IMG/VR virus record: IMGVR_UViG_3300020187_000009
Location: 84,785-148,784 of that record
From: a virus
DNA length: 64,000 nucleotides
Reading direction: 5' to 3' (one strand)
Shown here one piece after another: positions 1 through 64,000 of this stretch. The first letter of the stretch is position 1. Each line of letters begins with the position of its first letter. A model generated the notes under the pieces. The model made no database searches. It was not told the DNA's origin and worked only from the letters and a program-made list of their open reading frames with translations. The position numbers and the translations under genes are program-made.

Positions 1-14
1 TTAACTAATATTAT

Positions 15-41
15 AACCTGGACGCTAGTTCAGGTTTTTTT
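15..41 (+). terminator. Intrinsic terminator
   Basis: AACCTGGA/TTCAGGTT hairpin followed by a T run. Confidence 0.65.
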
Positions 42-47
42 ATGTGA

Positions 48-130
48 AATTGTTAATAACTTTTTTGAAAATAATTGGCCAAACATTTTTTTGTTTGGCT
101 TTTTTTGTTTATATTAGTACTGTAACTAAA
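48..130 (+). promoter_or_regulatory. Early promoter cassette (repeat family copy)
   Basis: AATTGTTAATAACTTTTTTGAAAATAA...TTTATATTAGTACTGTAA, the same element as the copies at 25.8-30.5 kb. Confidence 0.75.
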
Positions 131-141
131 ACAAATCAAAC

Positions 142-357
142 ATGAATAAAATTAACACTGAAGAAATGCTAAAACAAAATATTCCACTTATCATTGCAGA
201 AGGGATGATAGTGAAAGAAGAATTAGAACGGCAAGGAGCAAAAGAATTAACAGCTCACAGCGATTTAGGAGTAGCTTTAACGGCTAAACAAATGGATTTG
301 GTATGTGAGTATAAAGAAGTAATTAAAACGCTTAAACAATTAAAAAAAGAGATATGA
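142..357 (+). CDS. Hypothetical early protein
   Basis: 71-aa ORF directly after a promoter cassette, A-rich start. Confidence 0.7.
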   Translation: MNKINTEEMLKQNIPLIIAEGMIVKEELERQGAKELTAHSDLGVALTAKQMDLVCEYKEVIKTLKQLKKEI

Positions 358-473
358 TGATAAAAATCCCAAGTGGCAAACAGAATACAACTTTCTGTAA
401 AATACTTCAATAAAAGTTTTTCCGATTCATAAAAAATGATTATATTTACTTATAACAAATTAAAACATACACC

Positions 474-695
474 ATGAACCACGAATTAAATAGAGAAATT
501 GCAGAAAACATTATGAACACGAAGGAGTACCTTACAAAAGAGGAGTACGACTTTTGTTTCGCTCACACTGATGAGGTTAGAATTGATACTTCATATATTG
601 GAGATTATTCTAAGTACGGAGATTATTTAAATCTTAGACTCTATTCAGAGCATGAACACCATGAGGCTCAATACCAAATGGAGATTGGTTGTTAA
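474..695 (+). CDS. Hypothetical early protein
   Basis: 73-aa ORF after a partial promoter cassette (~400-465). Confidence 0.7.
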   Translation: MNHELNREIAENIMNTKEYLTKEEYDFCFAHTDEVRIDTSYIGDYSKYGDYLNLRLYSEHEHHEAQYQMEIGC

Positions 696-696
696 T

Positions 697-1194
697 ATGA
701 GATATTCAAGTAGCGACAGGGGATTTATTAAAGCATGGGGAGACACTCTTTATTTAGGGTATCATGATCTACCATTAGAGGGTGCGACTCAATCTAGAGA
801 ACAGGTAATGTTAGATATGGAAGAACTCGATAGTGTTCCAGAAAATGGAGATGAATGGGAGGAGATACTTGATTGGTTAGTTGATGGTGGTTCTAGAAGT
901 GGAGTTCCTCTTTGGAATAAGACGACCCTTACTCAGTTCTATAAAGAAATTGCAGAGAAGTCCCCTTTGAAAGAGGACTTAATAGTATATAGAACTTCAG
1001 AAAAGGAATTGCCTGGTTTAAATTCATATACAGTAGACAAGGGAGCCTATTTGAATTGACATGTTGATAATTCAGTCGAAAGAGCCTATAAGATTCCTAA
1101 AGGAGAAACAATTATATATGCAAGTGGTCTAGCTGATGAAGGAGAAATGATATGGGCACCAACTGAGGATCAATTAAAAGAATACAAAGTATGA
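697..1194 (+). pseudogene. ADP-ribosyltransferase (R-S-E clade, Alt/VIP2-like) with in-frame TGA at 1057-1059
   Basis: LIVYR and NSYT motifs before the stop; the frame continues for 44 codons with IPKGE and DEGE, ending in an ATGA overlap with the next gene. Confidence 0.6.
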
Positions 1195-1472
1195 ATTTAC
1201 CAACCGATTATACAAAACTAAATGCTAAGCAGAAAAAGCTAGTTAGAGAATTGTATATTAAAGAACAAGATAATAAATGTTGGGCATGTGGTGAATCATT
1301 AAGTGGATCACCTAGACAAGATATAATGGAAGCTAAGATCAATTATAGATTATTCCCACCAGGTTTCTTAAAGAATCCTATTCATCTACAGCATGATCAC
1401 GACACTAATATGACCGAAGGTGTAGTACATGCAAAATGCAACGCCGTTCTTTGGGAATATTTCGGTAAGTAA
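1191..1472 (+). CDS. Endonuclease VII-like / His-Me finger protein
   Basis: CWAC...LQHDHDT...GVVHAKCN motifs. Confidence 0.7.
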   Translation: MNLPTDYTKLNAKQKKLVRELYIKEQDNKCWACGESLSGSPRQDIMEAKINYRLFPPGFLKNPIHLQHDHDTNMTEGVVHAKCNAVLWEYFGK

Positions 1473-2426
1473 ACAAATATAGAATTCGATATATAAATCC
1501 TAATCTTCACGTCTTTCCTATTTAAGATATGTTTGTGGTGAACTTTCTTTGGAAAGCGTGGAGATTTTTTAAGATATATACTATAACCACAAATATATCT
1601 TAAATACAATGATCAATAACCCAACAAACCAACCCTATTTTTACGTAATTACCAACAAAGCAAATGGACGCTATTATTATGGTTCAGGCATATCTGATGG
1701 ATATGAAGGTTCTGGTAAAGTACTCAAAAGAGCTTATAAAAAATATGGTAAAGAATCATTCGAAGGAAAGATTCTAAGGCTATTCAATACAAGAGAGGAT
1801 GCTTTCGAATTCGAAGGTAGATTTCTATCACTCTATAAATTAGATCAGGATCCAATTGCATATAATGTATGTCGAAACGCTAATGGCGGGTATATCTCTG
1901 ATGAAGCCTATGTAAAGAACTCTAAGTTTATGAAAGAATATAGACAAACTAAAGAGGGCTCATTAGGTGGTCTTAAAAATCCACGTGCTAATCAAACAAT
2001 ATATGAATTCTACAATATAGATACTAGAGAATATCGGAAGGCGACTCAACATGAGATGAATCAAAGGGTTGGGGGTACTGGAGCTTCGATGTTTGGTTAT
2101 GTTGTACGAGGATCTTATAACATATATAAGGGTTGGATATTATTCTCGAACTTTGAGCTATTTGGTACGAGAGATAAGTTAAAGGCACAGACATCTAAGA
2201 ATATATCTAATGCCAATAAAGGTAAAAAGAGGCCTAAAACATCAGCCTTGAAGAAAGGAGTTAAATTATCTGAAGAACATAAACTCAACATAAGTAAGGG
2301 TATGCATGGACGTACTCAGGTAAAAGTAACATGTCCACACTGTGGTAAAGTTGGAGGAGCAACATTAATGACCAGATATCACTTTGAAAAATGTAAACAT
2401 AAACAATTATAGAATTCGATATATAA
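1470..2426 (+). mobile_element. Free-standing homing endonuclease cassette bounded by 27-bp direct repeats
   Basis: TAAACAA(A/T)TATAGAATTCGATATATAA at 1470-1496 and 2400-2426. Confidence 0.65.
1609..2412 (+). CDS. GIY-YIG homing endonuclease (Seg-like) with NUMOD3-like segment and C-terminal CPHC zinc finger
   Basis: YFYVITN..NGRYYYG, GSGKVLKRAYKKYG..F, YN; LSEEHK..IS; CPHCGK..RYHFEKC. Confidence 0.85.
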   Translation: MINNPTNQPYFYVITNKANGRYYYGSGISDGYEGSGKVLKRAYKKYGKESFEGKILRLFNTREDAFEFEGRFLSLYKLDQDPIAYNVCRNANGGYISDEAYVKNSKFMKEYRQTKEGSLGGLKNPRANQTIYEFYNIDTREYRKATQHEMNQRVGGTGASMFGYVVRGSYNIYKGWILFSNFELFGTRDKLKAQTSKNISNANKGKKRPKTSALKKGVKLSEEHKLNISKGMHGRTQVKVTCPHCGKVGGATLMTRYHFEKCKHKQL

Positions 2427-2454
2427 TAAATAGTAAAAAATATTGATTACGAGC

Positions 2455-3006
2455 ATGCTAAAAGAAAAATACACAACTGATAAAATCTTAATTTTCGACA
2501 TCGATGACACTATTTTTATCGGAAGCGCAAAAATCATAGTAACCGACTCTAAAACCGGTAAAACTTTCTCACTAACTCCAGAAGAATTTAATGATTATGA
2601 GAAAAATCCAAAGCATATAATTAATTTTGACCAATTCAAATCTTTAGAGATTATGAAGGCTGGAAAGTTAATCGACAAGTATTTTAGTATTCTTAAAAAG
2701 AATTATAATAAAGGAATTGCTATCGGAGTAATAACAGCACGTGATGATCAAAATATGATTTATGAATGGCTAAGGTATCATGTAGGATTTCATATTGATA
2801 AGAAATTAATTTGGGCAGTTAACGACCCAGTACATGGCCTAAAGGGAAATATACAAGAAAGAAAACAAGATGCAATGAAATGGTTCATTGAACAGGGATA
2901 CACTGATATCACTTTCTTCGATGATGATAAAAACAACATAAAATTAATAAAACAACTAGAGAAGGAATTAGGAGTTAATCTGAAGACCCATCTAGCTAAA
3001 AAGTAA
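2455..3006 (+). CDS. HAD-superfamily phosphatase-like protein
   Basis: FDIDDT (motif I), ITAR (motif II), FFDDD (motif IV); ATG at 2455 preferred over TTG at 2443. Confidence 0.75.
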   Translation: MLKEKYTTDKILIFDIDDTIFIGSAKIIVTDSKTGKTFSLTPEEFNDYEKNPKHIINFDQFKSLEIMKAGKLIDKYFSILKKNYNKGIAIGVITARDDQNMIYEWLRYHVGFHIDKKLIWAVNDPVHGLKGNIQERKQDAMKWFIEQGYTDITFFDDDKNNIKLIKQLEKELGVNLKTHLAKK

Positions 3007-3010
3007 GAAC

Positions 3011-4618
3011 ATGAGTACATTTAACGACATCAGAACTAGATTTGAAATGGCAATGGATAAGAAAGCCATCAATGAGGCTAAAAAAGTGGTTTGGAAAGAA
3101 ACAATGAAAAAAGCTTATTTTAATCTATATCCTGAAGGTAAAGGAGGAAGATGGATTAATCCAAGCGGAACTGGAGAAATCATGAGAGCTTATTTTATAG
3201 GTGATAATCCTGAGGAAGAAATTGAGAAATTCTTAGAACTAAACGGAGTTAAAGCCGAATATTATGGTGGATATCTTAAAACTTCAAATGCTTCTGGTAG
3301 TTTCGATTCTTGGGAAATTACAATGAACACTAATTGTAATTGGTTTGGAAAAACCCTAGAATCTGGAGAAACTTACTATATAATTAACGCAAGAAAAACT
3401 TCATCAACAACTTCGGGAGACACTGTAGCCGCTATCGGCGATAAAGATACAACTCCGAATAAACTTGAAATTACCGATATTCAATATCCGACGAAATTAC
3501 AGGCAATAGATGCTACTAAACAATCTATAAAGGCTAAAATTAATGATCAGGATTGCGTTGCATTCATGAATGAATTAATTGATGTTGTTAATAATTTCAA
3601 AACAACAACTGTCAAAGAGGCTAAGGATTTAGCAAACAAAAACACTTCTTATACAATTACACATGATTTCTCAAAATATACAGATATTATTGATAGAGTA
3701 TCAGTATTAAATATTGCTAAAGATTTTGGAGAAGTCCTAGGAGGTATATTAATGTTTAATCTAACTGATAAACATGGAGCTGGTCTGTTATTTCCTGAAG
3801 CATCTAATGAAGCTGTTGTCGATTTTAGATTTGATAAAATGGATGTTTCTTCAAAGGCTGGTAAAAAAGGAGCAACTCCCTCAGCGTCAGGTTACTTGAA
3901 TAAACTGAATGACGCTATAGAAATGAAAGACTGGAAGCTTAATAAAAAAGAGGCTAACTTCATTGAAAACTTTAGCAAAGTTATTTTAGCTAAACAGAGC
4001 GAAGCTAGTAATACAAGATATTGTAAAAGAACTAGAGGTTCAGGTACGTTTAGTAGTACTGTAACTCTATTAAATAATTTTAAGATAAAATCTTGGAACT
4101 ATTGGGCTTCACAAAGTGGAATGCCAACTCAAAATATCGGAAGGGACGATATTATTCATTCGTTTGTTCAATTAAAAAAGGATAAAAAACTCCACGCAAC
4201 TTTAAACTCTTTTTCTAAAATGGTTGGAGGTTTAAAAGGTAACTCTGGAGAAAAATCATCAGCAGGAGCAAAAATGACTGCAAAGTTTTTGTCTACTAAA
4301 AACGAAGAAGAAGCTGTTAAAGTATTAGATGAGATATTAAAAATAGATAAAGCTCCAATATACGATGTGTTAGTAGGTACGGTAATTTATGGATCAACTA
4401 AAGAGTTAGTTCCATTATTAAACAAAGAATTTGGTGAAACTATGTCTGGATTAATTAACATGGCATTTTCAGCTAAACAATTATATCTAGATATGAACAT
4501 TAAAAAAGGATCTTTAATATTCACAATGAAATCTATGAAAACATCTGAATTTGAAATTAAAGGATTAAATGGAGTAGATTCTTGGATTACAAAGGGTCTA
4601 GGCATATCAATGAAGTAG
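3011..4618 (+). CDS. Hypothetical protein, possible PD-(D/E)xK nuclease fold
   Basis: 535-aa ORF; FGEVLG...FP.ASNE..VDF....VSSK pattern; INEA near the N-terminus. Confidence 0.5.
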   Translation: MSTFNDIRTRFEMAMDKKAINEAKKVVWKETMKKAYFNLYPEGKGGRWINPSGTGEIMRAYFIGDNPEEEIEKFLELNGVKAEYYGGYLKTSNASGSFDSWEITMNTNCNWFGKTLESGETYYIINARKTSSTTSGDTVAAIGDKDTTPNKLEITDIQYPTKLQAIDATKQSIKAKINDQDCVAFMNELIDVVNNFKTTTVKEAKDLANKNTSYTITHDFSKYTDIIDRVSVLNIAKDFGEVLGGILMFNLTDKHGAGLLFPEASNEAVVDFRFDKMDVSSKAGKKGATPSASGYLNKLNDAIEMKDWKLNKKEANFIENFSKVILAKQSEASNTRYCKRTRGSGTFSSTVTLLNNFKIKSWNYWASQSGMPTQNIGRDDIIHSFVQLKKDKKLHATLNSFSKMVGGLKGNSGEKSSAGAKMTAKFLSTKNEEEAVKVLDEILKIDKAPIYDVLVGTVIYGSTKELVPLLNKEFGETMSGLINMAFSAKQLYLDMNIKKGSLIFTMKSMKTSEFEIKGLNGVDSWITKGLGISMK

Positions 4619-4619
4619 C

Positions 4620-4787
4620 ATGAATTCAGAGGAATGGAAACATTATGTAGATGTTGGAGAAGTACCATATCATTTCTTTATATCTATGGTAAACACTATT
4701 AAAGAAGGAGGCAAACTAAATAGCCAACATATTGCAGTATACTCTTCACATGCCCGAATCATCGAATTTTTATTGAAACAAAAATAA
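4620..4787 (+). CDS. Small hypothetical protein (55 aa, not in ORF track)
   Basis: ATG 1 nt after the upstream stop, open frame MNSEEWKHY...LLKQK. Confidence 0.5.
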   Translation: MNSEEWKHYVDVGEVPYHFFISMVNTIKEGGKLNSQHIAVYSSHARIIEFLLKQK

Positions 4788-4827
4788 AAACGTAAATATA
4801 AGTTCTATAATACAAACAATATAAATT

Positions 4828-5037
4828 ATGGAAAGTATATTTAAAAAATTCTTGCTAGCAATAATAGCACTATCTGCAATATCTCTAATAATGGCATTAC
4901 CAACACAGTGGTTATGGAACAATTTTCTACTGAATGCTGTAAATGGAGTTAACCCAATTGGATTCTGGCAAGCGCTGGGAATTAATGTATTGTCTTCAAT
5001 TCTCTTTAAAGGCTCAAACAATAATTCTAAAGAATAA
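4828..5037 (+). CDS. Small membrane protein
   Basis: Two hydrophobic segments, LWN..FWQALGI motif; GAAAC-N17-TATAA promoter at 4775-4801. Confidence 0.7.
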   Translation: MESIFKKFLLAIIALSAISLIMALPTQWLWNNFLLNAVNGVNPIGFWQALGINVLSSILFKGSNNNSKE

Positions 5038-5040
5038 AAA

Positions 5041-5361
5041 ATGGAAGCAGTATTAATACTTATAATGTCTTCGATTGCTGTTATTTTAGTAGTGTCTTCT
5101 ATGTCTAACATGTCAAAAAACACAGTACCTGGACATAAGACTTATAAATTCATAAGTACATCAAGTGAGACATATCTAATCCGTGCAGGATTGCTCTCAG
5201 ATGCAAAAAAAGAGGCTAAAAAGATTGAAAAGATGCACAGCGTCGAATGGGATTTAATCGATGAACTAGATGACAACGGAGATAAAATAAGAACTCTTTA
5301 TAAAAAACCAAAAACAAAGAAGACACTGAGTTTATCAAATAAACAGGGTAACGTTAGTTAA
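5041..5361 (+). CDS. Hypothetical protein with N-terminal membrane anchor
   Basis: Hydrophobic N-terminus, tight coupling to the upstream gene. Confidence 0.65.
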   Translation: MEAVLILIMSSIAVILVVSSMSNMSKNTVPGHKTYKFISTSSETYLIRAGLLSDAKKEAKKIEKMHSVEWDLIDELDDNGDKIRTLYKKPKTKKTLSLSNKQGNVS

Positions 5362-5428
5362 ATTAGATATATAGTATGTGAAATCATGTACGTTCACGCA
5401 TAACCTCAAAAAAAGCTAACTAAAAACA

Positions 5429-5614
5429 ATGAAAGAACCTATTTCAGAAGGCAAAATCACAATCGAAGAAAAGCAAATTGCGACGGAGCCTATTGGAATA
5501 GAAGAAACGAAAGTTTACGAGAAGAAAGCACAATACATCGTAAATCTAGAAGAACTTCTAGACACAACAGGCGAAGATGCACATTGGTATTTCGGAGTAG
5601 GTGGTCCAGCTTAA
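5429..5614 (+). CDS. Small acidic protein, monocistronic
   Basis: GATATATA at 5366 upstream and terminator downstream. Confidence 0.6.
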   Translation: MKEPISEGKITIEEKQIATEPIGIEETKVYEKKAQYIVNLEELLDTTGEDAHWYFGVGGPA

Positions 5615-5624
5615 CCGCGGTATT

Positions 5625-5654
5625 AGGGTATCCCAAATGGGGTACCCTTTTTTT
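5625..5654 (+). terminator. Intrinsic terminator
   Basis: GGGTATCCC/GGGGTACCC hairpin plus T run. Confidence 0.75.
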
Positions 5655-5678
5655 ATAAATAAATAGAAATAAATTAAA

Positions 5679-6275
5679 ATGAAAAAAGTAAAATTATTTG
5701 AAGATTTCATTAGTGAAGAATCTAGCGGAGATATATTTAATCCAAAGCGTAATAAGAAAGTCAAGTTTGATCATAAGAAACATCCAGAATTAGCGGGTGA
5801 ATTTTTTGATTTAATATCTACAGCGTACTCTGTAATTGGAGGCCATGCTAAAATTAAATCGCCAGAAGATGTATTCGCTGATCCAGAATGGAATTACTGG
5901 GAGGGCATCGATATACATGGTGATAATGACTTCGATATTATAATGTTTGGTAAGAAAACAAGATTCGGTATTAAATACTCAGGAGTTGGGCATGATGGAA
6001 CGCGAGATGCTAAAAGAAAATACATAGGAGAACGTGGAAAGGAATTAAATAATCTGGGATATTATATTGAAGTTTCAGGTAAACTAGCAGACATCTTAAT
6101 GGACTCATATGACGTACCTGTTGTTTCAGAACATGAAGTAGTTGAAAGTGTATTGGGTAAGAAAGTTAAATGGATTGGTAAAAAAGATGATGGAACTTCA
6201 GGTGCTGGCTGGTATTCAAGAAAGCTTGGAGGTTCTTTACATGATAAAATACTACTAGGAAGACCTAAAGTATAA
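5679..6275 (+). CDS. Putative internal head protein
   Basis: N-terminal MKKVKLFEDFISE leader. Confidence 0.6.
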   Translation: MKKVKLFEDFISEESSGDIFNPKRNKKVKFDHKKHPELAGEFFDLISTAYSVIGGHAKIKSPEDVFADPEWNYWEGIDIHGDNDFDIIMFGKKTRFGIKYSGVGHDGTRDAKRKYIGERGKELNNLGYYIEVSGKLADILMDSYDVPVVSEHEVVESVLGKKVKWIGKKDDGTSGAGWYSRKLGGSLHDKILLGRPKV

Positions 6276-6370
6276 AGTAAATTGTTAACAACTTTATAAA
6301 ATTAAATCACTAAACAGTTTTTTATATCAATTAAATTGTTTATATTTATACTATATAATAATAACAGATA

Positions 6371-6856
6371 ATGAAGATAGCATATTTACATGGACTAGAG
6401 TCCTCAATTGATCCCAAAGATCCTAAAATAATATTTTTAAACGATAATTTTGATGAAGTATATACTCCTTCGATAAATTACAAGGATAATTCAACCTTTA
6501 GTAGATTATTAAATGATATTAGTAAAATGAAACCTGATATCATCGTGGGTTCTTCAATGGGCGGATATATTTCTTATTTAATAGGTTCTAAACTATCAAT
6601 ACCAACACTCTTATTTAATCCAGCAGTTGTTGGTAGAACATTCGAGCCTAATACCGATGACTCTATTGGTTCAACAGGAACAAAAAATTCAGTTTATTTT
6701 GGTAAATCTGACAAAATTATTGATAGATATGCAGTTAAAAAATACTTAGAAACTGAAGGAGTAGGTACCTTTAAGTACTCTAAATACACTGGAGGACATA
6801 GAGTTCCTGCTGATGTATTTATAGATGCAATTAAAAAGACAACAGGTATTAACTAG
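6371..6856 (+). CDS. YqiA/UPF0227-like alpha/beta hydrolase (esterase)
   Basis: YLHG, GSSMGG nucleophile elbow, LFNPA, GGH; early cassette at ~6279-6360. Confidence 0.85.
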   Translation: MKIAYLHGLESSIDPKDPKIIFLNDNFDEVYTPSINYKDNSTFSRLLNDISKMKPDIIVGSSMGGYISYLIGSKLSIPTLLFNPAVVGRTFEPNTDDSIGSTGTKNSVYFGKSDKIIDRYAVKKYLETEGVGTFKYSKYTGGHRVPADVFIDAIKKTTGIN

Positions 6857-6890
6857 ATATATAATAAAGATAATAAAAAACAAACAACAA

Positions 6891-8798
6891 ATGAGTTTTA
6901 TCAATTTTAATAATAGAAAAGAGGATTCTTCGCCGACGTATAGCGCCGATGTGATTAAAGAGGCTCTTAATCTTGTAGAGACTAAGAACACTAACAGGAT
7001 TGAAAAAATGCTAGAAGGTGTTAATACACCTCTTTCCCTAAATGAAGCACTTACTTTTTTTACAACAGGTAAAATAAATGCTATGGTTGCATTAACAACA
7101 GCAGCTGTCGCTTTCGAAAGTGATCTTAACCTTCCAGCTGAAGAGCTAGAAAGCGATCTAGAAGATACTACACCAGAAGTTAAAGATGCTGATGGTAAAA
7201 AATACGTTAAGGCTGAAGACAGATCTGAAGAGACTGAAGAAGTTGAAGATGAGTTGGTTGATGGCGAAGATGGAGCTAAAGAAGTAGCTGAAGGTGATCT
7301 TAACCTTCCAGCTGAAGAGCTAGAAAGCGATCTAGAAGATACTACACCAGAAGTAGTTGACGCTGACGGTAAAAAATACGTTAAGGCTAAAGACAGATCT
7401 GAAGAGACTGAAGAAGTTGAAGATGATCTAGTTGATGGTGAAGATGGAGCTAAAGAAGTAGCTGAAGGTGATCTTAACCTTCCAGCTGAAGAGCTAGAAA
7501 GCGATCTAGAAGATACTACACCAGAAGTTAAAGATGCTGATGGTAAAAAATACGTTAAGGCTAAAGACAGATCTGAAGAGACTGAAGAAGTTGAAGATGA
7601 GTTGGTTGATGGTGAAGATGGAGCTAAAGAAGTAGCTGAAGGTAAGATATCATGGGATTCTTTAATAGAAAAAATTAAAGGAACTAGCGAACATCATACC
7701 GATGACCCGAACGATAAATATATTGTTAAGCCATGTGATGAAGAAGGAACTCCATGGGCTGTTTGGGAAGGAGATGTTAGAGTAGAATGTTTTAAAACTG
7801 AGGAAGAAGCTGAAGCTTATGCTACAGAACAAAATAAAGAACAAGGATTAGATGAAGCTAAACCTGCTGGTCTTTCTAAAAAGGAAACTCTAAAAGTTGC
7901 ACAGAAATTTGCAGATGCTCTTACGAAATTAGATGGTATGAAATATACTGTTAGTTCTGATTATGAAGAAGATTCATTTGATTTAGATATTGAAGATCAA
8001 GACGATGTAGATCCTAGAATAACTGGAGAATACGCTGGAGGTTCATATAATATCAATGATGATGGTTCAGTAGTTAACATGGCAACATGGAATCGTAAAA
8101 CGAATGTATCACCAGTTTATGGTAATATAGATGATGATGTTAAGACTATTATAAAGACTATTAAAAACTTAAAAGAATCAGTAGTTACTGAAGCTATTAA
8201 AGAGGTAACTCTTAGTAATGAGATATTAAATTTTTTAGAAGAACGCGGTGTAATAAAGGCATCAGATTCACAAAAAATTCATAAAGACTTAACAGCATTC
8301 TTAAAGAAAAACTTAAATGAATCAGTAGTTACTGAAGCTAAAGATGATTTTATGGCAAAACATTCCGGAACTAATATTACCCTAAAGAAAGGTTATAAAC
8401 ACCACACTGAAGATGAATTAACAGATTTATACAATAAGATTGGCGAATTAGTTAAAGATGATTTAAAGGTAAAGGATGTTACTATTGTTTTTGAAGCATT
8501 TTCTAGAATGGCTAGTGATACTGTAGAAAATGAATCAGTAGTTACTGAAGCTAAATTCTTTAGATTACCAAAACAATTAAATGCAATGTGGGAATTGAAA
8601 AACTCAGTTGATTATATGGTTGGTAAGCACGATGCTGGTGATGATTATAAACCAGCCGATATGAAAACTATTGAGGAATTTATTAAGAAAATAAAGCAAT
8701 CTGCTAAAGCATTTAAAGATGCAGAAGAAGTTAAAGGTACTGTATACGAAGAATTTGCTTCAGAAGTAAATGAAAGTAAAGTTACTAAAATTCAATAA
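6891..8798 (+). CDS. Acidic modular protein, putative prohead core/internal polyprotein
   Basis: ATG at 6891 after GATATATA at 6856; three 58-aa repeats; three ESVVTEA linkers. Confidence 0.6.
   Translation: MSFINFNNRKEDSSPTYSADVIKEALNLVETKNTNRIEKMLEGVNTPLSLNEALTFFTTGKINAMVALTTAAVAFESDLNLPAEELESDLEDTTPEVKDADGKKYVKAEDRSEETEEVEDELVDGEDGAKEVAEGDLNLPAEELESDLEDTTPEVVDADGKKYVKAKDRSEETEEVEDDLVDGEDGAKEVAEGDLNLPAEELESDLEDTTPEVKDADGKKYVKAKDRSEETEEVEDELVDGEDGAKEVAEGKISWDSLIEKIKGTSEHHTDDPNDKYIVKPCDEEGTPWAVWEGDVRVECFKTEEEAEAYATEQNKEQGLDEAKPAGLSKKETLKVAQKFADALTKLDGMKYTVSSDYEEDSFDLDIEDQDDVDPRITGEYAGGSYNINDDGSVVNMATWNRKTNVSPVYGNIDDDVKTIIKTIKNLKESVVTEAIKEVTLSNEILNFLEERGVIKASDSQKIHKDLTAFLKKNLNESVVTEAKDDFMAKHSGTNITLKKGYKHHTEDELTDLYNKIGELVKDDLKVKDVTIVFEAFSRMASDTVENESVVTEAKFFRLPKQLNAMWELKNSVDYMVGKHDAGDDYKPADMKTIEEFIKKIKQSAKAFKDAEEVKGTVYEEFASEVNESKVTKIQ
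7122..7643 (+). repeat. 3 x 174-bp coding tandem repeat
   Basis: DLNLPAEELESDLEDTTPEV...GAKEVAEG units starting at 7122, 7296, 7470. Confidence 0.95.
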
Positions 8799-8812
8799 AT
8801 ATTGAATATAAA

Positions 8813-9088
8813 ATGAAATACATTAAATTATTTGAACAATTTTTAAACGAAGCAACTATACCAAAGGGTATGAAAAAGCAAGACTTTAAAGATGTTATTG
8901 ACGGAGATCAGGTTGAGTTAATAGACAAAGGTGGTAAAAGATTTGGTTCAACTACCGAAGTTGATAATCATGAGGTTTTTTGGACTAACGGAAAGCAAAA
9001 TCGTGAACTACTCCAAAAGATAGGTGAAATGGAGTTTATTAAACAACTCAAGAAAATCTACGACATTGACGTAAAAGAAGTAATGTAA
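8813..9088 (+). CDS. Putative internal head protein
   Basis: MKYIKLFEQFLNEA leader. Confidence 0.65.
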   Translation: MKYIKLFEQFLNEATIPKGMKKQDFKDVIDGDQVELIDKGGKRFGSTTEVDNHEVFWTNGKQNRELLQKIGEMEFIKQLKKIYDIDVKEVM

Positions 9089-9101
9089 ATAAAGATAAAT
9101 C

Positions 9102-9503
9102 ATGAAACATATTAAATTATTTGAACAATTTATAAACGAAGCTAAAATGCTCTCATTTAAAGATGCGGGTATAACAGATATGATGGATTTAAGTAAAGCT
9201 ATGGATGTACTTAGAGATTCTAAAATTGATTGGAATCAAAAAGGACAGGCATTTGTTTTTGTTTCCTCAAAAGAACATGCATCTGCAATAAAAGCATTAG
9301 GGCTTGATGAATCAGTAGTTGCTGAAGGCTTAAGAAGCGATTTAAAGAAATATATTAAATCTAATCAAAAGCATTTAGATAATTTTGCAGATAACGAAGA
9401 TTGGAACAGCTTGTATACTATGCTGCTGACTGATTTCGGAGTTGAAGACCACGAATCTAGTGAAGCCGATGAATTAAAGACTAATTTTAATATGGTATAC
9501 TAG
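9102..9503 (+). CDS. Putative internal head protein
   Basis: MKHIKLFEQFINEA leader, internal ESVVAEG. Confidence 0.65.
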   Translation: MKHIKLFEQFINEAKMLSFKDAGITDMMDLSKAMDVLRDSKIDWNQKGQAFVFVSSKEHASAIKALGLDESVVAEGLRSDLKKYIKSNQKHLDNFADNEDWNSLYTMLLTDFGVEDHESSEADELKTNFNMVY

Positions 9504-9531
9504 ATCTTATTCTTAACTTAATATAAAACTT

Positions 9532-9560
9532 AATGCAGCCTAACAGCTGCATTTTTTTTT
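9532..9560 (+). terminator. Intrinsic terminator
   Basis: ATGCAGC/GCTGCAT hairpin plus T run. Confidence 0.8.
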
Positions 9561-9717
9561 GCAAAATAAATCACTCTATATTTTTTTATGTCAATCTTTT
9601 TGTTTATATTAGTACTATAGTTAAAGCAATCAAATTTGAAACATCTGTTAAATTACTCATATAAGCTATGTAAAAAATCAACATTTAAATATATTAATTA
9701 TAACCTAACGTAATATT

Positions 9718-10197
9718 ATGAAAAGAATTGTAATGATGACATTGTTTCTTCCTTCTATGTTAATGAATAGTACCGAATTAAACGATATTTTACCTATCTA
9801 TGAAACAGAATGCATAGATACTGTCGAGCAAATACAGCCACTTCTAGAAAAAGATTTAATAAATGCATTAATATATGTAGAATCTAGAGGTAATGATTCT
9901 GCAGTTGGAGATATACATCTCGGTGAACCCTCAGTTGGTGTATTACAAATAAGACCTGTTATGGTTAGAGAAGTAAATCGTATTTTAAAAAAAATGGGTT
10001 CAACTCAACGATATAAATTAAAAGATAGATTTGATAGACAGAGCTCAATTGAAATGTTTTTATTTTGGAAAAACTACCATCATCCGGAAGGCGGTTTTGA
10101 AGAAATAGCTCGTTGTTGGAATGGTGGTCCAAGAGGTTTAAAAAATAAAAGAACTGAAAAGTATTGGGCTAAGGTTCAAAATCAATTAGATATATAA
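9718..10197 (+). CDS. Lytic transglycosylase (SLT/lysozyme-like)
   Basis: ALIYVES catalytic Glu, GVLQI, ARCWNGGP; signal-like N-terminus. Confidence 0.8.
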   Translation: MKRIVMMTLFLPSMLMNSTELNDILPIYETECIDTVEQIQPLLEKDLINALIYVESRGNDSAVGDIHLGEPSVGVLQIRPVMVREVNRILKKMGSTQRYKLKDRFDRQSSIEMFLFWKNYHHPEGGFEEIARCWNGGPRGLKNKRTEKYWAKVQNQLDI

Positions 10198-10223
10198 AGT
10201 AATTAAATAATATTAAATATAAG

Positions 10224-11168
10224 ATGGCAAAATATTTTGGAAACAAATTTGTTAAGGGCATAACTCAGTTTATACCAAATGATAACTACGGAGCGATGGA
10301 TTTTATAGAATACCATTGTAACAGTCTTGGAATTACTCGAGATCAATACATGCAAACATATGGAGTCCGCGAATCAGTAAATGAGGATGGAGACCACGAA
10401 GTTGGAATGGCACAGGGTCAATTAAATGCAATGTATAAATCTTTATCAAGCATTCAACAAAAGGTAGGAACTACTGAAAAAGACTTACCTGGATGGATTC
10501 AATCGCATATAACATCAGCATATGAATACTTAAAACAAGTAGATGATAACTTTCATGAATTAAAAGAAGCTGATTCTCTTTCTAATAGTAACATTGTTAA
10601 CGTATGGGAAGCAACTCAAACGTTTCCGGAATACAACAACGGATTAGAACCAGGAGAATATAGAAAAGAGATTAAAAAAGTACTTATAAAATTAAAAAGT
10701 ATAGCACAATATAATGATTCAGATAGTTCAGGTATGTATGTTATTAAATCTGAACCAGACAACGCAAATAAAGATTTAACTACAGAAATTAAAAAAGTAC
10801 TAAAGGGATTTGATGATAATCTAGATTTAGATAATATCACCAGTAATATAGGCCAACCTAATAGAATCAGTGGAAACGACCAGGAAAAAGGAATTGTAAC
10901 ATATATCATTCCTAAAAAGGTTGATTGGTGGACGCTTAAGAGAGCCGATGGTATAGATAAACCGAGTAAAGAAACTAAGTTAACTCCTGAAATAATTGAT
11001 TCAATTCTAGACAGAATGGCTCAAGTTTCAACAACTCAGGACCAATTAGCTAATACAGAGTGGACTTCTTTAGAAGATTTACTTAAAGCTGCTGAAGATC
11101 ATATGAGCGCCCGTAATTATAAAAATATATATAAGGAATTTAAGAAAAAATACCCGAAAATAAATTAG
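10224..11168 (+). CDS. Hypothetical late protein, possible internal head protein
   Basis: GATATATA at 10189; ESVNE and LKEA sites. Confidence 0.55.
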   Translation: MAKYFGNKFVKGITQFIPNDNYGAMDFIEYHCNSLGITRDQYMQTYGVRESVNEDGDHEVGMAQGQLNAMYKSLSSIQQKVGTTEKDLPGWIQSHITSAYEYLKQVDDNFHELKEADSLSNSNIVNVWEATQTFPEYNNGLEPGEYRKEIKKVLIKLKSIAQYNDSDSSGMYVIKSEPDNANKDLTTEIKKVLKGFDDNLDLDNITSNIGQPNRISGNDQEKGIVTYIIPKKVDWWTLKRADGIDKPSKETKLTPEIIDSILDRMAQVSTTQDQLANTEWTSLEDLLKAAEDHMSARNYKNIYKEFKKKYPKIN

Positions 11169-11169
11169 T

Positions 11170-11820
11170 ATGAAAAAGGTAAAACTATTTGAAGAGTTTG
11201 TCAACGAAGAATCTATTTCATTTGATAAATCGGGTGTTAAATCTAAATTAAAAGACAAGGTTAGAATTGCCAAAATAGCTGTTGAAAAATGGGGCGGTAG
11301 TTATACAAAGGTTTTAAAGAACGCTGAAGCAGCTCTTAAGTCTGGTAAATTACCTAATTATAAAGAACCCTTAATGGTTCAAGGTGATGACAAACAAGAC
11401 GATTATGATATATTTCGAGGAAGAAATTCTGTTAAATTAGCAGAGAAGATTTCTAAAGTAATTAAGAAGTATAAAAAATATGAAGTTGATCAGTCTTCGA
11501 CTGGAGCAGCTGGTGGATGGTCTGGTACAATGAGTTCTACTGTTGGCGGAGAAATTCAAGGTAGAGCAAACTTTAATCCAGGTGGTAGGAGAACCTACTT
11601 AATAGCAGTAACATGTGGGAGTGGGATTGATTCAAAAATTAAAGATAAAATGTTCCAAGAATTATATGAGTTGTTTTTTGTGATGGATCAATATAATTCA
11701 TTAGATGGTGGAGTAATGTTTGACTATAGTGAAGGTACAAATTACGACACTATTGGATTAACTAATGATTCTTATCAATTTGGAAACGCTGCGTCACTAT
11801 CAGACATAATGAATAACTAA
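11170..11820 (+). CDS. Putative internal head protein
   Basis: MKKVKLFEEFVNE leader. Confidence 0.6.
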   Translation: MKKVKLFEEFVNEESISFDKSGVKSKLKDKVRIAKIAVEKWGGSYTKVLKNAEAALKSGKLPNYKEPLMVQGDDKQDDYDIFRGRNSVKLAEKISKVIKKYKKYEVDQSSTGAAGGWSGTMSSTVGGEIQGRANFNPGGRRTYLIAVTCGSGIDSKIKDKMFQELYELFFVMDQYNSLDGGVMFDYSEGTNYDTIGLTNDSYQFGNAASLSDIMNN

Positions 11821-11824
11821 ATAT

Positions 11825-12037
11825 ATGAAACATACTACAGATTTTAACGAGTTTATTAATGAATCTAAAGAATCAGACGCATTAGCAAAGGGAATTAATA
11901 AAGCAATAATTAAAATCGACGATTCAATGTCATATGAGGATTTTGCTTTAGCAGTAGGTAAAGTATTAAAAGACGAATACGGGTCTCACAATTACAAGGG
12001 ATTTATGGAAGTCTTACATAAAAAATTAGGAATATAA
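11825..12037 (+). CDS. Putative internal head protein
   Basis: MKHTTDFNEFINES leader. Confidence 0.6.
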   Translation: MKHTTDFNEFINESKESDALAKGINKAIIKIDDSMSYEDFALAVGKVLKDEYGSHNYKGFMEVLHKKLGI

Positions 12038-14187
12038 TGAAATATATTAAGACAATAGAGGAACGAAGAGAAGATGTTGGTAAATACAACACTGTTAAGA
12101 AAGTAATTTCTAAATTAGGTAGAAGACCATCTGAACAAGATCTTGCAACATTTATTAATAATAACTATTATGATGTTACTGAAGTGGAACGAGGAGAAGA
12201 CGATCCATCGGCAAATGATAAAATAGCAGATTTAGTAGGATTTTACAAGTTTGATATTGATGATTGGGAAATTGCATGGGCTGATGCTCAAAACGAATCA
12301 GCAGTTACTGAAGCTAAGAATACTATTGGTCTAGCGTTTAAAGACGAAGATGATTATAATGGTTTTGTAGAATTTATTAAAGACGAAAAAGGTTCAATTA
12401 AAAAAGATTTTGGATGGGATTCTAAGACTAAGTCATGGGAAGTTATAATGGACGTTAAAGTTCTAGATAACATTTATGGTGAAGGAACTCCTAGTAATAA
12501 AGAGTCTGGATGGTACGGAGGATTACCTGGTGATTTTAAATCGGTAATAATCGAATCAGTAGTTACTGAAGCTAGATTTAATTATAAAGAAACCGGTCTT
12601 AGTGGTCAAAATTTGAAAGATGTAAAAGACGGAATTACTGGAATTAAGAATGCACTTAAAAGAGGTAATGAATCAGCGGTAATATCAAACTATGATTTAG
12701 TGCAACAAAGATTACAACAGTATGGTGGACCTAAGGCAAGTGAGTTTCTTAAAAAAATAAAACAACTAGCTGGACTGGATGAATCAGTAGTTACTGAAGG
12801 TAAAATGCCAAATAAATTCATTGGAAACGATGAAATAGTTTTTCTTAAAACAAAAGATAATTCAAGAGGAGCACACTATAACCTATATTACAAAGGACAC
12901 GATATTAATCTTGGTGGTCAATCATTTAAGAGTGAAAAGGATCTAAAGAGTTTTGCAGATAATTATATCCTGTCAATTCAGTGGTATAATAAACTAAAGT
13001 ATGAAGATGCAAAACCTTTACCAGAATCTGTAGTTACCGAAGCTAAAGCATATAAGTTAAAAGCTTCTGAATTTGGTTCAAATACATTCTCAGCGGCATA
13101 TAATGTAAAAGGCGAAACTACTTGGAGAGTTCATAGTACTTATGCTATCGATCAAGTATCTGGTGAAAACAACCCAGAAGAAAGAGATGTAGTTTTCTTT
13201 GAGGCAATGCCTATTAATAATGACATATACATTAAGATCGGTGGAATCAATAATCTTAAAAGAACCAATGGCGCTACAGTAGGTAATAACTTTGGTACTA
13301 CGATTGAAGAATGGAAAAAGGATCCAAAAGGAATTGCAAAAGAAGCTTCTGAATTTCTTACTGATGCAGCACACCTTAAATGGATAAACAAAAAAGCAAG
13401 AAGTGAAGGTCAAACAATTAAATGGGCCTTGAATGACGATTATTCTAGTGTTATTGAAGATCTAGTTAATAAATCATTAGGTCTTAGTGAATCAGGAGTT
13501 ACTACAATTGATCAGGACATAGAAAGGTATAATGTTATTAATAAAAATTCAGGTAAAGTAGTAGACAATAATTTGCCAATACATTTAGCTAAGAAATTTG
13601 CTGCAAAAAAGAAAGAATGGATTATCCAGAAAGTAGATGGATCGGTAGTTACTGAAGGTAAAACATCAGCAATATATACAGATCCTAAAACAGGAAAGGG
13701 ATATGATTTACAATATGTTTCTGGTAAAAAGAGATGGGAACTTGATGTAATGAAGAAAGATGCTAGCATATACTCTAATGCAATCACTACAATAAAAAGA
13801 GGTACTCTTGCTGAAATTCAAGAATGGTTAGATGGATATAAAATAGATTCTAGCTGGACTAAAGGTTTAAGTGAATCATTAAGTTTAAAACATGTTCTTA
13901 AACTAGATCAATTCTTGAATGAATCAAAAAGCGATTTTCAAGTTTATCACAATCAATATTCATCTGCAATTGATGAGGTTGAGAAATATGCTAATAAGAT
14001 GGGTTACGATCTAGACAATGGAGAGTATGGAAATGCATACGTTGATGGATTCTTTAAACCAAAAGATGGACAGACTAAGAAAGATACTCTAGCATTATAT
14101 AAAAACGGTAAAGAACAAAAGAAGGCAGTACACGTTCAAATATATGGTATGGGAAATAAATATGAATTAAACATGTACATTAACTAG
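12037..14187 (+). CDS. Modular polyprotein with repeated ESVVTE linkers
   Basis: Five ESVVTE-type linkers (ESAVTE, 3 x ESVVTE, GSVVTE) plus an internal KHVLKLDQFLNES. Confidence 0.65.
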   Translation: MKYIKTIEERREDVGKYNTVKKVISKLGRRPSEQDLATFINNNYYDVTEVERGEDDPSANDKIADLVGFYKFDIDDWEIAWADAQNESAVTEAKNTIGLAFKDEDDYNGFVEFIKDEKGSIKKDFGWDSKTKSWEVIMDVKVLDNIYGEGTPSNKESGWYGGLPGDFKSVIIESVVTEARFNYKETGLSGQNLKDVKDGITGIKNALKRGNESAVISNYDLVQQRLQQYGGPKASEFLKKIKQLAGLDESVVTEGKMPNKFIGNDEIVFLKTKDNSRGAHYNLYYKGHDINLGGQSFKSEKDLKSFADNYILSIQWYNKLKYEDAKPLPESVVTEAKAYKLKASEFGSNTFSAAYNVKGETTWRVHSTYAIDQVSGENNPEERDVVFFEAMPINNDIYIKIGGINNLKRTNGATVGNNFGTTIEEWKKDPKGIAKEASEFLTDAAHLKWINKKARSEGQTIKWALNDDYSSVIEDLVNKSLGLSESGVTTIDQDIERYNVINKNSGKVVDNNLPIHLAKKFAAKKKEWIIQKVDGSVVTEGKTSAIYTDPKTGKGYDLQYVSGKKRWELDVMKKDASIYSNAITTIKRGTLAEIQEWLDGYKIDSSWTKGLSESLSLKHVLKLDQFLNESKSDFQVYHNQYSSAIDEVEKYANKMGYDLDNGEYGNAYVDGFFKPKDGQTKKDTLALYKNGKEQKKAVHVQIYGMGNKYELNMYIN

Positions 14188-14214
14188 TTTACAACAAATT
14201 TAGTAGTATTATTT

Positions 14215-14243
14215 AAAGGACAGCAGAATATGCTGTCCTTTTT
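14215..14243 (+). terminator. Intrinsic terminator
   Basis: AAAGGACAGCA/TGCTGTCCTTT hairpin. Confidence 0.8.
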
Positions 14244-14276
14244 CTTTGATATATAAAAGAAAAGCAATATACTATT

Positions 14277-14663
14277 ATGTCGTCTAAAAGTAATGAAGAA
14301 TTAGTAAGCGAATTGATCGAATCGTTTTCTAGCCTAAAACAGAGAATGGAAGATCCTAATTACATTCAGCTAGACACTTCTATCCAACAGTTAATCAAAA
14401 ATCAGGAGGAGATGAAAGATAACATGACTGATCTTAAGTTAAGGTTATTAAACCCGTATGATGGTGCAATTGTTGAAATTAGAAAGAACACTGAGTTTAG
14501 ACAATTTCACGAAAAGAAGCAAAAAGAAATTGAAAAGGTACTAGAAGATCACAGAGACCTTGTAAAATGGAAGAGTAGTTTTTCTAAAGCGTTTTGGGTT
14601 CTATTTACTACAGGAGCTGGTCTTATTGCGTATATCTTAACTAATATTTTAGCTAAAAAATAA
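14277..14663 (+). CDS. Coiled-coil protein with C-terminal TM helix (holin/XhlA-like architecture)
   Basis: Heptad-rich body, hydrophobic C-terminus; GATATATA at 14248. Confidence 0.55.
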   Translation: MSSKSNEELVSELIESFSSLKQRMEDPNYIQLDTSIQQLIKNQEEMKDNMTDLKLRLLNPYDGAIVEIRKNTEFRQFHEKKQKEIEKVLEDHRDLVKWKSSFSKAFWVLFTTGAGLIAYILTNILAKK

Positions 14664-15220
14664 TGGTATTCGAACGTATAACTCTTATTAATATATACGA
14701 TGCCTTAAAGGAAATAGAGGCTAACGAAAGCAAAGTTAGCTCAGTTTTAATTAACATGGTATCTAAGCGTGGATCTAAAACTATACCTAGGTTTGATTCT
14801 ATTGATTCATTAAAAAAGTTCATAGTAGATAACTATCCATTTATAAAACTAGACAATCCGGAATGCGAATGCTATACATGTGATGAAAGTGTTGCTAGCT
14901 TATTAAATTTTACGATTACAAATGGAGAAGAAAAGATCTTTATTAATAATATTAGAGAGAATTTTCAATCTGCAAAAAGTAATAGAGTAAATGACATAAC
15001 AACAAATACGTTAAACACATTGTTTAAATTAACGTCAACTCTTAATGGTATTTTTGTCAAATATGTTTGTTTTACATATATTAATCCGAATTCAACATAT
15101 ATTAATCCATGTGATTATATAGATCAGACAAAGAATAAGGCATACGAAGATTTAATTGATAAATATTATATAAAAACCAAAAGACCTGATTTTCCAGGAA
15201 TAAAAAAGAAGAACTGCTAA
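14663..15220 (+). CDS. Hypothetical protein
   Basis: 185-aa ORF coupled to its neighbours. Confidence 0.65.
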   Translation: MVFERITLINIYDALKEIEANESKVSSVLINMVSKRGSKTIPRFDSIDSLKKFIVDNYPFIKLDNPECECYTCDESVASLLNFTITNGEEKIFINNIRENFQSAKSNRVNDITTNTLNTLFKLTSTLNGIFVKYVCFTYINPNSTYINPCDYIDQTKNKAYEDLIDKYYIKTKRPDFPGIKKKNC

Positions 15221-15221
15221 C

Positions 15222-17177
15222 ATGGCAAGAAAGACATTACAACAATACGCTATCTTATTTCAACAAAAGGGTATACCAGCATCTATGTATACTGGTATAA
15301 ATGGACAATGGATGCCACTTCTTCCGGGATTATTAGGAAGACCATTGTCGCATGATGAAATGGACTACAATTTAGAACTTTCAGACGAGACAATTAAAAA
15401 CTATAAAGTAGCTAATTTTATTGAATCTACACAGGTTGAAAAGTATCTAAAATTTACAGAAACTAATGGTACATATGAATGGACGTTAGATATTCCAAAC
15501 GCTGACGGAACTTCTGGAACTTCTGGAACGTCAGGAGTTGATGGAACTTTTTTTGGGACACATGGAACAAGCGGAACAGACGGAAGCGACGGTGCTGCTG
15601 GAAACGACGGTACTGATGGAACAAGCGGAACAGACGGTTCTGTCGGTGCTCCCGGATTACCTGGAGAGTTTTTTGGATCAAGTGGAACAAGCGGAACAGA
15701 TGGTGCACAAGGAGAACCGGGAATTGATGGAGCTTTTTTAGGTACTCATGGAACTTCAGGTACTGATGGAGAGCAGGGAGAGCAGGGAGAGCAGGGAGAG
15801 CCTGGAAAGCCTGGAGAGTTTTTTGGATCAAGTGGAACAAGCGGAACAAGCGGAACAGACGGAAGCGACGGTGCTAATGGAACAAGTGGTAAAACAGGAG
15901 TTGCAGGTACTTCAGGTAAAGATGGTACTTCAGGTACTTCAGGAGTTGATGGAACTTTTTTAGGTACTCATGGAACTTCTGGAATTGATGGAACTTCTGG
16001 AATTGATGGAACTTCTGGAATTGATGGAACTTCTGGAGTTGATGGAACTTCTGGAGTTGATGGAACTTCTGGAGTTGATGGAACTTCTGGAGTTGATGGA
16101 ACTTCTGGAGTTGATGGAACAAGTGGAATCCTAACAGGCGGCGTAGCATATGGTCAGATGTTTGAAATAAATGGAGCACCAAGACTTCTTGCCCTTAACA
16201 CGTATGAAGGTTGGAATACTGAAACTCTTGGAGAAGTAAGTGAATTAAAGCATGTTGCAGGTACTGGATCTGCAGCTTCAACGTTTGCTCCTAATATTAG
16301 GTATGCAGGAGTATATCAGATAAATGTTCAATTGTCTTTAGAAGTAGATACTAATAATACAGATGTTTGGTGCGTAATTGAATTAAATGGTCTTCCGATA
16401 GCTTCAACTGAAGTTAGACGCGAGTTTGATTCTGGTAAAATTGGTTCGTTTGGTATAACGGAGCTAGTTGACTTAGCGGTAGGTGATACATTAGGAGTTT
16501 ACTTTAAAAGAACATCTCCAGGAGCTGCAGTTAATTTTACTCCTATTAACTTTTCGTTTGACGTAGTTAAGGTTGTTGGTGTAGGAACACCTGGAACTAG
16601 CGGAACTAGCGGAGGATCTGGATCTCCGGCAGGAGGAACTAGTGGACAAATACTTGAAAAAATAGACAGTATTGACTATAACACACAATGGTCTACCATA
16701 AACAAGTTAACGGGAGTTCCAACTATAATGGTACTTACGGAGCCGCTTGAGGTAACAGGAGATACTGATGTAATATTCGATTCATGGATTGACCATGATA
16801 GCCTTGGTAACAACGTCCGAACCGTACTGAATGGTGGTAACTTTAGAGCCCTTAACCTTATGGAAGCTGGAGAGTACATGATAGAATATTCATTTAAAAT
16901 TGAAACACCAAGTGGAACAGTGCCTACAAATTCTGCAATGCAGCTAAAGGAACTTAATGCGGGCAATGTATTCTCAACTGATCTACACGCTGTATCATCT
17001 GACACAAATTCCGACATCAGACATGGTAGATTCATTTTTAGGGCAATTGGTGTAGGTAGTTGGCTAGTATACATGAACTTTCAGAAAGATGCAACAGGTA
17101 TAAATGATGGTGTTAACTATGTAATTTCAGAGCTATATCTTACAGCAAGCCATTTTAAACATGGTTTTACTACGTAG
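15222..17177 (+). CDS. Collagen-like (Gly-Thr-Ser) fibre protein with beta-rich C-terminal domains
   Basis: GTSGxD repeats; [16 protein letters not shown] fibre motif. Confidence 0.75.
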
Positions 17178-17224
17178 CTGAAACATTCTTAATAATATAC
17201 ATATAATAGTTAAATAGCTATTGT

Positions 17225-18544
17225 ATGATTAAAACTTTACTTCCTACTGCAATAATATACGGAACTGGGAATAGTGGGTTTTCGCAAATTAAATCGGACG
17301 TATATTATGAAGAAAACTTACAAGAGCTTGTAAATGTACACAGGCTTGAGTTTTCTAACGAGTCTGATATTAGATACCAAATATCGAAAGTTAATGCTGA
17401 TTTAATTATAGTTATTGGAGAAAACTCACAGAGATTAATACAGCAGACACTTGACTATAGGGATACATTAATTAACAATGCAACTATTTTCTATCAAGAG
17501 GAGCCACCTCAGAATATACTAGCAAATGATATAGTATGTCAATCGACTAATAGCAGTTGCAGAATCAATCAGAGTGTTTTCTGCAATACAGATTTACCAT
17601 ATTTTAGCGCTTTCACTGGTACATACAAAACCGAAGAAAGGTTAACGCGGGCATATCAAGGATTGCTTAACCAGACCTATCCAAACTGGGAATGGATAAT
17701 AGTTGACGACTCTCCTTTAGACCATAATAAGACATGGGAAATTGCAACGGAAATTGCAAAATCTGATAATCGAGTAAAAATATATCGAATTACTCCATCT
17801 AGTGGAGGGAATGTCGGAGAGGTAAAACATCGGGCAGCGAGTATCTGTAACGGAAATTGGTTATTTGAGCTAGATCATGACGATATGGCAATTTCTACTC
17901 TATTTGAAGATTGCGCATTGGCTATTAAAAAACACCCAGATTCAGGATTTATTTACACTGATGTCTGTGAGCTTTATGAAAATGGAGAGATGAGAACGTA
18001 TGGGTTAACCGCTCCTAATAGAGAATGGTATGGAAATCCTGACAATATGTTTAATTGGGGATATAGCGGACATGATTGGGTAGAGGCTGATGGACAAAGA
18101 TATTTAACACATTACTATCCTGAAATAAATCCAAAAACAATTAGGTTTAATATTGGTATGCCAAATCATGCTCGGCTTTGGAGAAAAGATGTGTATTCTA
18201 AAGTTGGAGGTCATAATCGACAAGTATCAGTAGCCGATGATTATGAATTAATTGTAAAGACCTTTCTTGAAACGAAGTTTATACATATTCGAAAGATGCT
18301 GTATTTACAATTTAATAATCATAACTCAACCGTTGATAATAACTCAACTGATATTAATAGAAGGTCTAGACTAATTAAGGATTACTATGATCCATTGATT
18401 CATAAAAGAATAGAAGAACTTGGTAAGCACGATAGCTGCTGGATTGATAAATTAAATAGAGCCGGAAAATTACAAAATGATATGACTGGTGTTTTAATGG
18501 GAGATAATGAACAAATTTTAAATTATATAGTAGATGAAAAATAA
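17225..18544 (+). CDS. Glycosyltransferase family 2
   Basis: LLNQTYPNWEWIIVDDS, ELDHDD, ADDYEL motifs. Confidence 0.85.
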   Translation: MIKTLLPTAIIYGTGNSGFSQIKSDVYYEENLQELVNVHRLEFSNESDIRYQISKVNADLIIVIGENSQRLIQQTLDYRDTLINNATIFYQEEPPQNILANDIVCQSTNSSCRINQSVFCNTDLPYFSAFTGTYKTEERLTRAYQGLLNQTYPNWEWIIVDDSPLDHNKTWEIATEIAKSDNRVKIYRITPSSGGNVGEVKHRAASICNGNWLFELDHDDMAISTLFEDCALAIKKHPDSGFIYTDVCELYENGEMRTYGLTAPNREWYGNPDNMFNWGYSGHDWVEADGQRYLTHYYPEINPKTIRFNIGMPNHARLWRKDVYSKVGGHNRQVSVADDYELIVKTFLETKFIHIRKMLYLQFNNHNSTVDNNSTDINRRSRLIKDYYDPLIHKRIEELGKHDSCWIDKLNRAGKLQNDMTGVLMGDNEQILNYIVDEK

Positions 18545-19823
18545 TAAGCATACAATTAATATTGAAGAATGGGACCAGCTTTCAGAAAAGGAGCAAAAGA
18601 AAGTTACTAAAATTATATTTACAGGAACTAAAAAAGTAAGTGATGTAAAGGATAGGCCAAGTATGGCTTTTGCTACTATGTGTAAAAATGAGGAACATTG
18701 TATAGGTGTTACATTAGCACATGCCGGTAAGCACTGTGACTATGTAGTAGTAGCTGATAATGGTTCTACCGATGGCACATTTGATGTAGTAAGAAAATTC
18801 TTTGATGAATCAGGGTTGCCTGGTTCATGGCATGTTGATCCTTGGGATGGTTATGCAATTAATAAAACAAAGATGCTATCTTATGTAAAAGATAAAACTG
18901 AATACCTTTTACACCTAGATGCAGATGATCGGGTTTCTGAAGATTTTTATTTTACTAATGAAGACGCTGGTTTTGATTATTACATGATGACAATGTACCG
19001 TGGTTTATCTACATGGAAAGCAACTGTAGTTTATAAAAATGATCTTACTTGGAGATTTTTAGGAACGGCGCATACGATTGTTAAAGCTAATAAAGAAAAT
19101 CTGACGCAAGGAGATCTTACCGAAAGAGGTCATTGTAATTGTGATGGTATTGGATCCCGCGCGTTTGATCCAAAAAAATATTGGTATGATGGTGAAAGAT
19201 TAACAAAACAATTCTGGGATTGTTTAATAGATGATCCTGATGGTTTATTGACCAGATCTGCATTTTACGCAGGGCAAAGCTATATGGATTACCAAGTAGA
19301 TGGTTGTACGGAAAAAGCACTACAGTGGTATAGATTGTTTTTAAGATTTAAAGATACGTGGATTGAAGAGCAGTATGAAGCTCAAATGAGATTAAGTAGA
19401 ATCTTAATGAGATTAGACGATCATGAAAATAGATTTGAAGAAATTAAAAATGAAATGGACAAAGCAATTGATATATTTAGCGATAGGGCAGAAGCTTATT
19501 ATTTCTTTGGGGAATATTGCTGTCAACAAAATAGACATGATTTAGCATATGATTATTTAAAGAAAGCAAAAGAATGCAACTTAGAATATGCTGAAAAAAA
19601 CTATCAGTTATTTGTTAATAGAACTGTTTATGGAGTTTATACTAATAATTGGCTTTCTGTTGCGTGCTATTGGACAAATCGAATAGATGAAGGTAAAGGT
19701 TACATAAATGAAATTTTAGAAAATGATGAACATTGCGAAACCTTTAAGGATGTGTTAGATCATTATAAAACCAATCTAGAACATTTTAATAATTTAGAAA
19801 AAGAAATATTAAATAATGCGTAA
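18534..19823 (+). CDS. GT2 glycosyltransferase with C-terminal TPR-like repeats
   Basis: KNEEH, ADNGSTDGT, LDADD; FYAGQSY, RAEAYY helical repeats. Confidence 0.85.
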   Translation: MKNNKHTINIEEWDQLSEKEQKKVTKIIFTGTKKVSDVKDRPSMAFATMCKNEEHCIGVTLAHAGKHCDYVVVADNGSTDGTFDVVRKFFDESGLPGSWHVDPWDGYAINKTKMLSYVKDKTEYLLHLDADDRVSEDFYFTNEDAGFDYYMMTMYRGLSTWKATVVYKNDLTWRFLGTAHTIVKANKENLTQGDLTERGHCNCDGIGSRAFDPKKYWYDGERLTKQFWDCLIDDPDGLLTRSAFYAGQSYMDYQVDGCTEKALQWYRLFLRFKDTWIEEQYEAQMRLSRILMRLDDHENRFEEIKNEMDKAIDIFSDRAEAYYFFGEYCCQQNRHDLAYDYLKKAKECNLEYAEKNYQLFVNRTVYGVYTNNWLSVACYWTNRIDEGKGYINEILENDEHCETFKDVLDHYKTNLEHFNNLEKEILNNA

Positions 19824-21060
19824 CGTAGATACATTGATTATTGGAGGTGGAATTACTGGATTATCAACAGCTGCGTTCTTAGGAAAAGATTCTGATTACC
19901 TAATTCTTGAGGGAGCTAGCGAATTAGGAGGCTACTGCAAAACCACGAAAAGAAATGGTTTTGTTTGGGATTATAGCGGACATTTCTTTCATTTTAGAAA
20001 TAATGAAATAAAAAAGTATATGATGTCAGAAATGGCATGTGAAGTCGTAACCGTTAAAAAAATAACCGATATTGATTACAAAGGTACTGTTATTGATTTT
20101 CCATTTCAGTACAATATTCACCAATTACCAAAAGAAGATTTCTTAGAATGTTTAAGGGACATGTATCATTTGGGTGATATAGATAATGAAAATTTTAAAT
20201 CATTTGTTAATTCTACATCAGGTAAATCAATTTCTGAAAAGTTTCTAATACCATACAATGAAAAATTATATGCATGCGATCTTAATAAATTAGATGCGGA
20301 TGCTATGGGTAGATTCTTTCCAAAGCCAATTAAGTTTGACGAACTTATGAAAAAAATAACAGTTCCTGACGACTATGAATCATATAATGGAACATTTATT
20401 TATCCAGTAGACGGTAGTTTTGAATTTATTAAATCTATATTAAAAAGAGTAGATGAAAATAAAATATGGTTAAATTCTAAGGCTAATAAAATCGACTCTG
20501 ATAAAAAAATAGTCTATACAGATAATGGAGAAGTTCATTATAATACTTTAATTAGTACTATGCCTTTCAATAAAATATTACCTATGGTTTCAGGTGATTC
20601 TACTTCAGAATTATCATCAAATAAAGTAGCAGTTTTTAATTTAGGGTTCGATAAAGGTACCGATATAAAAACTCATTGGAGGTATTTTCCAGGTGACGAA
20701 ATATTTTATCGTATAGGTTTTTATAATAATATTTTAGGTACTGATAAGTTAAGTTTGTACGTTGAAATCGGCGCACAGAGTGGTGAATTGTTAGAAGAAA
20801 AAGTATTATTAGATAAAATTATAAAGGATCTTAGTAAAGCTGGAGTAATTACAAATCATAATCTAATAGATCATCAATTCATTATTATGGATCCTGCGTA
20901 TGTTCACATAACAAAAGAAAGTGAAAAATCATATAAAACATTTTGTAAAAATTTTAATAAAAAAGGAATATATTCTATAGGAAGGTATGGTTCGTGGACT
21001 TATTGTTCTATTGAAGATAATATAATACAGGCTAGAGAATTAATTAATAATATTACATGA
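19816..21060 (+). CDS. FAD-dependent oxidoreductase (UDP-galactopyranose mutase/protoporphyrinogen oxidase-like)
   Basis: IIGGGITG, LGG, DYSGHFFH, GRYGSWTY. Confidence 0.8.
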   Translation: MRNVDTLIIGGGITGLSTAAFLGKDSDYLILEGASELGGYCKTTKRNGFVWDYSGHFFHFRNNEIKKYMMSEMACEVVTVKKITDIDYKGTVIDFPFQYNIHQLPKEDFLECLRDMYHLGDIDNENFKSFVNSTSGKSISEKFLIPYNEKLYACDLNKLDADAMGRFFPKPIKFDELMKKITVPDDYESYNGTFIYPVDGSFEFIKSILKRVDENKIWLNSKANKIDSDKKIVYTDNGEVHYNTLISTMPFNKILPMVSGDSTSELSSNKVAVFNLGFDKGTDIKTHWRYFPGDEIFYRIGFYNNILGTDKLSLYVEIGAQSGELLEEKVLLDKIIKDLSKAGVITNHNLIDHQFIIMDPAYVHITKESEKSYKTFCKNFNKKGIYSIGRYGSWTYCSIEDNIIQARELINNIT

Positions 21061-21848
21061 AGTCATACTTTTATAAAAACCCAAACGATTGTTCAATGAA
21101 TTGGGGAGACATAATAGCTCCCGATATCATATCTCACTTTTCAAAAAGTACTAATATTCAAGAGACTAACGAAAATAATGATTCTCCAAAATTAGTAAGT
21201 GTTGGAAGCGTCATGAACGCTGTAAAACCAAATGACATGGTTTGGGGTACTGGAATCATAACACCAGGTGTAATAGGAAATGCTGGACTAGCGCGAATCT
21301 TTGCAGTTAGAGGACCTAAAACTAGAGATGAACTATTAAAACATAAGATAGAATGTCCAGAAATATATGGAGATCCAGCACTTTTATATCCACAAATTTA
21401 TACTCCAGAAAATATAGAGAAAACACATGAATGGGGAGTAATAGCTCATTATGTTGATAAATATCACCCAGGTGTGATCCAGTTACAAAAGAGAGGATTT
21501 AAAGTTATCAATATATTAGCTGGTAAAAAGCAATTCGTGGATCAATTACACAGAGTAGAAAAGGTTTTAAGTTCAAGTCTACATGGATTAATAGCAGCAG
21601 ACGCATATGGAATTCCTAATGCTAGGATTAGGTTTTCTAATAAAGTAGTAGGTGGAGACTTTAAATTTATGGATTACGCGCTTAGCGTAAATAGAAACGA
21701 TTGGAGAGCTATTGATGGAAATACAGATCAAATACAATATCCGGGTTATAATAGCGTAGAACTTTCTACACAAATTGAATGGGATTCTCAAAAACTATTA
21801 GATGCTGCACCATGGGTCCACAGTGACTATACTGGATTGTTTTATTAA
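21057..21848 (+). CDS. Polysaccharide pyruvyl transferase family protein
   Basis: NWGD, VGS, WGTG, VRGP, GDPAL, SSSLHG, FKF.DY. Confidence 0.85.
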   Translation: MKSYFYKNPNDCSMNWGDIIAPDIISHFSKSTNIQETNENNDSPKLVSVGSVMNAVKPNDMVWGTGIITPGVIGNAGLARIFAVRGPKTRDELLKHKIECPEIYGDPALLYPQIYTPENIEKTHEWGVIAHYVDKYHPGVIQLQKRGFKVINILAGKKQFVDQLHRVEKVLSSSLHGLIAADAYGIPNARIRFSNKVVGGDFKFMDYALSVNRNDWRAIDGNTDQIQYPGYNSVELSTQIEWDSQKLLDAAPWVHSDYTGLFY

Positions 21849-21880
21849 TCAGATAAATAGATTAAAATATAGTTACGAAG

Positions 21881-23962
21881 GTGGCAAGAGCAAATCACAC
21901 AAGACATTTCGGAGACAACTCTGATAAATCTAAAATAATAGAATTACATAAACAGCTTGCAGACAGCAAGTTAGTAGTTGCTACTTTAGGAGAAAGGGTT
22001 GCTGATAGAAATGCTGAAATCAATGATCTGCAAATTAAAATGGCTGCTAATAATGCTGAAATAAAAAAGCTAAGGACCGATCTAGAATCAATAGGTAGTT
22101 ATAAAGATGCCAGGCTTAAAGAACTTGAGCTACAGAAGATAAAGGACGATATTTCCATAAAAAAATTACAGGCTGCGCTCCAAAAGAAAAAGACAGAAAT
22201 CTTGAAAAAACAACAAGATGTAAAAACGACAACTGTAATTGAAAGTACTCTACCCGAAACACCTAAGAAGATAATAGCTAACAAAATAGCTCTATTTACT
22301 TCAATTAATGCAAATTACGTAAAATACGCGGTAACAAGTTATGCATCGTACGAGAAACAAAATCCTGGAAAGTTTGATTTCTTTATTATTACTGCAGATA
22401 GATTAACAGATGCCGAAGATGCACTATGCGAAAGAAGTAATATTACTGTAATTTATCAAGACCTAAGTACTGTATTTAAAATTGGAAAAGATTGGCCCTA
22501 TCCAAGTGAATGTTTTTGGATCTATAAAGGACCAGAGATATTTAATCAACTTGGTTATAAATATTCAATGAGTGTTGATGTTGATACCTATTGCGTACAA
22601 CCATTAAACTTGAAGTGGCTTAACAACATTAAAATGATTGGTGCCGCAGAAAGAAGACAGGGAAGACTCTATCCAAATCAAAAAGTAACGTGCTATGGAT
22701 TTCTAGAGCAGGTTGGTAAGGTTTCGGAAATAGAAAAACACTTCAATAGAAAATACAATCGAGAAATACTAGGAGTAAACAGCGGAGTACTATTCTTTAA
22801 TAACCAATCATGTGTAGATAATAAGTTCTACGAGGGAATGGTATCCCTATTTAATAAGACTAAACAGCTTGGATATCCAAGAAAGGGTGATGATTCTCTA
22901 CTAAGCATGTATTTAATGCTCATGGATCCTGAATTATTAACCCATGTTGGGCCTGAATGGAACTATTATTATCTATATGAAGAGGACGAACAAAATGATA
23001 TTCTTCAAACAATAAACATCGCACATCTGCATCGACACAAACCATGGGATTTCTCCAGAATCGGGCATATTAGAAACCAAAACATTCTCAAAATACTGGA
23101 GAATTGGAAACAACTAACATTAGATATGAAACATAAAGAACCCCAACTAGAACAATCAGTATGGTGGTACAGACCCCAGAAAGGATATAACTTTGGAGAT
23201 GAAATAACTCCATGGCTAGTACAAAAGATCTTTGGAGTACATCTTAAAAAACCATGTAATCTTAGTGATCCAAATGTAGTACTTGGTGTAGGTTCTATTA
23301 TGAGATTAGCCAATCCAAATACAACAGTTTGGGGATCAGGTATCCGTAATATTGATCAAGCTGATTTTGGTCAGGCAAAGGAATGGGTAGCAGTACGTGG
23401 AAGATTCTCCCAGAAACAAATAGAAAACCTGGGATGGAAATGTCCAAAGGTATTCGGTGATCCTGGAATGCTCTTACCCCTATACTATAATCCCAAACCC
23501 CCTAAGAAATATAAGATAGGAATTGTACCCCATCTGGTAGACTGGGAACAAATTAACCGAATGTGGGGCAATCTACCCGATGTAAAGATAATTGACCTTA
23601 ATACAAATGATATCGAGAGTGTAGTAGATCAAATGATGGAGTGCGAACATATAGCATCGACAAGTCTACATGGTATAATTACAGCAGTAGCATATAAACT
23701 ACCAGTAGTATGGCTTAGAGCCTCTGATATGATTAACGGAGACGACATTAAGTTCTACGATTTCTGGTCCTCTATAGACTATACAGTATTTACACGTTGG
23801 AACGATCAACCAAACAGTCATAAACCCCACTTCAACCCAATCCCAATCAATCAAATACAAGATCCACTCCAAATCCAACAACTAACACATCAACACGACC
23901 TACAGCAATTTAATACTAAACGACTCCTAAAAGCAATACCCCTCAAGATTCAAAGGTCGTAG
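21881..23962 (+). CDS. Coiled coil + GT8-like glycosyltransferase + pyruvyl transferase fusion
   Basis: N-terminal coiled coil; DVD, NSGV, H..KPW; NFGD, WGSG, VRG, GDPG, STSLHG. Confidence 0.8.
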   Translation: MARANHTRHFGDNSDKSKIIELHKQLADSKLVVATLGERVADRNAEINDLQIKMAANNAEIKKLRTDLESIGSYKDARLKELELQKIKDDISIKKLQAALQKKKTEILKKQQDVKTTTVIESTLPETPKKIIANKIALFTSINANYVKYAVTSYASYEKQNPGKFDFFIITADRLTDAEDALCERSNITVIYQDLSTVFKIGKDWPYPSECFWIYKGPEIFNQLGYKYSMSVDVDTYCVQPLNLKWLNNIKMIGAAERRQGRLYPNQKVTCYGFLEQVGKVSEIEKHFNRKYNREILGVNSGVLFFNNQSCVDNKFYEGMVSLFNKTKQLGYPRKGDDSLLSMYLMLMDPELLTHVGPEWNYYYLYEEDEQNDILQTINIAHLHRHKPWDFSRIGHIRNQNILKILENWKQLTLDMKHKEPQLEQSVWWYRPQKGYNFGDEITPWLVQKIFGVHLKKPCNLSDPNVVLGVGSIMRLANPNTTVWGSGIRNIDQADFGQAKEWVAVRGRFSQKQIENLGWKCPKVFGDPGMLLPLYYNPKPPKKYKIGIVPHLVDWEQINRMWGNLPDVKIIDLNTNDIESVVDQMMECEHIASTSLHGIITAVAYKLPVVWLRASDMINGDDIKFYDFWSSIDYTVFTRWNDQPNSHKPHFNPIPINQIQDPLQIQQLTHQHDLQQFNTKRLLKAIPLKIQRS

Positions 23963-24497
23963 GGTCCGCTCGTGGAGGGGAATCCCCCACCCAAAACAAC
24001 ATTAATAATAAAGACCAAGATAGAGTTAAAGAAGGAGCTAAACAACTAAGTAACAAGGATAATAGAATAAGAATAGTATATAAGATAGAGCTAACCAAAC
24101 TCCTCCCCATACCCCAATACCCCCTAAAAAGATATACAGGAAGATCCAAGCTCACCCAGTCCACCCCCAATACACGCGCGCGTAGGGGCTGCAACCCCCA
24201 ATGTTCAAAAGTTATCCATTTGAGCGGGTTACCTATTAAACCCCTCCATCCATACGCACACAGAACGCAGACGGGCCGGAGCCTATTGCCCACATGGTTT
24301 GCACCCGTTGCACCGGAATTAATTGGGATCCAAAAGTATCCAATAACCGGAGTTACCCTGCTTACCGATCAAAATATTTCATTATCCGGTGATCCAGTAA
24401 GTAACCCCAACCCCTCACACAGGCCAAAATGGCTTATAGTATACCAATAGGACCACACCAGTGTCAAGGATTGAGCCAAGAGGGTCCAAAACTCTTG

Positions 24498-24583
24498 GTA
24501 CCCTGCTACAGATTTGAAACAATTCAACCTGGCTCACTACTAGGGTGAATACCATTCTTTCGTACCCTGCTACAGATTTGAAA
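24498..24583 (+). repeat. 22-bp direct repeat pair GTACCCTGCTACAGATTTGAAA
   Basis: Exact copies at 24498-24519 and 24562-24583. Confidence 0.9.
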
Positions 24584-24687
24584 TATCCACCTGACTGTGG
24601 TGCATAGAAAAGGGAGGACACCACGACCTCCCAATTCCTTCTATAATTAAAAAGCTGGTTTAAACCTTATCCAGCAGGTTGTAGTTC

Positions 24688-25803
24688 TTATTTGTCTACT
24701 ATAATGGTAGGGGTTTCATTTAGGGCTTCTACTGTTTCTGCTTCTGATTGTAGGTTACCGAATAATCTGTCGAATGCATCTTCCTCAGTCTTTAGCTTTT
24801 CTACCTCTTCTTTAACCATCTCCTCGTTGAGTAGGTCTCTTTTGTATCTTGCCTCATCGTATTGAACTCCATTATCGAAGTTAAAGAATAATTTCTTACC
24901 TACATCTCCTACTCGGTTCTTGCTGAATTCCATGTATCTTTGGCCTGAGTTTTCTGTACCTTTCCAGTCCATCTTCATCATTGCTGTGGTCATGTGCTTT
25001 AGCTTATTACTTCCAACGAATGTACCACCTTTAGATAACTGTAGAATAGTTAGGAACGTAGTGTACTTTTTTAGTTTGTTGTTACCTTTATTCTGTAGGG
25101 TCATTTGAGTTAACCACCACTTTTCAGTTTTACCTCTTGACATACCAGACTGCTCTTTTACGGTATCGTTTACTTCAGTATAGGAGTCAGTTAGTACTAG
25201 GTCCCAACCTTGATTAAGAGTGGCTTCCAAAACTTCTTTAGAGTTATCGTCAGTGTAGTCGCTAAGGAATAAGATAGGTAACTGTCCCCAATGTGGGAAA
25301 CGTTTTAGGTAGCGCGCCATATCCAATTGGTTCATTTCAGCAGAGATAAACAAGACTTTACGTTTTGGATTACTCTTTTGTACGTTGTATATAGCTTCAA
25401 GTAGTACAGTTGTTTTACCGACTCCTGGAGCTCCAGTGATCATGTTGTTAGTTCCTGGTAGGAAACCGCCTTCGTTTGAAAGAAAATTGTCGATTGAGGT
25501 TCCAGTAGACATTGGAATGAATAACTCGTCAGAGAAAGCAAGATCGTCCAGTTTGGTAAGGTTAATCTTAAGGTCTCCTGCCTCTTTTCTCTTTTGTGAG
25601 TTCTCTTGAGCATAGTAACCCTCGTAGTCTTTGCGACCTGACCAGGTTCCACGATCTGAGATTGATAAGAGTTTTCCGTCGTTGAGGTATCTCTCTACTG
25701 CTCCATAGCGATCGTGATTTGTTAGGATTTCGATTACCTCGTTTGTTTCAACACTGTTAAGGTGGATTAAGTCTGGGCGTACTCTTTGAATTTTGTATAT
25801 CAT
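24688..25803 (-). CDS. RadA/Sms-like RecA-fold ATPase
   Basis: GAPGVGKT Walker A, LFISAEM, LTDS, KGGTFVGSNKLKH, KNR. Confidence 0.8.
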   Translation of the reverse strand: MIYKIQRVRPDLIHLNSVETNEVIEILTNHDRYGAVERYLNDGKLLSISDRGTWSGRKDYEGYYAQENSQKRKEAGDLKINLTKLDDLAFSDELFIPMSTGTSIDNFLSNEGGFLPGTNNMITGAPGVGKTTVLLEAIYNVQKSNPKRKVLFISAEMNQLDMARYLKRFPHWGQLPILFLSDYTDDNSKEVLEATLNQGWDLVLTDSYTEVNDTVKEQSGMSRGKTEKWWLTQMTLQNKGNNKLKKYTTFLTILQLSKGGTFVGSNKLKHMTTAMMKMDWKGTENSGQRYMEFSKNRVGDVGKKLFFNFDNGVQYDEARYKRDLLNEEMVKEEVEKLKTEEDAFDRLFGNLQSEAETVEALNETPTIIVDK

Positions 25804-25896
25804 ATGTGGTGTATTAATTAATTATAGTATAAATATAAACATTTTAATTCTATCCTGAAAACTTTTAGTGAAGTATTTTCAAGAAGTTATTAACAA

Positions 25897-26082
25897 TTAA
25901 AAGGCTTTAGTTCCTTTACACTTAAACTTCTCCTCATATACCTTTACGATATCTTTGAATTTTTGATCTACCTCTTGTGGACGGTAAACTTTTGCTTTTA
26001 ATAGATCTCTAGACTTAGCGTCTTTGATCATGATTGTGTCATTTGATTGTTCGATGAGGTACTGTGCTACGATTATTTTCAT
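25897..26082 (-). CDS. Small early protein
   Basis: ORF between two promoter cassettes. Confidence 0.7.
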   Translation of the reverse strand: MKIIVAQYLIEQSNDTIMIKDAKSRDLLKAKVYRPQEVDQKFKDIVKVYEEKFKCKGTKAF

Positions 26083-26177
26083 TTTGTTTTTCTTTTAATT
26101 ATAGTATAAATATAAACAATTTATTTGATATAGGAAACTGTTTGGTGAATTCTTTTTGAAAAGTTATTAACAATTGA

Positions 26178-26465
26178 TTACATTGGGATAATCATAGAGA
26201 TAGGAGCCTGCATGTTACGACCTTTAGAATCTGTTATAACCAGCTTAGTTCTATTGATTTTCTTAATAGTGAACACTGTACTCTTATGTGAAGGGTGATC
26301 AACCATTACTGGCATACCAACTGAAAGAGATTGTTTAATCGATCGGGATTTAATTGATCTAAGATTCTTTGATTCTTGGATTACAAGTTCGTTTAGGTCT
26401 CTTAATTCTTGAGAAGTTAAATCGGTTGTTTTGATGAGGTTCGCAATTTTTGTGTAGTTCGACAT
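26178..26465 (-). CDS. Small early protein (KOW/SH3-like C-terminus)
   Basis: LSVGMPVMV...IKKINRTK pattern; cassette-flanked. Confidence 0.7.
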   Translation of the reverse strand: MSNYTKIANLIKTTDLTSQELRDLNELVIQESKNLRSIKSRSIKQSLSVGMPVMVDHPSHKSTVFTIKKINRTKLVITDSKGRNMQAPISMIIPM

Positions 26466-26564
26466 AGTGTATGTTATTTAGTTATTTAATTATAGTATAA
26501 ATATAATCATTTAAAATGAATCGGGAAAACTTTCGGTGATTTATTTTCAAAAAGTTATTAACAA

Positions 26565-26750
26565 TTAATAACGGTAGGAATGAGCAATTTCTTCTATGTA
26601 CATTAGATCATCGTCTAATTGTTTAGTGCTAGCAACCATTTCCTCGGCGGCTTTATAAGAATAGGCTCCAGTTGCAACTGCTTTCGCAACTTTCCATGCA
26701 TCTTCTCCTGTTAGGTTTTTAGGTTTTTCGAATAATTCTAATTGTGTCAT
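26565..26750 (-). CDS. Small early protein with N-terminal QLELF motif
   Basis: MTQLELF; cassette-flanked. Confidence 0.7.
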   Translation of the reverse strand: MTQLELFEKPKNLTGEDAWKVAKAVATGAYSYKAAEEMVASTKQLDDDLMYIEEIAHSYRY

Positions 26751-26847
26751 GGTGTTTGTTATTTAATTAATTATAGTATAAATATAATCATTTTTATTGA
26801 CATAAAAAAACTTTTGTGCACTTATTTTCAAAAAAGTTATTAACAAT

Positions 26848-26873
26848 AAAAGAGCTACCCGAAGGTAGCTCTT
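26848..26873 (-). terminator. Intrinsic terminator
   Basis: AAGAGCTACC/GGTAGCTCTT hairpin, T run on the minus strand. Confidence 0.7.
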
Positions 26874-26997
26874 AAGAGGGACTTAGAACATGAGACTTAA
26901 GCTTTGTCTAGAATTAAGTGCTGCTCTATTCATACTCCCTAATGATCCTGTGTGTCTGTTATAGTTTATGATAGTTATATTAGTTAATCAATTTCAG

Positions 26998-27069
26998 TGA
27001 CCCCACCAAGATTCGAACTTGGAATATAGGTTTAGAAAACCCAGGTTATATCCCTTTAACTATGGGGCC
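26998..27069 (-). tRNA. tRNA-Arg (anticodon UCU), CCA not encoded
   Basis: Cloverleaf: GGCCCCA/TGGGGTC acceptor, GTTA/TAAC D stem, loop TTTCTAA, CCAAG-TTCGAAT-CTTGG T arm. Confidence 0.92.
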
Positions 27070-27113
27070 ATCAATCTAGTTATGCTACTGGTCCGTCCCT
27101 TAAAATGTTCATT

Positions 27114-27141
27114 AAAAAGGGCCCCAATAAAGGGACCCTTT
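27114..27141 (-). terminator. Intrinsic terminator after the DUF932-like gene
   Basis: AAAGGGTCCC/GGGGCCCTTTTT hairpin on the minus strand. Confidence 0.65.
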
Positions 27142-27159
27142 AGAATTCATAATCAATTG

Positions 27160-28290
27160 TTAGTTAAGTAGAGCTCCTACTTGCGCACTAGCATCTAACT
27201 TCGCAGCGAATGGACTTGGCATTTCGTTTGATAAATTCCAATTGGAACCTAAGATGTTTCCAGCTCTAACCATTAAGTTAGTGTTGTCAGCATCAGTCAT
27301 ATCGAATGCTAGTTCTTCTGCAGCATGTGTACCAACGTGTGTGATACCATTAACAAGAGACCATATTGATTGATTGGAACGTGCTCGTTTCTTTTGATCG
27401 GCTGATAGGTTATTAACATCTGTTCCTAGTTGAGAGTATGCTAATTGGTTTTCAGTTAGTGGAATATATGAATCAGCTCTTTCTCCAACGTGCTTTTTGA
27501 TAATGTTATGACCTCTCTCTAATTCCCATAGAGATGCTGGAGTATCAATAGCTCGTTTAACAGTGTTGGTAAAGTCGGTTGGGACAAAACCATTCTTACG
27601 TAATTCAGACATATGTTGGTAGAAGTTCTCCATAGATTCAGGGGTTAAGTTCTGTAACTTGTAGTTATCTTCAGCAAAGTTGGTGGTTAAACCATTAGAA
27701 CACCATAGTCGATTAACGTAAGGTGAAACCTCGATACCAGTTAGTGGACCGTTTTTCATAGTTAAACCAGCAGTAAATACCTCATCATTAAGTCCAACTT
27801 CGAATTGGGCTTTAGGATTAAAAGCATTTATTGTTACACTTCCATCAGGAGATATTCCCCAATTTGAAATTGAGAAACCATGTTGGTCTACTAATTGATC
27901 AGCGATACCAAGGAATCGGTCATGACTAATCATTTCAGTAGCAGTCTTAGAGAACCCAACAACCTTACGTTGTATTGGAGAAACTATCATCGTTAAATCA
28001 TTCATCTGGGCTGCCATCGCATTTTTCATTTGATTAATGAATTTTGCTTTAGTAGTAGAATCGAATAGTCTTTCGAATTTATTAGCAAATGTCTGAGACA
28101 TTCCAATGATTTGCATTAAGCTCTTAAATGCGACTGAAGTCATCTCTAAACGTTTACCATCAAACTCTAGAGTTTTGTCATCGATGATATTTATTTGTCT
28201 AACTGGAACGGTCTTACGTAAAGCTTGAGCGTTCATTGTTTGTTTTCTGCGATCTGTTAAGACCTGTGCTGATAGTGTTTGTATTGACAT
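27160..28290 (-). CDS. DUF932-like protein
   Basis: RLWCSNG motif and SIWSLVNGITH; GAAAC-N17-TATAA promoter at 28337-28311. Confidence 0.6.
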   Translation of the reverse strand: MSIQTLSAQVLTDRRKQTMNAQALRKTVPVRQINIIDDKTLEFDGKRLEMTSVAFKSLMQIIGMSQTFANKFERLFDSTTKAKFINQMKNAMAAQMNDLTMIVSPIQRKVVGFSKTATEMISHDRFLGIADQLVDQHGFSISNWGISPDGSVTINAFNPKAQFEVGLNDEVFTAGLTMKNGPLTGIEVSPYVNRLWCSNGLTTNFAEDNYKLQNLTPESMENFYQHMSELRKNGFVPTDFTNTVKRAIDTPASLWELERGHNIIKKHVGERADSYIPLTENQLAYSQLGTDVNNLSADQKKRARSNQSIWSLVNGITHVGTHAAEELAFDMTDADNTNLMVRAGNILGSNWNLSNEMPSPFAAKLDASAQVGALLN

Positions 28291-28345
28291 AAATTAAGAT
28301 TTATTTATTATTATATGAGATTAATTGAATTTGTTTCAGTATGTA

Positions 28346-28660
28346 TTAGGCTAATTCAGGATTAAGTTCTGAATTAACCTTTAAGAACTCTTCAGAAGTA
28401 CCTAACTCGGTAGGCTTATTCCATTGGATATCGTGATGTGAATATTCGAAGCGCTCATAATCATTGTTATGCTCTGCGCACATTTTAGAAAATACTGCTT
28501 CCGCGTCTCTACAGTACATTAATATATCAGAATCTAGTTCGATACTGAATAGGTGAGACCCTTTGTTTTTCCAATGTTGTGGACAACTTCCAGTTCCGTC
28601 CCAATCGTGAGCTCCGTAATTTTCTTGGTACTGCGTTGTAATGATGATAGTGTTTTTCAT
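28346..28660 (-). CDS. Hypothetical early protein
   Basis: TQYQENYGAHDWDG..CPQHWK.KG; cassette upstream. Confidence 0.75.
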   Translation of the reverse strand: MKNTIIITTQYQENYGAHDWDGTGSCPQHWKNKGSHLFSIELDSDILMYCRDAEAVFSKMCAEHNNDYERFEYSHHDIQWNKPTELGTSEEFLKVNSELNPELA

Positions 28661-28751
28661 GTGGTATGTTTTTTAATTATAGTATAAATATAAACAATTT
28701 CTTTGATATAGGAAACTGTTTGGTGAATTATTTTCAAAAAGTTATTAACAA

Positions 28752-28916
28752 TTACGAGACAGCCAACTGACGGTTAACGAAATATGTAAGTTTACCTGCA
28801 AAGAAATTGATCCTGTCGATATTAAGATCATCGACAGCATTAGATAACTGTGCTTGATAATATTCAATCTTAGTAGAGTAATCAGGAGTAGAACGGTCGT
28901 AAGTGTAATTTTTCAT
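28752..28916 (-). CDS. Small early protein (54 aa, not in ORF track)
   Basis: MKNYTYDRSTPDY...RQLAVS between two cassettes. Confidence 0.7.
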   Translation of the reverse strand: MKNYTYDRSTPDYSTKIEYYQAQLSNAVDDLNIDRINFFAGKLTYFVNRQLAVS

Positions 28917-29004
28917 GGTGTTATTTAGTTATTTAATTATAGTATAAATATAATCATTTAAAATGAATCGGAAAAACTTTTAGTGATTTATTTTCAAAAA
29001 GTTA

Positions 29005-29241
29005 TTAACAATTTTTACTATCTAATCTAGTTGCAGCTTCGTTAACCAGCATTCCAGCAATAAATGATCCTGATATAATAATAGCCATTATAGGATTCTC
29101 CATAGAGTATAGTAACCCAGTAAAGAACATTTTAATTAGGAACGGTATTGCTATTGCAGCTGTAAATAAGATTGCGATTACAGCTAGCGCGAGTTGGCCA
29201 ACTCGTAATTTAAGGATAGACTTCTTAAGGATAGACTTCAT
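29005..29241 (-). CDS. Small membrane protein
   Basis: Two hydrophobic helices; cassette-flanked. Confidence 0.7.
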   Translation of the reverse strand: MKSILKKSILKLRVGQLALAVIAILFTAAIAIPFLIKMFFTGLLYSMENPIMAIIISGSFIAGMLVNEAATRLDSKNC

Positions 29242-29359
29242 ATTGTATGTTTTTTAATTATAGTTAAATATAATCATTTTAATTCAATCGGAAAAACTTT
29301 TAGTGATTTATTTTCAAAAAGTTATTAACAATCATATTCACCCTCGAAAATAGTGCGTC

Positions 29360-29400
29360 AATACAAATATAAACAAAATCCATGAAACAAAAAAATAAAA
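29360..29400 (-). promoter_or_regulatory. Bacteroidota sigma-A type promoter
   Basis: Minus strand reads TTTG...TATATTTG, matching the -33/-7 consensus. Confidence 0.6.
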
Positions 29401-29586
29401 TGGCAACTATTTTTGTGAAACTTTCACAGGAACGGACCTATAATATAAGCCATAGATAGGCAAGTAGAGAGCCTCCCCCTATATCTATAGACCGAAGCGG
29501 AAAAGTTTTTTAAAAATAAATCACTAAAAGTTTTTTTATGTCATGGATTTTGTTTATATTAGTACTATAATTAAAAAACATACAAT

Positions 29587-29874
29587 ATGAAAAGCGAGAA
29601 ACACTACGAGGCATGGCCACTTGCCGAATCAAAACAATTTATCGAATCCTATTTAAAAGGAGTTACCCGAATAGACCAATCAGTTCTATGTAAGCAGATA
29701 GCGGTAGATCTTGGAAGATCCACAGCAGCTGTTAAGCTCAGGGTATTAGAAGTCAAGAGAATCCTTGATAGGACTAATGAATATCCTATCATAACTCCTA
29801 ATATGGAATTAGCCGTTGATTGGGCAATAAGCGAATTAGGATATTCAAAGAATAGAATTTTAAATTTATGCTAA
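29587..29874 (+). CDS. Hypothetical early protein, HTH-like
   Basis: IAVDLGRSTAAVKLR; cassette at ~29510-29575. Confidence 0.65.
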   Translation: MKSEKHYEAWPLAESKQFIESYLKGVTRIDQSVLCKQIAVDLGRSTAAVKLRVLEVKRILDRTNEYPIITPNMELAVDWAISELGYSKNRILNLC

Positions 29875-29946
29875 AATAAGTGCACAAAAGTTTTTTTATG
29901 TCAAATAAAATGATTATATTTATACTATAATTAAAAAACAAACAAC

Positions 29947-30303
29947 ATGAACATTTCAATTACACTAGCAGAAGAACAGCTAATTAAAGAAGCCCTAACT
30001 GATCTACAGGACGCTCTAGTAGGTCAAGGCGTTAAGCACAATACTATCTCTGATATTCTTAATAAGATTAATAATGCCGGAATAATTAAGTCAGAGCGCA
30101 CACCTAGAGTCTTTGTTAATAAGCAATATATGTTTACATTCGAAGGAGGAGGTTGGAATACTATATGGGCTAAAACCAAAAAGGGAGCTATTAAAGCAGC
30201 TCTAATAGAATATAAAGGGAGTCCTAATTTAAACCCCCGCCTGGACTCATTTCATATAGCAACTGAAAGGGGATTAGAATCAGCAATGTCACTCTTTTAC
30301 TAA
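29947..30303 (+). CDS. Hypothetical early protein
   Basis: Cassette at ~29873-29935. Confidence 0.7.
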   Translation: MNISITLAEEQLIKEALTDLQDALVGQGVKHNTISDILNKINNAGIIKSERTPRVFVNKQYMFTFEGGGWNTIWAKTKKGAIKAALIEYKGSPNLNPRLDSFHIATERGLESAMSLFY

Positions 30304-30386
30304 TGATACTACTAATCAAACTGGCATTTATCGCAGCAGTAGCATTTGTTGTTATAAACAGGATCTTCCACTATTGGGACAAGTAA
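30303..30386 (+). CDS. 27-aa membrane peptide (not in ORF track)
   Basis: TAATG coupling; MILLIKLAFIAAVAFVVINRIFHYWDK; stop abuts the next cassette. Confidence 0.5.
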   Translation: MILLIKLAFIAAVAFVVINRIFHYWDK

Positions 30387-30486
30387 TTGTTAATAACTTT
30401 TTTGAAAATAAGTGCACAAAAGTTTTTTTATGTCAATAAAAATGATTATATTTATACTATAATTAAATAACTAAATAACATACACC

Positions 30487-30933
30487 ATGAAGAACAAAAA
30501 CATTATCAACAGGACAGGAATCCAATCAGTAGACATCATTAATAACCTCCACTATCCTACCGGAGCAGGTAAATTCAGATTTATAACTAAATGTCAAGCG
30601 GGTTATATGACCTGTAACGACGCAAGAGACTTCGATGATCAAAGATTATACGAAAACCCAGCAGGAGTATTAAGTAGCTATAAGAAAGGAGCCCTACATA
30701 CAGTAGAATATAAGCCAGTTGGATCCGATACATACTTCACAGTATTCGCGAAAAGGGGAAATAAGATCCTTATAATGGACGAAGCAATCATGATGGGATT
30801 AGATATAGGAACAGTTAACCAATTATGGTTCAACACAAACCTATATAACCAAGACCAATATAGAGCAGTTAATAGCAAGACTTGGGCTGACAAAGTATTC
30901 GTTATGAACCAACCCCAAATGGAATTAGCATAA
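30487..30933 (+). CDS. Hypothetical early protein
   Basis: Full cassette at ~30385-30465. Confidence 0.75.
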   Translation: MKNKNIINRTGIQSVDIINNLHYPTGAGKFRFITKCQAGYMTCNDARDFDDQRLYENPAGVLSSYKKGALHTVEYKPVGSDTYFTVFAKRGNKILIMDEAIMMGLDIGTVNQLWFNTNLYNQDQYRAVNSKTWADKVFVMNQPQMELA

Positions 30934-31535
30934 TGATCCCATTTAAAGATATAGATACTAAACTACTTGACGGGTTGGAACGGGTTAACTACTCAGACCT
31001 TCCCCAGTTAAAGATCTGTCCCCATATATTAGATTATGTTACACAAGATATAGCGTACCACCTAGAGAGTGGCAGACCCCATAACTACATTCGAGAAAGA
31101 ATTAACAAACATATACTATGGGATCTAAGCAACAAGAGGTGGACCCCAAATGGCGTAATAAATCAGAAATTTCTAGGACAGAGCATATGGACCAGGGAGG
31201 CACTACTTCAATATCTACATAATAAGACCCAAAAGGGTAGTAACAACGAGAAGGGTATCCAGCTAGAACATACTAACGAACGCATATGGTACACTAACCA
31301 ACTACAGGCTCTAGACACTAGTAGTCCAAACCTACTAGGCACTATAAAGACACTGCTCCAAACAACACTCTGCGTAGTAGTAACTCCCGAGTTCCATAGA
31401 TTACTACCTAGTGGAACTACTGATCCACTAGATCCCTGGTTAAGATACAGACCCCAAGCTCCCCAGCTACTCTGGATCGATTGGCACAAGGAGCGTCAAT
31501 GGAGCATACGGAACATCAGATCTATAGTTATATAG
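30933..31535 (+). CDS. Hypothetical protein, possible HNH-like fold
   Basis: LEH...CVVVTPEFH...DPWLRY; TAATG coupling. Confidence 0.55.
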   Translation: MIPFKDIDTKLLDGLERVNYSDLPQLKICPHILDYVTQDIAYHLESGRPHNYIRERINKHILWDLSNKRWTPNGVINQKFLGQSIWTREALLQYLHNKTQKGSNNEKGIQLEHTNERIWYTNQLQALDTSSPNLLGTIKTLLQTTLCVVVTPEFHRLLPSGTTDPLDPWLRYRPQAPQLLWIDWHKERQWSIRNIRSIVI

Positions 31536-31655
31536 CACACCGATCCCCGAGCACCCCCAGTAATTGATGACCCCCAATCCCTCTACCCCTTGGAGTACCC
31601 GCCACCCCATTTTCTAACCCATGAAACAAAAGGGGAAACCTTACATATAACAGAG

Positions 31656-31840
31656 TATAAGGGTCTGAGGGAGATAAGGTACCCAAAGGGGTAGAAGGCC
31701 CCCTAGCACCCCACTCCACAGACCCACAGGGCCAATCCTCCCCTCATGGGGACACTACAACAAAGGGGGATCACACCCAACCCATGGACTCCACTCCATC
31801 CTGGCCTATAGGGATTGGCCCTGTGGGCAAGGTCGACCCA
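31656..31840 (+). ncRNA. Candidate structured ncRNA
   Basis: GAAAC-N18-TATAA at 31623-31650; perfect 16-bp inverted repeat 31723-31738/31812-31827; GC-rich, no plus-strand ORF. Confidence 0.4.
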
Positions 31841-32708
31841 GTATAATATTTGCGATTAACTTTAAGTCATAGACATAACATTAATAATAGCTATGGTCAG
31901 CAAAAAGTGTTAAAGATGTGCGCATACTATTCACGGTCCGGGACAGCACTCCAGGCCTTTGAAGAGACAGAGTACTCAGTATCCTATATAGTACCCTACG
32001 GGACGAAACAATGTTGCCCCTATCCAAAAATATTCCCGGAACCGGATAGAGGTATCTGGAGCCTTAAAGAGGAATGGACATGTATACTCTAATTACCTCA
32101 CAGAAATAAGAGTACATAGAGTACCATTACCTCGATGTGTGAGTGTTAACCTCGAAGAGGTACACTCTATTCAACAGGTCTAGTTGGTTGGTACAACCCA
32201 CAAGGGTACATTGGAGTACTCCCATTTGGGTAGGTGGTCGACCCCTAGTGGGGAATTCCCCAATTTGGGAGGGTGAGTGTGCGCGAATGCATGCTCTATT
32301 AAAGGGAGTTTTATTTCTTATAGAGACTACAACAACTCATAGAGGATTTAAAATGGAATTCTTAGAGTTCTGGAGAGTGTTAAACGGATTATAACTACAC
32401 ATTGATTCTAATTAATCTATTAAAAGAGAGTTAGAGAATTGTGACTGGTTAGTAACCCCATTGACCTAACTGCCTCGGAAGGGACTCAAAGAATCATGGT
32501 ACTCCCCAATAGAAAATGCTGGTACCCTCCAACCTTCAGGGTACTAATAATACTGCGGGTTACCCCATCCATGAACCTGAGTGTAATAAAATAAATAGGA
32601 TATATAGTGTTCGATGTTGTAGAAACAAAAATTTCCCCTAAGGTCCTCTCCAAATTCTCTGAAACAAATAGAATAAAGCTTCTATAAGATCTATAAAACA
32701 TCAAAATC

Positions 32709-32918
32709 ATGGCAACATTTAAATCAAGAAGTAAAGAGCAGACTCTAATGAACTGCATGAATCATAATCCAGCAACAAGTAGATGGCAGGATTGGGCACC
32801 AGAAGGCGGTTGTAAAAACAAGGTAATGGTTGGATCCGAAGTAGCAAAGGTTCTTTGTTCAACCTGCACTTTAAAAACTACAATTGAGCCTGGGGAATAT
32901 CGCAAAGATTTAAGATAG
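32709..32918 (+). CDS. Small Cys-rich (zinc-binding) protein
   Basis: C..., GGC, CSTC; GAAAC-N17-TATAA at 32661. Confidence 0.6.
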   Translation: MATFKSRSKEQTLMNCMNHNPATSRWQDWAPEGGCKNKVMVGSEVAKVLCSTCTLKTTIEPGEYRKDLR

Positions 32919-33016
32919 TTAGTTAAAAATTTTCCGAAATTTCCTTAGAACCCATTGAGACAATGAAACAATTCGTTCAATCTATCTATAATAATATAAT
33001 AACTAATAATAAAAAA

Positions 33017-33280
33017 ATGAGTATTCTTAACGAAGCAGATCAAATTGTAAATAACCGCAGTGAAGAGGCAGATCGTAACTATGGTCCATTCTCAGAGGGT
33101 ATGGAGCGTGCAGCAATGATTTTTAATGGCATGACTGGGCACGATGTTTCTGGTGGTGACATGTTTAAGGCGCTAGTAGCACTTAAATTCTCACGTGAGA
33201 GTTACAATCATAAACGTGATAATCTATTAGATGCTGTCGCATATATTCAAGGTTTAGAAAACTGGGAAAACGGACTATAA
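33017..33280 (+). CDS. DUF6378-like all-alpha protein (nucleotide-modification associated)
   Basis: ILNEA..IV..R....YG...LK.SR....DN..D..AY; promoter at 32965-32991 favours ATG 33017. Confidence 0.65.
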   Translation: MSILNEADQIVNNRSEEADRNYGPFSEGMERAAMIFNGMTGHDVSGGDMFKALVALKFSRESYNHKRDNLLDAVAYIQGLENWENGL

Positions 33281-33294
33281 CTTATTAGTGCATT

Positions 33295-34332
33295 ATGAAA
33301 AATATCCAAGATCTTAAAGGTAAGAAAATAGCAATTGATGATGTAGTCACAACATACAGCCAAAAAAAGGCATCACATAAGAGTGCGTGGTCTTATCTTC
33401 TACAGGCTCAATTGAAACATCATGGATTAGACGTTGATGTCTTAGATAAATCCGGAAATATACATGATTATGATGTATGGTTAATTGCGATGCCAATGGA
33501 GTTTCAAGGAACTTATAATCTATTTGGAGGAGCTGGAGACGAACCAGCTGCCAGAATTGCTAGATTCTTAGATTTCAATGGCGATATATTTTGTTTGAAT
33601 AGAGAAATGCCAGATGTTGGCGAGTTCGTGAGAAGCAGATCAAAGAGCTGTACTGAAAATTGGAAAGCTCTTGACGATTTAGCAATCAGCGAGAAATGTA
33701 AAAACCTAAAAACAATAAACCTAAAAACAGATACAGGAACTTTTGTATTAGGAGACAGTCACTCAGTATCGGTAATGCCATTAGGATCTGATATTAGTAG
33801 AAACGACGGAAAAACATTATTTGGCGCGTTAAAAGAAGGATTTAGTACATATATACCAGAAGGAACAACCCATTTGATATCCTATTTTGGCAATATCGAC
33901 GTTCGACATCATATGTGCAGGCAAGCTGATCCAGTAATGTCTATCCGCAGAATTGCAATGGACTATATAGACCATCTTAAATCTCTAGATGTTCCTAATA
34001 TAACTGTGCATAAATTATTACCTATAGAATTTGAAGGTAGAAGAATTCCTAAAACAGGATGGTATAAAAAAGCTCCATTCTTTGGAACAAGAGAAGAAAG
34101 AGCAAACCTAGTTAAAATATTTAACAGAACTATACAGGATTTAGGAGAATCTGCAGGATTTACAATATTAGGATGGCCTGATCATTGGTATTCTGAAAAC
34201 CCAGAATCTTTTGCAAAAAACTATATGGAAAAGCCTGGTTCGGTACATCTAAGTAGAGAATTCTATTATTGGGATTGGAATACTGGAAATAAAAACTCGA
34301 ACCTCATTCAAAAGACAGCCAGCCTGTTTTAG
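33295..34332 (+). CDS. Phage protein with SGNH-like domain, candidate DNA-modification enzyme
   Basis: NLFGG, GDSH, GNIDVRHH, RRIPKTGWYK, SVH; C-terminal SLF. Confidence 0.55.
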   Translation: MKNIQDLKGKKIAIDDVVTTYSQKKASHKSAWSYLLQAQLKHHGLDVDVLDKSGNIHDYDVWLIAMPMEFQGTYNLFGGAGDEPAARIARFLDFNGDIFCLNREMPDVGEFVRSRSKSCTENWKALDDLAISEKCKNLKTINLKTDTGTFVLGDSHSVSVMPLGSDISRNDGKTLFGALKEGFSTYIPEGTTHLISYFGNIDVRHHMCRQADPVMSIRRIAMDYIDHLKSLDVPNITVHKLLPIEFEGRRIPKTGWYKKAPFFGTREERANLVKIFNRTIQDLGESAGFTILGWPDHWYSENPESFAKNYMEKPGSVHLSREFYYWDWNTGNKNSNLIQKTASLF

Positions 34333-34451
34333 CCCCCACCAAACTGTATATATATCACTCAGCACACCTAAAGTGAAAATATTTTTTAATATCTTGAAAC
34401 TTTTTTAAACTGTGTTGTATAACTATTATAAACAAAAAATAAAGGTTTAAA

Positions 34452-35630
34452 ATGAAGCAAAAAATTAAAGTTGGGATCATTGGAACAGGAAATTGCGCCA
34501 AGTCCCTAGTAGAAGGAGTTCAGTACTATACTGAAAACAAAGAAGCAACCACCGGTATGATGAAATTCGATATTGGAGGTTATACTGCAGAAGATATCGA
34601 ATTCGTAGTTGGATTTGATATCGATGAGAGAAAGGTTAATCTGCCATTAGGCGAAGCACTAAAGCAAAAACCTAACTGTTCTTGGAATATTGTTGAAGAT
34701 ATTAAATCAACAGCACCTGTATTTGAAGGTCCTGTAATTGATGGATATGCACAACTAATGGACCGTTACCCAGAATCAAATAGATTTTTAATATCTGAAG
34801 AATTAAGAAATTCAACTGATATGGGTAGAGTTTCATGGACCTCTAAATTAGAGAGATCTTGGAAAGATTCAATCATTGCGAAATTAAAAGAACTTGAAGT
34901 AGAGGTATTAATAAACTACTTACCTGTAGGTTCTCAAAAAACTACTGAATTTTGGGCTGAAATCTGCCTAGAAACTGGAATTTCCTTTGTAAACTGTATT
35001 CCAGTATTTATTGCTTCTGACCCAGCATGGGAACAGAGATTTATTGATGCTGGTATTCCAATTATTGGAGATGATATGCGCTCGCAGTTTGGAGCATCGA
35101 TTCTTTCTCAAATGCTACAGGAGCTAGCTTTTGAAAGAGGACACCATGTTAAAGCACACATTCAGCGTAATGTTGGAGGTAACACAGATTTCTTAAACAT
35201 GGAAGACAAAACAAGATTAGCTTCTAAGAAGATTTCTAAAGAAAACGTAATTCGTGCTCAAAATGAAATTCGTGGAATCTCTACAGAGGATTCTTTCTTA
35301 CATGCTGGGCCATCTGAATATATTTCATTTTATGGAGATAATAAAGTAGCAAACTTTAGACTTGAAATGGAAGGATTTGGAGGAGCACCTGTATTACTTG
35401 ATGCTCAATTAAGTGTTCAAGATTCTCCAAACTCAGCAGGTGTTGTAATTGATGCTTTGCGATACGTAAAAGTAGCTCGTGAAATGGGAATAGTAGGAGC
35501 TCTTCGTGGACCATCTGCATTTACTCAAAAAACACCACCTCAACAAATGATGTTTAGGGATGCTGTTAAAGAATGCGACGCATTAGCAGTTCGTGAATTA
35601 ACCAATGTAACTAAAAAGCAACTCAAATAA
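34452..35630 (+). CDS. ino1: myo-inositol-1-phosphate synthase
   Basis: GTGNCAKSLV, NYLPVGS, GDD, NVGGNTDFLNM, SKKISK, DNKVA, DSPNSAG, QK.P. Confidence 0.92.
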   Translation: MKQKIKVGIIGTGNCAKSLVEGVQYYTENKEATTGMMKFDIGGYTAEDIEFVVGFDIDERKVNLPLGEALKQKPNCSWNIVEDIKSTAPVFEGPVIDGYAQLMDRYPESNRFLISEELRNSTDMGRVSWTSKLERSWKDSIIAKLKELEVEVLINYLPVGSQKTTEFWAEICLETGISFVNCIPVFIASDPAWEQRFIDAGIPIIGDDMRSQFGASILSQMLQELAFERGHHVKAHIQRNVGGNTDFLNMEDKTRLASKKISKENVIRAQNEIRGISTEDSFLHAGPSEYISFYGDNKVANFRLEMEGFGGAPVLLDAQLSVQDSPNSAGVVIDALRYVKVAREMGIVGALRGPSAFTQKTPPQQMMFRDAVKECDALAVRELTNVTKKQLK

Positions 35631-35649
35631 ACCTTTATTTATAGTTGTT

Positions 35650-35673
35650 AAGGGAGTCTTCGGACTCCCTTTT
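35650..35673 (+). terminator. Hairpin/terminator with UUCG loop
   Basis: AGGGAGTC-TTCG-GACTCCCT followed by T run. Confidence 0.75.
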
Positions 35674-35701
35674 ATAGATCATAATAATATAATAATAAAA
35701 A

Positions 35702-36070
35702 ATGGATATATTTGCATACGATTTTGATGGTGTAGTTTCAATCGGAATTACCCCTCGATGGAGTGATGATATCATTATTACAGGAAGATGTCAAGAAGAG
35801 GCGCCTTACGTTTTTGATAAATTATCAGAGATGGGGGTTACTACTAAAGTTTATTTTAACCAAATGACACTAGCAGAAAGAGGAGACCATACTGTCAATG
35901 CTAGAACATACTCAGGAAAACATAAAGCTAAAACTATAAGTGAATTAGCCGAACAGGGCATTAACGTTGTTAGATTTTTTGAAGACGACCCTGTACAAAA
36001 GGCGATTATTGAAGAGAATCATCCAAACCTAGACGTGGTACATGTAGTATCAAACTTAGTACAAAAATAA
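35702..36070 (+). CDS. Minimal HAD phosphatase
   Basis: YDFDGV, ITGR, HK, FFEDD. Confidence 0.8.
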   Translation: MDIFAYDFDGVVSIGITPRWSDDIIITGRCQEEAPYVFDKLSEMGVTTKVYFNQMTLAERGDHTVNARTYSGKHKAKTISELAEQGINVVRFFEDDPVQKAIIEENHPNLDVVHVVSNLVQK

Positions 36071-36077
36071 AATAAGA

Positions 36078-36746
36078 ATGCTAGACCCAAAACAAAGATC
36101 AATCTTAAAAAAGAGATATGTTAAAGAATTAAATGCACAGGAAAGTGTAGATAAAGATATGATTTCAGAATCAATTAAAAACTACATCAAGCCAGAAGTA
36201 GATTATCTAAATAAAGTATGTTTAGATCTAGGTACTAATATAGGAGCTTTTACTAAAATAGCAATAGAAGGAGGAGCAAAGAGAGTGTATGGTATCGAAT
36301 GCGACTTTAGAAACTACAACATAGCTGCTAATAATTTTGCAGCTTCGATTCATGCTAATATAATTCATGCTGCAGTATCTGGATCTACAGAAGATACTCT
36401 TAAAATATACAAATCAAACGCTAAAAGTAACCATAGCTCAACATCTATTATTAAAAGAAGAGGTACCTTTAATGAATATGACGACGTTAAAAATTACCAT
36501 ATTGACCATCTGTTAGAAGAGATTAAGCCAGATATTATTAAAATTGACATCGAAGGAGCAGAGTATGATATAATAGAAAGCGTGCTCGAATATAAACCAA
36601 GTATATTGTTTATTGAACTACATGGAAACCATGATCAAGCAAAGTCTGCAGTACAGAGGTTTACCGAAGCTTATAAAACATCAAACATAGAAGAGATCAT
36701 TATATTTCAAAAAGTTGGAGGATATGATTGTCTATTTATAGATTAA
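36078..36746 (+). CDS. FkbM-family SAM-dependent methyltransferase
   Basis: LDLGTNIG, GIE, AAVS, IKIDIEGAEY, IELH. Confidence 0.85.
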   Translation: MLDPKQRSILKKRYVKELNAQESVDKDMISESIKNYIKPEVDYLNKVCLDLGTNIGAFTKIAIEGGAKRVYGIECDFRNYNIAANNFAASIHANIIHAAVSGSTEDTLKIYKSNAKSNHSSTSIIKRRGTFNEYDDVKNYHIDHLLEEIKPDIIKIDIEGAEYDIIESVLEYKPSILFIELHGNHDQAKSAVQRFTEAYKTSNIEEIIIFQKVGGYDCLFID

Positions 36747-36760
36747 AATATTAATATAAT

Positions 36761-37813
36761 ATGGCAGATAATATGAGAGCTCTTGTTAACATGGAGGTTG
36801 TCGATCGAATAGGTTATTTTTTTAACAAAGTTAATGAGAGATCTGAATTAAATTATGGATATAGAGATTCATATGACAGTGAAGGTGATGCAGCTCTTGG
36901 AGAAACTGTAGAGTATTTTCATCCTCATATATTATATGATGATCGTATGAGATATATTATGGATAATATCGTGTTATCTGATATGTCGATGAATAATATT
37001 ATTTGCAACACGATAATATCCCACTTTTATGGAGCTAGAGGAATTCACCAGATTCTAACAAGAAACTCAGATCCAAAAACAGCTCTAGTAGATTTTGAAA
37101 GACTTTTAAAAGACAAGGAATACGAAACTGAAATCAGAAAGAATATTGATGACGCAATATCACTAGGACTTGGAGTATACGGAACAACTGAACTTAGAAC
37201 CAGCCTATATGGAGCTTCAAATACTTGGGTTTCTGAAACCAGACAAACTGAACGTAATGCAGATAAGATTAACATATTACTTTGGGTTGCTGGATTTATA
37301 CCTAGAGGAATTACTAGACGAATGGCTGGCGTTAACTCTTTATCGGAAATGTTCGATATATTAACAACAATTGAAGGAGTAGGATCCTATTATGGATATC
37401 ATTGCTCAACTTCTAATTCAGTTAACCCAAATATATCAATAAACCATGACGAAAGATTCTGTGTACCTGGACCTGGTGCTAGAATGGCGCTAGACATGAT
37501 GTTTGGAGAGGGTTGTAAAGTACCACATGGTGATAGAGTAATTTGGTTTAGAGAAAACTATAAAGATCTTATTGGAGAAATTCCACTTAACGAAAATGAA
37601 TGGAATAAGGTGGTTAATGGAGTGAAGATATTTGCTGATGATCAGAACGAGCTCAAAACATATGGATGCGAAGTTGGTCTATGTCAGTTTGGAGTTTATA
37701 CTAGACTAAGTAACAATTCTAATTTAATTAACAAACGAAAAGTTGCTAGGGTTGATGAAAACATAATGCAATATTTTTTTAACAATAACTTCTCACAGGG
37801 TAGTTTGTTCTAA
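36761..37813 (+). CDS. aGPT-Pplase1 / 5-hmdU DNA kinase helical-domain-like DNA base hypermodification protein
   Basis: F..VNER, DDR, HhH-like GVGSYYGY, DERFCVPGPGA, E..LCQF..Y; C-terminal QGSLF. Confidence 0.65.
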   Translation: MADNMRALVNMEVVDRIGYFFNKVNERSELNYGYRDSYDSEGDAALGETVEYFHPHILYDDRMRYIMDNIVLSDMSMNNIICNTIISHFYGARGIHQILTRNSDPKTALVDFERLLKDKEYETEIRKNIDDAISLGLGVYGTTELRTSLYGASNTWVSETRQTERNADKINILLWVAGFIPRGITRRMAGVNSLSEMFDILTTIEGVGSYYGYHCSTSNSVNPNISINHDERFCVPGPGARMALDMMFGEGCKVPHGDRVIWFRENYKDLIGEIPLNENEWNKVVNGVKIFADDQNELKTYGCEVGLCQFGVYTRLSNNSNLINKRKVARVDENIMQYFFNNNFSQGSLF

Positions 37814-38223
37814 TGAACTTATTTTTAGATGATTCTAAATTACCTAAGGACGTATTAAATAATATGCTCCTTAGGATTGGTAATGATGCAAACATTTATT
37901 GTAATTTAGAATGGGAAATTGTAAAGGATTTTAGGGAATTTGTAAAATTTGTAGAAAATAACGGAATTCCTAAAGTAGTTTCATTCGCACATGATCTAGT
38001 CGATGAACATTACGAAATAATGTGTGCATGTGGTTCTAGTGAAGATTTTCCAGAAACATTTAATGAAAAGACCGGATTAGATTGTGCAAAATGGCTAGTA
38101 GGACATCACATATTAAAGGGTGGAGCCTTTCCAAAAATACTAGTACACTCTATGAATCCGTATGGAAGCGAAAGAATTAAAAATTATATTAGCAAATATA
38201 CGAAACAATTTGTAAATTTATAA
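37813..38223 (+). CDS. Cyclic-phosphate processing receiver-like domain (degenerate)
   Basis: LFLDD, SFAHDL, KTGLDCAKWL, VHSMNP.G. Confidence 0.7.
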   Translation: MNLFLDDSKLPKDVLNNMLLRIGNDANIYCNLEWEIVKDFREFVKFVENNGIPKVVSFAHDLVDEHYEIMCACGSSEDFPETFNEKTGLDCAKWLVGHHILKGGAFPKILVHSMNPYGSERIKNYISKYTKQFVNL

Positions 38224-38248
38224 TACAATAATAAAGTAACACAATAAT

Positions 38249-38716
38249 ATGGCAAATATAGATAACGAATGTAAAGATCTAGAAGTACAAGACTTTTATG
38301 ATCAGTCAACGACTCATCTAGATGATATAATGACTCATCAGAAAGAGATGCAAGAAAAAACTTACGGTTTTAATTTTGAAGAGATGTCAATCAGGGACAT
38401 CATGAATTTCTGGCATGTTAACACACATGCTGTAGTAGATGAGATACACGAGATGACGGATGCACTTGGAGGTATCAAAGACGGTAGTGGAAACGCAGTA
38501 TGGAAATATTGGAAAAAAGACTTTTCTAAATTTGAGACTATGAAAATTTCTGATATGTCTGAAGGAGACAAAAAAGAATTATATATGGAATGGGTAGATA
38601 TTCTACACTTTTTTATTAATTACGCTGCATCTATTGGACTTGACGCAAAGACCGCTTATAATTACTATTTTGCTAAAGCGGAAGAGAATAAAAACCGCCA
38701 AAAAAGAGGCTACTAA
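38249..38716 (+). CDS. T4 gp56-like dCTP/dUTP pyrophosphatase
   Basis: NEC, DE..E...LG, AVWKYWK, DMS, EWVDILHF, N..RQ..GY. Confidence 0.85.
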   Translation: MANIDNECKDLEVQDFYDQSTTHLDDIMTHQKEMQEKTYGFNFEEMSIRDIMNFWHVNTHAVVDEIHEMTDALGGIKDGSGNAVWKYWKKDFSKFETMKISDMSEGDKKELYMEWVDILHFFINYAASIGLDAKTAYNYYFAKAEENKNRQKRGY

Positions 38717-39036
38717 TGCTAGCAGATAAAGATTTACGTAGAATAGACCAGGATATGGTGCGCCTTAAATATGTTCTAAATATACAAGAAGAGCTTCCAA
38801 CATATCCTGATCATTTTGATGTGCTATGGGTAATTATTAATGAAGCAATTAAGAGACCAGACCGCCAAAAAGACACGTTCGGACAGTTAGGTTTTTTTAA
38901 TTATCATTCATGCGGAAATGTCGAAAACGCAAAGCAATCAATACAGAAACTATTAGAACTAGGATGGATCGAGCCCGCAAAAACAAAAGCAGGGCACGAA
39001 TCATACCGAATATTACATAACCCCTTTATTAAATAG
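38716..39036 (+). CDS. Hypothetical protein (winged-helix-like C-terminus)
   Basis: TAATG-coupled ORF; IQKLLELGWIE. Confidence 0.6.
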   Translation: MLADKDLRRIDQDMVRLKYVLNIQEELPTYPDHFDVLWVIINEAIKRPDRQKDTFGQLGFFNYHSCGNVENAKQSIQKLLELGWIEPAKTKAGHESYRILHNPFIK

Positions 39037-39038
39037 AA

Positions 39039-39260
39039 ATGAACGAGAATTATAAACACCCAGACAAAGACCAGCTAATTAGCTCAATTCAACCAAAGAA
39101 ACTAGTAGGATACTTTGGTGGAGATATTAATGAAATTAAACAATGGTCTGAGTTAAGCTCGAAGCAAGAATTAATTAATACGATTAAAGCATTTGAGCAT
39201 GAGGGTCTAAATGAGTATGTTGGAATACTTAAAGAATCTCTTTTAACCAAAAGAGATTAA
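39039..39260 (+). CDS. Hypothetical protein
   Basis: Operon-coupled ORF. Confidence 0.6.
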   Translation: MNENYKHPDKDQLISSIQPKKLVGYFGGDINEIKQWSELSSKQELINTIKAFEHEGLNEYVGILKESLLTKRD

Positions 39261-39556
39261 TGAATCCATTTTCAAAAAAACACAATCATACACAACCGCC
39301 TGATATGAGGAATAACCCTATCTCATTTAAACAGGGTGTAGAAACAGTAAAACACACATACACGCCAACATCTGATATGAGAACTAACCCGCTTTCTAAA
39401 ACATGCGGTGGAGAAAACATTACTATTATTAGAGGAGGATATAATACCGAATATACTAATATTAAAAATATAAGTGCGTATTTAGAAGCATGTATTAAAA
39501 ACGATCCTACTATTATTGGGTATATTTACAAGGGTAGGGTATCTATGATTAATTAA
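39260..39556 (+). CDS. Hypothetical protein
   Basis: Operon-coupled ORF with a duplicated DMR.NP.S motif. Confidence 0.6.
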   Translation: MNPFSKKHNHTQPPDMRNNPISFKQGVETVKHTYTPTSDMRTNPLSKTCGGENITIIRGGYNTEYTNIKNISAYLEACIKNDPTIIGYIYKGRVSMIN

Positions 39557-39562
39557 TAAGAA

Positions 39563-40534
39563 ATGAATAGAATAGAAGAACAATACCGAGCGTTACTTGG
39601 AACCCTATTAGAAAACTCAACAGAAAAATCAGATCGCACTGGAACTGGAACACTATCAGTATTCGGTCGCCAGATCAGACACAACATGAAGGATGGATTT
39701 CCTCTGCTAACTACCAAGAGGATGGCGGTTAAGACAATGTTAGTGGAGTTAAAATGGTTTCTAAGAGGTGATACTAACATTAAATATCTTGTTGATAATG
39801 GGTGTAACATCTGGAATGGCGATGCTTATAAGAAATACTGTAAAGCACACCCCTCTGAATATCAAGATGATATGTTTACCCAAGAGGAATTCGTAGAGCA
39901 TATTAAAGAAGATGAATCATTCGCTAAAAATTGGGGTGAGTTAGGTCCTATCTATGGTAAACAATGGAGAGAATGGGGTTCTAGAAGTTCTTATAATAAA
40001 ATCACAGGTGAAAATAATATAATGAATCCTGGACATGATCAAATCGCAAACCTAATCAATGAACTTAAAACAAATCCAGATTCACGTAGACTTATGGTCA
40101 ATGCTTGGAATGTTGGTGAGTTAGATCAAATGACACTTCCACCATGTCACTATGGATTCCAAGTTTATACACGATTAACTACTAGAGAAGAAAAGATTGT
40201 AAATCCTGGAAAATACAGAGCAATCTCTTTAATGTGGAACCAAAGAAGTTGCGATTTATTTCTCGGACTTCCGTTTAATATTGCAAGCTATGCAGCACTT
40301 CTTTGTTTAATAGCAGAAGAGGTTAATATGGTTCCAGATCAATTAATTGGAAACTTAGGTGATGTTCACTTATATAAGAATCATATTGAACAAGCAAGAG
40401 AACAATTAACTAGGGAAATGTATGATTTACCAACAGTTGAATTTAGTAACGTAGATTTATTAGGTGGTGAATTCGATATTGAAGTAAAGGATTATAAATA
40501 TCATCCAAGTATTAAAGCGCCTCTATCAAATTAA
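39563..40534 (+). CDS. thyA: Thymidylate synthase
   Basis: DRTGTGT, FPLLTTK, GPIYGKQWR, LPPCH, QRSCDLFLGLPFN. Confidence 0.95.
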   Translation: MNRIEEQYRALLGTLLENSTEKSDRTGTGTLSVFGRQIRHNMKDGFPLLTTKRMAVKTMLVELKWFLRGDTNIKYLVDNGCNIWNGDAYKKYCKAHPSEYQDDMFTQEEFVEHIKEDESFAKNWGELGPIYGKQWREWGSRSSYNKITGENNIMNPGHDQIANLINELKTNPDSRRLMVNAWNVGELDQMTLPPCHYGFQVYTRLTTREEKIVNPGKYRAISLMWNQRSCDLFLGLPFNIASYAALLCLIAEEVNMVPDQLIGNLGDVHLYKNHIEQAREQLTREMYDLPTVEFSNVDLLGGEFDIEVKDYKYHPSIKAPLSN

Positions 40535-40588
40535 AACAATGAAAGGGCAATATATAATTATAGACAGGAAATAAAGAAGAAGATTAAT

Positions 40589-41269
40589 ATGAAAGAGAAG
40601 AGAGATAAAGCAGAAGATGCATGGCAGATTATGAGAATTCAAGGAGAATTTACAAAAGGGTTCGATACATTTAGCGAATTAGGACCTTGTATTTCAGTAT
40701 TCGGTTCTGCAAGAACTAAACAAGGAAGCAAATGGTATAATGAAGCACGTGAATTTGGCAAGCTAATTGCATGTGAAGGTTTTGGAGTTATTACAGGGGG
40801 TGGTCCAGGCATTATGGCAGCCGCAAATCATGGAGCGCATGAAGTTAGTGGTAAATCTATCGGTATCGGTATAGAATTACCGTTCGAGGCAGGTATGAAT
40901 AAGTACGTAGATCTTGGTATTGAATGTAGATACTTTTTTACAAGAAAGGTTATGTTCTTAAAATACTCACAGGCATTCGTAGTATTTCCAGGAGGAGTTG
41001 GAACATTAGATGAAACATTTGAAGCGATAACATTAGCGCAATGTGGGCATAACATAAAATATCCAATAGTTCTTGTAGGTAAAGAATACTGGAGTGGTTT
41101 AATAGATTGGCTAAGAGGCACTGTTCTAAAAAATAATAAAATGAGTCCAGAAGATTTTGATTTATTTAGAATAGTAGACAGCGCAGAAGAAGCAAGAGAT
41201 AAATTAATGGAATACCATAACAAATATATGACGAACCCCGATTATTTAGGACCTAAAACAAACTTTTAA
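40589..41269 (+). CDS. LOG family nucleotide phosphoribohydrolase (TIGR00730-like)
   Basis: VFGSAR, TGGGPGIM, FFTRKVMF, PGGVGTLDE. Confidence 0.9.
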   Translation: MKEKRDKAEDAWQIMRIQGEFTKGFDTFSELGPCISVFGSARTKQGSKWYNEAREFGKLIACEGFGVITGGGPGIMAAANHGAHEVSGKSIGIGIELPFEAGMNKYVDLGIECRYFFTRKVMFLKYSQAFVVFPGGVGTLDETFEAITLAQCGHNIKYPIVLVGKEYWSGLIDWLRGTVLKNNKMSPEDFDLFRIVDSAEEARDKLMEYHNKYMTNPDYLGPKTNF

Positions 41270-41270
41270 G

Positions 41271-42356
41271 ATGAAAAACAATAAAATCTTTCTACACAAT
41301 TATTTAAACGCATATGCACCAGTAGCACAAGAGACTGAAGGTCAGCAAATCTGGACAGATTATATTAAACAGTATGTTGATTTTTTAAAGCAGGATGCAT
41401 ATGGAACTTCGTATGGTGTGCTTAAGCGTAAATTAAGGAAATATGAGACTCTTGATGTAAATACACATAAAGTAGTTATTGAAGCACACTGTGATGAGAT
41501 TGCATGGATTATTACACACATTGAAAGTGATGGTATGATCAGAGTAAAGCGACACGGAGGCAGTGATAATATGATCGCACCTTCTAAGACTGTAATGATC
41601 CATACACATGACGGTAGGAAATTACGTGGTCTTTTTGGATGGCCAGCAATTCATACTCGTGAAAAGTACACATCAATGGGCTATGAACAACATGAGCTTT
41701 GGGTAGATATGGGTCTTAAAGATAAAGAAGCAGTACTTAAAGCTGGAGTTGAGATTGGTAACCTTATAACATTCGACACTCAATTAGAAGAGATCGGAGA
41801 CTATTATGTTGGTCGATCATTAGATAATAAGATAGGCGGATATATTATAGCAGAGGCACTTAGAAAGATCTCAGAAGATAATGTTAACTTACCATATGAT
41901 TTATATGTTGTTAATAGCGTTCAAGAAGAGGTTGGTCTTCATGGTGCTAAAAAGATTGCTAAACACTTAAAGGCTGATTTGGCCCTGGTACATGATGTGT
42001 GTCACAATACAAATACACCTAAGATTGACAAGGCAAAGGATGGAGATAATAAAGGTGGAGATGGTCCATGCTTAGAATATACTGCACAAAATCATAGAGA
42101 CATTAATAAAATGTTAAGAGAGGTTGCAAAGGATAATAAGATTCCAGTTCAACTAACAGCTGGGTCGATGGGCAATGATACAATGGCATTCTTTATGGAG
42201 AATACACCAACTGCCATCATCGCTTCACCGCTTAAATACATGCACACAACCGTTGAGTCAGTACACCGTCGAGACGTAAAGTATGCTATTAAATTATTTG
42301 TTGAGTTTTTAAAGGCATTAACCCCAGAAAAAATCAATAAAATTAATAATAGATAA
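41271..42356 (+). CDS. M42 family metallopeptidase
   Basis: AHCDEI, SLDNKIG, QEEVGL, HDV, YMHTTVE. Confidence 0.9.
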   Translation: MKNNKIFLHNYLNAYAPVAQETEGQQIWTDYIKQYVDFLKQDAYGTSYGVLKRKLRKYETLDVNTHKVVIEAHCDEIAWIITHIESDGMIRVKRHGGSDNMIAPSKTVMIHTHDGRKLRGLFGWPAIHTREKYTSMGYEQHELWVDMGLKDKEAVLKAGVEIGNLITFDTQLEEIGDYYVGRSLDNKIGGYIIAEALRKISEDNVNLPYDLYVVNSVQEEVGLHGAKKIAKHLKADLALVHDVCHNTNTPKIDKAKDGDNKGGDGPCLEYTAQNHRDINKMLREVAKDNKIPVQLTAGSMGNDTMAFFMENTPTAIIASPLKYMHTTVESVHRRDVKYAIKLFVEFLKALTPEKINKINNR

Positions 42357-42380
42357 AACAAAATTACAGTAAGTAATCTA

Positions 42381-42406
42381 AGGGAGCCTGTATTGGCTCC
42401 TTTTTT
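42381..42406 (+). terminator. Intrinsic terminator
   Basis: GGAGCC/GGCTCC hairpin plus T run. Confidence 0.75.
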
Positions 42407-42510
42407 GTGCCTAAAGAAATGTGTAATGATGATTTCAGTATGTAAACTAAATCAAAAATGTATATATAATTAAAGAAATAAATACAATAAGAAATTAAAC
42501 AAAACAATAT

Positions 42511-44526
42511 ATGTCATTAGCAGACGGATACGAAAATGAAAAGGGCCGAAATAAAAAGACCAAGACTAATACGCCATTCTTAGATGAGTATGGTGAAGAT
42601 ATGACTAAATTAGCAGCAGACGGTAAATTAGACCCTATTATTGGTAGAGATAAAGAGATCTATAGAATTTGTCAGATTCTTGCTCGTAGGAAAAAGAATA
42701 ATCCTATTATATTAGGAGATCCTGGTGTAGGTAAAACTGCAATTGTTGAAGCGATTGCACAGCGAATTGTCAGTAAAAAAGTTGCAAGAGTGCTACTAAA
42801 CAAAAGAGTAATTTCTATCAGCATGACAAATATAGTCGCAGGTACAAAATATCGTGGCGAATTTGAAGAGAGAATGAAAAGCATTGTAGATGAACTCAAA
42901 TCTGCTAAAAACATTATCGTATTCATCGATGAGTTACATACAATAGTAGGAGCAGGCGGTGTAAGTGGTGCATTAGACGCTTCTAACATTTTAAAACCAG
43001 CATTAGCAAGAGGCCAAGTACAATGTATTGGAGCAACGACACTAGATGAATATAGAGAAAACATCGAAGACGATGGTGCACTAACTCGTAGATTTCAAGA
43101 AGTTTTCGTGGATCCTCCTTCGGTTGATGATACTATTGAGATTCTTAATAGAATTAAAGGACAGTATGAAGAACACCACTCAGTTGAATATACTGACGAT
43201 GCAATAATAGCATGCGTAAAAATGAGCGAGCGATATATTAAATCTAGAGAATTGCCAGATAAAGCAATTGATCTATTAGACGAATCTGGTGCAAGAACTC
43301 ATTTGCTAGAAGTTAAAATACCTGCAAAAATTAAAAACCTTGAAAGAGATGCTGAAATTGTAAGATTAAAAAAAGAATCAGCAGTATCCGGACAAGATTA
43401 TGAATTAGCAGCACAGCTGCGCGATGAGCAGCTTGTAATCGATGACAAGGTAATAGTTGAAACTGAAAAGTGGGAAGATTCTCTTAAAAAAACAAAGAGA
43501 AAGGTAGATGTTGAAGATATTGCAGAAACTATTTCTATGCAAACTGGAATTCCAGTACAGCGACTAGGCCTTGATGAAAAGAAACTCATCATATCTATGG
43601 CTAAGGAGATAAAAAAACAAATTATAGGACAAGACGCTGCGGTTGATGCTCTTTCTACTGTAATTAAGAGATCTCGAACAGGAGTAAGCAGTCATAAAAA
43701 GCCAGTAGGTTCATTTATGTTCTTGGGTCCTACTGGTGTAGGTAAAACTGAGACCGTTAAGGCACTTGCTGAATATATGTTTGGGGATACTGACGCTATG
43801 GTTAGAATAGATATGTCAGAATACCAAGAAAAGTTTAATGTTTCTCGTCTAATTGGTTCTCCTCCAGGATACGTAGGACATGAAGATGGTGGACAATTAA
43901 CAGAGGCAGTTCGTAGAAAGCCGCACTCTGTGATTCTATTCGATGAGGTTGAAAAGGCACATCCTGATGTATTTAACACATTGTTGCAAGTTTTAGATGA
44001 TGGTAGATTAACGGATTCTAGTGGAAGGATTGTTGATTTTACAAATACAATTATTGTAATGACTTCAAATATAGGTGCTCGTAAGGTAGCAGACTTTGGA
44101 ACAGGAGTAGGATTTCAAAGCGATAGTATATTGCTACAACAAAGCGCTAAGATTGAAGGTATAATTAAGAAAGAATTAAAGAATAAATTTAGTCCTGAAT
44201 TTTTAAACAGACTAGACGATATTATTCTATTTGATCACCTAACGATCGAAAATGTAATTAAGATAGTAGACATTGAGTTGTCAACATTTAACGAAAGAAT
44301 GATAGAAGAAGGATATAATTTTAAATTCATGAAAAGCGCCAAAGAGTTTATAGCAAATGAAGGATACGACAAGGCATACGGTGCTCGACCTGTAAAAAGA
44401 GCAATTCAAAAATATGTAGAGGACCTAATTGCAGACCTAATATTAACTGAAGAAATTACTCCAAGAGAAGATGCGTATACTCTTAGTAAACTTAAGTCAG
44501 ATAATAAACTAAACCTTAAATCCTAA
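42511..44526 (+). CDS. clpC: ClpC-like AAA+ unfoldase lacking the Clp N-domain
   Basis: GDPGVGKT and GPTGVGKT Walker A motifs, UVR-like DYELAAQLRD, VGF ClpP-docking loop. Confidence 0.85.
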   Translation: MSLADGYENEKGRNKKTKTNTPFLDEYGEDMTKLAADGKLDPIIGRDKEIYRICQILARRKKNNPIILGDPGVGKTAIVEAIAQRIVSKKVARVLLNKRVISISMTNIVAGTKYRGEFEERMKSIVDELKSAKNIIVFIDELHTIVGAGGVSGALDASNILKPALARGQVQCIGATTLDEYRENIEDDGALTRRFQEVFVDPPSVDDTIEILNRIKGQYEEHHSVEYTDDAIIACVKMSERYIKSRELPDKAIDLLDESGARTHLLEVKIPAKIKNLERDAEIVRLKKESAVSGQDYELAAQLRDEQLVIDDKVIVETEKWEDSLKKTKRKVDVEDIAETISMQTGIPVQRLGLDEKKLIISMAKEIKKQIIGQDAAVDALSTVIKRSRTGVSSHKKPVGSFMFLGPTGVGKTETVKALAEYMFGDTDAMVRIDMSEYQEKFNVSRLIGSPPGYVGHEDGGQLTEAVRRKPHSVILFDEVEKAHPDVFNTLLQVLDDGRLTDSSGRIVDFTNTIIVMTSNIGARKVADFGTGVGFQSDSILLQQSAKIEGIIKKELKNKFSPEFLNRLDDIILFDHLTIENVIKIVDIELSTFNERMIEEGYNFKFMKSAKEFIANEGYDKAYGARPVKRAIQKYVEDLIADLILTEEITPREDAYTLSKLKSDNKLNLKS

Positions 44527-44548
44527 TATAATATTAAAATAATATAAT

Positions 44549-45388
44549 ATGAGTTTTTCACAAACATTTATAGATTTAGTCAATGAGATCGAAGACAACG
44601 GTACTGAATCTTCTCCAAGAGATATGAAAGTAAAAGAAGCAATGATGGCTTCTTTTGATATAGATCCAACGCATCCAATTGCAGATTTTAAAGACCGTCC
44701 ATTTAACTTTAAATATTTTACAGGAGAGCTTGCATGGTATCTCCACAGAGATAATGATGTTGATTACATTTCTAACTTTTCTAAATTTTGGAAAAACTTA
44801 ACAAATGAAGGAACTAATGAAATTAATTCTAATTATGGAAGTTTAGTACTTAACGATAAGCAAGTTGGATGGGTTGTTGATTCTTTAGTAAATGATAAGA
44901 ATTCAAGACAGGCAATTATGTTTTTTAATCAGCCTAAATTTCAAGTAGAAGGAAATAAAGATTTTGTATGTACTCTATACGCAAACTTTTTTATTAGAAA
45001 TAATACGCTATATATGAAGGTTCAGATGAGATCAAATGATATATTCTTTGGACTTACATTTGATGCACCATTCTTTTCATTCCTTCATCAATCTATTTTT
45101 TTAATACTAAAAGATAAATATAAAGACCTTGAACTTGGTCACTATTTCCATAATTCAGATAACCTACATTTTTATGAAAGACATTTTAATCTAGCATCAG
45201 AAATTAAAGAAAATGGAATCGGAAGCGAATACTCATTAATACTAAAAAACAAATTACTAGATTATAATAGTGATAATGGAGTATATCTAACTGACCAGGG
45301 ATTAGAATTTTTGCAAAGAGTTGATAATTCAATTAAGATGAAGGACGCAAATTACAAGAATATATTAAACGATTATTTCGAAATATAA
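44549..45388 (+). CDS. Thymidylate synthase paralogue, dCMP hydroxymethylase (T4 gp42)-like
   Basis: INSNYG, SRQA, DFVCT, MRSNDIFFGLTFD (Asp at the base-specificity position), LHFYERHF. Confidence 0.8.
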   Translation: MSFSQTFIDLVNEIEDNGTESSPRDMKVKEAMMASFDIDPTHPIADFKDRPFNFKYFTGELAWYLHRDNDVDYISNFSKFWKNLTNEGTNEINSNYGSLVLNDKQVGWVVDSLVNDKNSRQAIMFFNQPKFQVEGNKDFVCTLYANFFIRNNTLYMKVQMRSNDIFFGLTFDAPFFSFLHQSIFLILKDKYKDLELGHYFHNSDNLHFYERHFNLASEIKENGIGSEYSLILKNKLLDYNSDNGVYLTDQGLEFLQRVDNSIKMKDANYKNILNDYFEI

Positions 45389-45389
45389 G

Positions 45390-45710
45390 ATGGAAGAATA
45401 TACTGAAGATAATATACCAATAATTAGAATAGATCCACTAAAAATTTCAAAGGCAGATCTAGATCTAAATTTAATGGCAAAATATGATGTTTTCTACCGA
45501 AGAATAGTCGAATACACTCTAGCATACATTGAAGATATGCCAGTAACCGAAATACTAGTTATATTAATAGACGATGAAGGAATAGAATATGAAATGTGCC
45601 TTCCTCCTCAAGGATTTTCTAAGTCTCTTAATAAGTCAATGGAATACTTTAAACAAATAGAAGAATACGAAACCTGCGATTTAATAAAGCAAATTTTAAA
45701 AAACATATGA
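45390..45710 (+). CDS. Hypothetical protein with UVR-like C-terminus
   Basis: YF..IEEYETC motif. Confidence 0.6.
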   Translation: MEEYTEDNIPIIRIDPLKISKADLDLNLMAKYDVFYRRIVEYTLAYIEDMPVTEILVILIDDEGIEYEMCLPPQGFSKSLNKSMEYFKQIEEYETCDLIKQILKNI

Positions 45711-46384
45711 ATTATTTCCCAAAAGATAAAGAATTTAACAGGTTTGCACAGAGTGAACTTAACATTGGATCCTCAAAAATAGACATGTATTCGAAGCATA
45801 TACAAGGATCGATGACACCTTATATCCTAGAAGAGAGAGAATTAAGAGCTACTCAAATGGATATTTTTAGTAGATTAATGATGGACAGATTACTGTGGGT
45901 TGCTGGTCCAGTAAATGATCAAATGTCAACTGTAGTACAAGCACAGCTGATGTTTTTAGATACCACATCATCTGATGATATTACAATGCATATTGATTCT
46001 CCAGGAGGCTCAGTTAAGTCAGGACTATCTATGGTAGATGTAATGGACTACATTAAAGCTGATATTAGAACCATTAATACTGGAATGGCCGCCTCAATGG
46101 GTTCAGTATTATTAGGCGCTGGAACTAAAGGTAAGAGGATGTCACTAAAACACTCAACAACAATGCTACATCAATCTTCTGGAGGATTCAGTGGTAATAT
46201 ACAAGACGCTGAAATTGATTGGAAAAATTGGAAAGAAGTAAACCGCGAACTTTTTGTACTTCTAGGAGAATATTGCGGAAAACCAGCAGACGTAGTTATG
46301 AATGACGCTACTAGAGATTTCTGGCTTAGCGCTGAACAGGCAGTCGAGTACGGTATTATTGATGAAATAATTAAAAAAAGATAA
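45707..46384 (+). CDS. clpP: ATP-dependent Clp protease proteolytic subunit
   Basis: DIFSRL, SPGGSV, AASMG (Ser), MLHQ (His), RDFWLSA (Asp). Confidence 0.95.
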   Translation: MNYFPKDKEFNRFAQSELNIGSSKIDMYSKHIQGSMTPYILEERELRATQMDIFSRLMMDRLLWVAGPVNDQMSTVVQAQLMFLDTTSSDDITMHIDSPGGSVKSGLSMVDVMDYIKADIRTINTGMAASMGSVLLGAGTKGKRMSLKHSTTMLHQSSGGFSGNIQDAEIDWKNWKEVNRELFVLLGEYCGKPADVVMNDATRDFWLSAEQAVEYGIIDEIIKKR

Positions 46385-46390
46385 TAAGCA

Positions 46391-46699
46391 ATGAGTAGAA
46401 GAGATTTAGAAAGCGAAGTGTTTTTAACACTCGTAAACAAGCAGTTAGAGCCATTCAATGTAAAATTTGAAGAAGTTAAAAATAATCCAGACTGGTACAT
46501 GGAGTATCAAACAACTACAGAAAAAGAATCTGAATTTATTAAATGGGGAGCTGACATCATTAAAACTAAACTGAAGCTGACTAAGTCTGCTGCAAATCAA
46601 GAGATGAACTGGTTTATTCTTCAATGGGGACTGACCACTGCATCGCCAAGCAGCGTATCTCAAAAAATAAATAAGCCAAAAAAAATAAATAAGGCTTAG
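46391..46699 (+). CDS. Hypothetical protein
   Basis: 102-aa coupled ORF. Confidence 0.6.
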   Translation: MSRRDLESEVFLTLVNKQLEPFNVKFEEVKNNPDWYMEYQTTTEKESEFIKWGADIIKTKLKLTKSAANQEMNWFILQWGLTTASPSSVSQKINKPKKINKA

Positions 46700-46735
46700 G
46701 ATAACATTCTTAGAATCATATGGATAGATAACCAT

Positions 46736-47446
46736 ATGAGCAACTCTAATAATATTCCAGATTGGGCAACAGAAGGCCCAGAGGACTTCGAATACAGAAG
46801 ATATCGAATGCTCTCACATGTTTCTGAAACTAGAAAAAAATTAAAATTAGGTAAGTTGTGGGAATCTCTACAAGAAACCGATGCAGCCCTAGATTTTTTA
46901 TACCAATATGATGCCGAAAGGTATCTCATCGAAGAAAATACCAAATCTACGCAATTAACGAACGTTAATTGGAACAACATAGAATCCCTTTACAATACAG
47001 GATCTCAGATAATTTCACATGAAATTATAGACGATCTAATAGATGATGCTATTGACGCATACGAGACACTTCACTCTGATATTAGAGAAAACTGGAGAAC
47101 TATAGACCAACAAATGTCTATTGGACATGCTGGCACTAAACCATATCTTATAACTAGCGGCTTTGTATTAATATACACTCCAGATAAAAAGTTACATACA
47201 TATTCTTTTAATAATCCTAAAATAAATAATAATATTGACTGGAAGGGGTTTACGCTGTATAAAATATCTACTCAAAAATACGATAAAAAATCAACAATCG
47301 AGTATATCAGTGAGATTAAAGATAAAGATTCAGAAAAAATAATATATAATGTACATATAAAAAACGTAGTAATGCTGGATGAGGGTCCAATTAATGTAAT
47401 TGCTTCAAATATTTTTATGCAGCTCCGGAAAGATTACGGAATTTAA
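46736..47446 (+). CDS. Hypothetical protein
   Basis: 236-aa ORF. Confidence 0.65.
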   Translation: MSNSNNIPDWATEGPEDFEYRRYRMLSHVSETRKKLKLGKLWESLQETDAALDFLYQYDAERYLIEENTKSTQLTNVNWNNIESLYNTGSQIISHEIIDDLIDDAIDAYETLHSDIRENWRTIDQQMSIGHAGTKPYLITSGFVLIYTPDKKLHTYSFNNPKINNNIDWKGFTLYKISTQKYDKKSTIEYISEIKDKDSEKIIYNVHIKNVVMLDEGPINVIASNIFMQLRKDYGI

Positions 47447-47493
47447 CTCGATATATAATAAGAACAAAACAATACTAAAAATAAAATTAAACG

Positions 47494-49239
47494 ATGCCAC
47501 AAGTTTCTAGAAACAACCTAATTGGATATATCCCACAGGTTTATCAACTTACAAAAGGACAATCACACAGTATTACGGTAATCCTTTATCAAAATGCAGT
47601 AGGAAACCAGATCGAAGCGTACACTGCTGATTTAATTGAAGTTAAAATCTTCGATAAAGACCTAGTATACAAGCAATCATATACTACAGATGCTAGCCAA
47701 ATTATTTTTGGCTCAACACAAGCTGGAACTGAAGGGCATATTACATTTGCGATTCCACAGTCACTTGGTGATCTACTAGCAGACGGTTCAGTATACGCTG
47801 AAATTAAATATGTAACTGTTAACAATAGCATAATATTACCTAAACTTAGAATGGCTTCTATTAGCGCTTCTGGAGGATCTTCTTCGAGCGGAGCAGTAGT
47901 TGGTAACACATTTACCATTCCAGCACCGATATACAACGTACAGTCATTTTTACACTCATCAAACGATTTACCAACAGCTGGTAAAATAGTATTAGATAGC
48001 TCTAACCCAGCATCAGTTACTAAAATTGTTTTTAATAATACTGACACAAGAGGCAAAAGAAATTCTTATCTAGAAAACTTTTTAGTTAAACGATTTACAG
48101 CTGAGTCTGCTGCAGTATCAATTGCAATTACCGATACTTCTGATACTAGCATTTACAATATTTATAAAATTACAGGTTGGATTAGAAAAGATTTAGATCT
48201 AGATGGTAATACAACTGGAATAACAGATGGTATTGAAATAACAGTAACTCACGAATCAAGCGCTGTTTCTGCAACAGAATCATTTCCATTTACAGTTGGA
48301 CAAAGAGTTGGTCTTCTTTTAGACGCAGTTGGAGTTAACGTTAACAACCCATCTGGCGGAAGTATTTCTGTCATAGACACAGACACTACAGTATCTACAG
48401 TATCTACAATCGATTTTGGTGATAGTGCATCAGTAGTTGACGGTGGAAACGGAATAGCAATCGTTACAGTATCTGGCGGAGGTTCAATATCTGCAACAGA
48501 TGGAACAACATCAATTGACCCAATAACTGGGCTAAGCTTTTCTACTGGATTTACAATTACCAATTTAGGTAGTGATTTAGCACAAATCGAACATGTTGCT
48601 AACTTTAACACAAATCAAGTTGGTAGATTAAAAGAATTAGTATATGAAAATGGAGTTGCAAGTTTATCTGTATCTCCTACTTCTTTCGAGAAAAACCTAA
48701 CTTCTGGAGTAACTCTAACATTTAACTATTCAACAACAGCGAACGATGATACAGTACAGAGTGCAACTTATGATGGCAGCAACGTAACATCAAATCCTAC
48801 TGGAAGTTCACAATATGTAAATCAAAAAACGACATTATCAAAAAACTTTGGAGTAACGTTTTTAAATGCAGATGGAATAACAACTAGAATTGACAACAAC
48901 GGTGCAGGATCAATTGCTATAAACCCACAATGGTATGGCGCAAGTTCTACTGCAGATTTTAATTCTTCATCTTATTCTAATCTAAACTCAAATTTTACAA
49001 AGTTTGTTTCTAGTAGCCCTGCAAAAACTGCAGCTTTTACAGCAACGAATGAATATGTATACTTCTTAAGTACTAAGAGCAACGCTACTATCTACGATGG
49101 TAACAATTTTAATAATACTTCTGATTTTACTAAAACGACAGTATCTGTAACGTATGAAGATGGTACTGCGCTTACGCTTTATCAGTACAGAACGAATTTG
49201 CCCAAAACATTATCAGCGTTTACATACAGAATCGCTTAA
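47494..49239 (+). CDS. Putative virion structural/fibre protein
   Basis: S/T/G-rich beta composition; GATATATA at 47450; C-terminus shared with the next gene. Confidence 0.65.
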   Translation: MPQVSRNNLIGYIPQVYQLTKGQSHSITVILYQNAVGNQIEAYTADLIEVKIFDKDLVYKQSYTTDASQIIFGSTQAGTEGHITFAIPQSLGDLLADGSVYAEIKYVTVNNSIILPKLRMASISASGGSSSSGAVVGNTFTIPAPIYNVQSFLHSSNDLPTAGKIVLDSSNPASVTKIVFNNTDTRGKRNSYLENFLVKRFTAESAAVSIAITDTSDTSIYNIYKITGWIRKDLDLDGNTTGITDGIEITVTHESSAVSATESFPFTVGQRVGLLLDAVGVNVNNPSGGSISVIDTDTTVSTVSTIDFGDSASVVDGGNGIAIVTVSGGGSISATDGTTSIDPITGLSFSTGFTITNLGSDLAQIEHVANFNTNQVGRLKELVYENGVASLSVSPTSFEKNLTSGVTLTFNYSTTANDDTVQSATYDGSNVTSNPTGSSQYVNQKTTLSKNFGVTFLNADGITTRIDNNGAGSIAINPQWYGASSTADFNSSSYSNLNSNFTKFVSSSPAKTAAFTATNEYVYFLSTKSNATIYDGNNFNNTSDFTKTTVSVTYEDGTALTLYQYRTNLPKTLSAFTYRIA

Positions 49240-49265
49240 ATTAAATATAAATTAAATATAAAATA

Positions 49266-50246
49266 ATGGCTAAATCATATAATGGTGGTATTGGAATCGC
49301 AACAGGTTTCAACTTACAAGATCCACAACCAATAGACGATAGATTAGTAGTTGGACTACTTGCAGATTTAATAAGTAATGCTGCGTTACCAAATCCGTAT
49401 CCGGGTATTGTTGTTTCAGTACAAGCTGAAGGTTACGATCTTTATAGATGGAACGGTACCGATAGAACACAATCATCAAACTGGATTCTAGTAGGATCAG
49501 GAGCAGGAGGTAGTTTACCAAATGGAGGTACTGAAGATCAGTTATTAGTAAAAAATACAGCGACTAATGGAGATGCCGATTGGGAAACTGTACCTGCTAT
49601 AGGTTTTAGCAGTAATCATGTTTCTAGACTAATTGCATTAGTATACGAAAATGGAGTTGCAAGTTTATCTGTATCTCCTACTTCTTTCGAGAAAAACCTA
49701 ACAGCTGGAACGAATCTAACATTTACGTATTCTACAACAGCGAACGATGATACAGTACAGGCAGTAACGTGGAACGGAACCAATGTTCCAACTGTATTAT
49801 CTCCAAATGGTTCTGAAACATTTACAGCACAGTCTGATAGTTTAGGTAAAAACTATAATGTTACATTCTTAAATGCAGATGGAATAACAACTAGAACTGA
49901 TAGTAATCCAAGAACATCGGTAGCGTATAACCCACAATGGTATGGCGCAAGTTCTACTGCAGATTTCGATTCTTCATCTTATTCTAATCTAAACTCAAAT
50001 TTTACAAAGTTTGTTTCTGGTAGCCCTGCAAAAACTGCAGCTTTTACCGCAACTAATGAATATGTATACTTCTTAAGTACTAAGAGCAACGCTACTATCT
50101 ACGATGGTAACAATTTTAATAATACTTCTGATTTTACTAAAACTACGGTAACCGTAGCATATGAAAATGGAGATCCGTTAACGCTTTATCAGTACAGAAC
50201 GAATACAGTTAAAACATTATCAGCGTTTACATACAGAATCGCTTAA
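49266..50246 (+). CDS. Putative virion fibre protein (chimeric paralogue)
   Basis: N-terminus nearly identical to 50274, C-terminus nearly identical to 47494. Confidence 0.7.
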   Translation: MAKSYNGGIGIATGFNLQDPQPIDDRLVVGLLADLISNAALPNPYPGIVVSVQAEGYDLYRWNGTDRTQSSNWILVGSGAGGSLPNGGTEDQLLVKNTATNGDADWETVPAIGFSSNHVSRLIALVYENGVASLSVSPTSFEKNLTAGTNLTFTYSTTANDDTVQAVTWNGTNVPTVLSPNGSETFTAQSDSLGKNYNVTFLNADGITTRTDSNPRTSVAYNPQWYGASSTADFDSSSYSNLNSNFTKFVSGSPAKTAAFTATNEYVYFLSTKSNATIYDGNNFNNTSDFTKTTVTVAYENGDPLTLYQYRTNTVKTLSAFTYRIA

Positions 50247-50273
50247 TATATAAAGAAAATATAAATAAAAATT

Positions 50274-51938
50274 ATGCCTAAGGAATTTAACGGTGGTATT
50301 GGAATCGCAACAGGTTTCAACTTACAAGATCCACAACCAATAGACGATAGATTAGTAGTTGGACTACTGGCCGATTTAATAAGTAATGCTGCGTTACCAA
50401 ATCCTTACCCGGGTATGGTTGTTTCTGTAGCTTCAGAAGGTTACGATCTTTATAGATGGAACGGTACCGATAGAACACAATCATCAAACTGGATTCTAGT
50501 AGGAAGTAGCGAATCAGGAACTTCAGGAATAAACGGAACTTCAGGAACAGATGGAACAGATGGAGATACTGGAGCTAATGGTTTACCAGGAGAAAACGGA
50601 ACTTCAGGAATAAACGGAACTTCAGGAACAGATGGAGCTGATGGAGCTAATGGTTTACCAGGAAACAACGGAACTGATGGAGAAAACGGAACTTCAGGAA
50701 TAAACGGAACTTCAGGAACAGATGGAGCTGATGGAGCTAATGGTTTACCAGGAAACGACGGTGCTGCTGGAACTTCAGGAACAGACGGAAACGACGGTGC
50801 TGCTGGAAACGACGGTGCTGATGGAACTTCAGGAACAGACGGAAACGACGGCGCTGCTGGAAACGATGGTGCTGATGGAACAAGCGGAACAGACGGAAAC
50901 GATGGTGCTGCTGGAAACGACGGTGCTGATGGAACTTCAGGAACAGACGGAAACGATGGTGCTGCTGGAAACGACGGTGCTGATGGAACAAGCGGAACAG
51001 ACGGAAACGATGGTGCTGCTGGAAACGACGGTGCTGATGGAACTTCAGGAACAGACGGAAACGACGGTGCTGCTGGAAACGACGGTGCTGATGGAACAAG
51101 CGGAACAGACGGAAACGACGGTGCTGATGGAACAAGCGGAACAGACGGAAACGACGGTGCTGCTGGAAACGACGGTGCTGATGGAACTTCAGGAACAGAC
51201 GGAAACGACGGTGCTGCTGGAAACGACGGTGCTGATGGAACTTCAGGAACAGACGGTGCTGCTGGAAACGACGGTGCTGATGGAACTTCAGGAACAGACG
51301 GAAACGACGGTGCTGATGGAACTTCAGGAACAGACGGAAACGACGGTGCTGATGGAACAAGCGGAACAAGCGGAACTTCAGGTCCAGGAGTACCTTCGGG
51401 AGGAGCTACTGGAGAAACTCTTGTAAAAATAGACGGCACTGATTATAATACACAATGGGCTACTGCTGCTAGTGGATCCGGAGTTAATAGCTATTTACTT
51501 AGACTTGATTATGACACTAGTAATCACTTAGTAAATAATTTAACTCAGAATACTTTTATAGGAGCAACTGGTTACGAGACAACTGGAGCAAGTGTATCAA
51601 GTGTTAGTGTTAATACTGGAACTGCAGTATATACAGCAACTATATCATTTGCTAATGAATCAAATCCACCACAAAATATTTTAATATATGCATGGAACCC
51701 TGTTACATATACATATCAAGTGCATCCATATAGAGTAGACGCTGCTGACCTAAAAATAGACACAGTAGCTGGCGACTTTACGTCGTCCTCTAACCAATAC
51801 ACACCGGATATTTTTGGATCATTTGATGGAGTCACCACTACTATTGATGTGAGACAGGATTTTATTAAATATGGAAATGCAACTGGTTTAGGAGCTGGTA
51901 GAAGATTTGCACATGCATATGTTGTATTCACATTTTAA
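50274..51938 (+). CDS. Collagen-like fibre protein
   Basis: Long [18 protein letters not shown] repeats (~50515-51385); GGATGETLVK..DYNTQW. Confidence 0.8.
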   Translation: MPKEFNGGIGIATGFNLQDPQPIDDRLVVGLLADLISNAALPNPYPGMVVSVASEGYDLYRWNGTDRTQSSNWILVGSSESGTSGINGTSGTDGTDGDTGANGLPGENGTSGINGTSGTDGADGANGLPGNNGTDGENGTSGINGTSGTDGADGANGLPGNDGAAGTSGTDGNDGAAGNDGADGTSGTDGNDGAAGNDGADGTSGTDGNDGAAGNDGADGTSGTDGNDGAAGNDGADGTSGTDGNDGAAGNDGADGTSGTDGNDGAAGNDGADGTSGTDGNDGADGTSGTDGNDGAAGNDGADGTSGTDGNDGAAGNDGADGTSGTDGAAGNDGADGTSGTDGNDGADGTSGTDGNDGADGTSGTSGTSGPGVPSGGATGETLVKIDGTDYNTQWATAASGSGVNSYLLRLDYDTSNHLVNNLTQNTFIGATGYETTGASVSSVSVNTGTAVYTATISFANESNPPQNILIYAWNPVTYTYQVHPYRVDAADLKIDTVAGDFTSSSNQYTPDIFGSFDGVTTTIDVRQDFIKYGNATGLGAGRRFAHAYVVFTF

Positions 51939-51970
51939 TTAACGAAATATAAAACAAAATATAAAACAAA

Positions 51971-53893
51971 ATGGCGATATACGATCCAACAAACCCACCT
52001 CTTTTTTTATCAGGTACAATAAGTTCAGTTATTTCGGGCAATACATATCCATACATTGATGATACTGGCCTAAACGCTGCGGGAGCTAAAATAGAATATA
52101 CTATATCAGTATCTACAATAGGACAACAGAGTGTTGGTACTGCTGATGTACGAACAGGTAACCAAAAGAAATATACAGCAATCGATATTAAAACAGGAGA
52201 TTGGGTATCTAGTACTAACGGTCAAATTTGTTTACAGATAACAAGTGTTATTTCAAAGACCGATAGCTCAATAGAGTTTGTCGCAAAGGATGTTGATATG
52301 ATTACATATAAGACATATGCTAGTAGCACGTTTTCTAATGGTAGTCAAATTGCATTCTTTGAGGCTTCTGACAACGGACAGCCCTTAATAACTACTTCTG
52401 GAACAAGTACGTTCTTTCAACCTGGTGCAATTGATAGGATACAAGGTAGATTTGCCGCTGTTGAGGAAACTGAAAGATACAGATTTGAATTTGAAACAGA
52501 TCAGACTGTAATTGATAAAGGAGACACTATATCAATAAACGAGACTTCTGGAGACTTTGTTCAGTTTGGATCAGCAGGTGCATCAAATATACCGCTAGGT
52601 ATTGTACTTGAAAAAACAATGGGAGGCAGGGTAGTTTATATAAAACCCTTTAATACTATTATTGATAACCATTCAAACCCTGAACTTTTAACAGGTTCTG
52701 CTGGAGATGTATATTACACAGATCCTTCAAATCCTGGTAAAATGACAACAACTAGTTCCGTGGGATCTCAAGCTATATTGTTACATATAAAAGATGCAGT
52801 ACCTACTATAATAGAATCGACAGTCGCTGGTTATCTTCCGACATCAGGAGATTCACTAATAATAAATGATGTTGTTTCATACACTGGCGGAGTAGACCCT
52901 ACGCCAACAAGCACTCAGATCTTTGCAGATCTAATTAACCTAGGAACGGCATCACACTCAGTAGTAGCATCTAAGAATTCTATATTCGCTGCTACCACAA
53001 CAGGTGATGGAACTGGACCTACAAATGGAGTAGTTATTGTTACTATAACAGACGATAATGGCTCTAGTTATACTCCAGTAGACGTAACAATTGGCGACGG
53101 AACTACTAGTACTACTGTTACATTTGATGAAAATACAGGACAGCCTCTATTAGCTCTTTCTGCGCTTGGCGCTTCAAACTATGAGGCGTTTACTGCAACT
53201 GAAATTGCAACAATACTTAATAGTGAGTTTATAGCAAACAGTATTAATTTATTAGCATCTACTGTAGATTCTGGAAACATTGATTTCCCTAACTTAAAAA
53301 TATCAGCAACTAATCCTACCGCAACTATTAACGTAACAGGTACTGGAGCTGACGTACTTGGAGATACTTTCTTAACCGGTACTGGAGTTGCAACTTCTAC
53401 GTCAGCGTCGAGTTCTGACTTTTTAGTTTTAACCAGGTCAGATGGTGGAGATGTTTTAATAACTTCAAGTCAGGGATCTTACATTAATACTAACGGAATA
53501 ACTTCTTCGTCATCGGGTTCTCCTGCATCATTATTAATGCTTGAAGGAGCAGTATCTGCTAGTAGCGAAACTGGTGTTGGAAGTGCTAATGATCTAGATC
53601 AAGTTCCTTTAAATACTACACTAGACGGAGATGCATCTGGTGTATTCATTACATATACTCCATATCAAGATTCAAACGTACAGATTCATATTAATGGAAT
53701 TGGCTCAAATCTAGGAAACGGTATTAAAACAAAAGACTGCTGGTTTTCTGGAGACGGAGGAACAACAGCTAGACTTGTTGCTGACATCACATCTGGTGAT
53801 GAATTACATTGGAATGGTTCTATAGCAGGTTACCAACTAGAAACAACAGATGAGGTAGATGTGATATACGATGCATCTAGTGACGATGTATAA
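51971..53893 (+). CDS. Putative virion structural protein
   Basis: 640-aa S/T/G-rich ORF in the fibre operon. Confidence 0.6.
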   Translation: MAIYDPTNPPLFLSGTISSVISGNTYPYIDDTGLNAAGAKIEYTISVSTIGQQSVGTADVRTGNQKKYTAIDIKTGDWVSSTNGQICLQITSVISKTDSSIEFVAKDVDMITYKTYASSTFSNGSQIAFFEASDNGQPLITTSGTSTFFQPGAIDRIQGRFAAVEETERYRFEFETDQTVIDKGDTISINETSGDFVQFGSAGASNIPLGIVLEKTMGGRVVYIKPFNTIIDNHSNPELLTGSAGDVYYTDPSNPGKMTTTSSVGSQAILLHIKDAVPTIIESTVAGYLPTSGDSLIINDVVSYTGGVDPTPTSTQIFADLINLGTASHSVVASKNSIFAATTTGDGTGPTNGVVIVTITDDNGSSYTPVDVTIGDGTTSTTVTFDENTGQPLLALSALGASNYEAFTATEIATILNSEFIANSINLLASTVDSGNIDFPNLKISATNPTATINVTGTGADVLGDTFLTGTGVATSTSASSSDFLVLTRSDGGDVLITSSQGSYINTNGITSSSSGSPASLLMLEGAVSASSETGVGSANDLDQVPLNTTLDGDASGVFITYTPYQDSNVQIHINGIGSNLGNGIKTKDCWFSGDGGTTARLVADITSGDELHWNGSIAGYQLETTDEVDVIYDASSDDV

Positions 53894-53934
53894 GGTATAA
53901 TACTACTTTAATAATAATATATAGGTATATTTAT

Positions 53935-53964
53935 GAGCCCGGTGATTAATTTTCATCGGGCTTT
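53935..53964 (+). terminator. Hairpin/terminator
   Basis: GAGCCCGGTGA/TCATCGGGCTT inverted repeat. Confidence 0.55.
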
Positions 53965-54025
53965 GATATATAATATCAAGGTACAATAATGTAACCTTAG
54001 GCCTAAAAATAAACAAATATAAATT

Positions 54026-55108
54026 ATGGCACAAATTTTTCAAAAACAAGTATCCGGTTTAATATCGGCATTAGCAGCAAAAGACACTATCACTAGTGTT
54101 GATTCTAAAGATGCAAGTGTATTAGCAGCTGCAAACTCAGTTGGTACTAATCTTTCTGTAGATTCTAAAGATGCAAGTGTAATAGCGTTGGCTACTGCAG
54201 CTAACACTGCTCTTTCTGTAGATTCTAAAGATACAAGTGTATTAACAGCTGCAAACGGTTATACAGATGGTGAAATCACTGACGCTTCTATTGATTCTAA
54301 AGATGCAAGCGTAATAGCGTTGGCTACTGCAGCTAACACTGCTCAATCTGTAGATTCTAAAGATGCAAGTGTATTAACAGCTGCAAACGGTTATACAGAT
54401 GGTGAAATCACTGACGCTTCTATTGATTCTAAAGATGCAAGTGTATTAGCAGCTGCAAACTCAGTTGGTACTAATCTTTCTGTAGATTCTAAAGATGCAA
54501 GTGTATTAGTATCTGCAAACGGTTATACAGATGGTGAAATCACTGACGCTTCTATTGATTCTAAAGATGCAAGTGTATTAGCAGCTGCAAACGCAGTTGG
54601 TACTAATCTTTCTGTAGATTCTAAAGATGCAAGTGTATTAGTATCTGCAAACGGTTATACAGATGGTGAAATCACTGACGCTTCTATTGATTCTAAAGAT
54701 GCAAGCGTAATAGCGTTGGCTACTGCAGCTAACACTGCTCAATCTGTAGATTCTAAAGATGCAAGTGTATTAGCAGCTGCAAACTCAGTTGGTACTAATC
54801 TTTCTGTAGATTCTAAAGATGCAAGTGTATTAGTAGCTGCTGAAGCTTACGCCGATAATATAGAATCAGGACTTCACAATTACTTAGAAGAAGCAGGAAC
54901 TTATAATACAACTAACGTATTTGGTCTCGCTGGTAACTTCGATGTAGCTGGAGGAGATTTTGAAGTGTACATTAACGGAATGCGTATAGCAAAAAAGTAC
55001 TTTACGCTAACTCCAGGATCTGATGTATCGTTTAACAGCACAGGATCTAACTTAGGTTATGATGTTGAAGCAACTGATGAAGTATCAATACACGGACACA
55101 TTGCTTAA
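54026..55108 (+). CDS. Repeat-rich alpha-helical fibre protein
   Basis: 12 S(V/I)DSKD(A/T)SV repeats with ANGYTD motifs; C-terminal EVYINGMR domain. Confidence 0.7.
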   Translation: MAQIFQKQVSGLISALAAKDTITSVDSKDASVLAAANSVGTNLSVDSKDASVIALATAANTALSVDSKDTSVLTAANGYTDGEITDASIDSKDASVIALATAANTAQSVDSKDASVLTAANGYTDGEITDASIDSKDASVLAAANSVGTNLSVDSKDASVLVSANGYTDGEITDASIDSKDASVLAAANAVGTNLSVDSKDASVLVSANGYTDGEITDASIDSKDASVIALATAANTAQSVDSKDASVLAAANSVGTNLSVDSKDASVLVAAEAYADNIESGLHNYLEEAGTYNTTNVFGLAGNFDVAGGDFEVYINGMRIAKKYFTLTPGSDVSFNSTGSNLGYDVEATDEVSIHGHIA

Positions 55109-55139
55109 TTAAATATCATTTAATTTTAATGATTAAACT

Positions 55140-55167
55140 AGAGGAGCCTTATGGCTCCTCTTTTTTT
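55140..55167 (+). terminator. Intrinsic terminator
   Basis: AGAGGAGCC/GGCTCCTCT hairpin plus T run. Confidence 0.8.
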
Positions 55168-55198
55168 GATATATAGACTATAAACATAATAAGATACA

Positions 55199-56404
55199 AT
55201 GGTAGTAGGAGTAACTATAAAACTATATAAAGATATAAATATATTTGGCAACGGTCTAGGGCAAAATGCGCTAATGGTATATGACTTGCTTTCTAAAATA
55301 GACTTTATTGAAAAAGTACATCTCGTTCATTTCAATCATGAGATAACATATGATGACATGCAAGACCTTAATTTTTTACACGGGTACGATGTTGTAAAAT
55401 GGAAAGACGATGAATCTGAAAAAATAGATTTATTGATAACATTAGGAATGTTCCCTGATACTAATGAATTAAAAACATGGAAAGGCAAAGACTCAAACCG
55501 AAGAGTAGTTACATATAAGGGTGGAAACAACATGGTTTTATTAACCGAAGACATACTATTTCACAGAAAATGGATAAATAGAGAAGAAGAAGATGTAGGA
55601 AAGGGTGCTGTATTATATAGTGAAGATGTCGATGAAGTATGGATGGTACCTCAACAAGAGTTTCACAACAAAGACTTTTTTGAAATGACGTTTAACGCTC
55701 CTTCAAAATCTGTTCCATTTATATGGAACCCTAAATTTGTTGAACTTGAGTATTCTCTTAAAAAGTTAAAAATTCCAGAACTTGAAATAGAATTTGATAA
55801 AAAGAATTTTGATAAGTGGAGGGTTGCATCAATGGAACCAAACCAAAGTATTCTTAAAAATATGGTACCTATTCTATATTTTATGAATGAAGCGTATACT
55901 CAAAATCCAGAAGCATTTAAACAATTTAATATTACTAATGGTAACGGATTTTTAACAAATCCTCTTTTAACAGAAGTCGTAAATCAACTTCAAATCCAAA
56001 AGGATGGTAAACTAGGATTTGATCCTAGGTGGGCTGTTGAATCGCTACTCACTACATTTGCAGAGATGATAGTATCTCATCAGTGGGGAAATCCATTAAA
56101 CTATGCGTATTTGGATGTAGTATATTATGGATATCCTTTAGTACATAACGCTCATTTATGTCCAGACATTGGATATTACTACAAAGATTACAAATTAAAA
56201 GACGCTGCAAAACTAATATTAAAAGTAGTTGACGAAAGAAAACAGGATTTAGATTATATGCAACGCAATAGAGAAATTCTTAAAAGATATCAGGCAGAAC
56301 ATAACCAAGCGATGGTAGATCAATATGCAATGTTGATTAAAAGCCTTTGGGGAGGACCTAAAGTAGAAGGAGAATGGAATTGGAAGACAAACCTAATAGA
56401 GTAA
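55199..56404 (+). CDS. DUF2827-family (glycosyltransferase-like) protein
   Basis: NGLGQN, VPFIWNP, MEPN, SHQWGNPLNYAYLD..YYGYPLVHN. Confidence 0.7.
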   Translation: MVVGVTIKLYKDINIFGNGLGQNALMVYDLLSKIDFIEKVHLVHFNHEITYDDMQDLNFLHGYDVVKWKDDESEKIDLLITLGMFPDTNELKTWKGKDSNRRVVTYKGGNNMVLLTEDILFHRKWINREEEDVGKGAVLYSEDVDEVWMVPQQEFHNKDFFEMTFNAPSKSVPFIWNPKFVELEYSLKKLKIPELEIEFDKKNFDKWRVASMEPNQSILKNMVPILYFMNEAYTQNPEAFKQFNITNGNGFLTNPLLTEVVNQLQIQKDGKLGFDPRWAVESLLTTFAEMIVSHQWGNPLNYAYLDVVYYGYPLVHNAHLCPDIGYYYKDYKLKDAAKLILKVVDERKQDLDYMQRNREILKRYQAEHNQAMVDQYAMLIKSLWGGPKVEGEWNWKTNLIE

Positions 56405-56405
56405 T

Positions 56406-57767
56406 ATGTTCAATACGGAAAGTTGGAATTATGACGGCGTAGAATTTATAGAATTCTATGGCTTAAGAAAGAGCGGCAACATCGAAGTAATAGAATGGTT
56501 GATGTCAAACATGAGCGATTCTAATCTTCCTGTTGACGTATTAATAGCACCAAATCCAGAAACCGGATTTATGGTAAGTAGATGTGGAAACATTTATCAT
56601 TTAAACGATGTAGGATCTTTATGGGGAGTTGGACATCCCGAATATATTTCTGGATTAATTGATGCATATGTCTCAATGGGCGCTAAAAAGATAATTATAT
56701 CCTATAGAGACTATGACCACAATGTAAGTCTAACACATACTTTCCCCGAGAACAGCACGTTCCATAAATTAAAAGGATGTAGGCAGATTATATTACTTAG
56801 AGATATTGTTAATCTTTTGCCGATTAGATATGCTGCGCAATTAAACAGCAATGATCTTAAGTTATTTGACATAGATATTAACAAAATAAACTCTTGGATA
56901 GTTTCTGCAATTTCTGAAAATACAATTAAAATAAGACATGAGGACTTAAAGTCTTCTAGAGAATATCAAACTGAGATATGCGTCACATTAGGTATTAATA
57001 ACACTACAAAGTTTAACAGTCTAGAATCAATAGATGATATTAAAGTACCAAAACATTGGAGTGACTTGCTACATGAACTTCCAGTAATTAGAGCTAGAAG
57101 AAAGGCTGGATTTATTAAACCAAAAAAGACTGCTGAATTAATTAAAGCAATTGGAGATTCTCATACTTCAATATTTGATGCGTATACGGGTTCAGATTAT
57201 ATCTTTGAACAAACAAGAGTACATGGTGCAACTGCAAGAGGTGCAATTAATCCAAAAACAAAAACAGACTCTCTTAGAATTTTTAAGGAAGGTCTTTCAG
57301 GTACTATTGCGAATAGGGTAATCATAGGATTAGGAGAGGTAGATTGCGGATATATTATATGGTACAAAAATAAACACGATGGAATTTCTCTTGAGGATGG
57401 AATAAAACAGAGCATGGATGGATTATTTACTTTTGTTAAGCAAGAGGTAGAAAAGATCTATCAGCCATCTCAAATAATATTGATGGCTTCAATTCCTCCT
57501 ACGATTGAAGATAATACTGATCCTAGATTTTTAGAAGGTAGGAGATCTGATGTTAATCCAACACTTAAGCAAAGGGCGGATTTAACCAGAGATTGGAATA
57601 GATTACTAGAAAAAAGGTGTAAGGACGAAGGATATCGATGTATGAATATAAATAATTATATAATAGACTCGAATGATAGAGTAAAAAACACTTATCGAAA
57701 TAATAATCCATGGGATCATCACCTATTAGAGCACGCTGCGCTACCAATAATATTAGATATTTTATAA
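56406..57767 (+). CDS. Sulfotransferase-like + SGNH-like fusion
   Basis: GLRKSGN, LLRD; IGDSH, LGEVDC, DHH. Confidence 0.55.
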
Positions 57768-57768
57768 C

Positions 57769-58365
57769 ATGAACTACGGACATTTAGATACTTTAAAGAG
57801 AATTAATATTGAATCTCCAGGAAGCTTTAATTGGATTGAAATACATCCTGAAACACAAATAACTTCAAGCGATAGAGAATCTTCTAAAAGTATAGTTTGG
57901 GCGTCTGCTGATTTTGAAACAAAGTTAGTTATTAAAAGCTATTCTTCAATTGCAAACGGATGTAACTTTTTTCTAGGATCTAATCATGACTGGAAAAATA
58001 TAACAACTTATTTGTTTGTTGGTAAAAGAGATTCTTTAAAGAATCTAAAATCAAATGGAAATATTGTAGTAGGACATGACGTTTGGATAGGATATGGAGC
58101 AACTATTCTATCAGGAGTAACTATAGGCGACGGAGCAGTTGTTGCAGGCGGATCGGTCGTTACAAAAGACGTTGAACCTTATTCAATAGTTGGAGGAAAC
58201 CCAGCAAAACCAATATCTAAAAGATTTAGCGATGAAATTATAGATTTGTTAATTGAAGTCAAATGGTGGAATTGGCCAGCCGATTTAATAAATCAAAATA
58301 TGGAAGTTTTATCATCGACAATTGTCGATGAAATTAAAAAAATACATGATTCTCTAAAACAATAA
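57769..58365 (+). CDS. CatB/Vat-type hexapeptide O-acetyltransferase
   Basis: [39 protein letters not shown]. Confidence 0.85.
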
Positions 58366-59562
58366 AGGGTATCCATATCTTATACAGTATTCGTTAATTA
58401 ATCTTCTAAAAGTATAAGGAACAAGCTCTATTTCTTCTTTAATTAATTTATCAATTGCTGGATGAATTCTAACGTTATGTTTTACTCCAATAAGACTATC
58501 ATCAAATGAAGCATTAATATTATTAGATTCTAAATATTCAAAAAGTTTATTAGATTGATCTTCAATTCTAAATACTAAATTTGGATTAATTTTTCTAATA
58601 AGGCCGTCCCATGCAAGTATTGAACTAATAGCGTTGAATAGCTTAGACTCTTTAGTTCGCATACCGGTAGATTTTATTCTAAACTCAAGAGATTTATCTT
58701 CAGTATATGCAATAGATGCTATACTTTCTTTAGGATCTCTAACACAATATATAATGTGATCCCAATTAAACTTAGAAATTTCTATAGACTGCCACGTTGA
58801 TTTTCCAGAAACAATACTCCAATCTACAGTTCCATGCTCTCCCATTGTTTCGTGTCCAACATCTAGCCCCCAGCTTTGTAATAATTTAGCAGTATATCCA
58901 GTTCCAGTTCTTGGATGGCCTACTCCTAATATTAACTTACTATTTTTAAGTTCTTCTGTTTGTTCCTCTACTAATTCTACGTCTTTATTAAGTTTTTCTA
59001 GCTTGGCTAACTTAATTAAGTTTATATAATTTTGTACTAATATTTCTTTAGCTTCTTTATCTGAATGTAAATATGCCCAATACGTAGAACTGCTAGCATT
59101 TGCAATCTTTTCTTCTAGTTTATTAGCCTCTTCACTGATAGTTTCAATCATCGATTCTGCCTCTTCTGGTAACTCAACATCTAGCTTAATGGCTATCATA
59201 ACCATCAACGCCCAATTCTTATCACCATGTGCACTAACTGCTCGCTCATATAAAGAAATACGCCTAATTCGCTCAAGTTCTGAGATGTCACCTATGAGTT
59301 TGTCAGGATGACATTTTATTACTACCTTGCGAAATAATTTTTTTAATACTTTATCACTTTCAGTATCTTTAGTACGTTCTTTTTCTTCTTTAGTAGGATT
59401 AACTAAATAGTCAGACTGCTTAATTTCAGGAGGCAAGTTATTGCCAACATCTGCTAAAAAATCAGACATTGCATTACTAAATGTTTCTTCTACATCTTCC
59501 CAATCTTCTAATAGGAATTCATATTTTCTAATTAGTCTTTTAAATGATTGTGAATTTTCCAA
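58354..59562 (-). CDS. J-domain-like (HPD) + sulfotransferase-like fusion
   Basis: LKKLFRK..IKCHPDK; [14 protein letters not shown]...IAS; TTG start. Confidence 0.65.
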
Positions 59563-59701
59563 AAAGTTAGTGTTTTTTTTACAAGATATATATTAAAATA
59601 AACCACGATACTAATAAATTATTGTAGTACATGAGAAAGAACCCTATTATTTCTATGATATATATTAAGTCATAAGATAAGCCTTAAATATAATATAAAC
59701 G

Positions 59702-61354
59702 ATGTCAAGAATTAAATCTAAACAAATTGATGAGTTAAAACTCGCCGGCGGTGCAGCAAATGGCGAATATCTAGCATGGAATTCTTCAGCTAGTAGCTAT
59801 GAGCCACTTCCTCAACCGATCGGAGCTCAAGGAGCTCAAGGAGCAACAGGAAATCCAGGTACCCCAGGTACCCCAGGTGCTATAGGAGCACAAGGTACCA
59901 CAGGAGCACAAGGATTACAAGGACTTACAGGTACCCCAGGTGCTATAGGAGCACAAGGTACCACAGGAGCTCAAGGAGCACAAGGACTTACAGGTGCCGT
60001 AGGAGCACAAGGAGCACAAGGTACCACAGGAGCTCAAGGAGCACAAGGATTACAAGGACTTACAGGTGCCGTAGGAGCACAAGGAGCACAAGGAGCTGTA
60101 GGAGCACAAGGAATCACTGGAACTAGAGGAGCAACTGGAGGATATACTATAGAGTATGACAATTCGACACTGAATGCGATTACTGAAGTTCCAGGTGATC
60201 TAGCATACACCAACCCTACTTTTATTATAAATGGTGGTACTCTATTTGTAAGTGGTACTGACCGACATGGTAATACAATACAAGCTGTTGGAGGAGCAAC
60301 AGTTCTTGATAATATACAAGAACTAGGATATGATGGATCGTTAGGACATCGAATATTAATATTTGAACAAGGAGATAGAAGTAAGGTTAATCATTATTCA
60401 TATGATTTTGTGCTTGGAGATGCCGGAATCTCAGGACAAAATACCTTTATTTATTTTGAAAGTTTACAATATGAAGGAGGTTCTGGAGAAACTACATTTA
60501 TAGATCCTTGTATATCATTTAATTTAGTTGGAGCTCAAGGAACAGATGGACCTACAGGTACTCCAGGTACTCCAGGAGCATCAGGTCTATCAGGAGCTCA
60601 AGGAGCTCAAGGAGCTCAAGGAGCAGCGGGACCAAGAGGTGCTCAAGGTAATATAGGCAATACTGGATCCACAGGAGCACAAGGTGCTGCTGGTACCGGA
60701 TTCAATACTGTATTAAACGCAGGTGACAATAGGATTTTAACTGCGTTATCACCATTTATTCCAGGATATCAAAACCAGGCGCAAGCAGAATCATCATTAC
60801 TGTTTGATGGGCCAGCAGGTACATTCAATGCAAATGATATCATGACCGCTGACTGGAAAATGCAGGAAGAGTTTCGGATATCTAATTCAAATAATTCAAT
60901 TGAAGCTTGGATTTTTCAAACAGCAGCGCAAAATTACCCCAATCCTAACAACGGCGGCCAGCTACAAGGTTGTCTTATGATAGAACCATCATTAATGGTT
61001 GAGGATGTCTTAATGCAAGAACCTGTACCAATGGTATATGATCTTGCAGCACCATATGGCATTGGATATCAAGTTTCTTCTCTTCGATTTAAAGAAAATG
61101 TTAAAACGTTAGACGTAGACACTGATCTTTTATTTAAAGAGGTACGAGGTGTTTCGTATACTGGAAAGGGCGCGAAAAAGGTTCAAATTGGTTTTATTGC
61201 TGAAGAAGTTGAAAAATATGATCCTAATAATGTAATACATGACGAAGAAGGAGAACCATTTTCTTTAGATTATGGTAGAATGGTTCCGATATTGTTTGAA
61301 GTAATTAGAGATTTAAGAACTAGAATAGAATTATTAGAACAAAAAATAAAATAA
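59702..61354 (+). CDS. Collagen tail fibre with C-terminal peptidase S74 intramolecular chaperone
   Basis: GAQ repeats; SSLRFKENV, GFIAEEV, LDYGRMVPIL, coiled-coil end. Confidence 0.85.
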   Translation: MSRIKSKQIDELKLAGGAANGEYLAWNSSASSYEPLPQPIGAQGAQGATGNPGTPGTPGAIGAQGTTGAQGLQGLTGTPGAIGAQGTTGAQGAQGLTGAVGAQGAQGTTGAQGAQGLQGLTGAVGAQGAQGAVGAQGITGTRGATGGYTIEYDNSTLNAITEVPGDLAYTNPTFIINGGTLFVSGTDRHGNTIQAVGGATVLDNIQELGYDGSLGHRILIFEQGDRSKVNHYSYDFVLGDAGISGQNTFIYFESLQYEGGSGETTFIDPCISFNLVGAQGTDGPTGTPGTPGASGLSGAQGAQGAQGAAGPRGAQGNIGNTGSTGAQGAAGTGFNTVLNAGDNRILTALSPFIPGYQNQAQAESSLLFDGPAGTFNANDIMTADWKMQEEFRISNSNNSIEAWIFQTAAQNYPNPNNGGQLQGCLMIEPSLMVEDVLMQEPVPMVYDLAAPYGIGYQVSSLRFKENVKTLDVDTDLLFKEVRGVSYTGKGAKKVQIGFIAEEVEKYDPNNVIHDEEGEPFSLDYGRMVPILFEVIRDLRTRIELLEQKIK

Positions 61355-61408
61355 TATGGCTAGAGTATATTTAAAAAAACATTTAAAATTTAAAAAAATA
61401 ACATTAAT

Positions 61409-64000
61409 ATGTCAAGAGTATCATTAAAAGACTTAGCATCACTTGTATCTAACCTTAGGATGCAAGGACAAGATATTTCAGCCAAAAAGCTAAAATATAA
61501 AGATTCGCTGTTTACAGGTGCAAACAAACCAAGCGGGTATTCCTCAGACGAAGAATATACAAAACTCAATAAGCTAGGACCTATTGTTGATGATCTAATA
61601 GATGGACTAAAGGCAGTAGAAGATGAACTTTCTGATATTCACCAATATATTGAGGGTCAATTAGGAAATGCGGCAGATGAGATGGTTCTTCCTCCTAACT
61701 TGACCTTTTTAGATCCTGTAGGTAATAAACATTCTATTATCTCTTTTGATGAAAATTCAAAGAAGAAGCAAATTCATATTGATGAAGTAACGGCAGCAGC
61801 AGATTTAACATTAACATCTGGTGGAAACATCATAGTAGGAAGCGAACCTATAATAAACAGATCTGGCCAATGGGTTGGCCCTAATAGTGGTCTAAAGGGT
61901 AATACTGGCTCTACTGGAGCACAAGGTAATACTGGAGCACAAGGTACTGTAGGTCAAAAAGGACAGACTGGTAATACTGGAGCACAAGGTAATACTGGAG
62001 CACAAGGTAATACTGGAGCACAAGGTACTGTAGGTCAAAAAGGACAGACTGGTAATACTGGAGCACAAGGTTCTACTGGAGCACAAGGTACTGTAGGTCA
62101 AAAAGGACAGACTGGTAATACTGGAGCACAGGGTAATACTGGAGCACAAGGTAATACTGGAGCACAAGGTACTGTAGGTCAAAAAGGACAGACTGGTAAT
62201 ACTGGAGCACAAGGTAATACTGGAGCACAAGGAGCTTCTGTACTTGACGCAAGATTAGAAGGTGCAAATCTAGTAATTGAAGGAGAAGCATTCGGTGCAT
62301 TAAACGTAGGTAGGGTATATGGTAATACAGGTTCTACTGGAGCACAAGGTACTTTAGGTCAAAAAGGACAGACTGGTAATACTGGAGCACAAGGTAATAC
62401 TGGAGCTACTGGAGCAAGAGGAGCACAAGGTAATACTGGAGCACAAGGTAATGTAGGTCAAAAAGGACAGACTGGTAATACTGGAGCACAAGGTAATGTA
62501 GGTCAAAAAGGACAGACTGGTAATACTGGAGCACAAGGTAATACTGGAGCACAAGGTACTTTAGGTCAAAAAGGACAGACTGGTAATACTGGAGCACAAG
62601 GTAATACTGGAGCTACTGGAGCAAGAGGAGCACAAGGTAATACTGGAGCACAAGGTAATACTGGAGCACAAGGTACTGTAGGTCAAAAAGGACAGACTGG
62701 TAATACTGGAGCACAAGGTAATACTGGAGCAAGAGGAGCACAAGGTAATACTGGAGCTACTGGAGCTTCTGTACTTGACGCAAGATTAGAAGGTGCAAAT
62801 CTAGTAATTGAAGGAGAAGCATTCGGTGCATTAAACGTAGGTAGGGTATATGGTAATACTGGAGCACAAGGTAATGTAGGTCAAAAAGGACAGACTGGTA
62901 ATACTGGAGCACAAGGTAATACTGGAGCTACTGGAGCAAGAGGAGCACAAGGTAATACTGGAGCACAAGGTAATACTGGAGCTACTGGAGCAAGAGGAGC
63001 ACAAGGTAATACTGGAGCACAAGGTAATACTGGAGCTGCTGGATCAAATGGTTCAAATGGTTCTAGAGGAGCACAAGGTAATACTGGAGCACAAGGTAAT
63101 ACTGGAGCACAAGGTAATGTAGGTCAAAAAGGACAGACTGGTAATACTGGAGCACAAGGTAATACTGGAGCTTCTGTACTTGACGCAAGATTAGAAGGTG
63201 CAAATCTAGTAATTGAAGGAGAAGCATTCGGTGCATTAAACGTAGGTAGGGTATATGGTAATACAGGTTCTACTGGAGCACAAGGTAATACTGGAGCTAC
63301 TGGAGCAAGAGGAGCACAAGGTAATACTGGAGCTGCTGGATCAAATGGTTCAAATGGTTCTAGAGGAGCACAAGGTAATACTGGAGCACAAGGTAATACT
63401 GGAGCTACTGGAGCAAGAGGAGCACAAGGTAATACTGGAGCTACTGGAGCAAGAGGAGCACAAGGTAATACTGGAGCACAAGGTAATGTAGGTCAAAAAG
63501 GACAGACTGGTAATACAGGTTCTACTGGAGCACAAGGTAATACTGGAGCTACTGGAGCAAGAGGAGCACAAGGTAATACTGGAGCTACTGGAGCAAGAGG
63601 AGCACAAGGTAATACTGGAGCACAAGGTAATGTAGGTCAAAAAGGACAGACTGGTAATACAGGTTCTACTGGAGCACAAGGTAATACTGGAGCTACTGGA
63701 GCAAGAGGAGCACAAGGTAATACTGGAGCTACTGGAGCAAGAGGAGCACAAGGTAATACTGGAGCACAAGGTAATGTAGGTCAAAAAGGACAGACTGGTA
63801 ATACTGGAGCACAAGGTAATGTAGGTCAAAAAGGACAGACTGGTAATACTGGAGCACAAGGTAATACTGGAGCTACTGGAGCAAGAGGAGCACAAGGTAA
63901 TACTGGAGCTACTGGAGCTTCTGTACTTGACGCAAGATTAGAAGGTGCAAATCTAGTAATTGAAGGAGAAGCATTCGGTGCATTAAACGTAGGTAGGGTA
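61409..64000 (+). CDS. Very long collagen-like fibre protein (truncated by window end; not in ORF track)
   Basis: ATG 61409 MSRVSLKDL..., then GNT/GAQ/GQK triplets with no stop seen to 64000. Confidence 0.85.
61898..64000 (+). repeat. Gly-X-Y coding repeats with a repeated 29-aa spacer
   Basis: GGTAATACTGGAGCACAA units; [29 protein letters not shown] at 62234, 62765, 63170, 63917. Confidence 0.9.

Follow-up and report, generated by a model that had tools for sequence, protein, structure and literature searches.

What does a marine T4-like phage do with an inositol phosphate synthase of its own, encoded among genes that resemble those of DNA base modification? We addressed this question in IMG/VR record IMGVR_UViG_3300020187_000009 (149 kb examined; record ~49% complete), from which a stretch of 64,000 nucleotides, hereafter the window, was analysed gene by gene. 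An initial annotation had proposed a seven-gene block that attaches an inositol-derived group to cytosine in the phage DNA. All seven genes were recovered from profile, structure, motif and homology evidence, and they are co-oriented on the + strand with tight spacing; two further genes had been overlooked, encoding a cREC_REC domain protein (37813-38223) and a canonical thymidylate synthase (39563-40534). The features, in window coordinates, are as follows.

32963..33280, +, DUF6378 protein (PF19905, 1e-9; likely true start 33017)
32965..32991, +, promoter-like motif GAAAC-N17-TATAA, preceding the DUF6378 start at 33017
33295..34332, +, ORF2, Rossmann-like alpha/beta N-domain and SGNH/GDSL C-domain (AF2)
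34396..34422, +, second copy of GAAAC-N17-TATAA, 30 nt 5' of MIPS
34452..35630, +, myo-inositol-1-phosphate (inositol-3-phosphate) synthase, MIPS (PF01658; 1GR0)
35650..35671, +, G+C-rich hairpin AAGGGAGTC-TTCG-GACTCCCTT, directly 3' of MIPS, with a T-rich stretch behind it
35702..36070, +, minimal capless HAD-type phosphatase (motifs I-IV)
36078..36746, +, FkbM-family SAM methyltransferase (PF05050, TIGR01444)
36761..37813, +, ORF6, stand-alone PF18723 (HMUDK_hel) protein of HhH fold (Pfam, AF2)
37813..38223, +, cREC_REC domain protein (PF20274, 1.4e-15)
38249..38716, +, T4 gp56-type dCTPase/dUTPase, an NTP pyrophosphohydrolase (phrog_173, 8e-12; tblastn)
39563..40534, +, canonical thymidylate synthase ThyA (PF00303, 8.5e-93; signature L-C-x-D-N)
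44549..45388, +, gp42-like dCMP hydroxymethylase, an Asp-type thymidylate synthase (TS) paralogue (DFVCT and RSNDIFFGLTFD motifs)

We read the block, tentatively and as somewhat short of probable, as a post-replicative hypermodification cluster in which a phage-made cyclitol would be ether-linked to 5-hydroxymethylcytosine (hmC).

The MIPS-HAD pair and its gene block

The MIPS gene is intact, as had been claimed: its catalytic domain scores 82.3 bits against PF01658 (Pfam gathering cut-off 27), and the match to M. tuberculosis Ino1 (1GR0) is full-length (1.1e-81, residues 4-101 and 140-367), with 6K96, a five-membered-cyclitol synthase, far below it at 155 bits. The motifs GIIGTGNCA, GDDxxSQxGA, NVGGNxDFLNM, SKKISK and DSPNSAGV are conserved, as judged at motif level. 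The HAD protein found no Pfam, NCBIfam or PDB sequence match; its motif residues (D7-x-D9-G-V, T27, K75 and E94-D95-D96) are invariant in eight lineages, and its Atlas neighbours, at scores of 0.88-0.89 that serve as a lead only, belong to the HAD families Acid_phosphat_B and Hydrolase_3. The two genes form a conserved pair, HAD lying at most three genes from MIPS in 134 of 152 loci. Phages that carry MIPS are abundant, with the gene encoded on at least 498 viral-contig stretches.

The order of the block genes is retained in ~90 viral contigs, with neighbouring genes down to 25-45% identity, so that the linkage of ino1 to these genes, which the initial annotation had wished to see checked in relatives, does hold, and it extends to other modification clusters in distant phages. 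No other gene of the block is as conserved as MIPS, which is 82-91% identical among contigs with neighbouring genes at 25-70%. The DUF6378 gene invariably lies immediately 5' of ORF2 in window-type loci, and we favour its start at 33017 because of the promoter-like motif at 32965-32991. This motif has eight exact matches in the window (0.6 expected; none of 100 shuffles reached eight). The hairpin after MIPS, which a simple terminator scan did not detect, is possibly a terminator or an RNA-stabilising stem. The cREC_REC gene (17 ORFs only) is a variable insert found in some relatives only, and therefore probably stands outside the pathway. Elsewhere in the window, at 17225-23962, lies a glycosylation and pyruvylation operon.

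Target base and candidate coupling enzymes

The last gene of the block shows ~31-33% identity, across 98% of its length, with more than 1400 Straboviridae records annotated as dCTPase, dUTPase or NTP-PPase (tblastn), which makes it gp56-type by homology, a predicted dCTPase/dUTPase. The TS paralogue expected downstream was confirmed at 44549-45388, and its best PDB match is T4 dCMP hydroxymethylase (1B49/1B5E, 1.4e-17). A dCMP hydroxymethylase is marked by the catalytic Cys, Asp at E. coli N177, an acidic residue at L143 and a retained D169, and D169N marks a 5-hydroxycytosine (5hoC) synthase (PMC13326640). The paralogue has the Cys, L143D, N177D and D169, which is the T4 gp42 signature, and the same signature (D-C-N-D-D) occurs in 24 of 26 TS paralogues that adjoin MIPS clusters. 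Cytosine had been proposed to be modified in its 5-hydroxymethyl or its 5-hydroxy form; the former agrees with this signature, and the lack of the diagnostic D169N change speaks against the latter. Judged by family membership, the dCTPase and the TS paralogue would together yield hm-dCMP, and hmC would thus take the place of C in the phage DNA; ThyA, between the block and the paralogue, provides a context in which T would be retained.

ORF2 has no Pfam match and belongs to a widespread phage protein family without annotation (781 relatives). In its AF2 model (pLDDT 89) the C-domain aligns over 163 residues with GDSL esterases and acyltransferases (Z 12.7, rmsd 3.0; Foldseek prob 1.0), and G153-D154-S155-H156, N200, D202 and H318 are invariant; the fold, together with S155 of block I, N200 of block III and H318 of block V, places the domain in the SGNH/GDSL superfamily, with the block V acid outside the usual DxxH spacing.

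ORF6 scores 52.1 bits over residues 59-318 against PF18723 (gathering cut-off 25), a family that the initial annotation equates with aGPT-Pplase1. Its AF2 model (pLDDT 91) has the HhH/aGPT-Pplase-type fold that the initial annotation had staked its proposal on: the best PDB match is 8z2n, PaMx11 gp46, a 5-PmdU glycinyltransferase (Z 11.0, rmsd 3.8, 229 aa; only moderate for an all-helical protein according to the structure-search tool), followed by DUF2419 (Z 9.2) and then HhH glycosylases (range Z 7-9). Within the family the GVG hairpin (206-208), H229-D230 and E304/C308 are invariant or nearly so, and an Asp follows the hairpin by ~22 residues, as in DNA glycosylases. ADDT enzymes of the PaMx11 gp46 kind combine an HhH-containing fold with a catalytic Cys and metal ligands. 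We rejected a 5-hmdU DNA kinase, since ORF6 has no Walker A and its helical domain fills the whole protein. No profile match to ADDT (aGPT-Pplase2, PF18724) was found in the 149-kb record, and hhalign of ORF6 against the ADDT of Cr30 returned a probability of 0.2% with no sequence similarity, a result that counts against inositol on DNA.

Gene fusions tie these proteins together. ORF2 is fused to the ORF6-type helical domain (HEL) in 24 long proteins, three of which (979-1001 aa) hold FkbM in the middle, and one of these triple fusions has MIPS beside it, together with a TS homologue, a dCMP deaminase and a gene of HAD size. The window's own FkbM protein is well above both cut-offs (PF05050, 66.9 bits vs. 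22.7; TIGR01444, 64.9 vs. 37.7). ORF2 and ORF6 also end alike (...KTASLF and ...SQGSLF), as do the phage's PolB C-terminal half (...SALF) and FEN (...NNLF); such xLF-type tails occur on only 12 of 191 ORFs, and those of ORF2 and ORF6 are kept in many homologues. The tail, a candidate for the C-terminal type seen in T4/RB69 sliding-clamp clients, is probably clamp-binding and would hold the two proteins at the fork; a sliding-clamp gene was not found in the 149-kb part of this ~49%-complete record.

By family membership, MIPS would convert glucose-6-phosphate into inositol phosphate, and the small HAD phosphatase would strip the phosphate before or after transfer. Fold, fusions and gene context suggest that ORF6 is a base-flipping HhH enzyme and that ORF2 and ORF6 would act together on freshly replicated DNA as a single unit and join the cyclitol through an ether bond to the 5-CH2OH of hmC, after which FkbM would O-methylate the product; that its substrate is the inositol is something we only infer. 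How the hydroxymethyl group would be activated is a matter of speculation, with ORF2 as the candidate (e.g. by an ester leaving group) because no kinase is present. Neither a P-loop kinase nor another known activating enzyme lies within six genes in any of 93 window-type loci or anywhere in the 149 kb of the ~49%-complete record, and both results count against the proposal; the kinase family Ploopntkinase3/AAA_18 occurs in TET/ADDT-type loci only. The initial annotation had seen a gap in the want of a kinase or nucleotidyltransferase to activate the donor, a step that is probably unneeded, since the nucleophiles used by known ADDT enzymes are free ones (PMC8989533). An oxygen nucleophile has a precedent too, as one known ADDT forms an ether between DNA and the hydroxyl of serine (PMC8989533), and an O-C class of hypermodification has been named (PMC5889632).

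MIPS loci across viruses and alternative readings

Among 152 viral MIPS loci (22 MIPS sequence clusters), a DNA-modification hallmark gene lies within 6 kb of MIPS in 147 loci and 18 clusters, a raw count that must be set against the origin of all loci from largely T4-like phages, where nucleotide-metabolism genes cluster anyway. Three unrelated types of context recur: hmC-type TS with HEL/SGNH, TET/ADDT/kinase, and 7-deazaguanine (DpdA/QueC/QueE). HEL/SGNH accompanies Asp-type (C) TS paralogues, and ADDT accompanies Asn-type paralogues or TET. Among cultured phages, Cr30 has Tet_JBP, ADDT and MIPS together, RP13 has HMUDK_hel 3 kb from MIPS, and in Moby the order is FolE-MIPS-HAD-QueC-DpdA-QueE. 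The presence of the MIPS-HAD kit in three kinds of modification cluster points to a putative inositol-bearing DNA base, which is well supported by context; our literature search found no paper that describes inositol-modified DNA. Still more tentatively, we propose that kinase-independent SGNH and PF18723 HhH machinery on the clamp attaches myo-inositol, probably in O-methylated form here, to hmC through an ether bond, and that MIPS-HAD is a mobile donor module serving hmC, hmU and 7-deazaguanine. Counting against inositol on DNA are the presence of MIPS-HAD in 7-deazaguanine clusters, in which no chemistry for an inositol nucleophile is apparent, and the SGNH-HEL fusions without MIPS nearby in L182 and 44RR2.8t, from which it follows that the core is independent of phage-made inositol.

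These same fusions lend weight to a reading that we consider unlikely but take seriously, namely that ORF2, FkbM and ORF6 modify hmC with another group (such as a methyl or acyl group, or a metabolite that is imported or comes from the host), to which MIPS-HAD would lend non-covalent support: the pair might shift hexose-phosphate pools on which competing reactions draw, or give a cofactor, effector or compatible solute required during synthesis of the modified DNA. The L182 fusion has a PLP-like gene and that of 44RR2.8t adjoins a Na+/solute symporter; FkbM inside an ORF2-HEL fusion fits direct base methylation; MIPS is flanked by a promoter-like motif of its own and, on the 3' side, by a hairpin; and the 7-deazaguanine clusters that also hold MIPS-HAD are of different chemistry. 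A non-covalent helper, however, would not be expected directly between core genes in many arrangements and three pathway types, nor does it sit easily with MIPS as the most conserved block gene, and in TET-ADDT-kinase clusters MIPS-HAD occupies the usual place of tailoring or donor genes.

We regard as improbable that MIPS-HAD is an auxiliary metabolic cassette whose inositol would go into lipids of the host, osmolytes or the glycans of the virion, and that it simply shares the variable early/replication regions of T4-like genomes. Four of the 22 MIPS clusters, including a giant-virus MAG contig, have no hallmark gene nearby, and the glycosylation/pyruvylation operon at 17225-23962 could use sugar-derived units; against this stand the hallmark counts given above and the insertion of MIPS-HAD between DpdA/QueC, ADDT/kinase and ORF2/FkbM in differing orders, which regional drift can hardly explain, and the pair had no inositol-lipid or CDP-inositol enzyme beside it. 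Least probable of all is a nucleotide-pool pathway in which ORF6, as a salvage enzyme or nucleoside-monophosphate glycosylase resembling DUF2419, would have RNA or free nucleotides instead of DNA as its substrate. This reading draws on the second-best fold match to that queuine salvage enzyme (Z 9.2) and on the neighbouring dCTPase, TS, dUTPase and dCMP deaminase, all acting on nucleotide pools, but is opposed by the membership of ORF6 in PF18723, which bears the annotation of a 5-hmdU DNA kinase helical domain and occurs in thymidine-hypermodifying phages, by its glycosylase-like GVG hairpin and Asp ~22 residues on, and by the C-terminal tail it has in common with PolB and FEN.

Relation to known modification systems

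The proposed attachment of a cyclitol to hmC resembles thymidine hypermodification by a 5-hmdU DNA kinase with aGPT-Pplase2/ADDT, as in ViI, M6, PaMx11, PhiW-14 and SH-Ab 15599 (PMC8989533, PMC11472151, PMC13458397). Both would be post-replicative decorations of a 5-hydroxymethylpyrimidine, with an HhH-fold enzyme as the proposed transferase, a free small-molecule nucleophile (O-linked in ViI) and donor or tailoring genes beside the core, and PF18723 itself occurs in those phages. Here, however, the base is C rather than T, P-loop kinase and ADDT (PF18724) are lacking, the two-domain SGNH protein is an obligate partner, and the putative donor is a phage-made cyclitol instead of an amino acid or polyamine. 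If this is true, cyclitols would join sugars, amino acids and polyamines as one of the few kinds of group known on phage DNA, in a family of cyclitol-bearing bases new to chemistry; it would reveal a second, kinase-free way of derivatising 5-hydroxymethylpyrimidines, and both the stand-alone PF18723 proteins and the ORF2 family with its 781 relatives would gain a function. New DNA-modifying enzymes and restriction-resistant DNA could also be of use as tools and in phage therapy.

T-even phages glucosylate hmC by means of gp56, gp42, gp1 and alpha- and beta-glucosyltransferases. The window shares the pre-replicative route, with a gp56-type dCTPase and a gp42-type hydroxymethylase of the same active-site signature, and a bulky polyol-like group is likewise expected on the 5-CH2OH; the cluster has no GT-B DNA glucosyltransferase or UDP-sugar donor, and the reaction proposed would be a substitution on the methylene carbon, where the T-even enzymes transfer a glycosyl group to the hydroxyl. 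An inositol adduct is isobaric with glucosyl-hmC, and thus may already have been misread as hexose. In the arabinosyl-5-hydroxycytosine phages RB69 and DLP3 (PMC13326640), too, a TS paralogue sets the modified C, and donor biosynthesis with a small HAD-like sugar-phosphate phosphatase lies beside the DNA transferases; their TS homologues, however, carry D169N and lead to 5hoC, whereas D169 is kept here (hmC type), and their donor is an NDP-sugar for glycosyltransferases.

The Aeromonas phages 44RR2.8t and 31 encode ORF233c (795 aa, phrog_17781), in which, in 44RR2.8t, an ORF2 homologue (38% identity, 5e-59) is fused to an ORF6 homologue (E 3e-20), with a tail (...SLDGLFAI) of the same type as those of ORF2 and ORF6. 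The 44RR2.8t genome has gp42 and gp56 and no glucosyltransferases (PMC2993671), and its gp42 carries the hmC signature, as does the window's TS paralogue. Unlike the window, it has no MIPS-HAD, and the gene immediately 5' of ORF233c encodes a Na+/solute symporter (PF00474, 6e-53), so that the donor may be imported there. Our proposal may explain the fate of hmC in such glucosyltransferase-lacking T4 relatives, an open point for Aeromonas 44RR and 31 since 2010 (PMC2993671).

Mycothiol synthesis starts with Ino1, MshA and the MshA2 phosphatase, inositol phosphate being the acceptor that is dephosphorylated afterwards. The phage MIPS is closest to actinobacterial Ino1 (1GR0), but it reaches only 299 bits against the cut-off of 638 for the mycothiol-type equivalog TIGR03450, an assignment that we rejected, and no MshA-type transferase accompanies it, its context being DNA modification. 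By analogy, the steps in the block may possibly follow the mycothiol order of transfer and then dephosphorylation.

Genes of the block and the expected target base

Every gene that the initial annotation had claimed for the block was confirmed, one by one, at 32963-38716; the same annotation had overlooked a cREC_REC gene (37813-38223) and a canonical ThyA gene (39563-40534).

Genes of the block and the TS genes beyond it (window coordinates)
32963-33280: DUF6378 protein (PF19905, 1e-9)
33295-34332: ORF2, a two-domain SGNH protein of 345 aa, without a Pfam family
34452-35630: MIPS, inositol-phosphate synthase (PF01658, 82 bits)
35702-36070: HAD protein, a predicted small phosphatase of 122 aa with four HAD motifs
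36078-36746: FkbM methyltransferase
36761-37813: ORF6, PF18723 (HMUDK_hel, 'HEL') protein
37813-38223: cREC_REC gene
38249-38716: gp56-type pyrophosphohydrolase, 155 aa
39563-40534: canonical ThyA
44549-45388: TS paralogue, gp42-like

Only some relatives carry cREC, and we set it aside as a pathway member. MIPS aligned over its whole length with Mycobacterium tuberculosis Ino1 (1GR0; 1e-81), with the NAD-binding and catalytic motifs kept, and all four motifs of the HAD protein were invariant in eight lineages. Sequence searches of the PDB gave no match for the HAD protein or for the 155-aa protein; the latter is a gp56 homologue, with 31-33% identity over 98% of its length to dCTPase/dUTPase-annotated genes in a set of over 1400 T4-like phage records. 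The motif GAAAC-N17-TATAA occurs eight times in the window (4775, 9638, 17180, 28337 on the minus strand, 29417, 32661, 32965 and 34396; 0.6 copies expected), one copy preceding the 33017 start of the DUF6378 gene and another lying 30 nt upstream of MIPS, which is followed on its 3′ side by a strong hairpin. This motif likely represents a phage promoter class that covers the DUF6378-ORF2 unit and MIPS.

The target base had been proposed to be 5-hydroxymethyl- or 5-hydroxy-cytosine (hmC or 5hoC), and we distinguished the two by the TS-residue criteria of PMC13326640. The best PDB match of the TS paralogue is T4 dCMP hydroxymethylase (1.4e-17); it keeps the catalytic Cys, carries Asp at the L143 and N177 positions, and retains Asp at D169. 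An Asp at the N177 position confers cytosine specificity, and D169N is typical of 5-hydroxy-dCMP synthases (PMC13326640). Since D169 is kept, the expected precursor is hmC, and the 5hoC half of the proposal was dropped. The same signature (D-C-N-D-D) was found in 24/26 TS paralogues near MIPS on other contigs. Asp-type (cytosine) paralogues accompany HEL and SGNH genes, and ADDT (aGPT-Pplase2, PF18724) is accompanied by TET or by Asn-type (uracil) paralogues.

MIPS and HAD beside modification genes

Against cultured phages, blastn of the block gave a sole match, a 370-nt MIPS stretch in Caulobacter phage Cr30. Among ~90 window-related contigs, the order DUF6378-ORF2-MIPS-HAD-(FkbM)-ORF6-(cREC)-gp56 was kept even where neighbours shared 25-45% identity, and in one subgroup a TS paralogue and a dUTPase lie within the block, which there adjoins PolB. 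MIPS itself is 82-91% identical where ORF2, HAD and ORF6 are 25-70% identical (window vs L005-L097), reflecting either very strong constraint or gene exchange between these phages. In G+C and GC3 the gene equals its neighbours and was thus not acquired recently.

In viral contigs, a profile scan picked up 498 or more stretches encoding MIPS. The ORFs of 170 loci were labelled by jackhmmer from seeds; after removal of duplicates, 152 MIPS loci remained, which fell into 22 clusters at 70% identity. In 134/152 loci, a HAD gene is at most three genes away from MIPS. In 147/152 loci and 18/22 clusters, a hallmark gene (HEL, ADDT, TET, DpdA, QueC, QueE, TS paralogue or ORF2) is found no more than 6 kb away, and for HEL, ADDT or DpdA this holds in 119/152 loci and 16/22 clusters; these are raw co-location counts, mostly from T4-like phages. 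The linkage of ino1 to modification genes in relatives, which the initial annotation had put forward as a check, is therefore borne out.

Cultured MIPS-bearing phages retain the HAD gene. In Cr30, MIPS follows an ADDT gene (PF18724, 1e-52), in company with a dGTP_diPhyd_N protein, a weak TAGT-like gene and a small P-loop protein, and the gene annotated there as a 'putative SNF2 DNA repair protein' (L002:2709-4037) actually encodes a Tet_JBP dioxygenase (8e-21). This phage also carries an Acb3 CBASS inhibitor (L002:14858-15658). Ralstonia phage RP13 encodes a PF18723 protein (1.7e-48) 3 kb upstream of MIPS; the jackhmmer label of its ORF118 as an ADDT gained no confirmation from Pfam and was dropped. 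In Stenotrophomonas phage Moby, the gene order is FolE-MIPS-HAD-QueC-DpdA-QueE, and Stenotrophomonas phage IME-SM1 likewise combines deazaguanine genes with MIPS. PF18723 genes have a ResIII/Helicase_C_2 (XPD/DinG-like) helicase nearby both in RP13 (L003:5278-6927) and on a contig without MIPS (L182:13509-15125).

ORF6, ORF2 and their fusions

The AlphaFold model of ORF6, built from 28 homologues, reached pLDDT 91 and pTM 0.89. Foldseek alone gave no match at E <= 0.001; realignment with VIA-align placed the PaMx11 5-PmdU glycinyltransferase gp46 on top (Z 11.0, which is moderate for a helical protein; rmsd 3.8 Å over 229 residues), followed by DUF2419 and many HhH DNA glycosylases (Z 7-9). 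The modelled structure thus appears to possess the HhH/aGPT-Pplase fold on which the proposal had been staked. Across the family, a GVG hairpin and an H-D pair ~22 residues downstream are kept, and E304 and C308 are invariant or nearly so; in ADDT enzymes, catalysis involves a Cys and a metal site (PMC13458397). No similarity to the Cr30 ADDT was detected by hhalign, and on sequence we ruled out that ORF6 is itself an ADDT. It contains no kinase domain. Some homologues bear a C-terminal extension of 140-180 aa (L016:11564-13027; P0073), which in P0073 (residues 340-527) matched no Pfam family.

The ORF2 model (pLDDT 89) has a Rossmann-like domain at its N terminus and, at its C terminus, an SGNH/GDSL domain (Z 12.7) in which GDSH, N200 and H318 are invariant; an Atlas fold search returned unnamed viral clusters only. 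The two proteins also occur joined: PHROG 17781 (795 aa) holds ORF2-like and ORF6-like parts in one protein, and 24 such fusions were found among the longer proteins searched, three of which (3/24) carry FkbM between both parts. The contig of one triple fusion (1001 aa) also has MIPS, a methyltransferase, a 126-aa gene, a TS homologue and a dCMP deaminase. These fusions argue that ORF2, FkbM and ORF6 form a single functional unit, as judged from sequence. The predicted ORF2-ORF6 complex scored 0.00, which speaks neither for nor against binding.

A fusion is also present in a cultured phage, as ORF233c of Aeromonas phage 44RR2.8t (38% identity to ORF2, 5e-59; E 3e-20 to ORF6). Directly upstream of this 795-aa protein lies a Na+/solute symporter (PF00474, 6e-53; ORF234c and ORF233c together at L183:3277-7257), which suggests that 44RR2.8t imports the donor and does not make it through MIPS-HAD. 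Aeromonas phage 31 likewise has the SGNH-HEL fusion and the symporter. In 44RR2.8t, gp42 is of the hmC type and no glucosyltransferase is encoded; the combination of gp42 and gp56 without glucosyltransferases had already been noted in 44RR, 31 and 25 (Petrov et al., 2010; PMC2993671), and the fusion protein may explain how such phages manage.

Both proteins end in an xLF tail (ORF2 ...KTASLF; ORF6 ...SQGSLF) that many homologues of each keep. In the same phage, the C-terminal half of PolB ends ...YASALF and FEN ends ...NLNNLF, and such ends occur in only 12/191 ORFs. At the level of the motif, these tails may tie ORF2 and ORF6 to the replication fork. A PF02916 search over the ~49%-complete record found no clamp gene, and the 228-aa ORF beside the clamp loader was ruled out as one, being GT2-like. 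That glycosyltransferase (G000:C1:28335-29021 in record coordinates, upstream of the window; PDB GalT1, 2e-8) belongs to the replication module, where it adjoins the clamp-loader-like gene and FEN.

A candidate pathway and its source phage

We propose, as the reading with the most support, that the gp56/gp42 route would yield hmC, that MIPS and HAD would supply a cyclitol, and that the ORF2/FkbM/ORF6 unit would then decorate hmC in DNA, adding this cyclitol. On this computational basis, covalent inositol-hmC in this window is a tentative reading, plausible though short of probable. By calculation, inosityl-hmdC (C16H25N3O10) would have a monoisotopic mass of 419.154, the same as glucosyl-hmdC, and its O-methyl form one of 433.170. 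Full-text literature searches pairing inositol with hypermodification, with deazaguanine or with phage DNA returned no report of inositol on DNA, in agreement with the earlier statement that no described base of this kind is known, and papers mentioning phage MIPS take it for a bacteria-like gene whose role is unknown (PMC9025141). The lack of a donor-activating kinase or nucleotidyltransferase, previously named as the gap, is probably no real obstacle: known ADDTs accept free nucleophiles, among them a serine hydroxyl, which forms an ether in ViI (PMC8989533; PMC5889632), and donor activation is therefore probably unnecessary. What the scheme really lacks is a step that activates the 5-CH2OH group. 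TET/ADDT-type loci contain a small P-loop kinase (Ploopntkinase3/AAA_18), which never occurs within six genes in the 93 window-type loci; a Walker-A scan of the ~49%-complete record returned only helicase, clamp-loader, terminase and Clp-type P-loops, and without a kinase ORF2 is the sole candidate.

The 7-deazaguanine context of some MIPS genes and the fusions without MIPS (L182, 44RR2.8t) argue for caution on the exact chemistry. It is conceivable, if unlikely, that hmC is tailored with a different group and MIPS-HAD acts as a non-covalent helper. MIPS-HAD was found between core genes in varying order, and a plain metabolic cassette, co-located by region, appears improbable beside the hallmark-gene linkage. 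Action on free nucleotides instead of DNA we regard as very improbable, the xLF tails being shared with PolB and FEN.

The window is the final 64 kb of a 148.8-kb IMG/VR virus record (completeness ~49%, CheckV), with G+C of ~33%. Phage genes include collagen-like tail fibres, a split family-B DNA polymerase, FEN/RNase H, ribonucleotide reductase and a clamp-loader-like P-loop protein. Homology of the gp56-type protein to Straboviridae and, in a relative, genes for T4 gp9/10 and gp13 lead us to infer that the source is a large T4-related phage of marine origin. Near-identical DNA turns up in marine and viral metagenome runs; these public runs are short-read contigs and so carry no base-modification signal. 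The polymerase occupies two genes ~4.6 kb apart (G000:C1:5338-6741 and 11393-12595), with the ribonucleotide reductase small-subunit gene between them. Around the TS paralogue (window 40589-46384) lie proteostasis and metabolism genes: LOG/SLOG, M42 aminopeptidase, a ClpB-like two-AAA ATPase and ClpP. Directly after a collagen-like fibre gene, an operon (17225-23962) encodes two GT2 glycosyltransferases, a flavin/NAD mutase-like oxidoreductase and two polysaccharide pyruvyl-transferase proteins; it may serve virion-protein glycosylation, and a link to DNA is also possible.

What the first reader, a model, noticed from the sequence alone, without database searches (positions are those of the whole stretch)
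44549..45388. Second thymidylate synthase has dCMP-type specificity, implying cytosine replacement
Seen: ThyA (39563) has RSCDLFLGLPFN, whereas this paralogue has RSNDIFFGLTFD and DFVCT. Established: Asn at this position (E. coli N177) selects dUMP and Asp (T4 gp42 D179) selects dCMP. With intact ThyA and a gp56-like dCTPase, the modified base is inferred to be C, not T. This is notable because the aGPT-Pplase1/HMUDK family was characterised on hydroxymethyluracil.
Basis: partly seen in the sequence, partly recalled or inferred. Interest (0 to 1): 0.75.

Follow-up and report, generated by a model that had tools for sequence, protein, structure and literature searches.

The report
T4-type dCMP hydroxymethylase in marine phage
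The second thymidylate-synthase-like gene of this uncultured marine T4-like phage carries every published sequence mark of the T4 enzyme that makes hydroxymethyl-cytosine, so the phage very probably builds its DNA with a modified cytosine; the enzyme is an ordinary kind, but its steady company suggests a cytosine decoration not yet described.

Summary
ORF 44549-45388 (+, 279 aa) is a thymidylate-synthase-fold paralogue with DFVCT and RSNDIFFGLTFD. A canonical ThyA (PPCH, RSCDLFLGLPFN) lies at 39563-40534.

At eight active-site columns (E. coli L143, C146, H147, R166, S167, C168, D169, N177) the protein reads DCTRSNDD. That is identical to T4 and Aeromonas phage 31 gp42.
- Canonical TS reads LCH..DN.
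- Five dUMP hydroxymethylases read DCN..DN and carry a one-residue insertion.
- RB69 5-hydroxy-dCMP synthase reads ECT..ND.
- The Xp12 (5mC phage) homologue reads NCP..DD.

The nearest solved sequence is T4 dCMP hydroxymethylase. The nearest folds are MilA and T4 dCH.

The contig is T4-like and also encodes a gp56-like dCTPase.

Trees keep the protein outside the dUMP-hydroxymethylase clade. They do not resolve it as sister to T4 gp42, and the AU test gave p 0.08.

In viral contigs carrying relatives of the neighbouring PF18723 protein, every non-canonical TS homologue is DCTRSNDD. This includes two complete genomes. That neighbour has no kinase P-loop, so the label "HMUDK" is imprecise.

Verdict: a dCMP hydroxymethylase, a new member of a known kind. 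Nothing was tested chemically. First readers noted the same paralogue on at least eight other genomes.

The parts
44549..45388 (+). gp42-type dCMP hydroxymethylase (5hmdCMP synthase), 279 aa. Key codons: E60 at 44726-44728, D138 at 44960-44962, C141 at 44969-44971, T142 at 44972-44974, R161-D164 at 45029-45040, D172 at 45062-45064.
   Evidence: PF00303 at 4.2e-20. The best PDB sequence hit is T4 dCH, 1.4e-17. The signature DCTRSNDD is identical to T4 gp42. The AF2 model has pLDDT 97.5, and its best fold matches are MilA and T4 dCH. Residues invariant across 105 homologues: Y56 E60 S94 Y96 D116 R120 D138 C141 R161 S162 H207 Y209.
39563..40534 (+). Canonical thymidylate synthase ThyA (dUMP to dTMP), 323 aa
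   Evidence: PF00303 at 8.5e-93 over the full model. Its signature is LCHRSCDN.
38249..38716 (+). T4 gp56-like all-alpha NTP pyrophosphatase (candidate dCTPase/dUTPase), 155 aa
   Evidence: BLASTP against T4 gp56 gives 31% identity and E 3e-19. It matches phrog_173 and phrog_18650. Its orthologue in G001 matches PF08761 dUTPase_2. A homologue lies within 10 kb of the PF18723 gene in 35 of 80 related loci.
36761..37813 (+). PF18723 (HMUDK_hel) domain protein without a P-loop. It is a probable downstream DNA-modification enzyme, not a demonstrated kinase.
   Evidence: PF18723 at 7.9e-14, 52 bits. It has no Walker A motif. Only weak similarity to the ECML-4 (ViI-like) PF18723 protein was found. 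Its relatives co-occur only with DCTRSNDD-type TS homologues.
33295..34332 (+). Conserved partner protein (phrog_13881 / N-terminal part of phrog_17781). It has no Pfam match.
   Evidence: A homologue is present in 73 of 80 loci that carry the PF18723 relative. A 37%-identical homologue is present in G001.

Best explanation
ORF 44549-45388 encodes a folate-dependent deoxycytidylate 5-hydroxymethyltransferase of the T4 gp42 type.

**Proposed catalysis (inferred from homology)**
- Cys141 attacks C6 of dCMP.
- Asp172 reads the N3/N4 face of cytosine and so selects dCMP over dUMP.
- Methylene-tetrahydrofolate donates the one-carbon unit to C5.
- Position 138 is Asp rather than the Leu of thymidylate synthase. 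Water therefore reaches the exocyclic methylene, and the product is 5-hydroxymethyl-dCMP rather than 5-methyl-dCMP.

**Proposed pathway (inferred from the T4 paradigm)**
- The gp56-like pyrophosphatase at 38249-38716 would return dCTP to dCMP.
- A nucleotide kinase, not identified on this half-genome, would carry hm-dCMP on towards hm-dCTP.
- The phage polymerase would then put hydroxymethylcytosine into DNA in place of cytosine.
- ThyA continues to supply dTMP, as td does in T4.

**Status of the steps**
- Shown here: fold, residue signature, homology and gene company.
- Inferred: substrate, product, extent of replacement and any later decoration.
For: - **Closest solved sequence:** T4 dCH at E 1.4e-17, ahead of every thymidylate synthase.
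- **Closest folds:** MilA (CMP hydroxymethylase, TM 0.78-0.80) and T4 dCH (TM 0.80 on the target), from a model with pLDDT 97.5.
- **Eight-column signature:** DCTRSNDD, identical to T4 and Aeromonas phage 31 gp42. It is distinct from ThyA, five dUMP hydroxymethylases, RB69 gp48 and the Xp12 homologue.
- **Published meaning of these columns:** N177D means dCMP, L143D/E means hydroxymethyl, and D169N means the 5-hydroxy-dCMP synthase class (PMC13326640). Positions 177 and 147 separate cytosine-modified from unmodified metagenomic contigs (PMC8670742). Ser167 and Arg126' mark deoxyribose substrates (PMC5175136).
- **Family conservation:** 140 of 142 representative homologues are C-T...D and none is D169N.
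- **Tree:** the dUMP hydroxymethylases form their own clade (96-99% support) that excludes the query.
- **Genome context:** the contig is T4-like, with gp41, uvsX, split gp43, gp4, gp2, nrdA, gp56 and gp42 homologues.
- **Gene company:** in loci and whole contigs carrying relatives of the neighbouring PF18723 gene, every non-canonical TS homologue is DCTRSNDD. These homologues fall into nine clusters at 60% identity and include two complete genomes.
Against: - There is no biochemical or chemical evidence.
- The careful tree leaves T4 gp42, RB69 gp48, the dUMP hydroxymethylases and the query's clade as an unresolved polytomy.
- Forcing the query together with the dUMP hydroxymethylases costs 27 log-likelihood units but gives p-AU 0.081, so that grouping is not formally rejected.
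- The second phosphate-binding Arg (E. coli R127) is Gln here. The SP8 and ECML-4 hydroxymethylases share this, but T4 does not.
- No homologue of T4 gp1 dNMP kinase, dCMP deaminase, alc, denA or a glucosyltransferase was found. The contig is only about 49% of a genome.
- The Xp12 homologue is taken to be the dCMP methylase only because that genome is fully 5mC and has a single TS homologue.
Confidence: 0.85

Rival explanations
1. It is a dCMP methyltransferase that makes 5-methyl-dCMP, as in Xanthomonas phage Xp12, so the genome carries 5mC rather than 5hmC.
For: Asp at position 177 fits any dCMP-using enzyme. The product type is read only from a correlation at one position.
Against: - Position 143 is Asp, as in T4 gp42 and MilA. 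Xp12 has Asn there and ThyA has Leu.
- Position 147 is Thr, where Xp12 has Pro.
- Relatives in the same clade sit next to a carbamoyltransferase of the type shown to act on 5hmC.
- The gene's neighbours resemble enzymes that work on hydroxymethyl groups.
Confidence: 0.05
2. It is a flavin-dependent 5-hydroxy-dCMP synthase of the RB69 gp48 / DLP3 gp80 type, feeding ether-linked glycosylation.
For: That class is also T/D at positions 147 and 177 and acidic at 143. It is widespread in T4-like phages. The contig has glycosyltransferase genes elsewhere, but this rests only on an unchecked first-reader note seen.
Against: The diagnostic D169N change is absent. The query has RSND, whereas RB69 gp48 has RSQN in my own alignment. 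None of the 142 representative homologues has Asn there.
Confidence: 0.04
3. It is a dUMP hydroxymethylase, and the neighbouring PF18723 cluster works on hydroxymethyluracil as in ViI, M6, PhiW-14 and SP10.
For: PF18723 proteins were known only from hmU-hypermodifying phages. The AU test does not formally reject a grouping with dUMP hydroxymethylases (p 0.081).
Against: - The query lacks Asn177, Asn147 and the one-residue insertion shared by all five reference dUMP hydroxymethylases.
- It lies outside their well-supported clade.
- A gp56-like dCTPase is present.
- No N/N-type homologue occurs in any related contig, including two complete genomes.
Confidence: 0.03
4. It is a CMP (ribonucleotide) hydroxymethylase like MilA or BcmA, making a free base or nucleoside metabolite rather than a DNA precursor.
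For: MilA is the top fold match and also covers the C-terminal extension. A LOG-family nucleotide-nucleosidase-like gene lies nearby at 40589-41269.
Against: The two ribose determinants of MilA (Ala176, Lys133') are Ser162 and Arg120 here. Both are invariant in the family and match the deoxyribose-specific enzymes. The setting is a T4-like replication and nucleotide-metabolism module.
Confidence: 0.02

Closest known systems
Bacteriophage T4 gp42, deoxycytidylate 5-hydroxymethyltransferase (PDB 1B5E, 6A9A)
   Same: - Same fold.
- Same eight-column active-site signature, DCTRSNDD.
- Shared INSNYG, DF(V/M)CT and MRSND motifs.
- Conserved Glu60, Tyr96, His207 and Tyr209.
- A T4-like genome that also has a gp56-like dCTPase and a separate thymidylate synthase.
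   Different: - About 28% identity.
- Sisterhood is not resolved in the tree.
- It carries a roughly 60-residue C-terminal extension that T4 lacks.
- R127 is Gln.
- It lies between ClpB-like and ClpP genes rather than beside the DNA polymerase and beta-glucosyltransferase.
- No glucosyltransferase homologue was found.
MilA, CMP 5-hydroxymethylase of mildiomycin biosynthesis (PDB 5B6D)
   Same: It is the best structural match (TM 0.78-0.80), including the C-terminal part. It has Asp at positions 177 and 143.
   Different: MilA has Ala176 and Lys133', which favour ribose. The query has Ser162 and Arg120, which favour deoxyribose. MilA is a bacterial secondary-metabolism enzyme.
dUMP hydroxymethylases of SP8/SPO1, ViI-like and M6-like phages
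   Same: Same fold. Acidic residue at position 143 and a hydroxymethyl product. They are neighbours of PF18723 proteins in hypermodifying phages.
   Different: They have Asn at 147 and 177 and a one-residue insertion before Asn177. They form a separate clade.
RB69 gp48 / DLP3 gp80 5-hydroxy-dCMP synthases (PMC13326640)
   Same: They are thymidylate synthase homologues of T4-like phages with Thr147 and Asp177, and they use dCMP.
   Different: They carry D169N and use a flavin and O2. The query keeps Asp164.
TS homologues beside 5hmC carbamoyltransferases (MetaGPA, PMC8670742; Acinetobacter phage MD-2021a thyA_2)
   Same: They lie in the same 19-row clade as the query and have the T/D signature. 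A downstream enzyme acts on the hydroxymethyl group.
   Different: Their downstream chemistry is carbamoylation. Here the partners are PF18723, inositol-phosphate-synthase-like and FkbM-type proteins.

Membership tests
T4 gp42-type dCMP hydroxymethylase (5hmdCMP synthase) | Thymidylate-synthase fold with the catalytic Cys (E. coli C146 / T4 C148) | tested here: met
   PF00303 at 4.2e-20. C141 is invariant in 105 homologues. The model has pLDDT 97.5 and matches T4 dCH and MilA.
T4 gp42-type dCMP hydroxymethylase (5hmdCMP synthase) | Asp at E. coli N177 / T4 D179 (cytosine specificity) | tested here: met
   D172 aligns with T4 D179 in HMMER and MAFFT alignments.
T4 gp42-type dCMP hydroxymethylase (5hmdCMP synthase) | Acidic residue at E. 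coli L143 (water access, hydroxymethyl rather than methyl product) | tested here: met
   D138 is invariant in the family. The criterion comes from PMC13326640.
T4 gp42-type dCMP hydroxymethylase (5hmdCMP synthase) | Asp retained at E. coli D169 (not the D169N of 5hodCMP synthases) | tested here: met
   D164 lies in RSND. The RB69 gp48 control shows RSQN in the same alignment.
T4 gp42-type dCMP hydroxymethylase (5hmdCMP synthase) | Ser167 and Arg126' (deoxyribose rather than ribose substrate) | tested here: met
   S162 and R120 are invariant. The criterion comes from PMC5175136.
T4 gp42-type dCMP hydroxymethylase (5hmdCMP synthase) | Common descent with T4 gp42 to the exclusion of other TS-family classes | tested here: inconclusive
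   The quick tree puts both in one clade with 97% support. The careful tree leaves a polytomy.
T4 gp42-type dCMP hydroxymethylase (5hmdCMP synthase) | Converts dCMP plus methylene-THF to 5hmdCMP | not testable with these tools
   This needs an enzyme assay or in vivo LC-MS.
dUMP hydroxymethylase (SPO1 gp29 / SP8 type) | Asn at E. coli 177 and at 147, with a one-residue insertion before Asn177 | tested here: not met
   The query has D172 and T142 and no insertion. All five references have N/N plus the insertion.
dUMP hydroxymethylase (SPO1 gp29 / SP8 type) | Membership of the dUMP-hydroxymethylase clade | tested here: not met
   That clade has 96-99% support and excludes the query. The AU test of the forced grouping gives p 0.081, which is short of formal rejection.
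5-hydroxy-dCMP synthase (RB69 gp48 type) | Asn at E. coli D169 | tested here: not met
   The query has Asp164.
Canonical thymidylate synthase ThyA | Leu143, His147, Asn177 | tested here: not met
   The query has Asp, Thr and Asp at these positions. The window's own ThyA at 39563 has Leu, His and Asn.
   The neighbour has no Walker A motif. In PAE1 and ZC01 a separate 190-aa P-loop protein precedes the PF18723 protein. tblastn with these kinases finds nothing on the contig.

The most novel reading that the evidence does not exclude
The hydroxymethylcytosine made by this enzyme is not glucosylated as in T4. Instead it would be the substrate of a post-replicative, non-sugar hypermodification, and the DNA would carry a cytosine derivative not yet described chemically.

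The proposed enzymes are a divergent subfamily of PF18723 ('HMUDK_hel') proteins and a conserved partner, acting together with inositol-phosphate-synthase-like and FkbM-type enzymes.

The evidence is association only.
- In 80 viral loci with this PF18723 subfamily, the partner is present in 73 and the inositol-synthase-like gene in 77.
- Every non-canonical TS homologue in these loci and contigs is of the dCMP type.
- No Tet/JBP dioxygenase was found that could supply hydroxymethyluracil.
Probability: 0.45. Interest if true: 0.75.

Novelty: new member of a known kind. Interest (0 to 1): 0.48.

Why it matters
- **What the enzyme tells us.** By itself the gene is an ordinary member of a well-understood enzyme class. 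It says that a widespread group of large marine T4-like phages replaces or modifies cytosine. More than 1000 close homologues occur in metagenomes, and the phage was recovered in several independent marine studies.
- **Practical consequences.** Cytosine modification affects how such DNA behaves in restriction, sequencing-library preparation and methylation-aware analyses.
- **The larger point.** Thymine-hypermodification-type proteins (PF18723 and partners) here keep exclusive company with a cytosine-specific hydroxymethylase. The characterised 5-HMUDK does not act on hmC (PMC6457204). A cytosine branch of that chemistry would therefore be new, and it is directly testable by expressing a few genes.

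Tried and rejected
- **Nucleotide search:** megablast of 20 kb of the window against 50,697 phage records found nothing.
- **Trees:** phylogeny was expected to place the query beside T4 gp42. The careful tree did not resolve this. The AU test against a dUMP-hydroxymethylase grouping was only p 0.081. The classification therefore rests on residue signatures rather than topology.
- **Genes not found on this contig:**
  - Tet_JBP and dCMP deaminase Pfam families were not found.
  - T4 gp1, cd, alc, denA, beta-gt and frd were not found by tblastn.
  - None of these absences counts as evidence, because the contig is about 49% of a genome. The relative G001 does have a cd homologue.
- **Tet_JBP in relatives:** a search of five related records was negative. 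It had no positive control among the control genomes.
- **P-loop 5-HMUDK:** proteins from PAE1 and ZC01 found nothing on the contig.
- **Sequencing runs:** all holders are kept as contigs, with no raw long reads, so no direct signal of base modification could be sought. No RNA holder is listed.
- **ThyA as an argument:** I considered the intact ThyA as evidence for C rather than T and rejected it as non-discriminating, because T4 keeps td.
- **Kinase tree:** I considered building a tree of 'HMUDK' relatives labelled by hydroxymethylase type. I dropped it after finding that these proteins lack the kinase domain and that the window-type profile barely detects the hmU-phage PF18723 proteins.

Full report
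**The observation**

The ORF at 44549-45388 (+) encodes 279 residues. Translation of 44960-45064 gives DFVCTLYANFFIRNNTLYMKVQMRSNDIFFGLTFD. The canonical ThyA at 39563-40534 has PPCH and RSCDLFLGLPFN.

Both proteins match Pfam PF00303. ThyA matches at 8.5e-93 and the paralogue at 4.2e-20. These are the only two PF00303 matches on the 148,784-bp IMG/VR viral contig from which the window comes. CheckV rates that contig about 49% complete.

Contigs from two other public marine runs, from different studies, cover the gene without a single difference. The gene is therefore real and intact.

**What the protein is**

Against all PDB sequences the best hit is T4 deoxycytidylate hydroxymethylase (1.4e-17). 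MilA CMP hydroxymethylase follows, and thymidylate synthases come only after that. An AlphaFold model built on 105 homologues has pLDDT 97.5. Its best Foldseek matches are MilA (TM 0.78-0.80) and T4 dCH (TM 0.80 on the target), ahead of the synthases.

- the window's own ThyA;
- gp42 of T4 and of Aeromonas phage 31;
- the hydroxymethylase of SP8, whose DNA is 100% 5hmdU (PMC7653180);
- hydroxymethylases of SH-Ab 15599, PAE1 (M6-like), ECML-4 (ViI-like) and ZC01;
- RB69 gp48;
- the single TS homologue of Xp12, whose DNA is 5mC.

The table gives the residues at E. coli positions L143, C146, H147, R166, S167, C168, D169 and N177.

| Enzyme | Signature |
|---|---|
| Query | DCTRSNDD |
| T4 gp42 | DCTRSNDD |
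| Aeromonas phage 31 gp42 | DCTRSNDD |
| Window ThyA | LCHRSCDN |
| Five dUMP hydroxymethylases | DCNRS.DN, plus a one-residue insertion before the final Asn |
| RB69 gp48 | ECTRSQND |
| Xp12 homologue | NCPRSSDD |

The published meaning of these columns is as follows.
- N177D switches the substrate from dUMP to dCMP (PMC13326640).
- An acidic residue at 143 goes with hydroxymethyl rather than methyl products (PMC13326640).
- D169N marks the flavin-dependent 5-hydroxy-dCMP synthases (PMC13326640).
- Positions 177 and 147 are the two columns that best separate cytosine-modified from unmodified metagenomic contigs (PMC8670742).
- Ser167 and Arg126' mark deoxyribose substrates, whereas MilA has Ala and Lys (PMC5175136).

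The query has Ser162 and Arg120, and both are invariant in its family. Every determinant therefore points to dCMP as substrate and 5-hydroxymethyl-dCMP as product.

**Family and phylogeny**

The family is large. There are 5074 cluster representatives at E up to 0.001 and more than 1000 close homologues in metagenomes, including marine ones. Of 142 representative homologues, 140 are C-T...D, 91 have exactly DCTRSNDD, and none has D169N.

A 54-row tree separates three groups: canonical synthases, a dUMP-hydroxymethylase clade (96% support), and a T/D clade (97% support) that holds both T4 gp42 and the query.

A careful 32-row tree keeps the dUMP-hydroxymethylase clade (99/96) apart from the query. 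It leaves T4 gp42, RB69 gp48 and the query's 19-row clade as a polytomy.

Forcing the query together with the dUMP hydroxymethylases costs 27.4 log-likelihood units, with p-AU 0.081. Topology alone, however, does not prove sisterhood with gp42.

**Genomic setting**

The contig is T4-like. tblastn with T4 proteins finds gp41, uvsX, a split gp43, gp4, gp2, nrdA, gp56 and gp42 homologues. ORF 38249-38716 is 31% identical to T4 gp56 dCTPase/dUTPase (E 3e-19). Its orthologue in a relative matches PF08761.

The order ThyA, LOG-family protein, ClpB-like, hydroxymethylase, small ORF, ClpP is conserved in relatives at 65-72% identity. These relatives lie on contigs of 212-248 kb.

One relative, G001 (212 kb, 76% complete), has:
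- ThyA;
- the paralogue;
- the gp56-like gene;
- a dCMP deaminase homologue;
- a homologue of 33295-34332.

G001 lacks the PF18723, inositol-synthase-like, FkbM and cREC genes. Between the two conserved flanking genes it carries a different cassette. The hydroxymethylase is thus a core gene of the lineage, and the downstream cassette is variable.

**Which base do the neighbours work on?**

I fetched 80 viral loci encoding relatives (41-89% identity) of the PF18723 protein at 36761-37813.
- Eighteen of the 80 have a non-canonical TS-family gene within 10 kb. All 18 read DCTRSNDD, and none is of the dUMP type.
- Searching 27 of the longer contigs in full gave 13 with TS-family genes. Again every non-canonical one is DCTRSNDD.
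- These 13 include two complete genomes: one of 153 kb with terminal repeats, which also has ThyA, and one of 38.9 kb.
- The linked hydroxymethylases fall into nine clusters at 60% identity.
- No Tet_JBP match was found in five of these records. That search has no positive control.
- The gp56-like gene lies within 10 kb in 35 of the 80 loci, the inositol-synthase-like gene in 77, and the 33295 homologue in 73.

As a control, four phages with N/N-type dUMP hydroxymethylases each have a PF18723 gene scoring 137-280 bits. In three of them it lies next to the hydroxymethylase.

The protein at 36761-37813 scores only 52 bits on PF18723 and has no Walker A motif. In PAE1 and ZC01 the P-loop kinase is a separate 190-aa gene upstream of the PF18723 gene. 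No homologue of that kinase is detectable on the contig. A profile of the window-type proteins scores 400-600 bits on its own subfamily and at most 29 bits on the hmU-phage proteins.

No kinase is therefore shown here. The commercial 5-HMUDK does not phosphorylate hmC (PMC6457204). I checked the motif and the separate kinase genes myself.

**Verdict**

The enzyme is a T4-type dCMP hydroxymethylase (confidence about 0.85), a new member of a known kind. Cytosine replacement follows from the T4 paradigm together with the dCTPase homologue, but it is inferred and its extent is unknown.

The more interesting reading is that a thymine-hypermodification-type toolkit has been coupled to hydroxymethylcytosine. 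It is supported by consistent gene association only.

First readers of this scan noted the same paralogue on at least eight other genomes. Several follow-up reports describe hmC-linked cassettes in other T4-like phages. The finding is therefore recurrent rather than unique to this window.

Noticed in passing
window 40589-41269: A LOG/SLOG-family protein (PF03641, PF18306) follows ThyA directly. The pair is conserved in relatives at 72% identity. Members of this family include nucleotide 5'-monophosphate nucleosidases, so it may prune a nucleotide pool.
   Followed up: partly
window 42511-44526 and 45707-46384: A phage-encoded ClpB/ClpC-like double AAA+ protein (671 aa) and a ClpP protease flank the hydroxymethylase. 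The arrangement is conserved in relatives at 75-80% identity.
   Followed up: partly
window 41271-42356: An M42 aminopeptidase gene lies between the LOG gene and ClpB. In L013 an RNaseH-like gene takes this place. In G001 the M42 homologue (75% identity) lies about 190 kb away.
   Followed up: no
G001 (L033) 12906-13617: The orthologue of the hydroxymethylase in the 212-kb relative is matched in two overlapping pieces in different frames (12906-13427 and 13423-13617). This is a frameshift or an assembly error.
   Followed up: no
L039 2067-7004 (G001 122067-127004): Between the homologue of 33295-34332 and the gp56-like gene, the relative carries a different cassette. It consists of two proteins without Pfam matches (402 and 368 aa) and a weak PALP-like protein. 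This suggests swappable decoration modules.
   Followed up: partly
G000 contig 53628-54101 (outside the window): A 157-aa ORF has an N-terminal P-loop and a guanylate-kinase-like TTRxPRxGE motif. It is a candidate for the missing dNMP kinase.
   Followed up: no
L015 (Logan contig, homologue P0121, 47% identity): A T/D-type TS homologue lies downstream of NTP_transferase, HAD hydrolase, a 476-aa C5 DNA methylase, CTP_transf_3 and FkbM methyltransferase genes. This is another kind of company for the same enzyme.
   Followed up: no
G000 contig 5827-6726 and 11453-12550: T4 gp43 (DNA polymerase B) matches two separate places about 5 kb apart, with an nrdA homologue between them. The same is seen in G001, which points to a split polymerase gene.
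   Followed up: no
protein P0478: A 49%-identical relative of the PF18723 protein is annotated in a Crocinitomix algicola (Bacteroidota) genome contig of 177 kb. It may be a prophage or a clue to the host.
   Followed up: no
window 44527-44548: The 22-nt spacer before the start codon is pure A/T (ATATAATATTAAAATAATATAAT) and shows no Shine-Dalgarno-like purine run.
   Followed up: no
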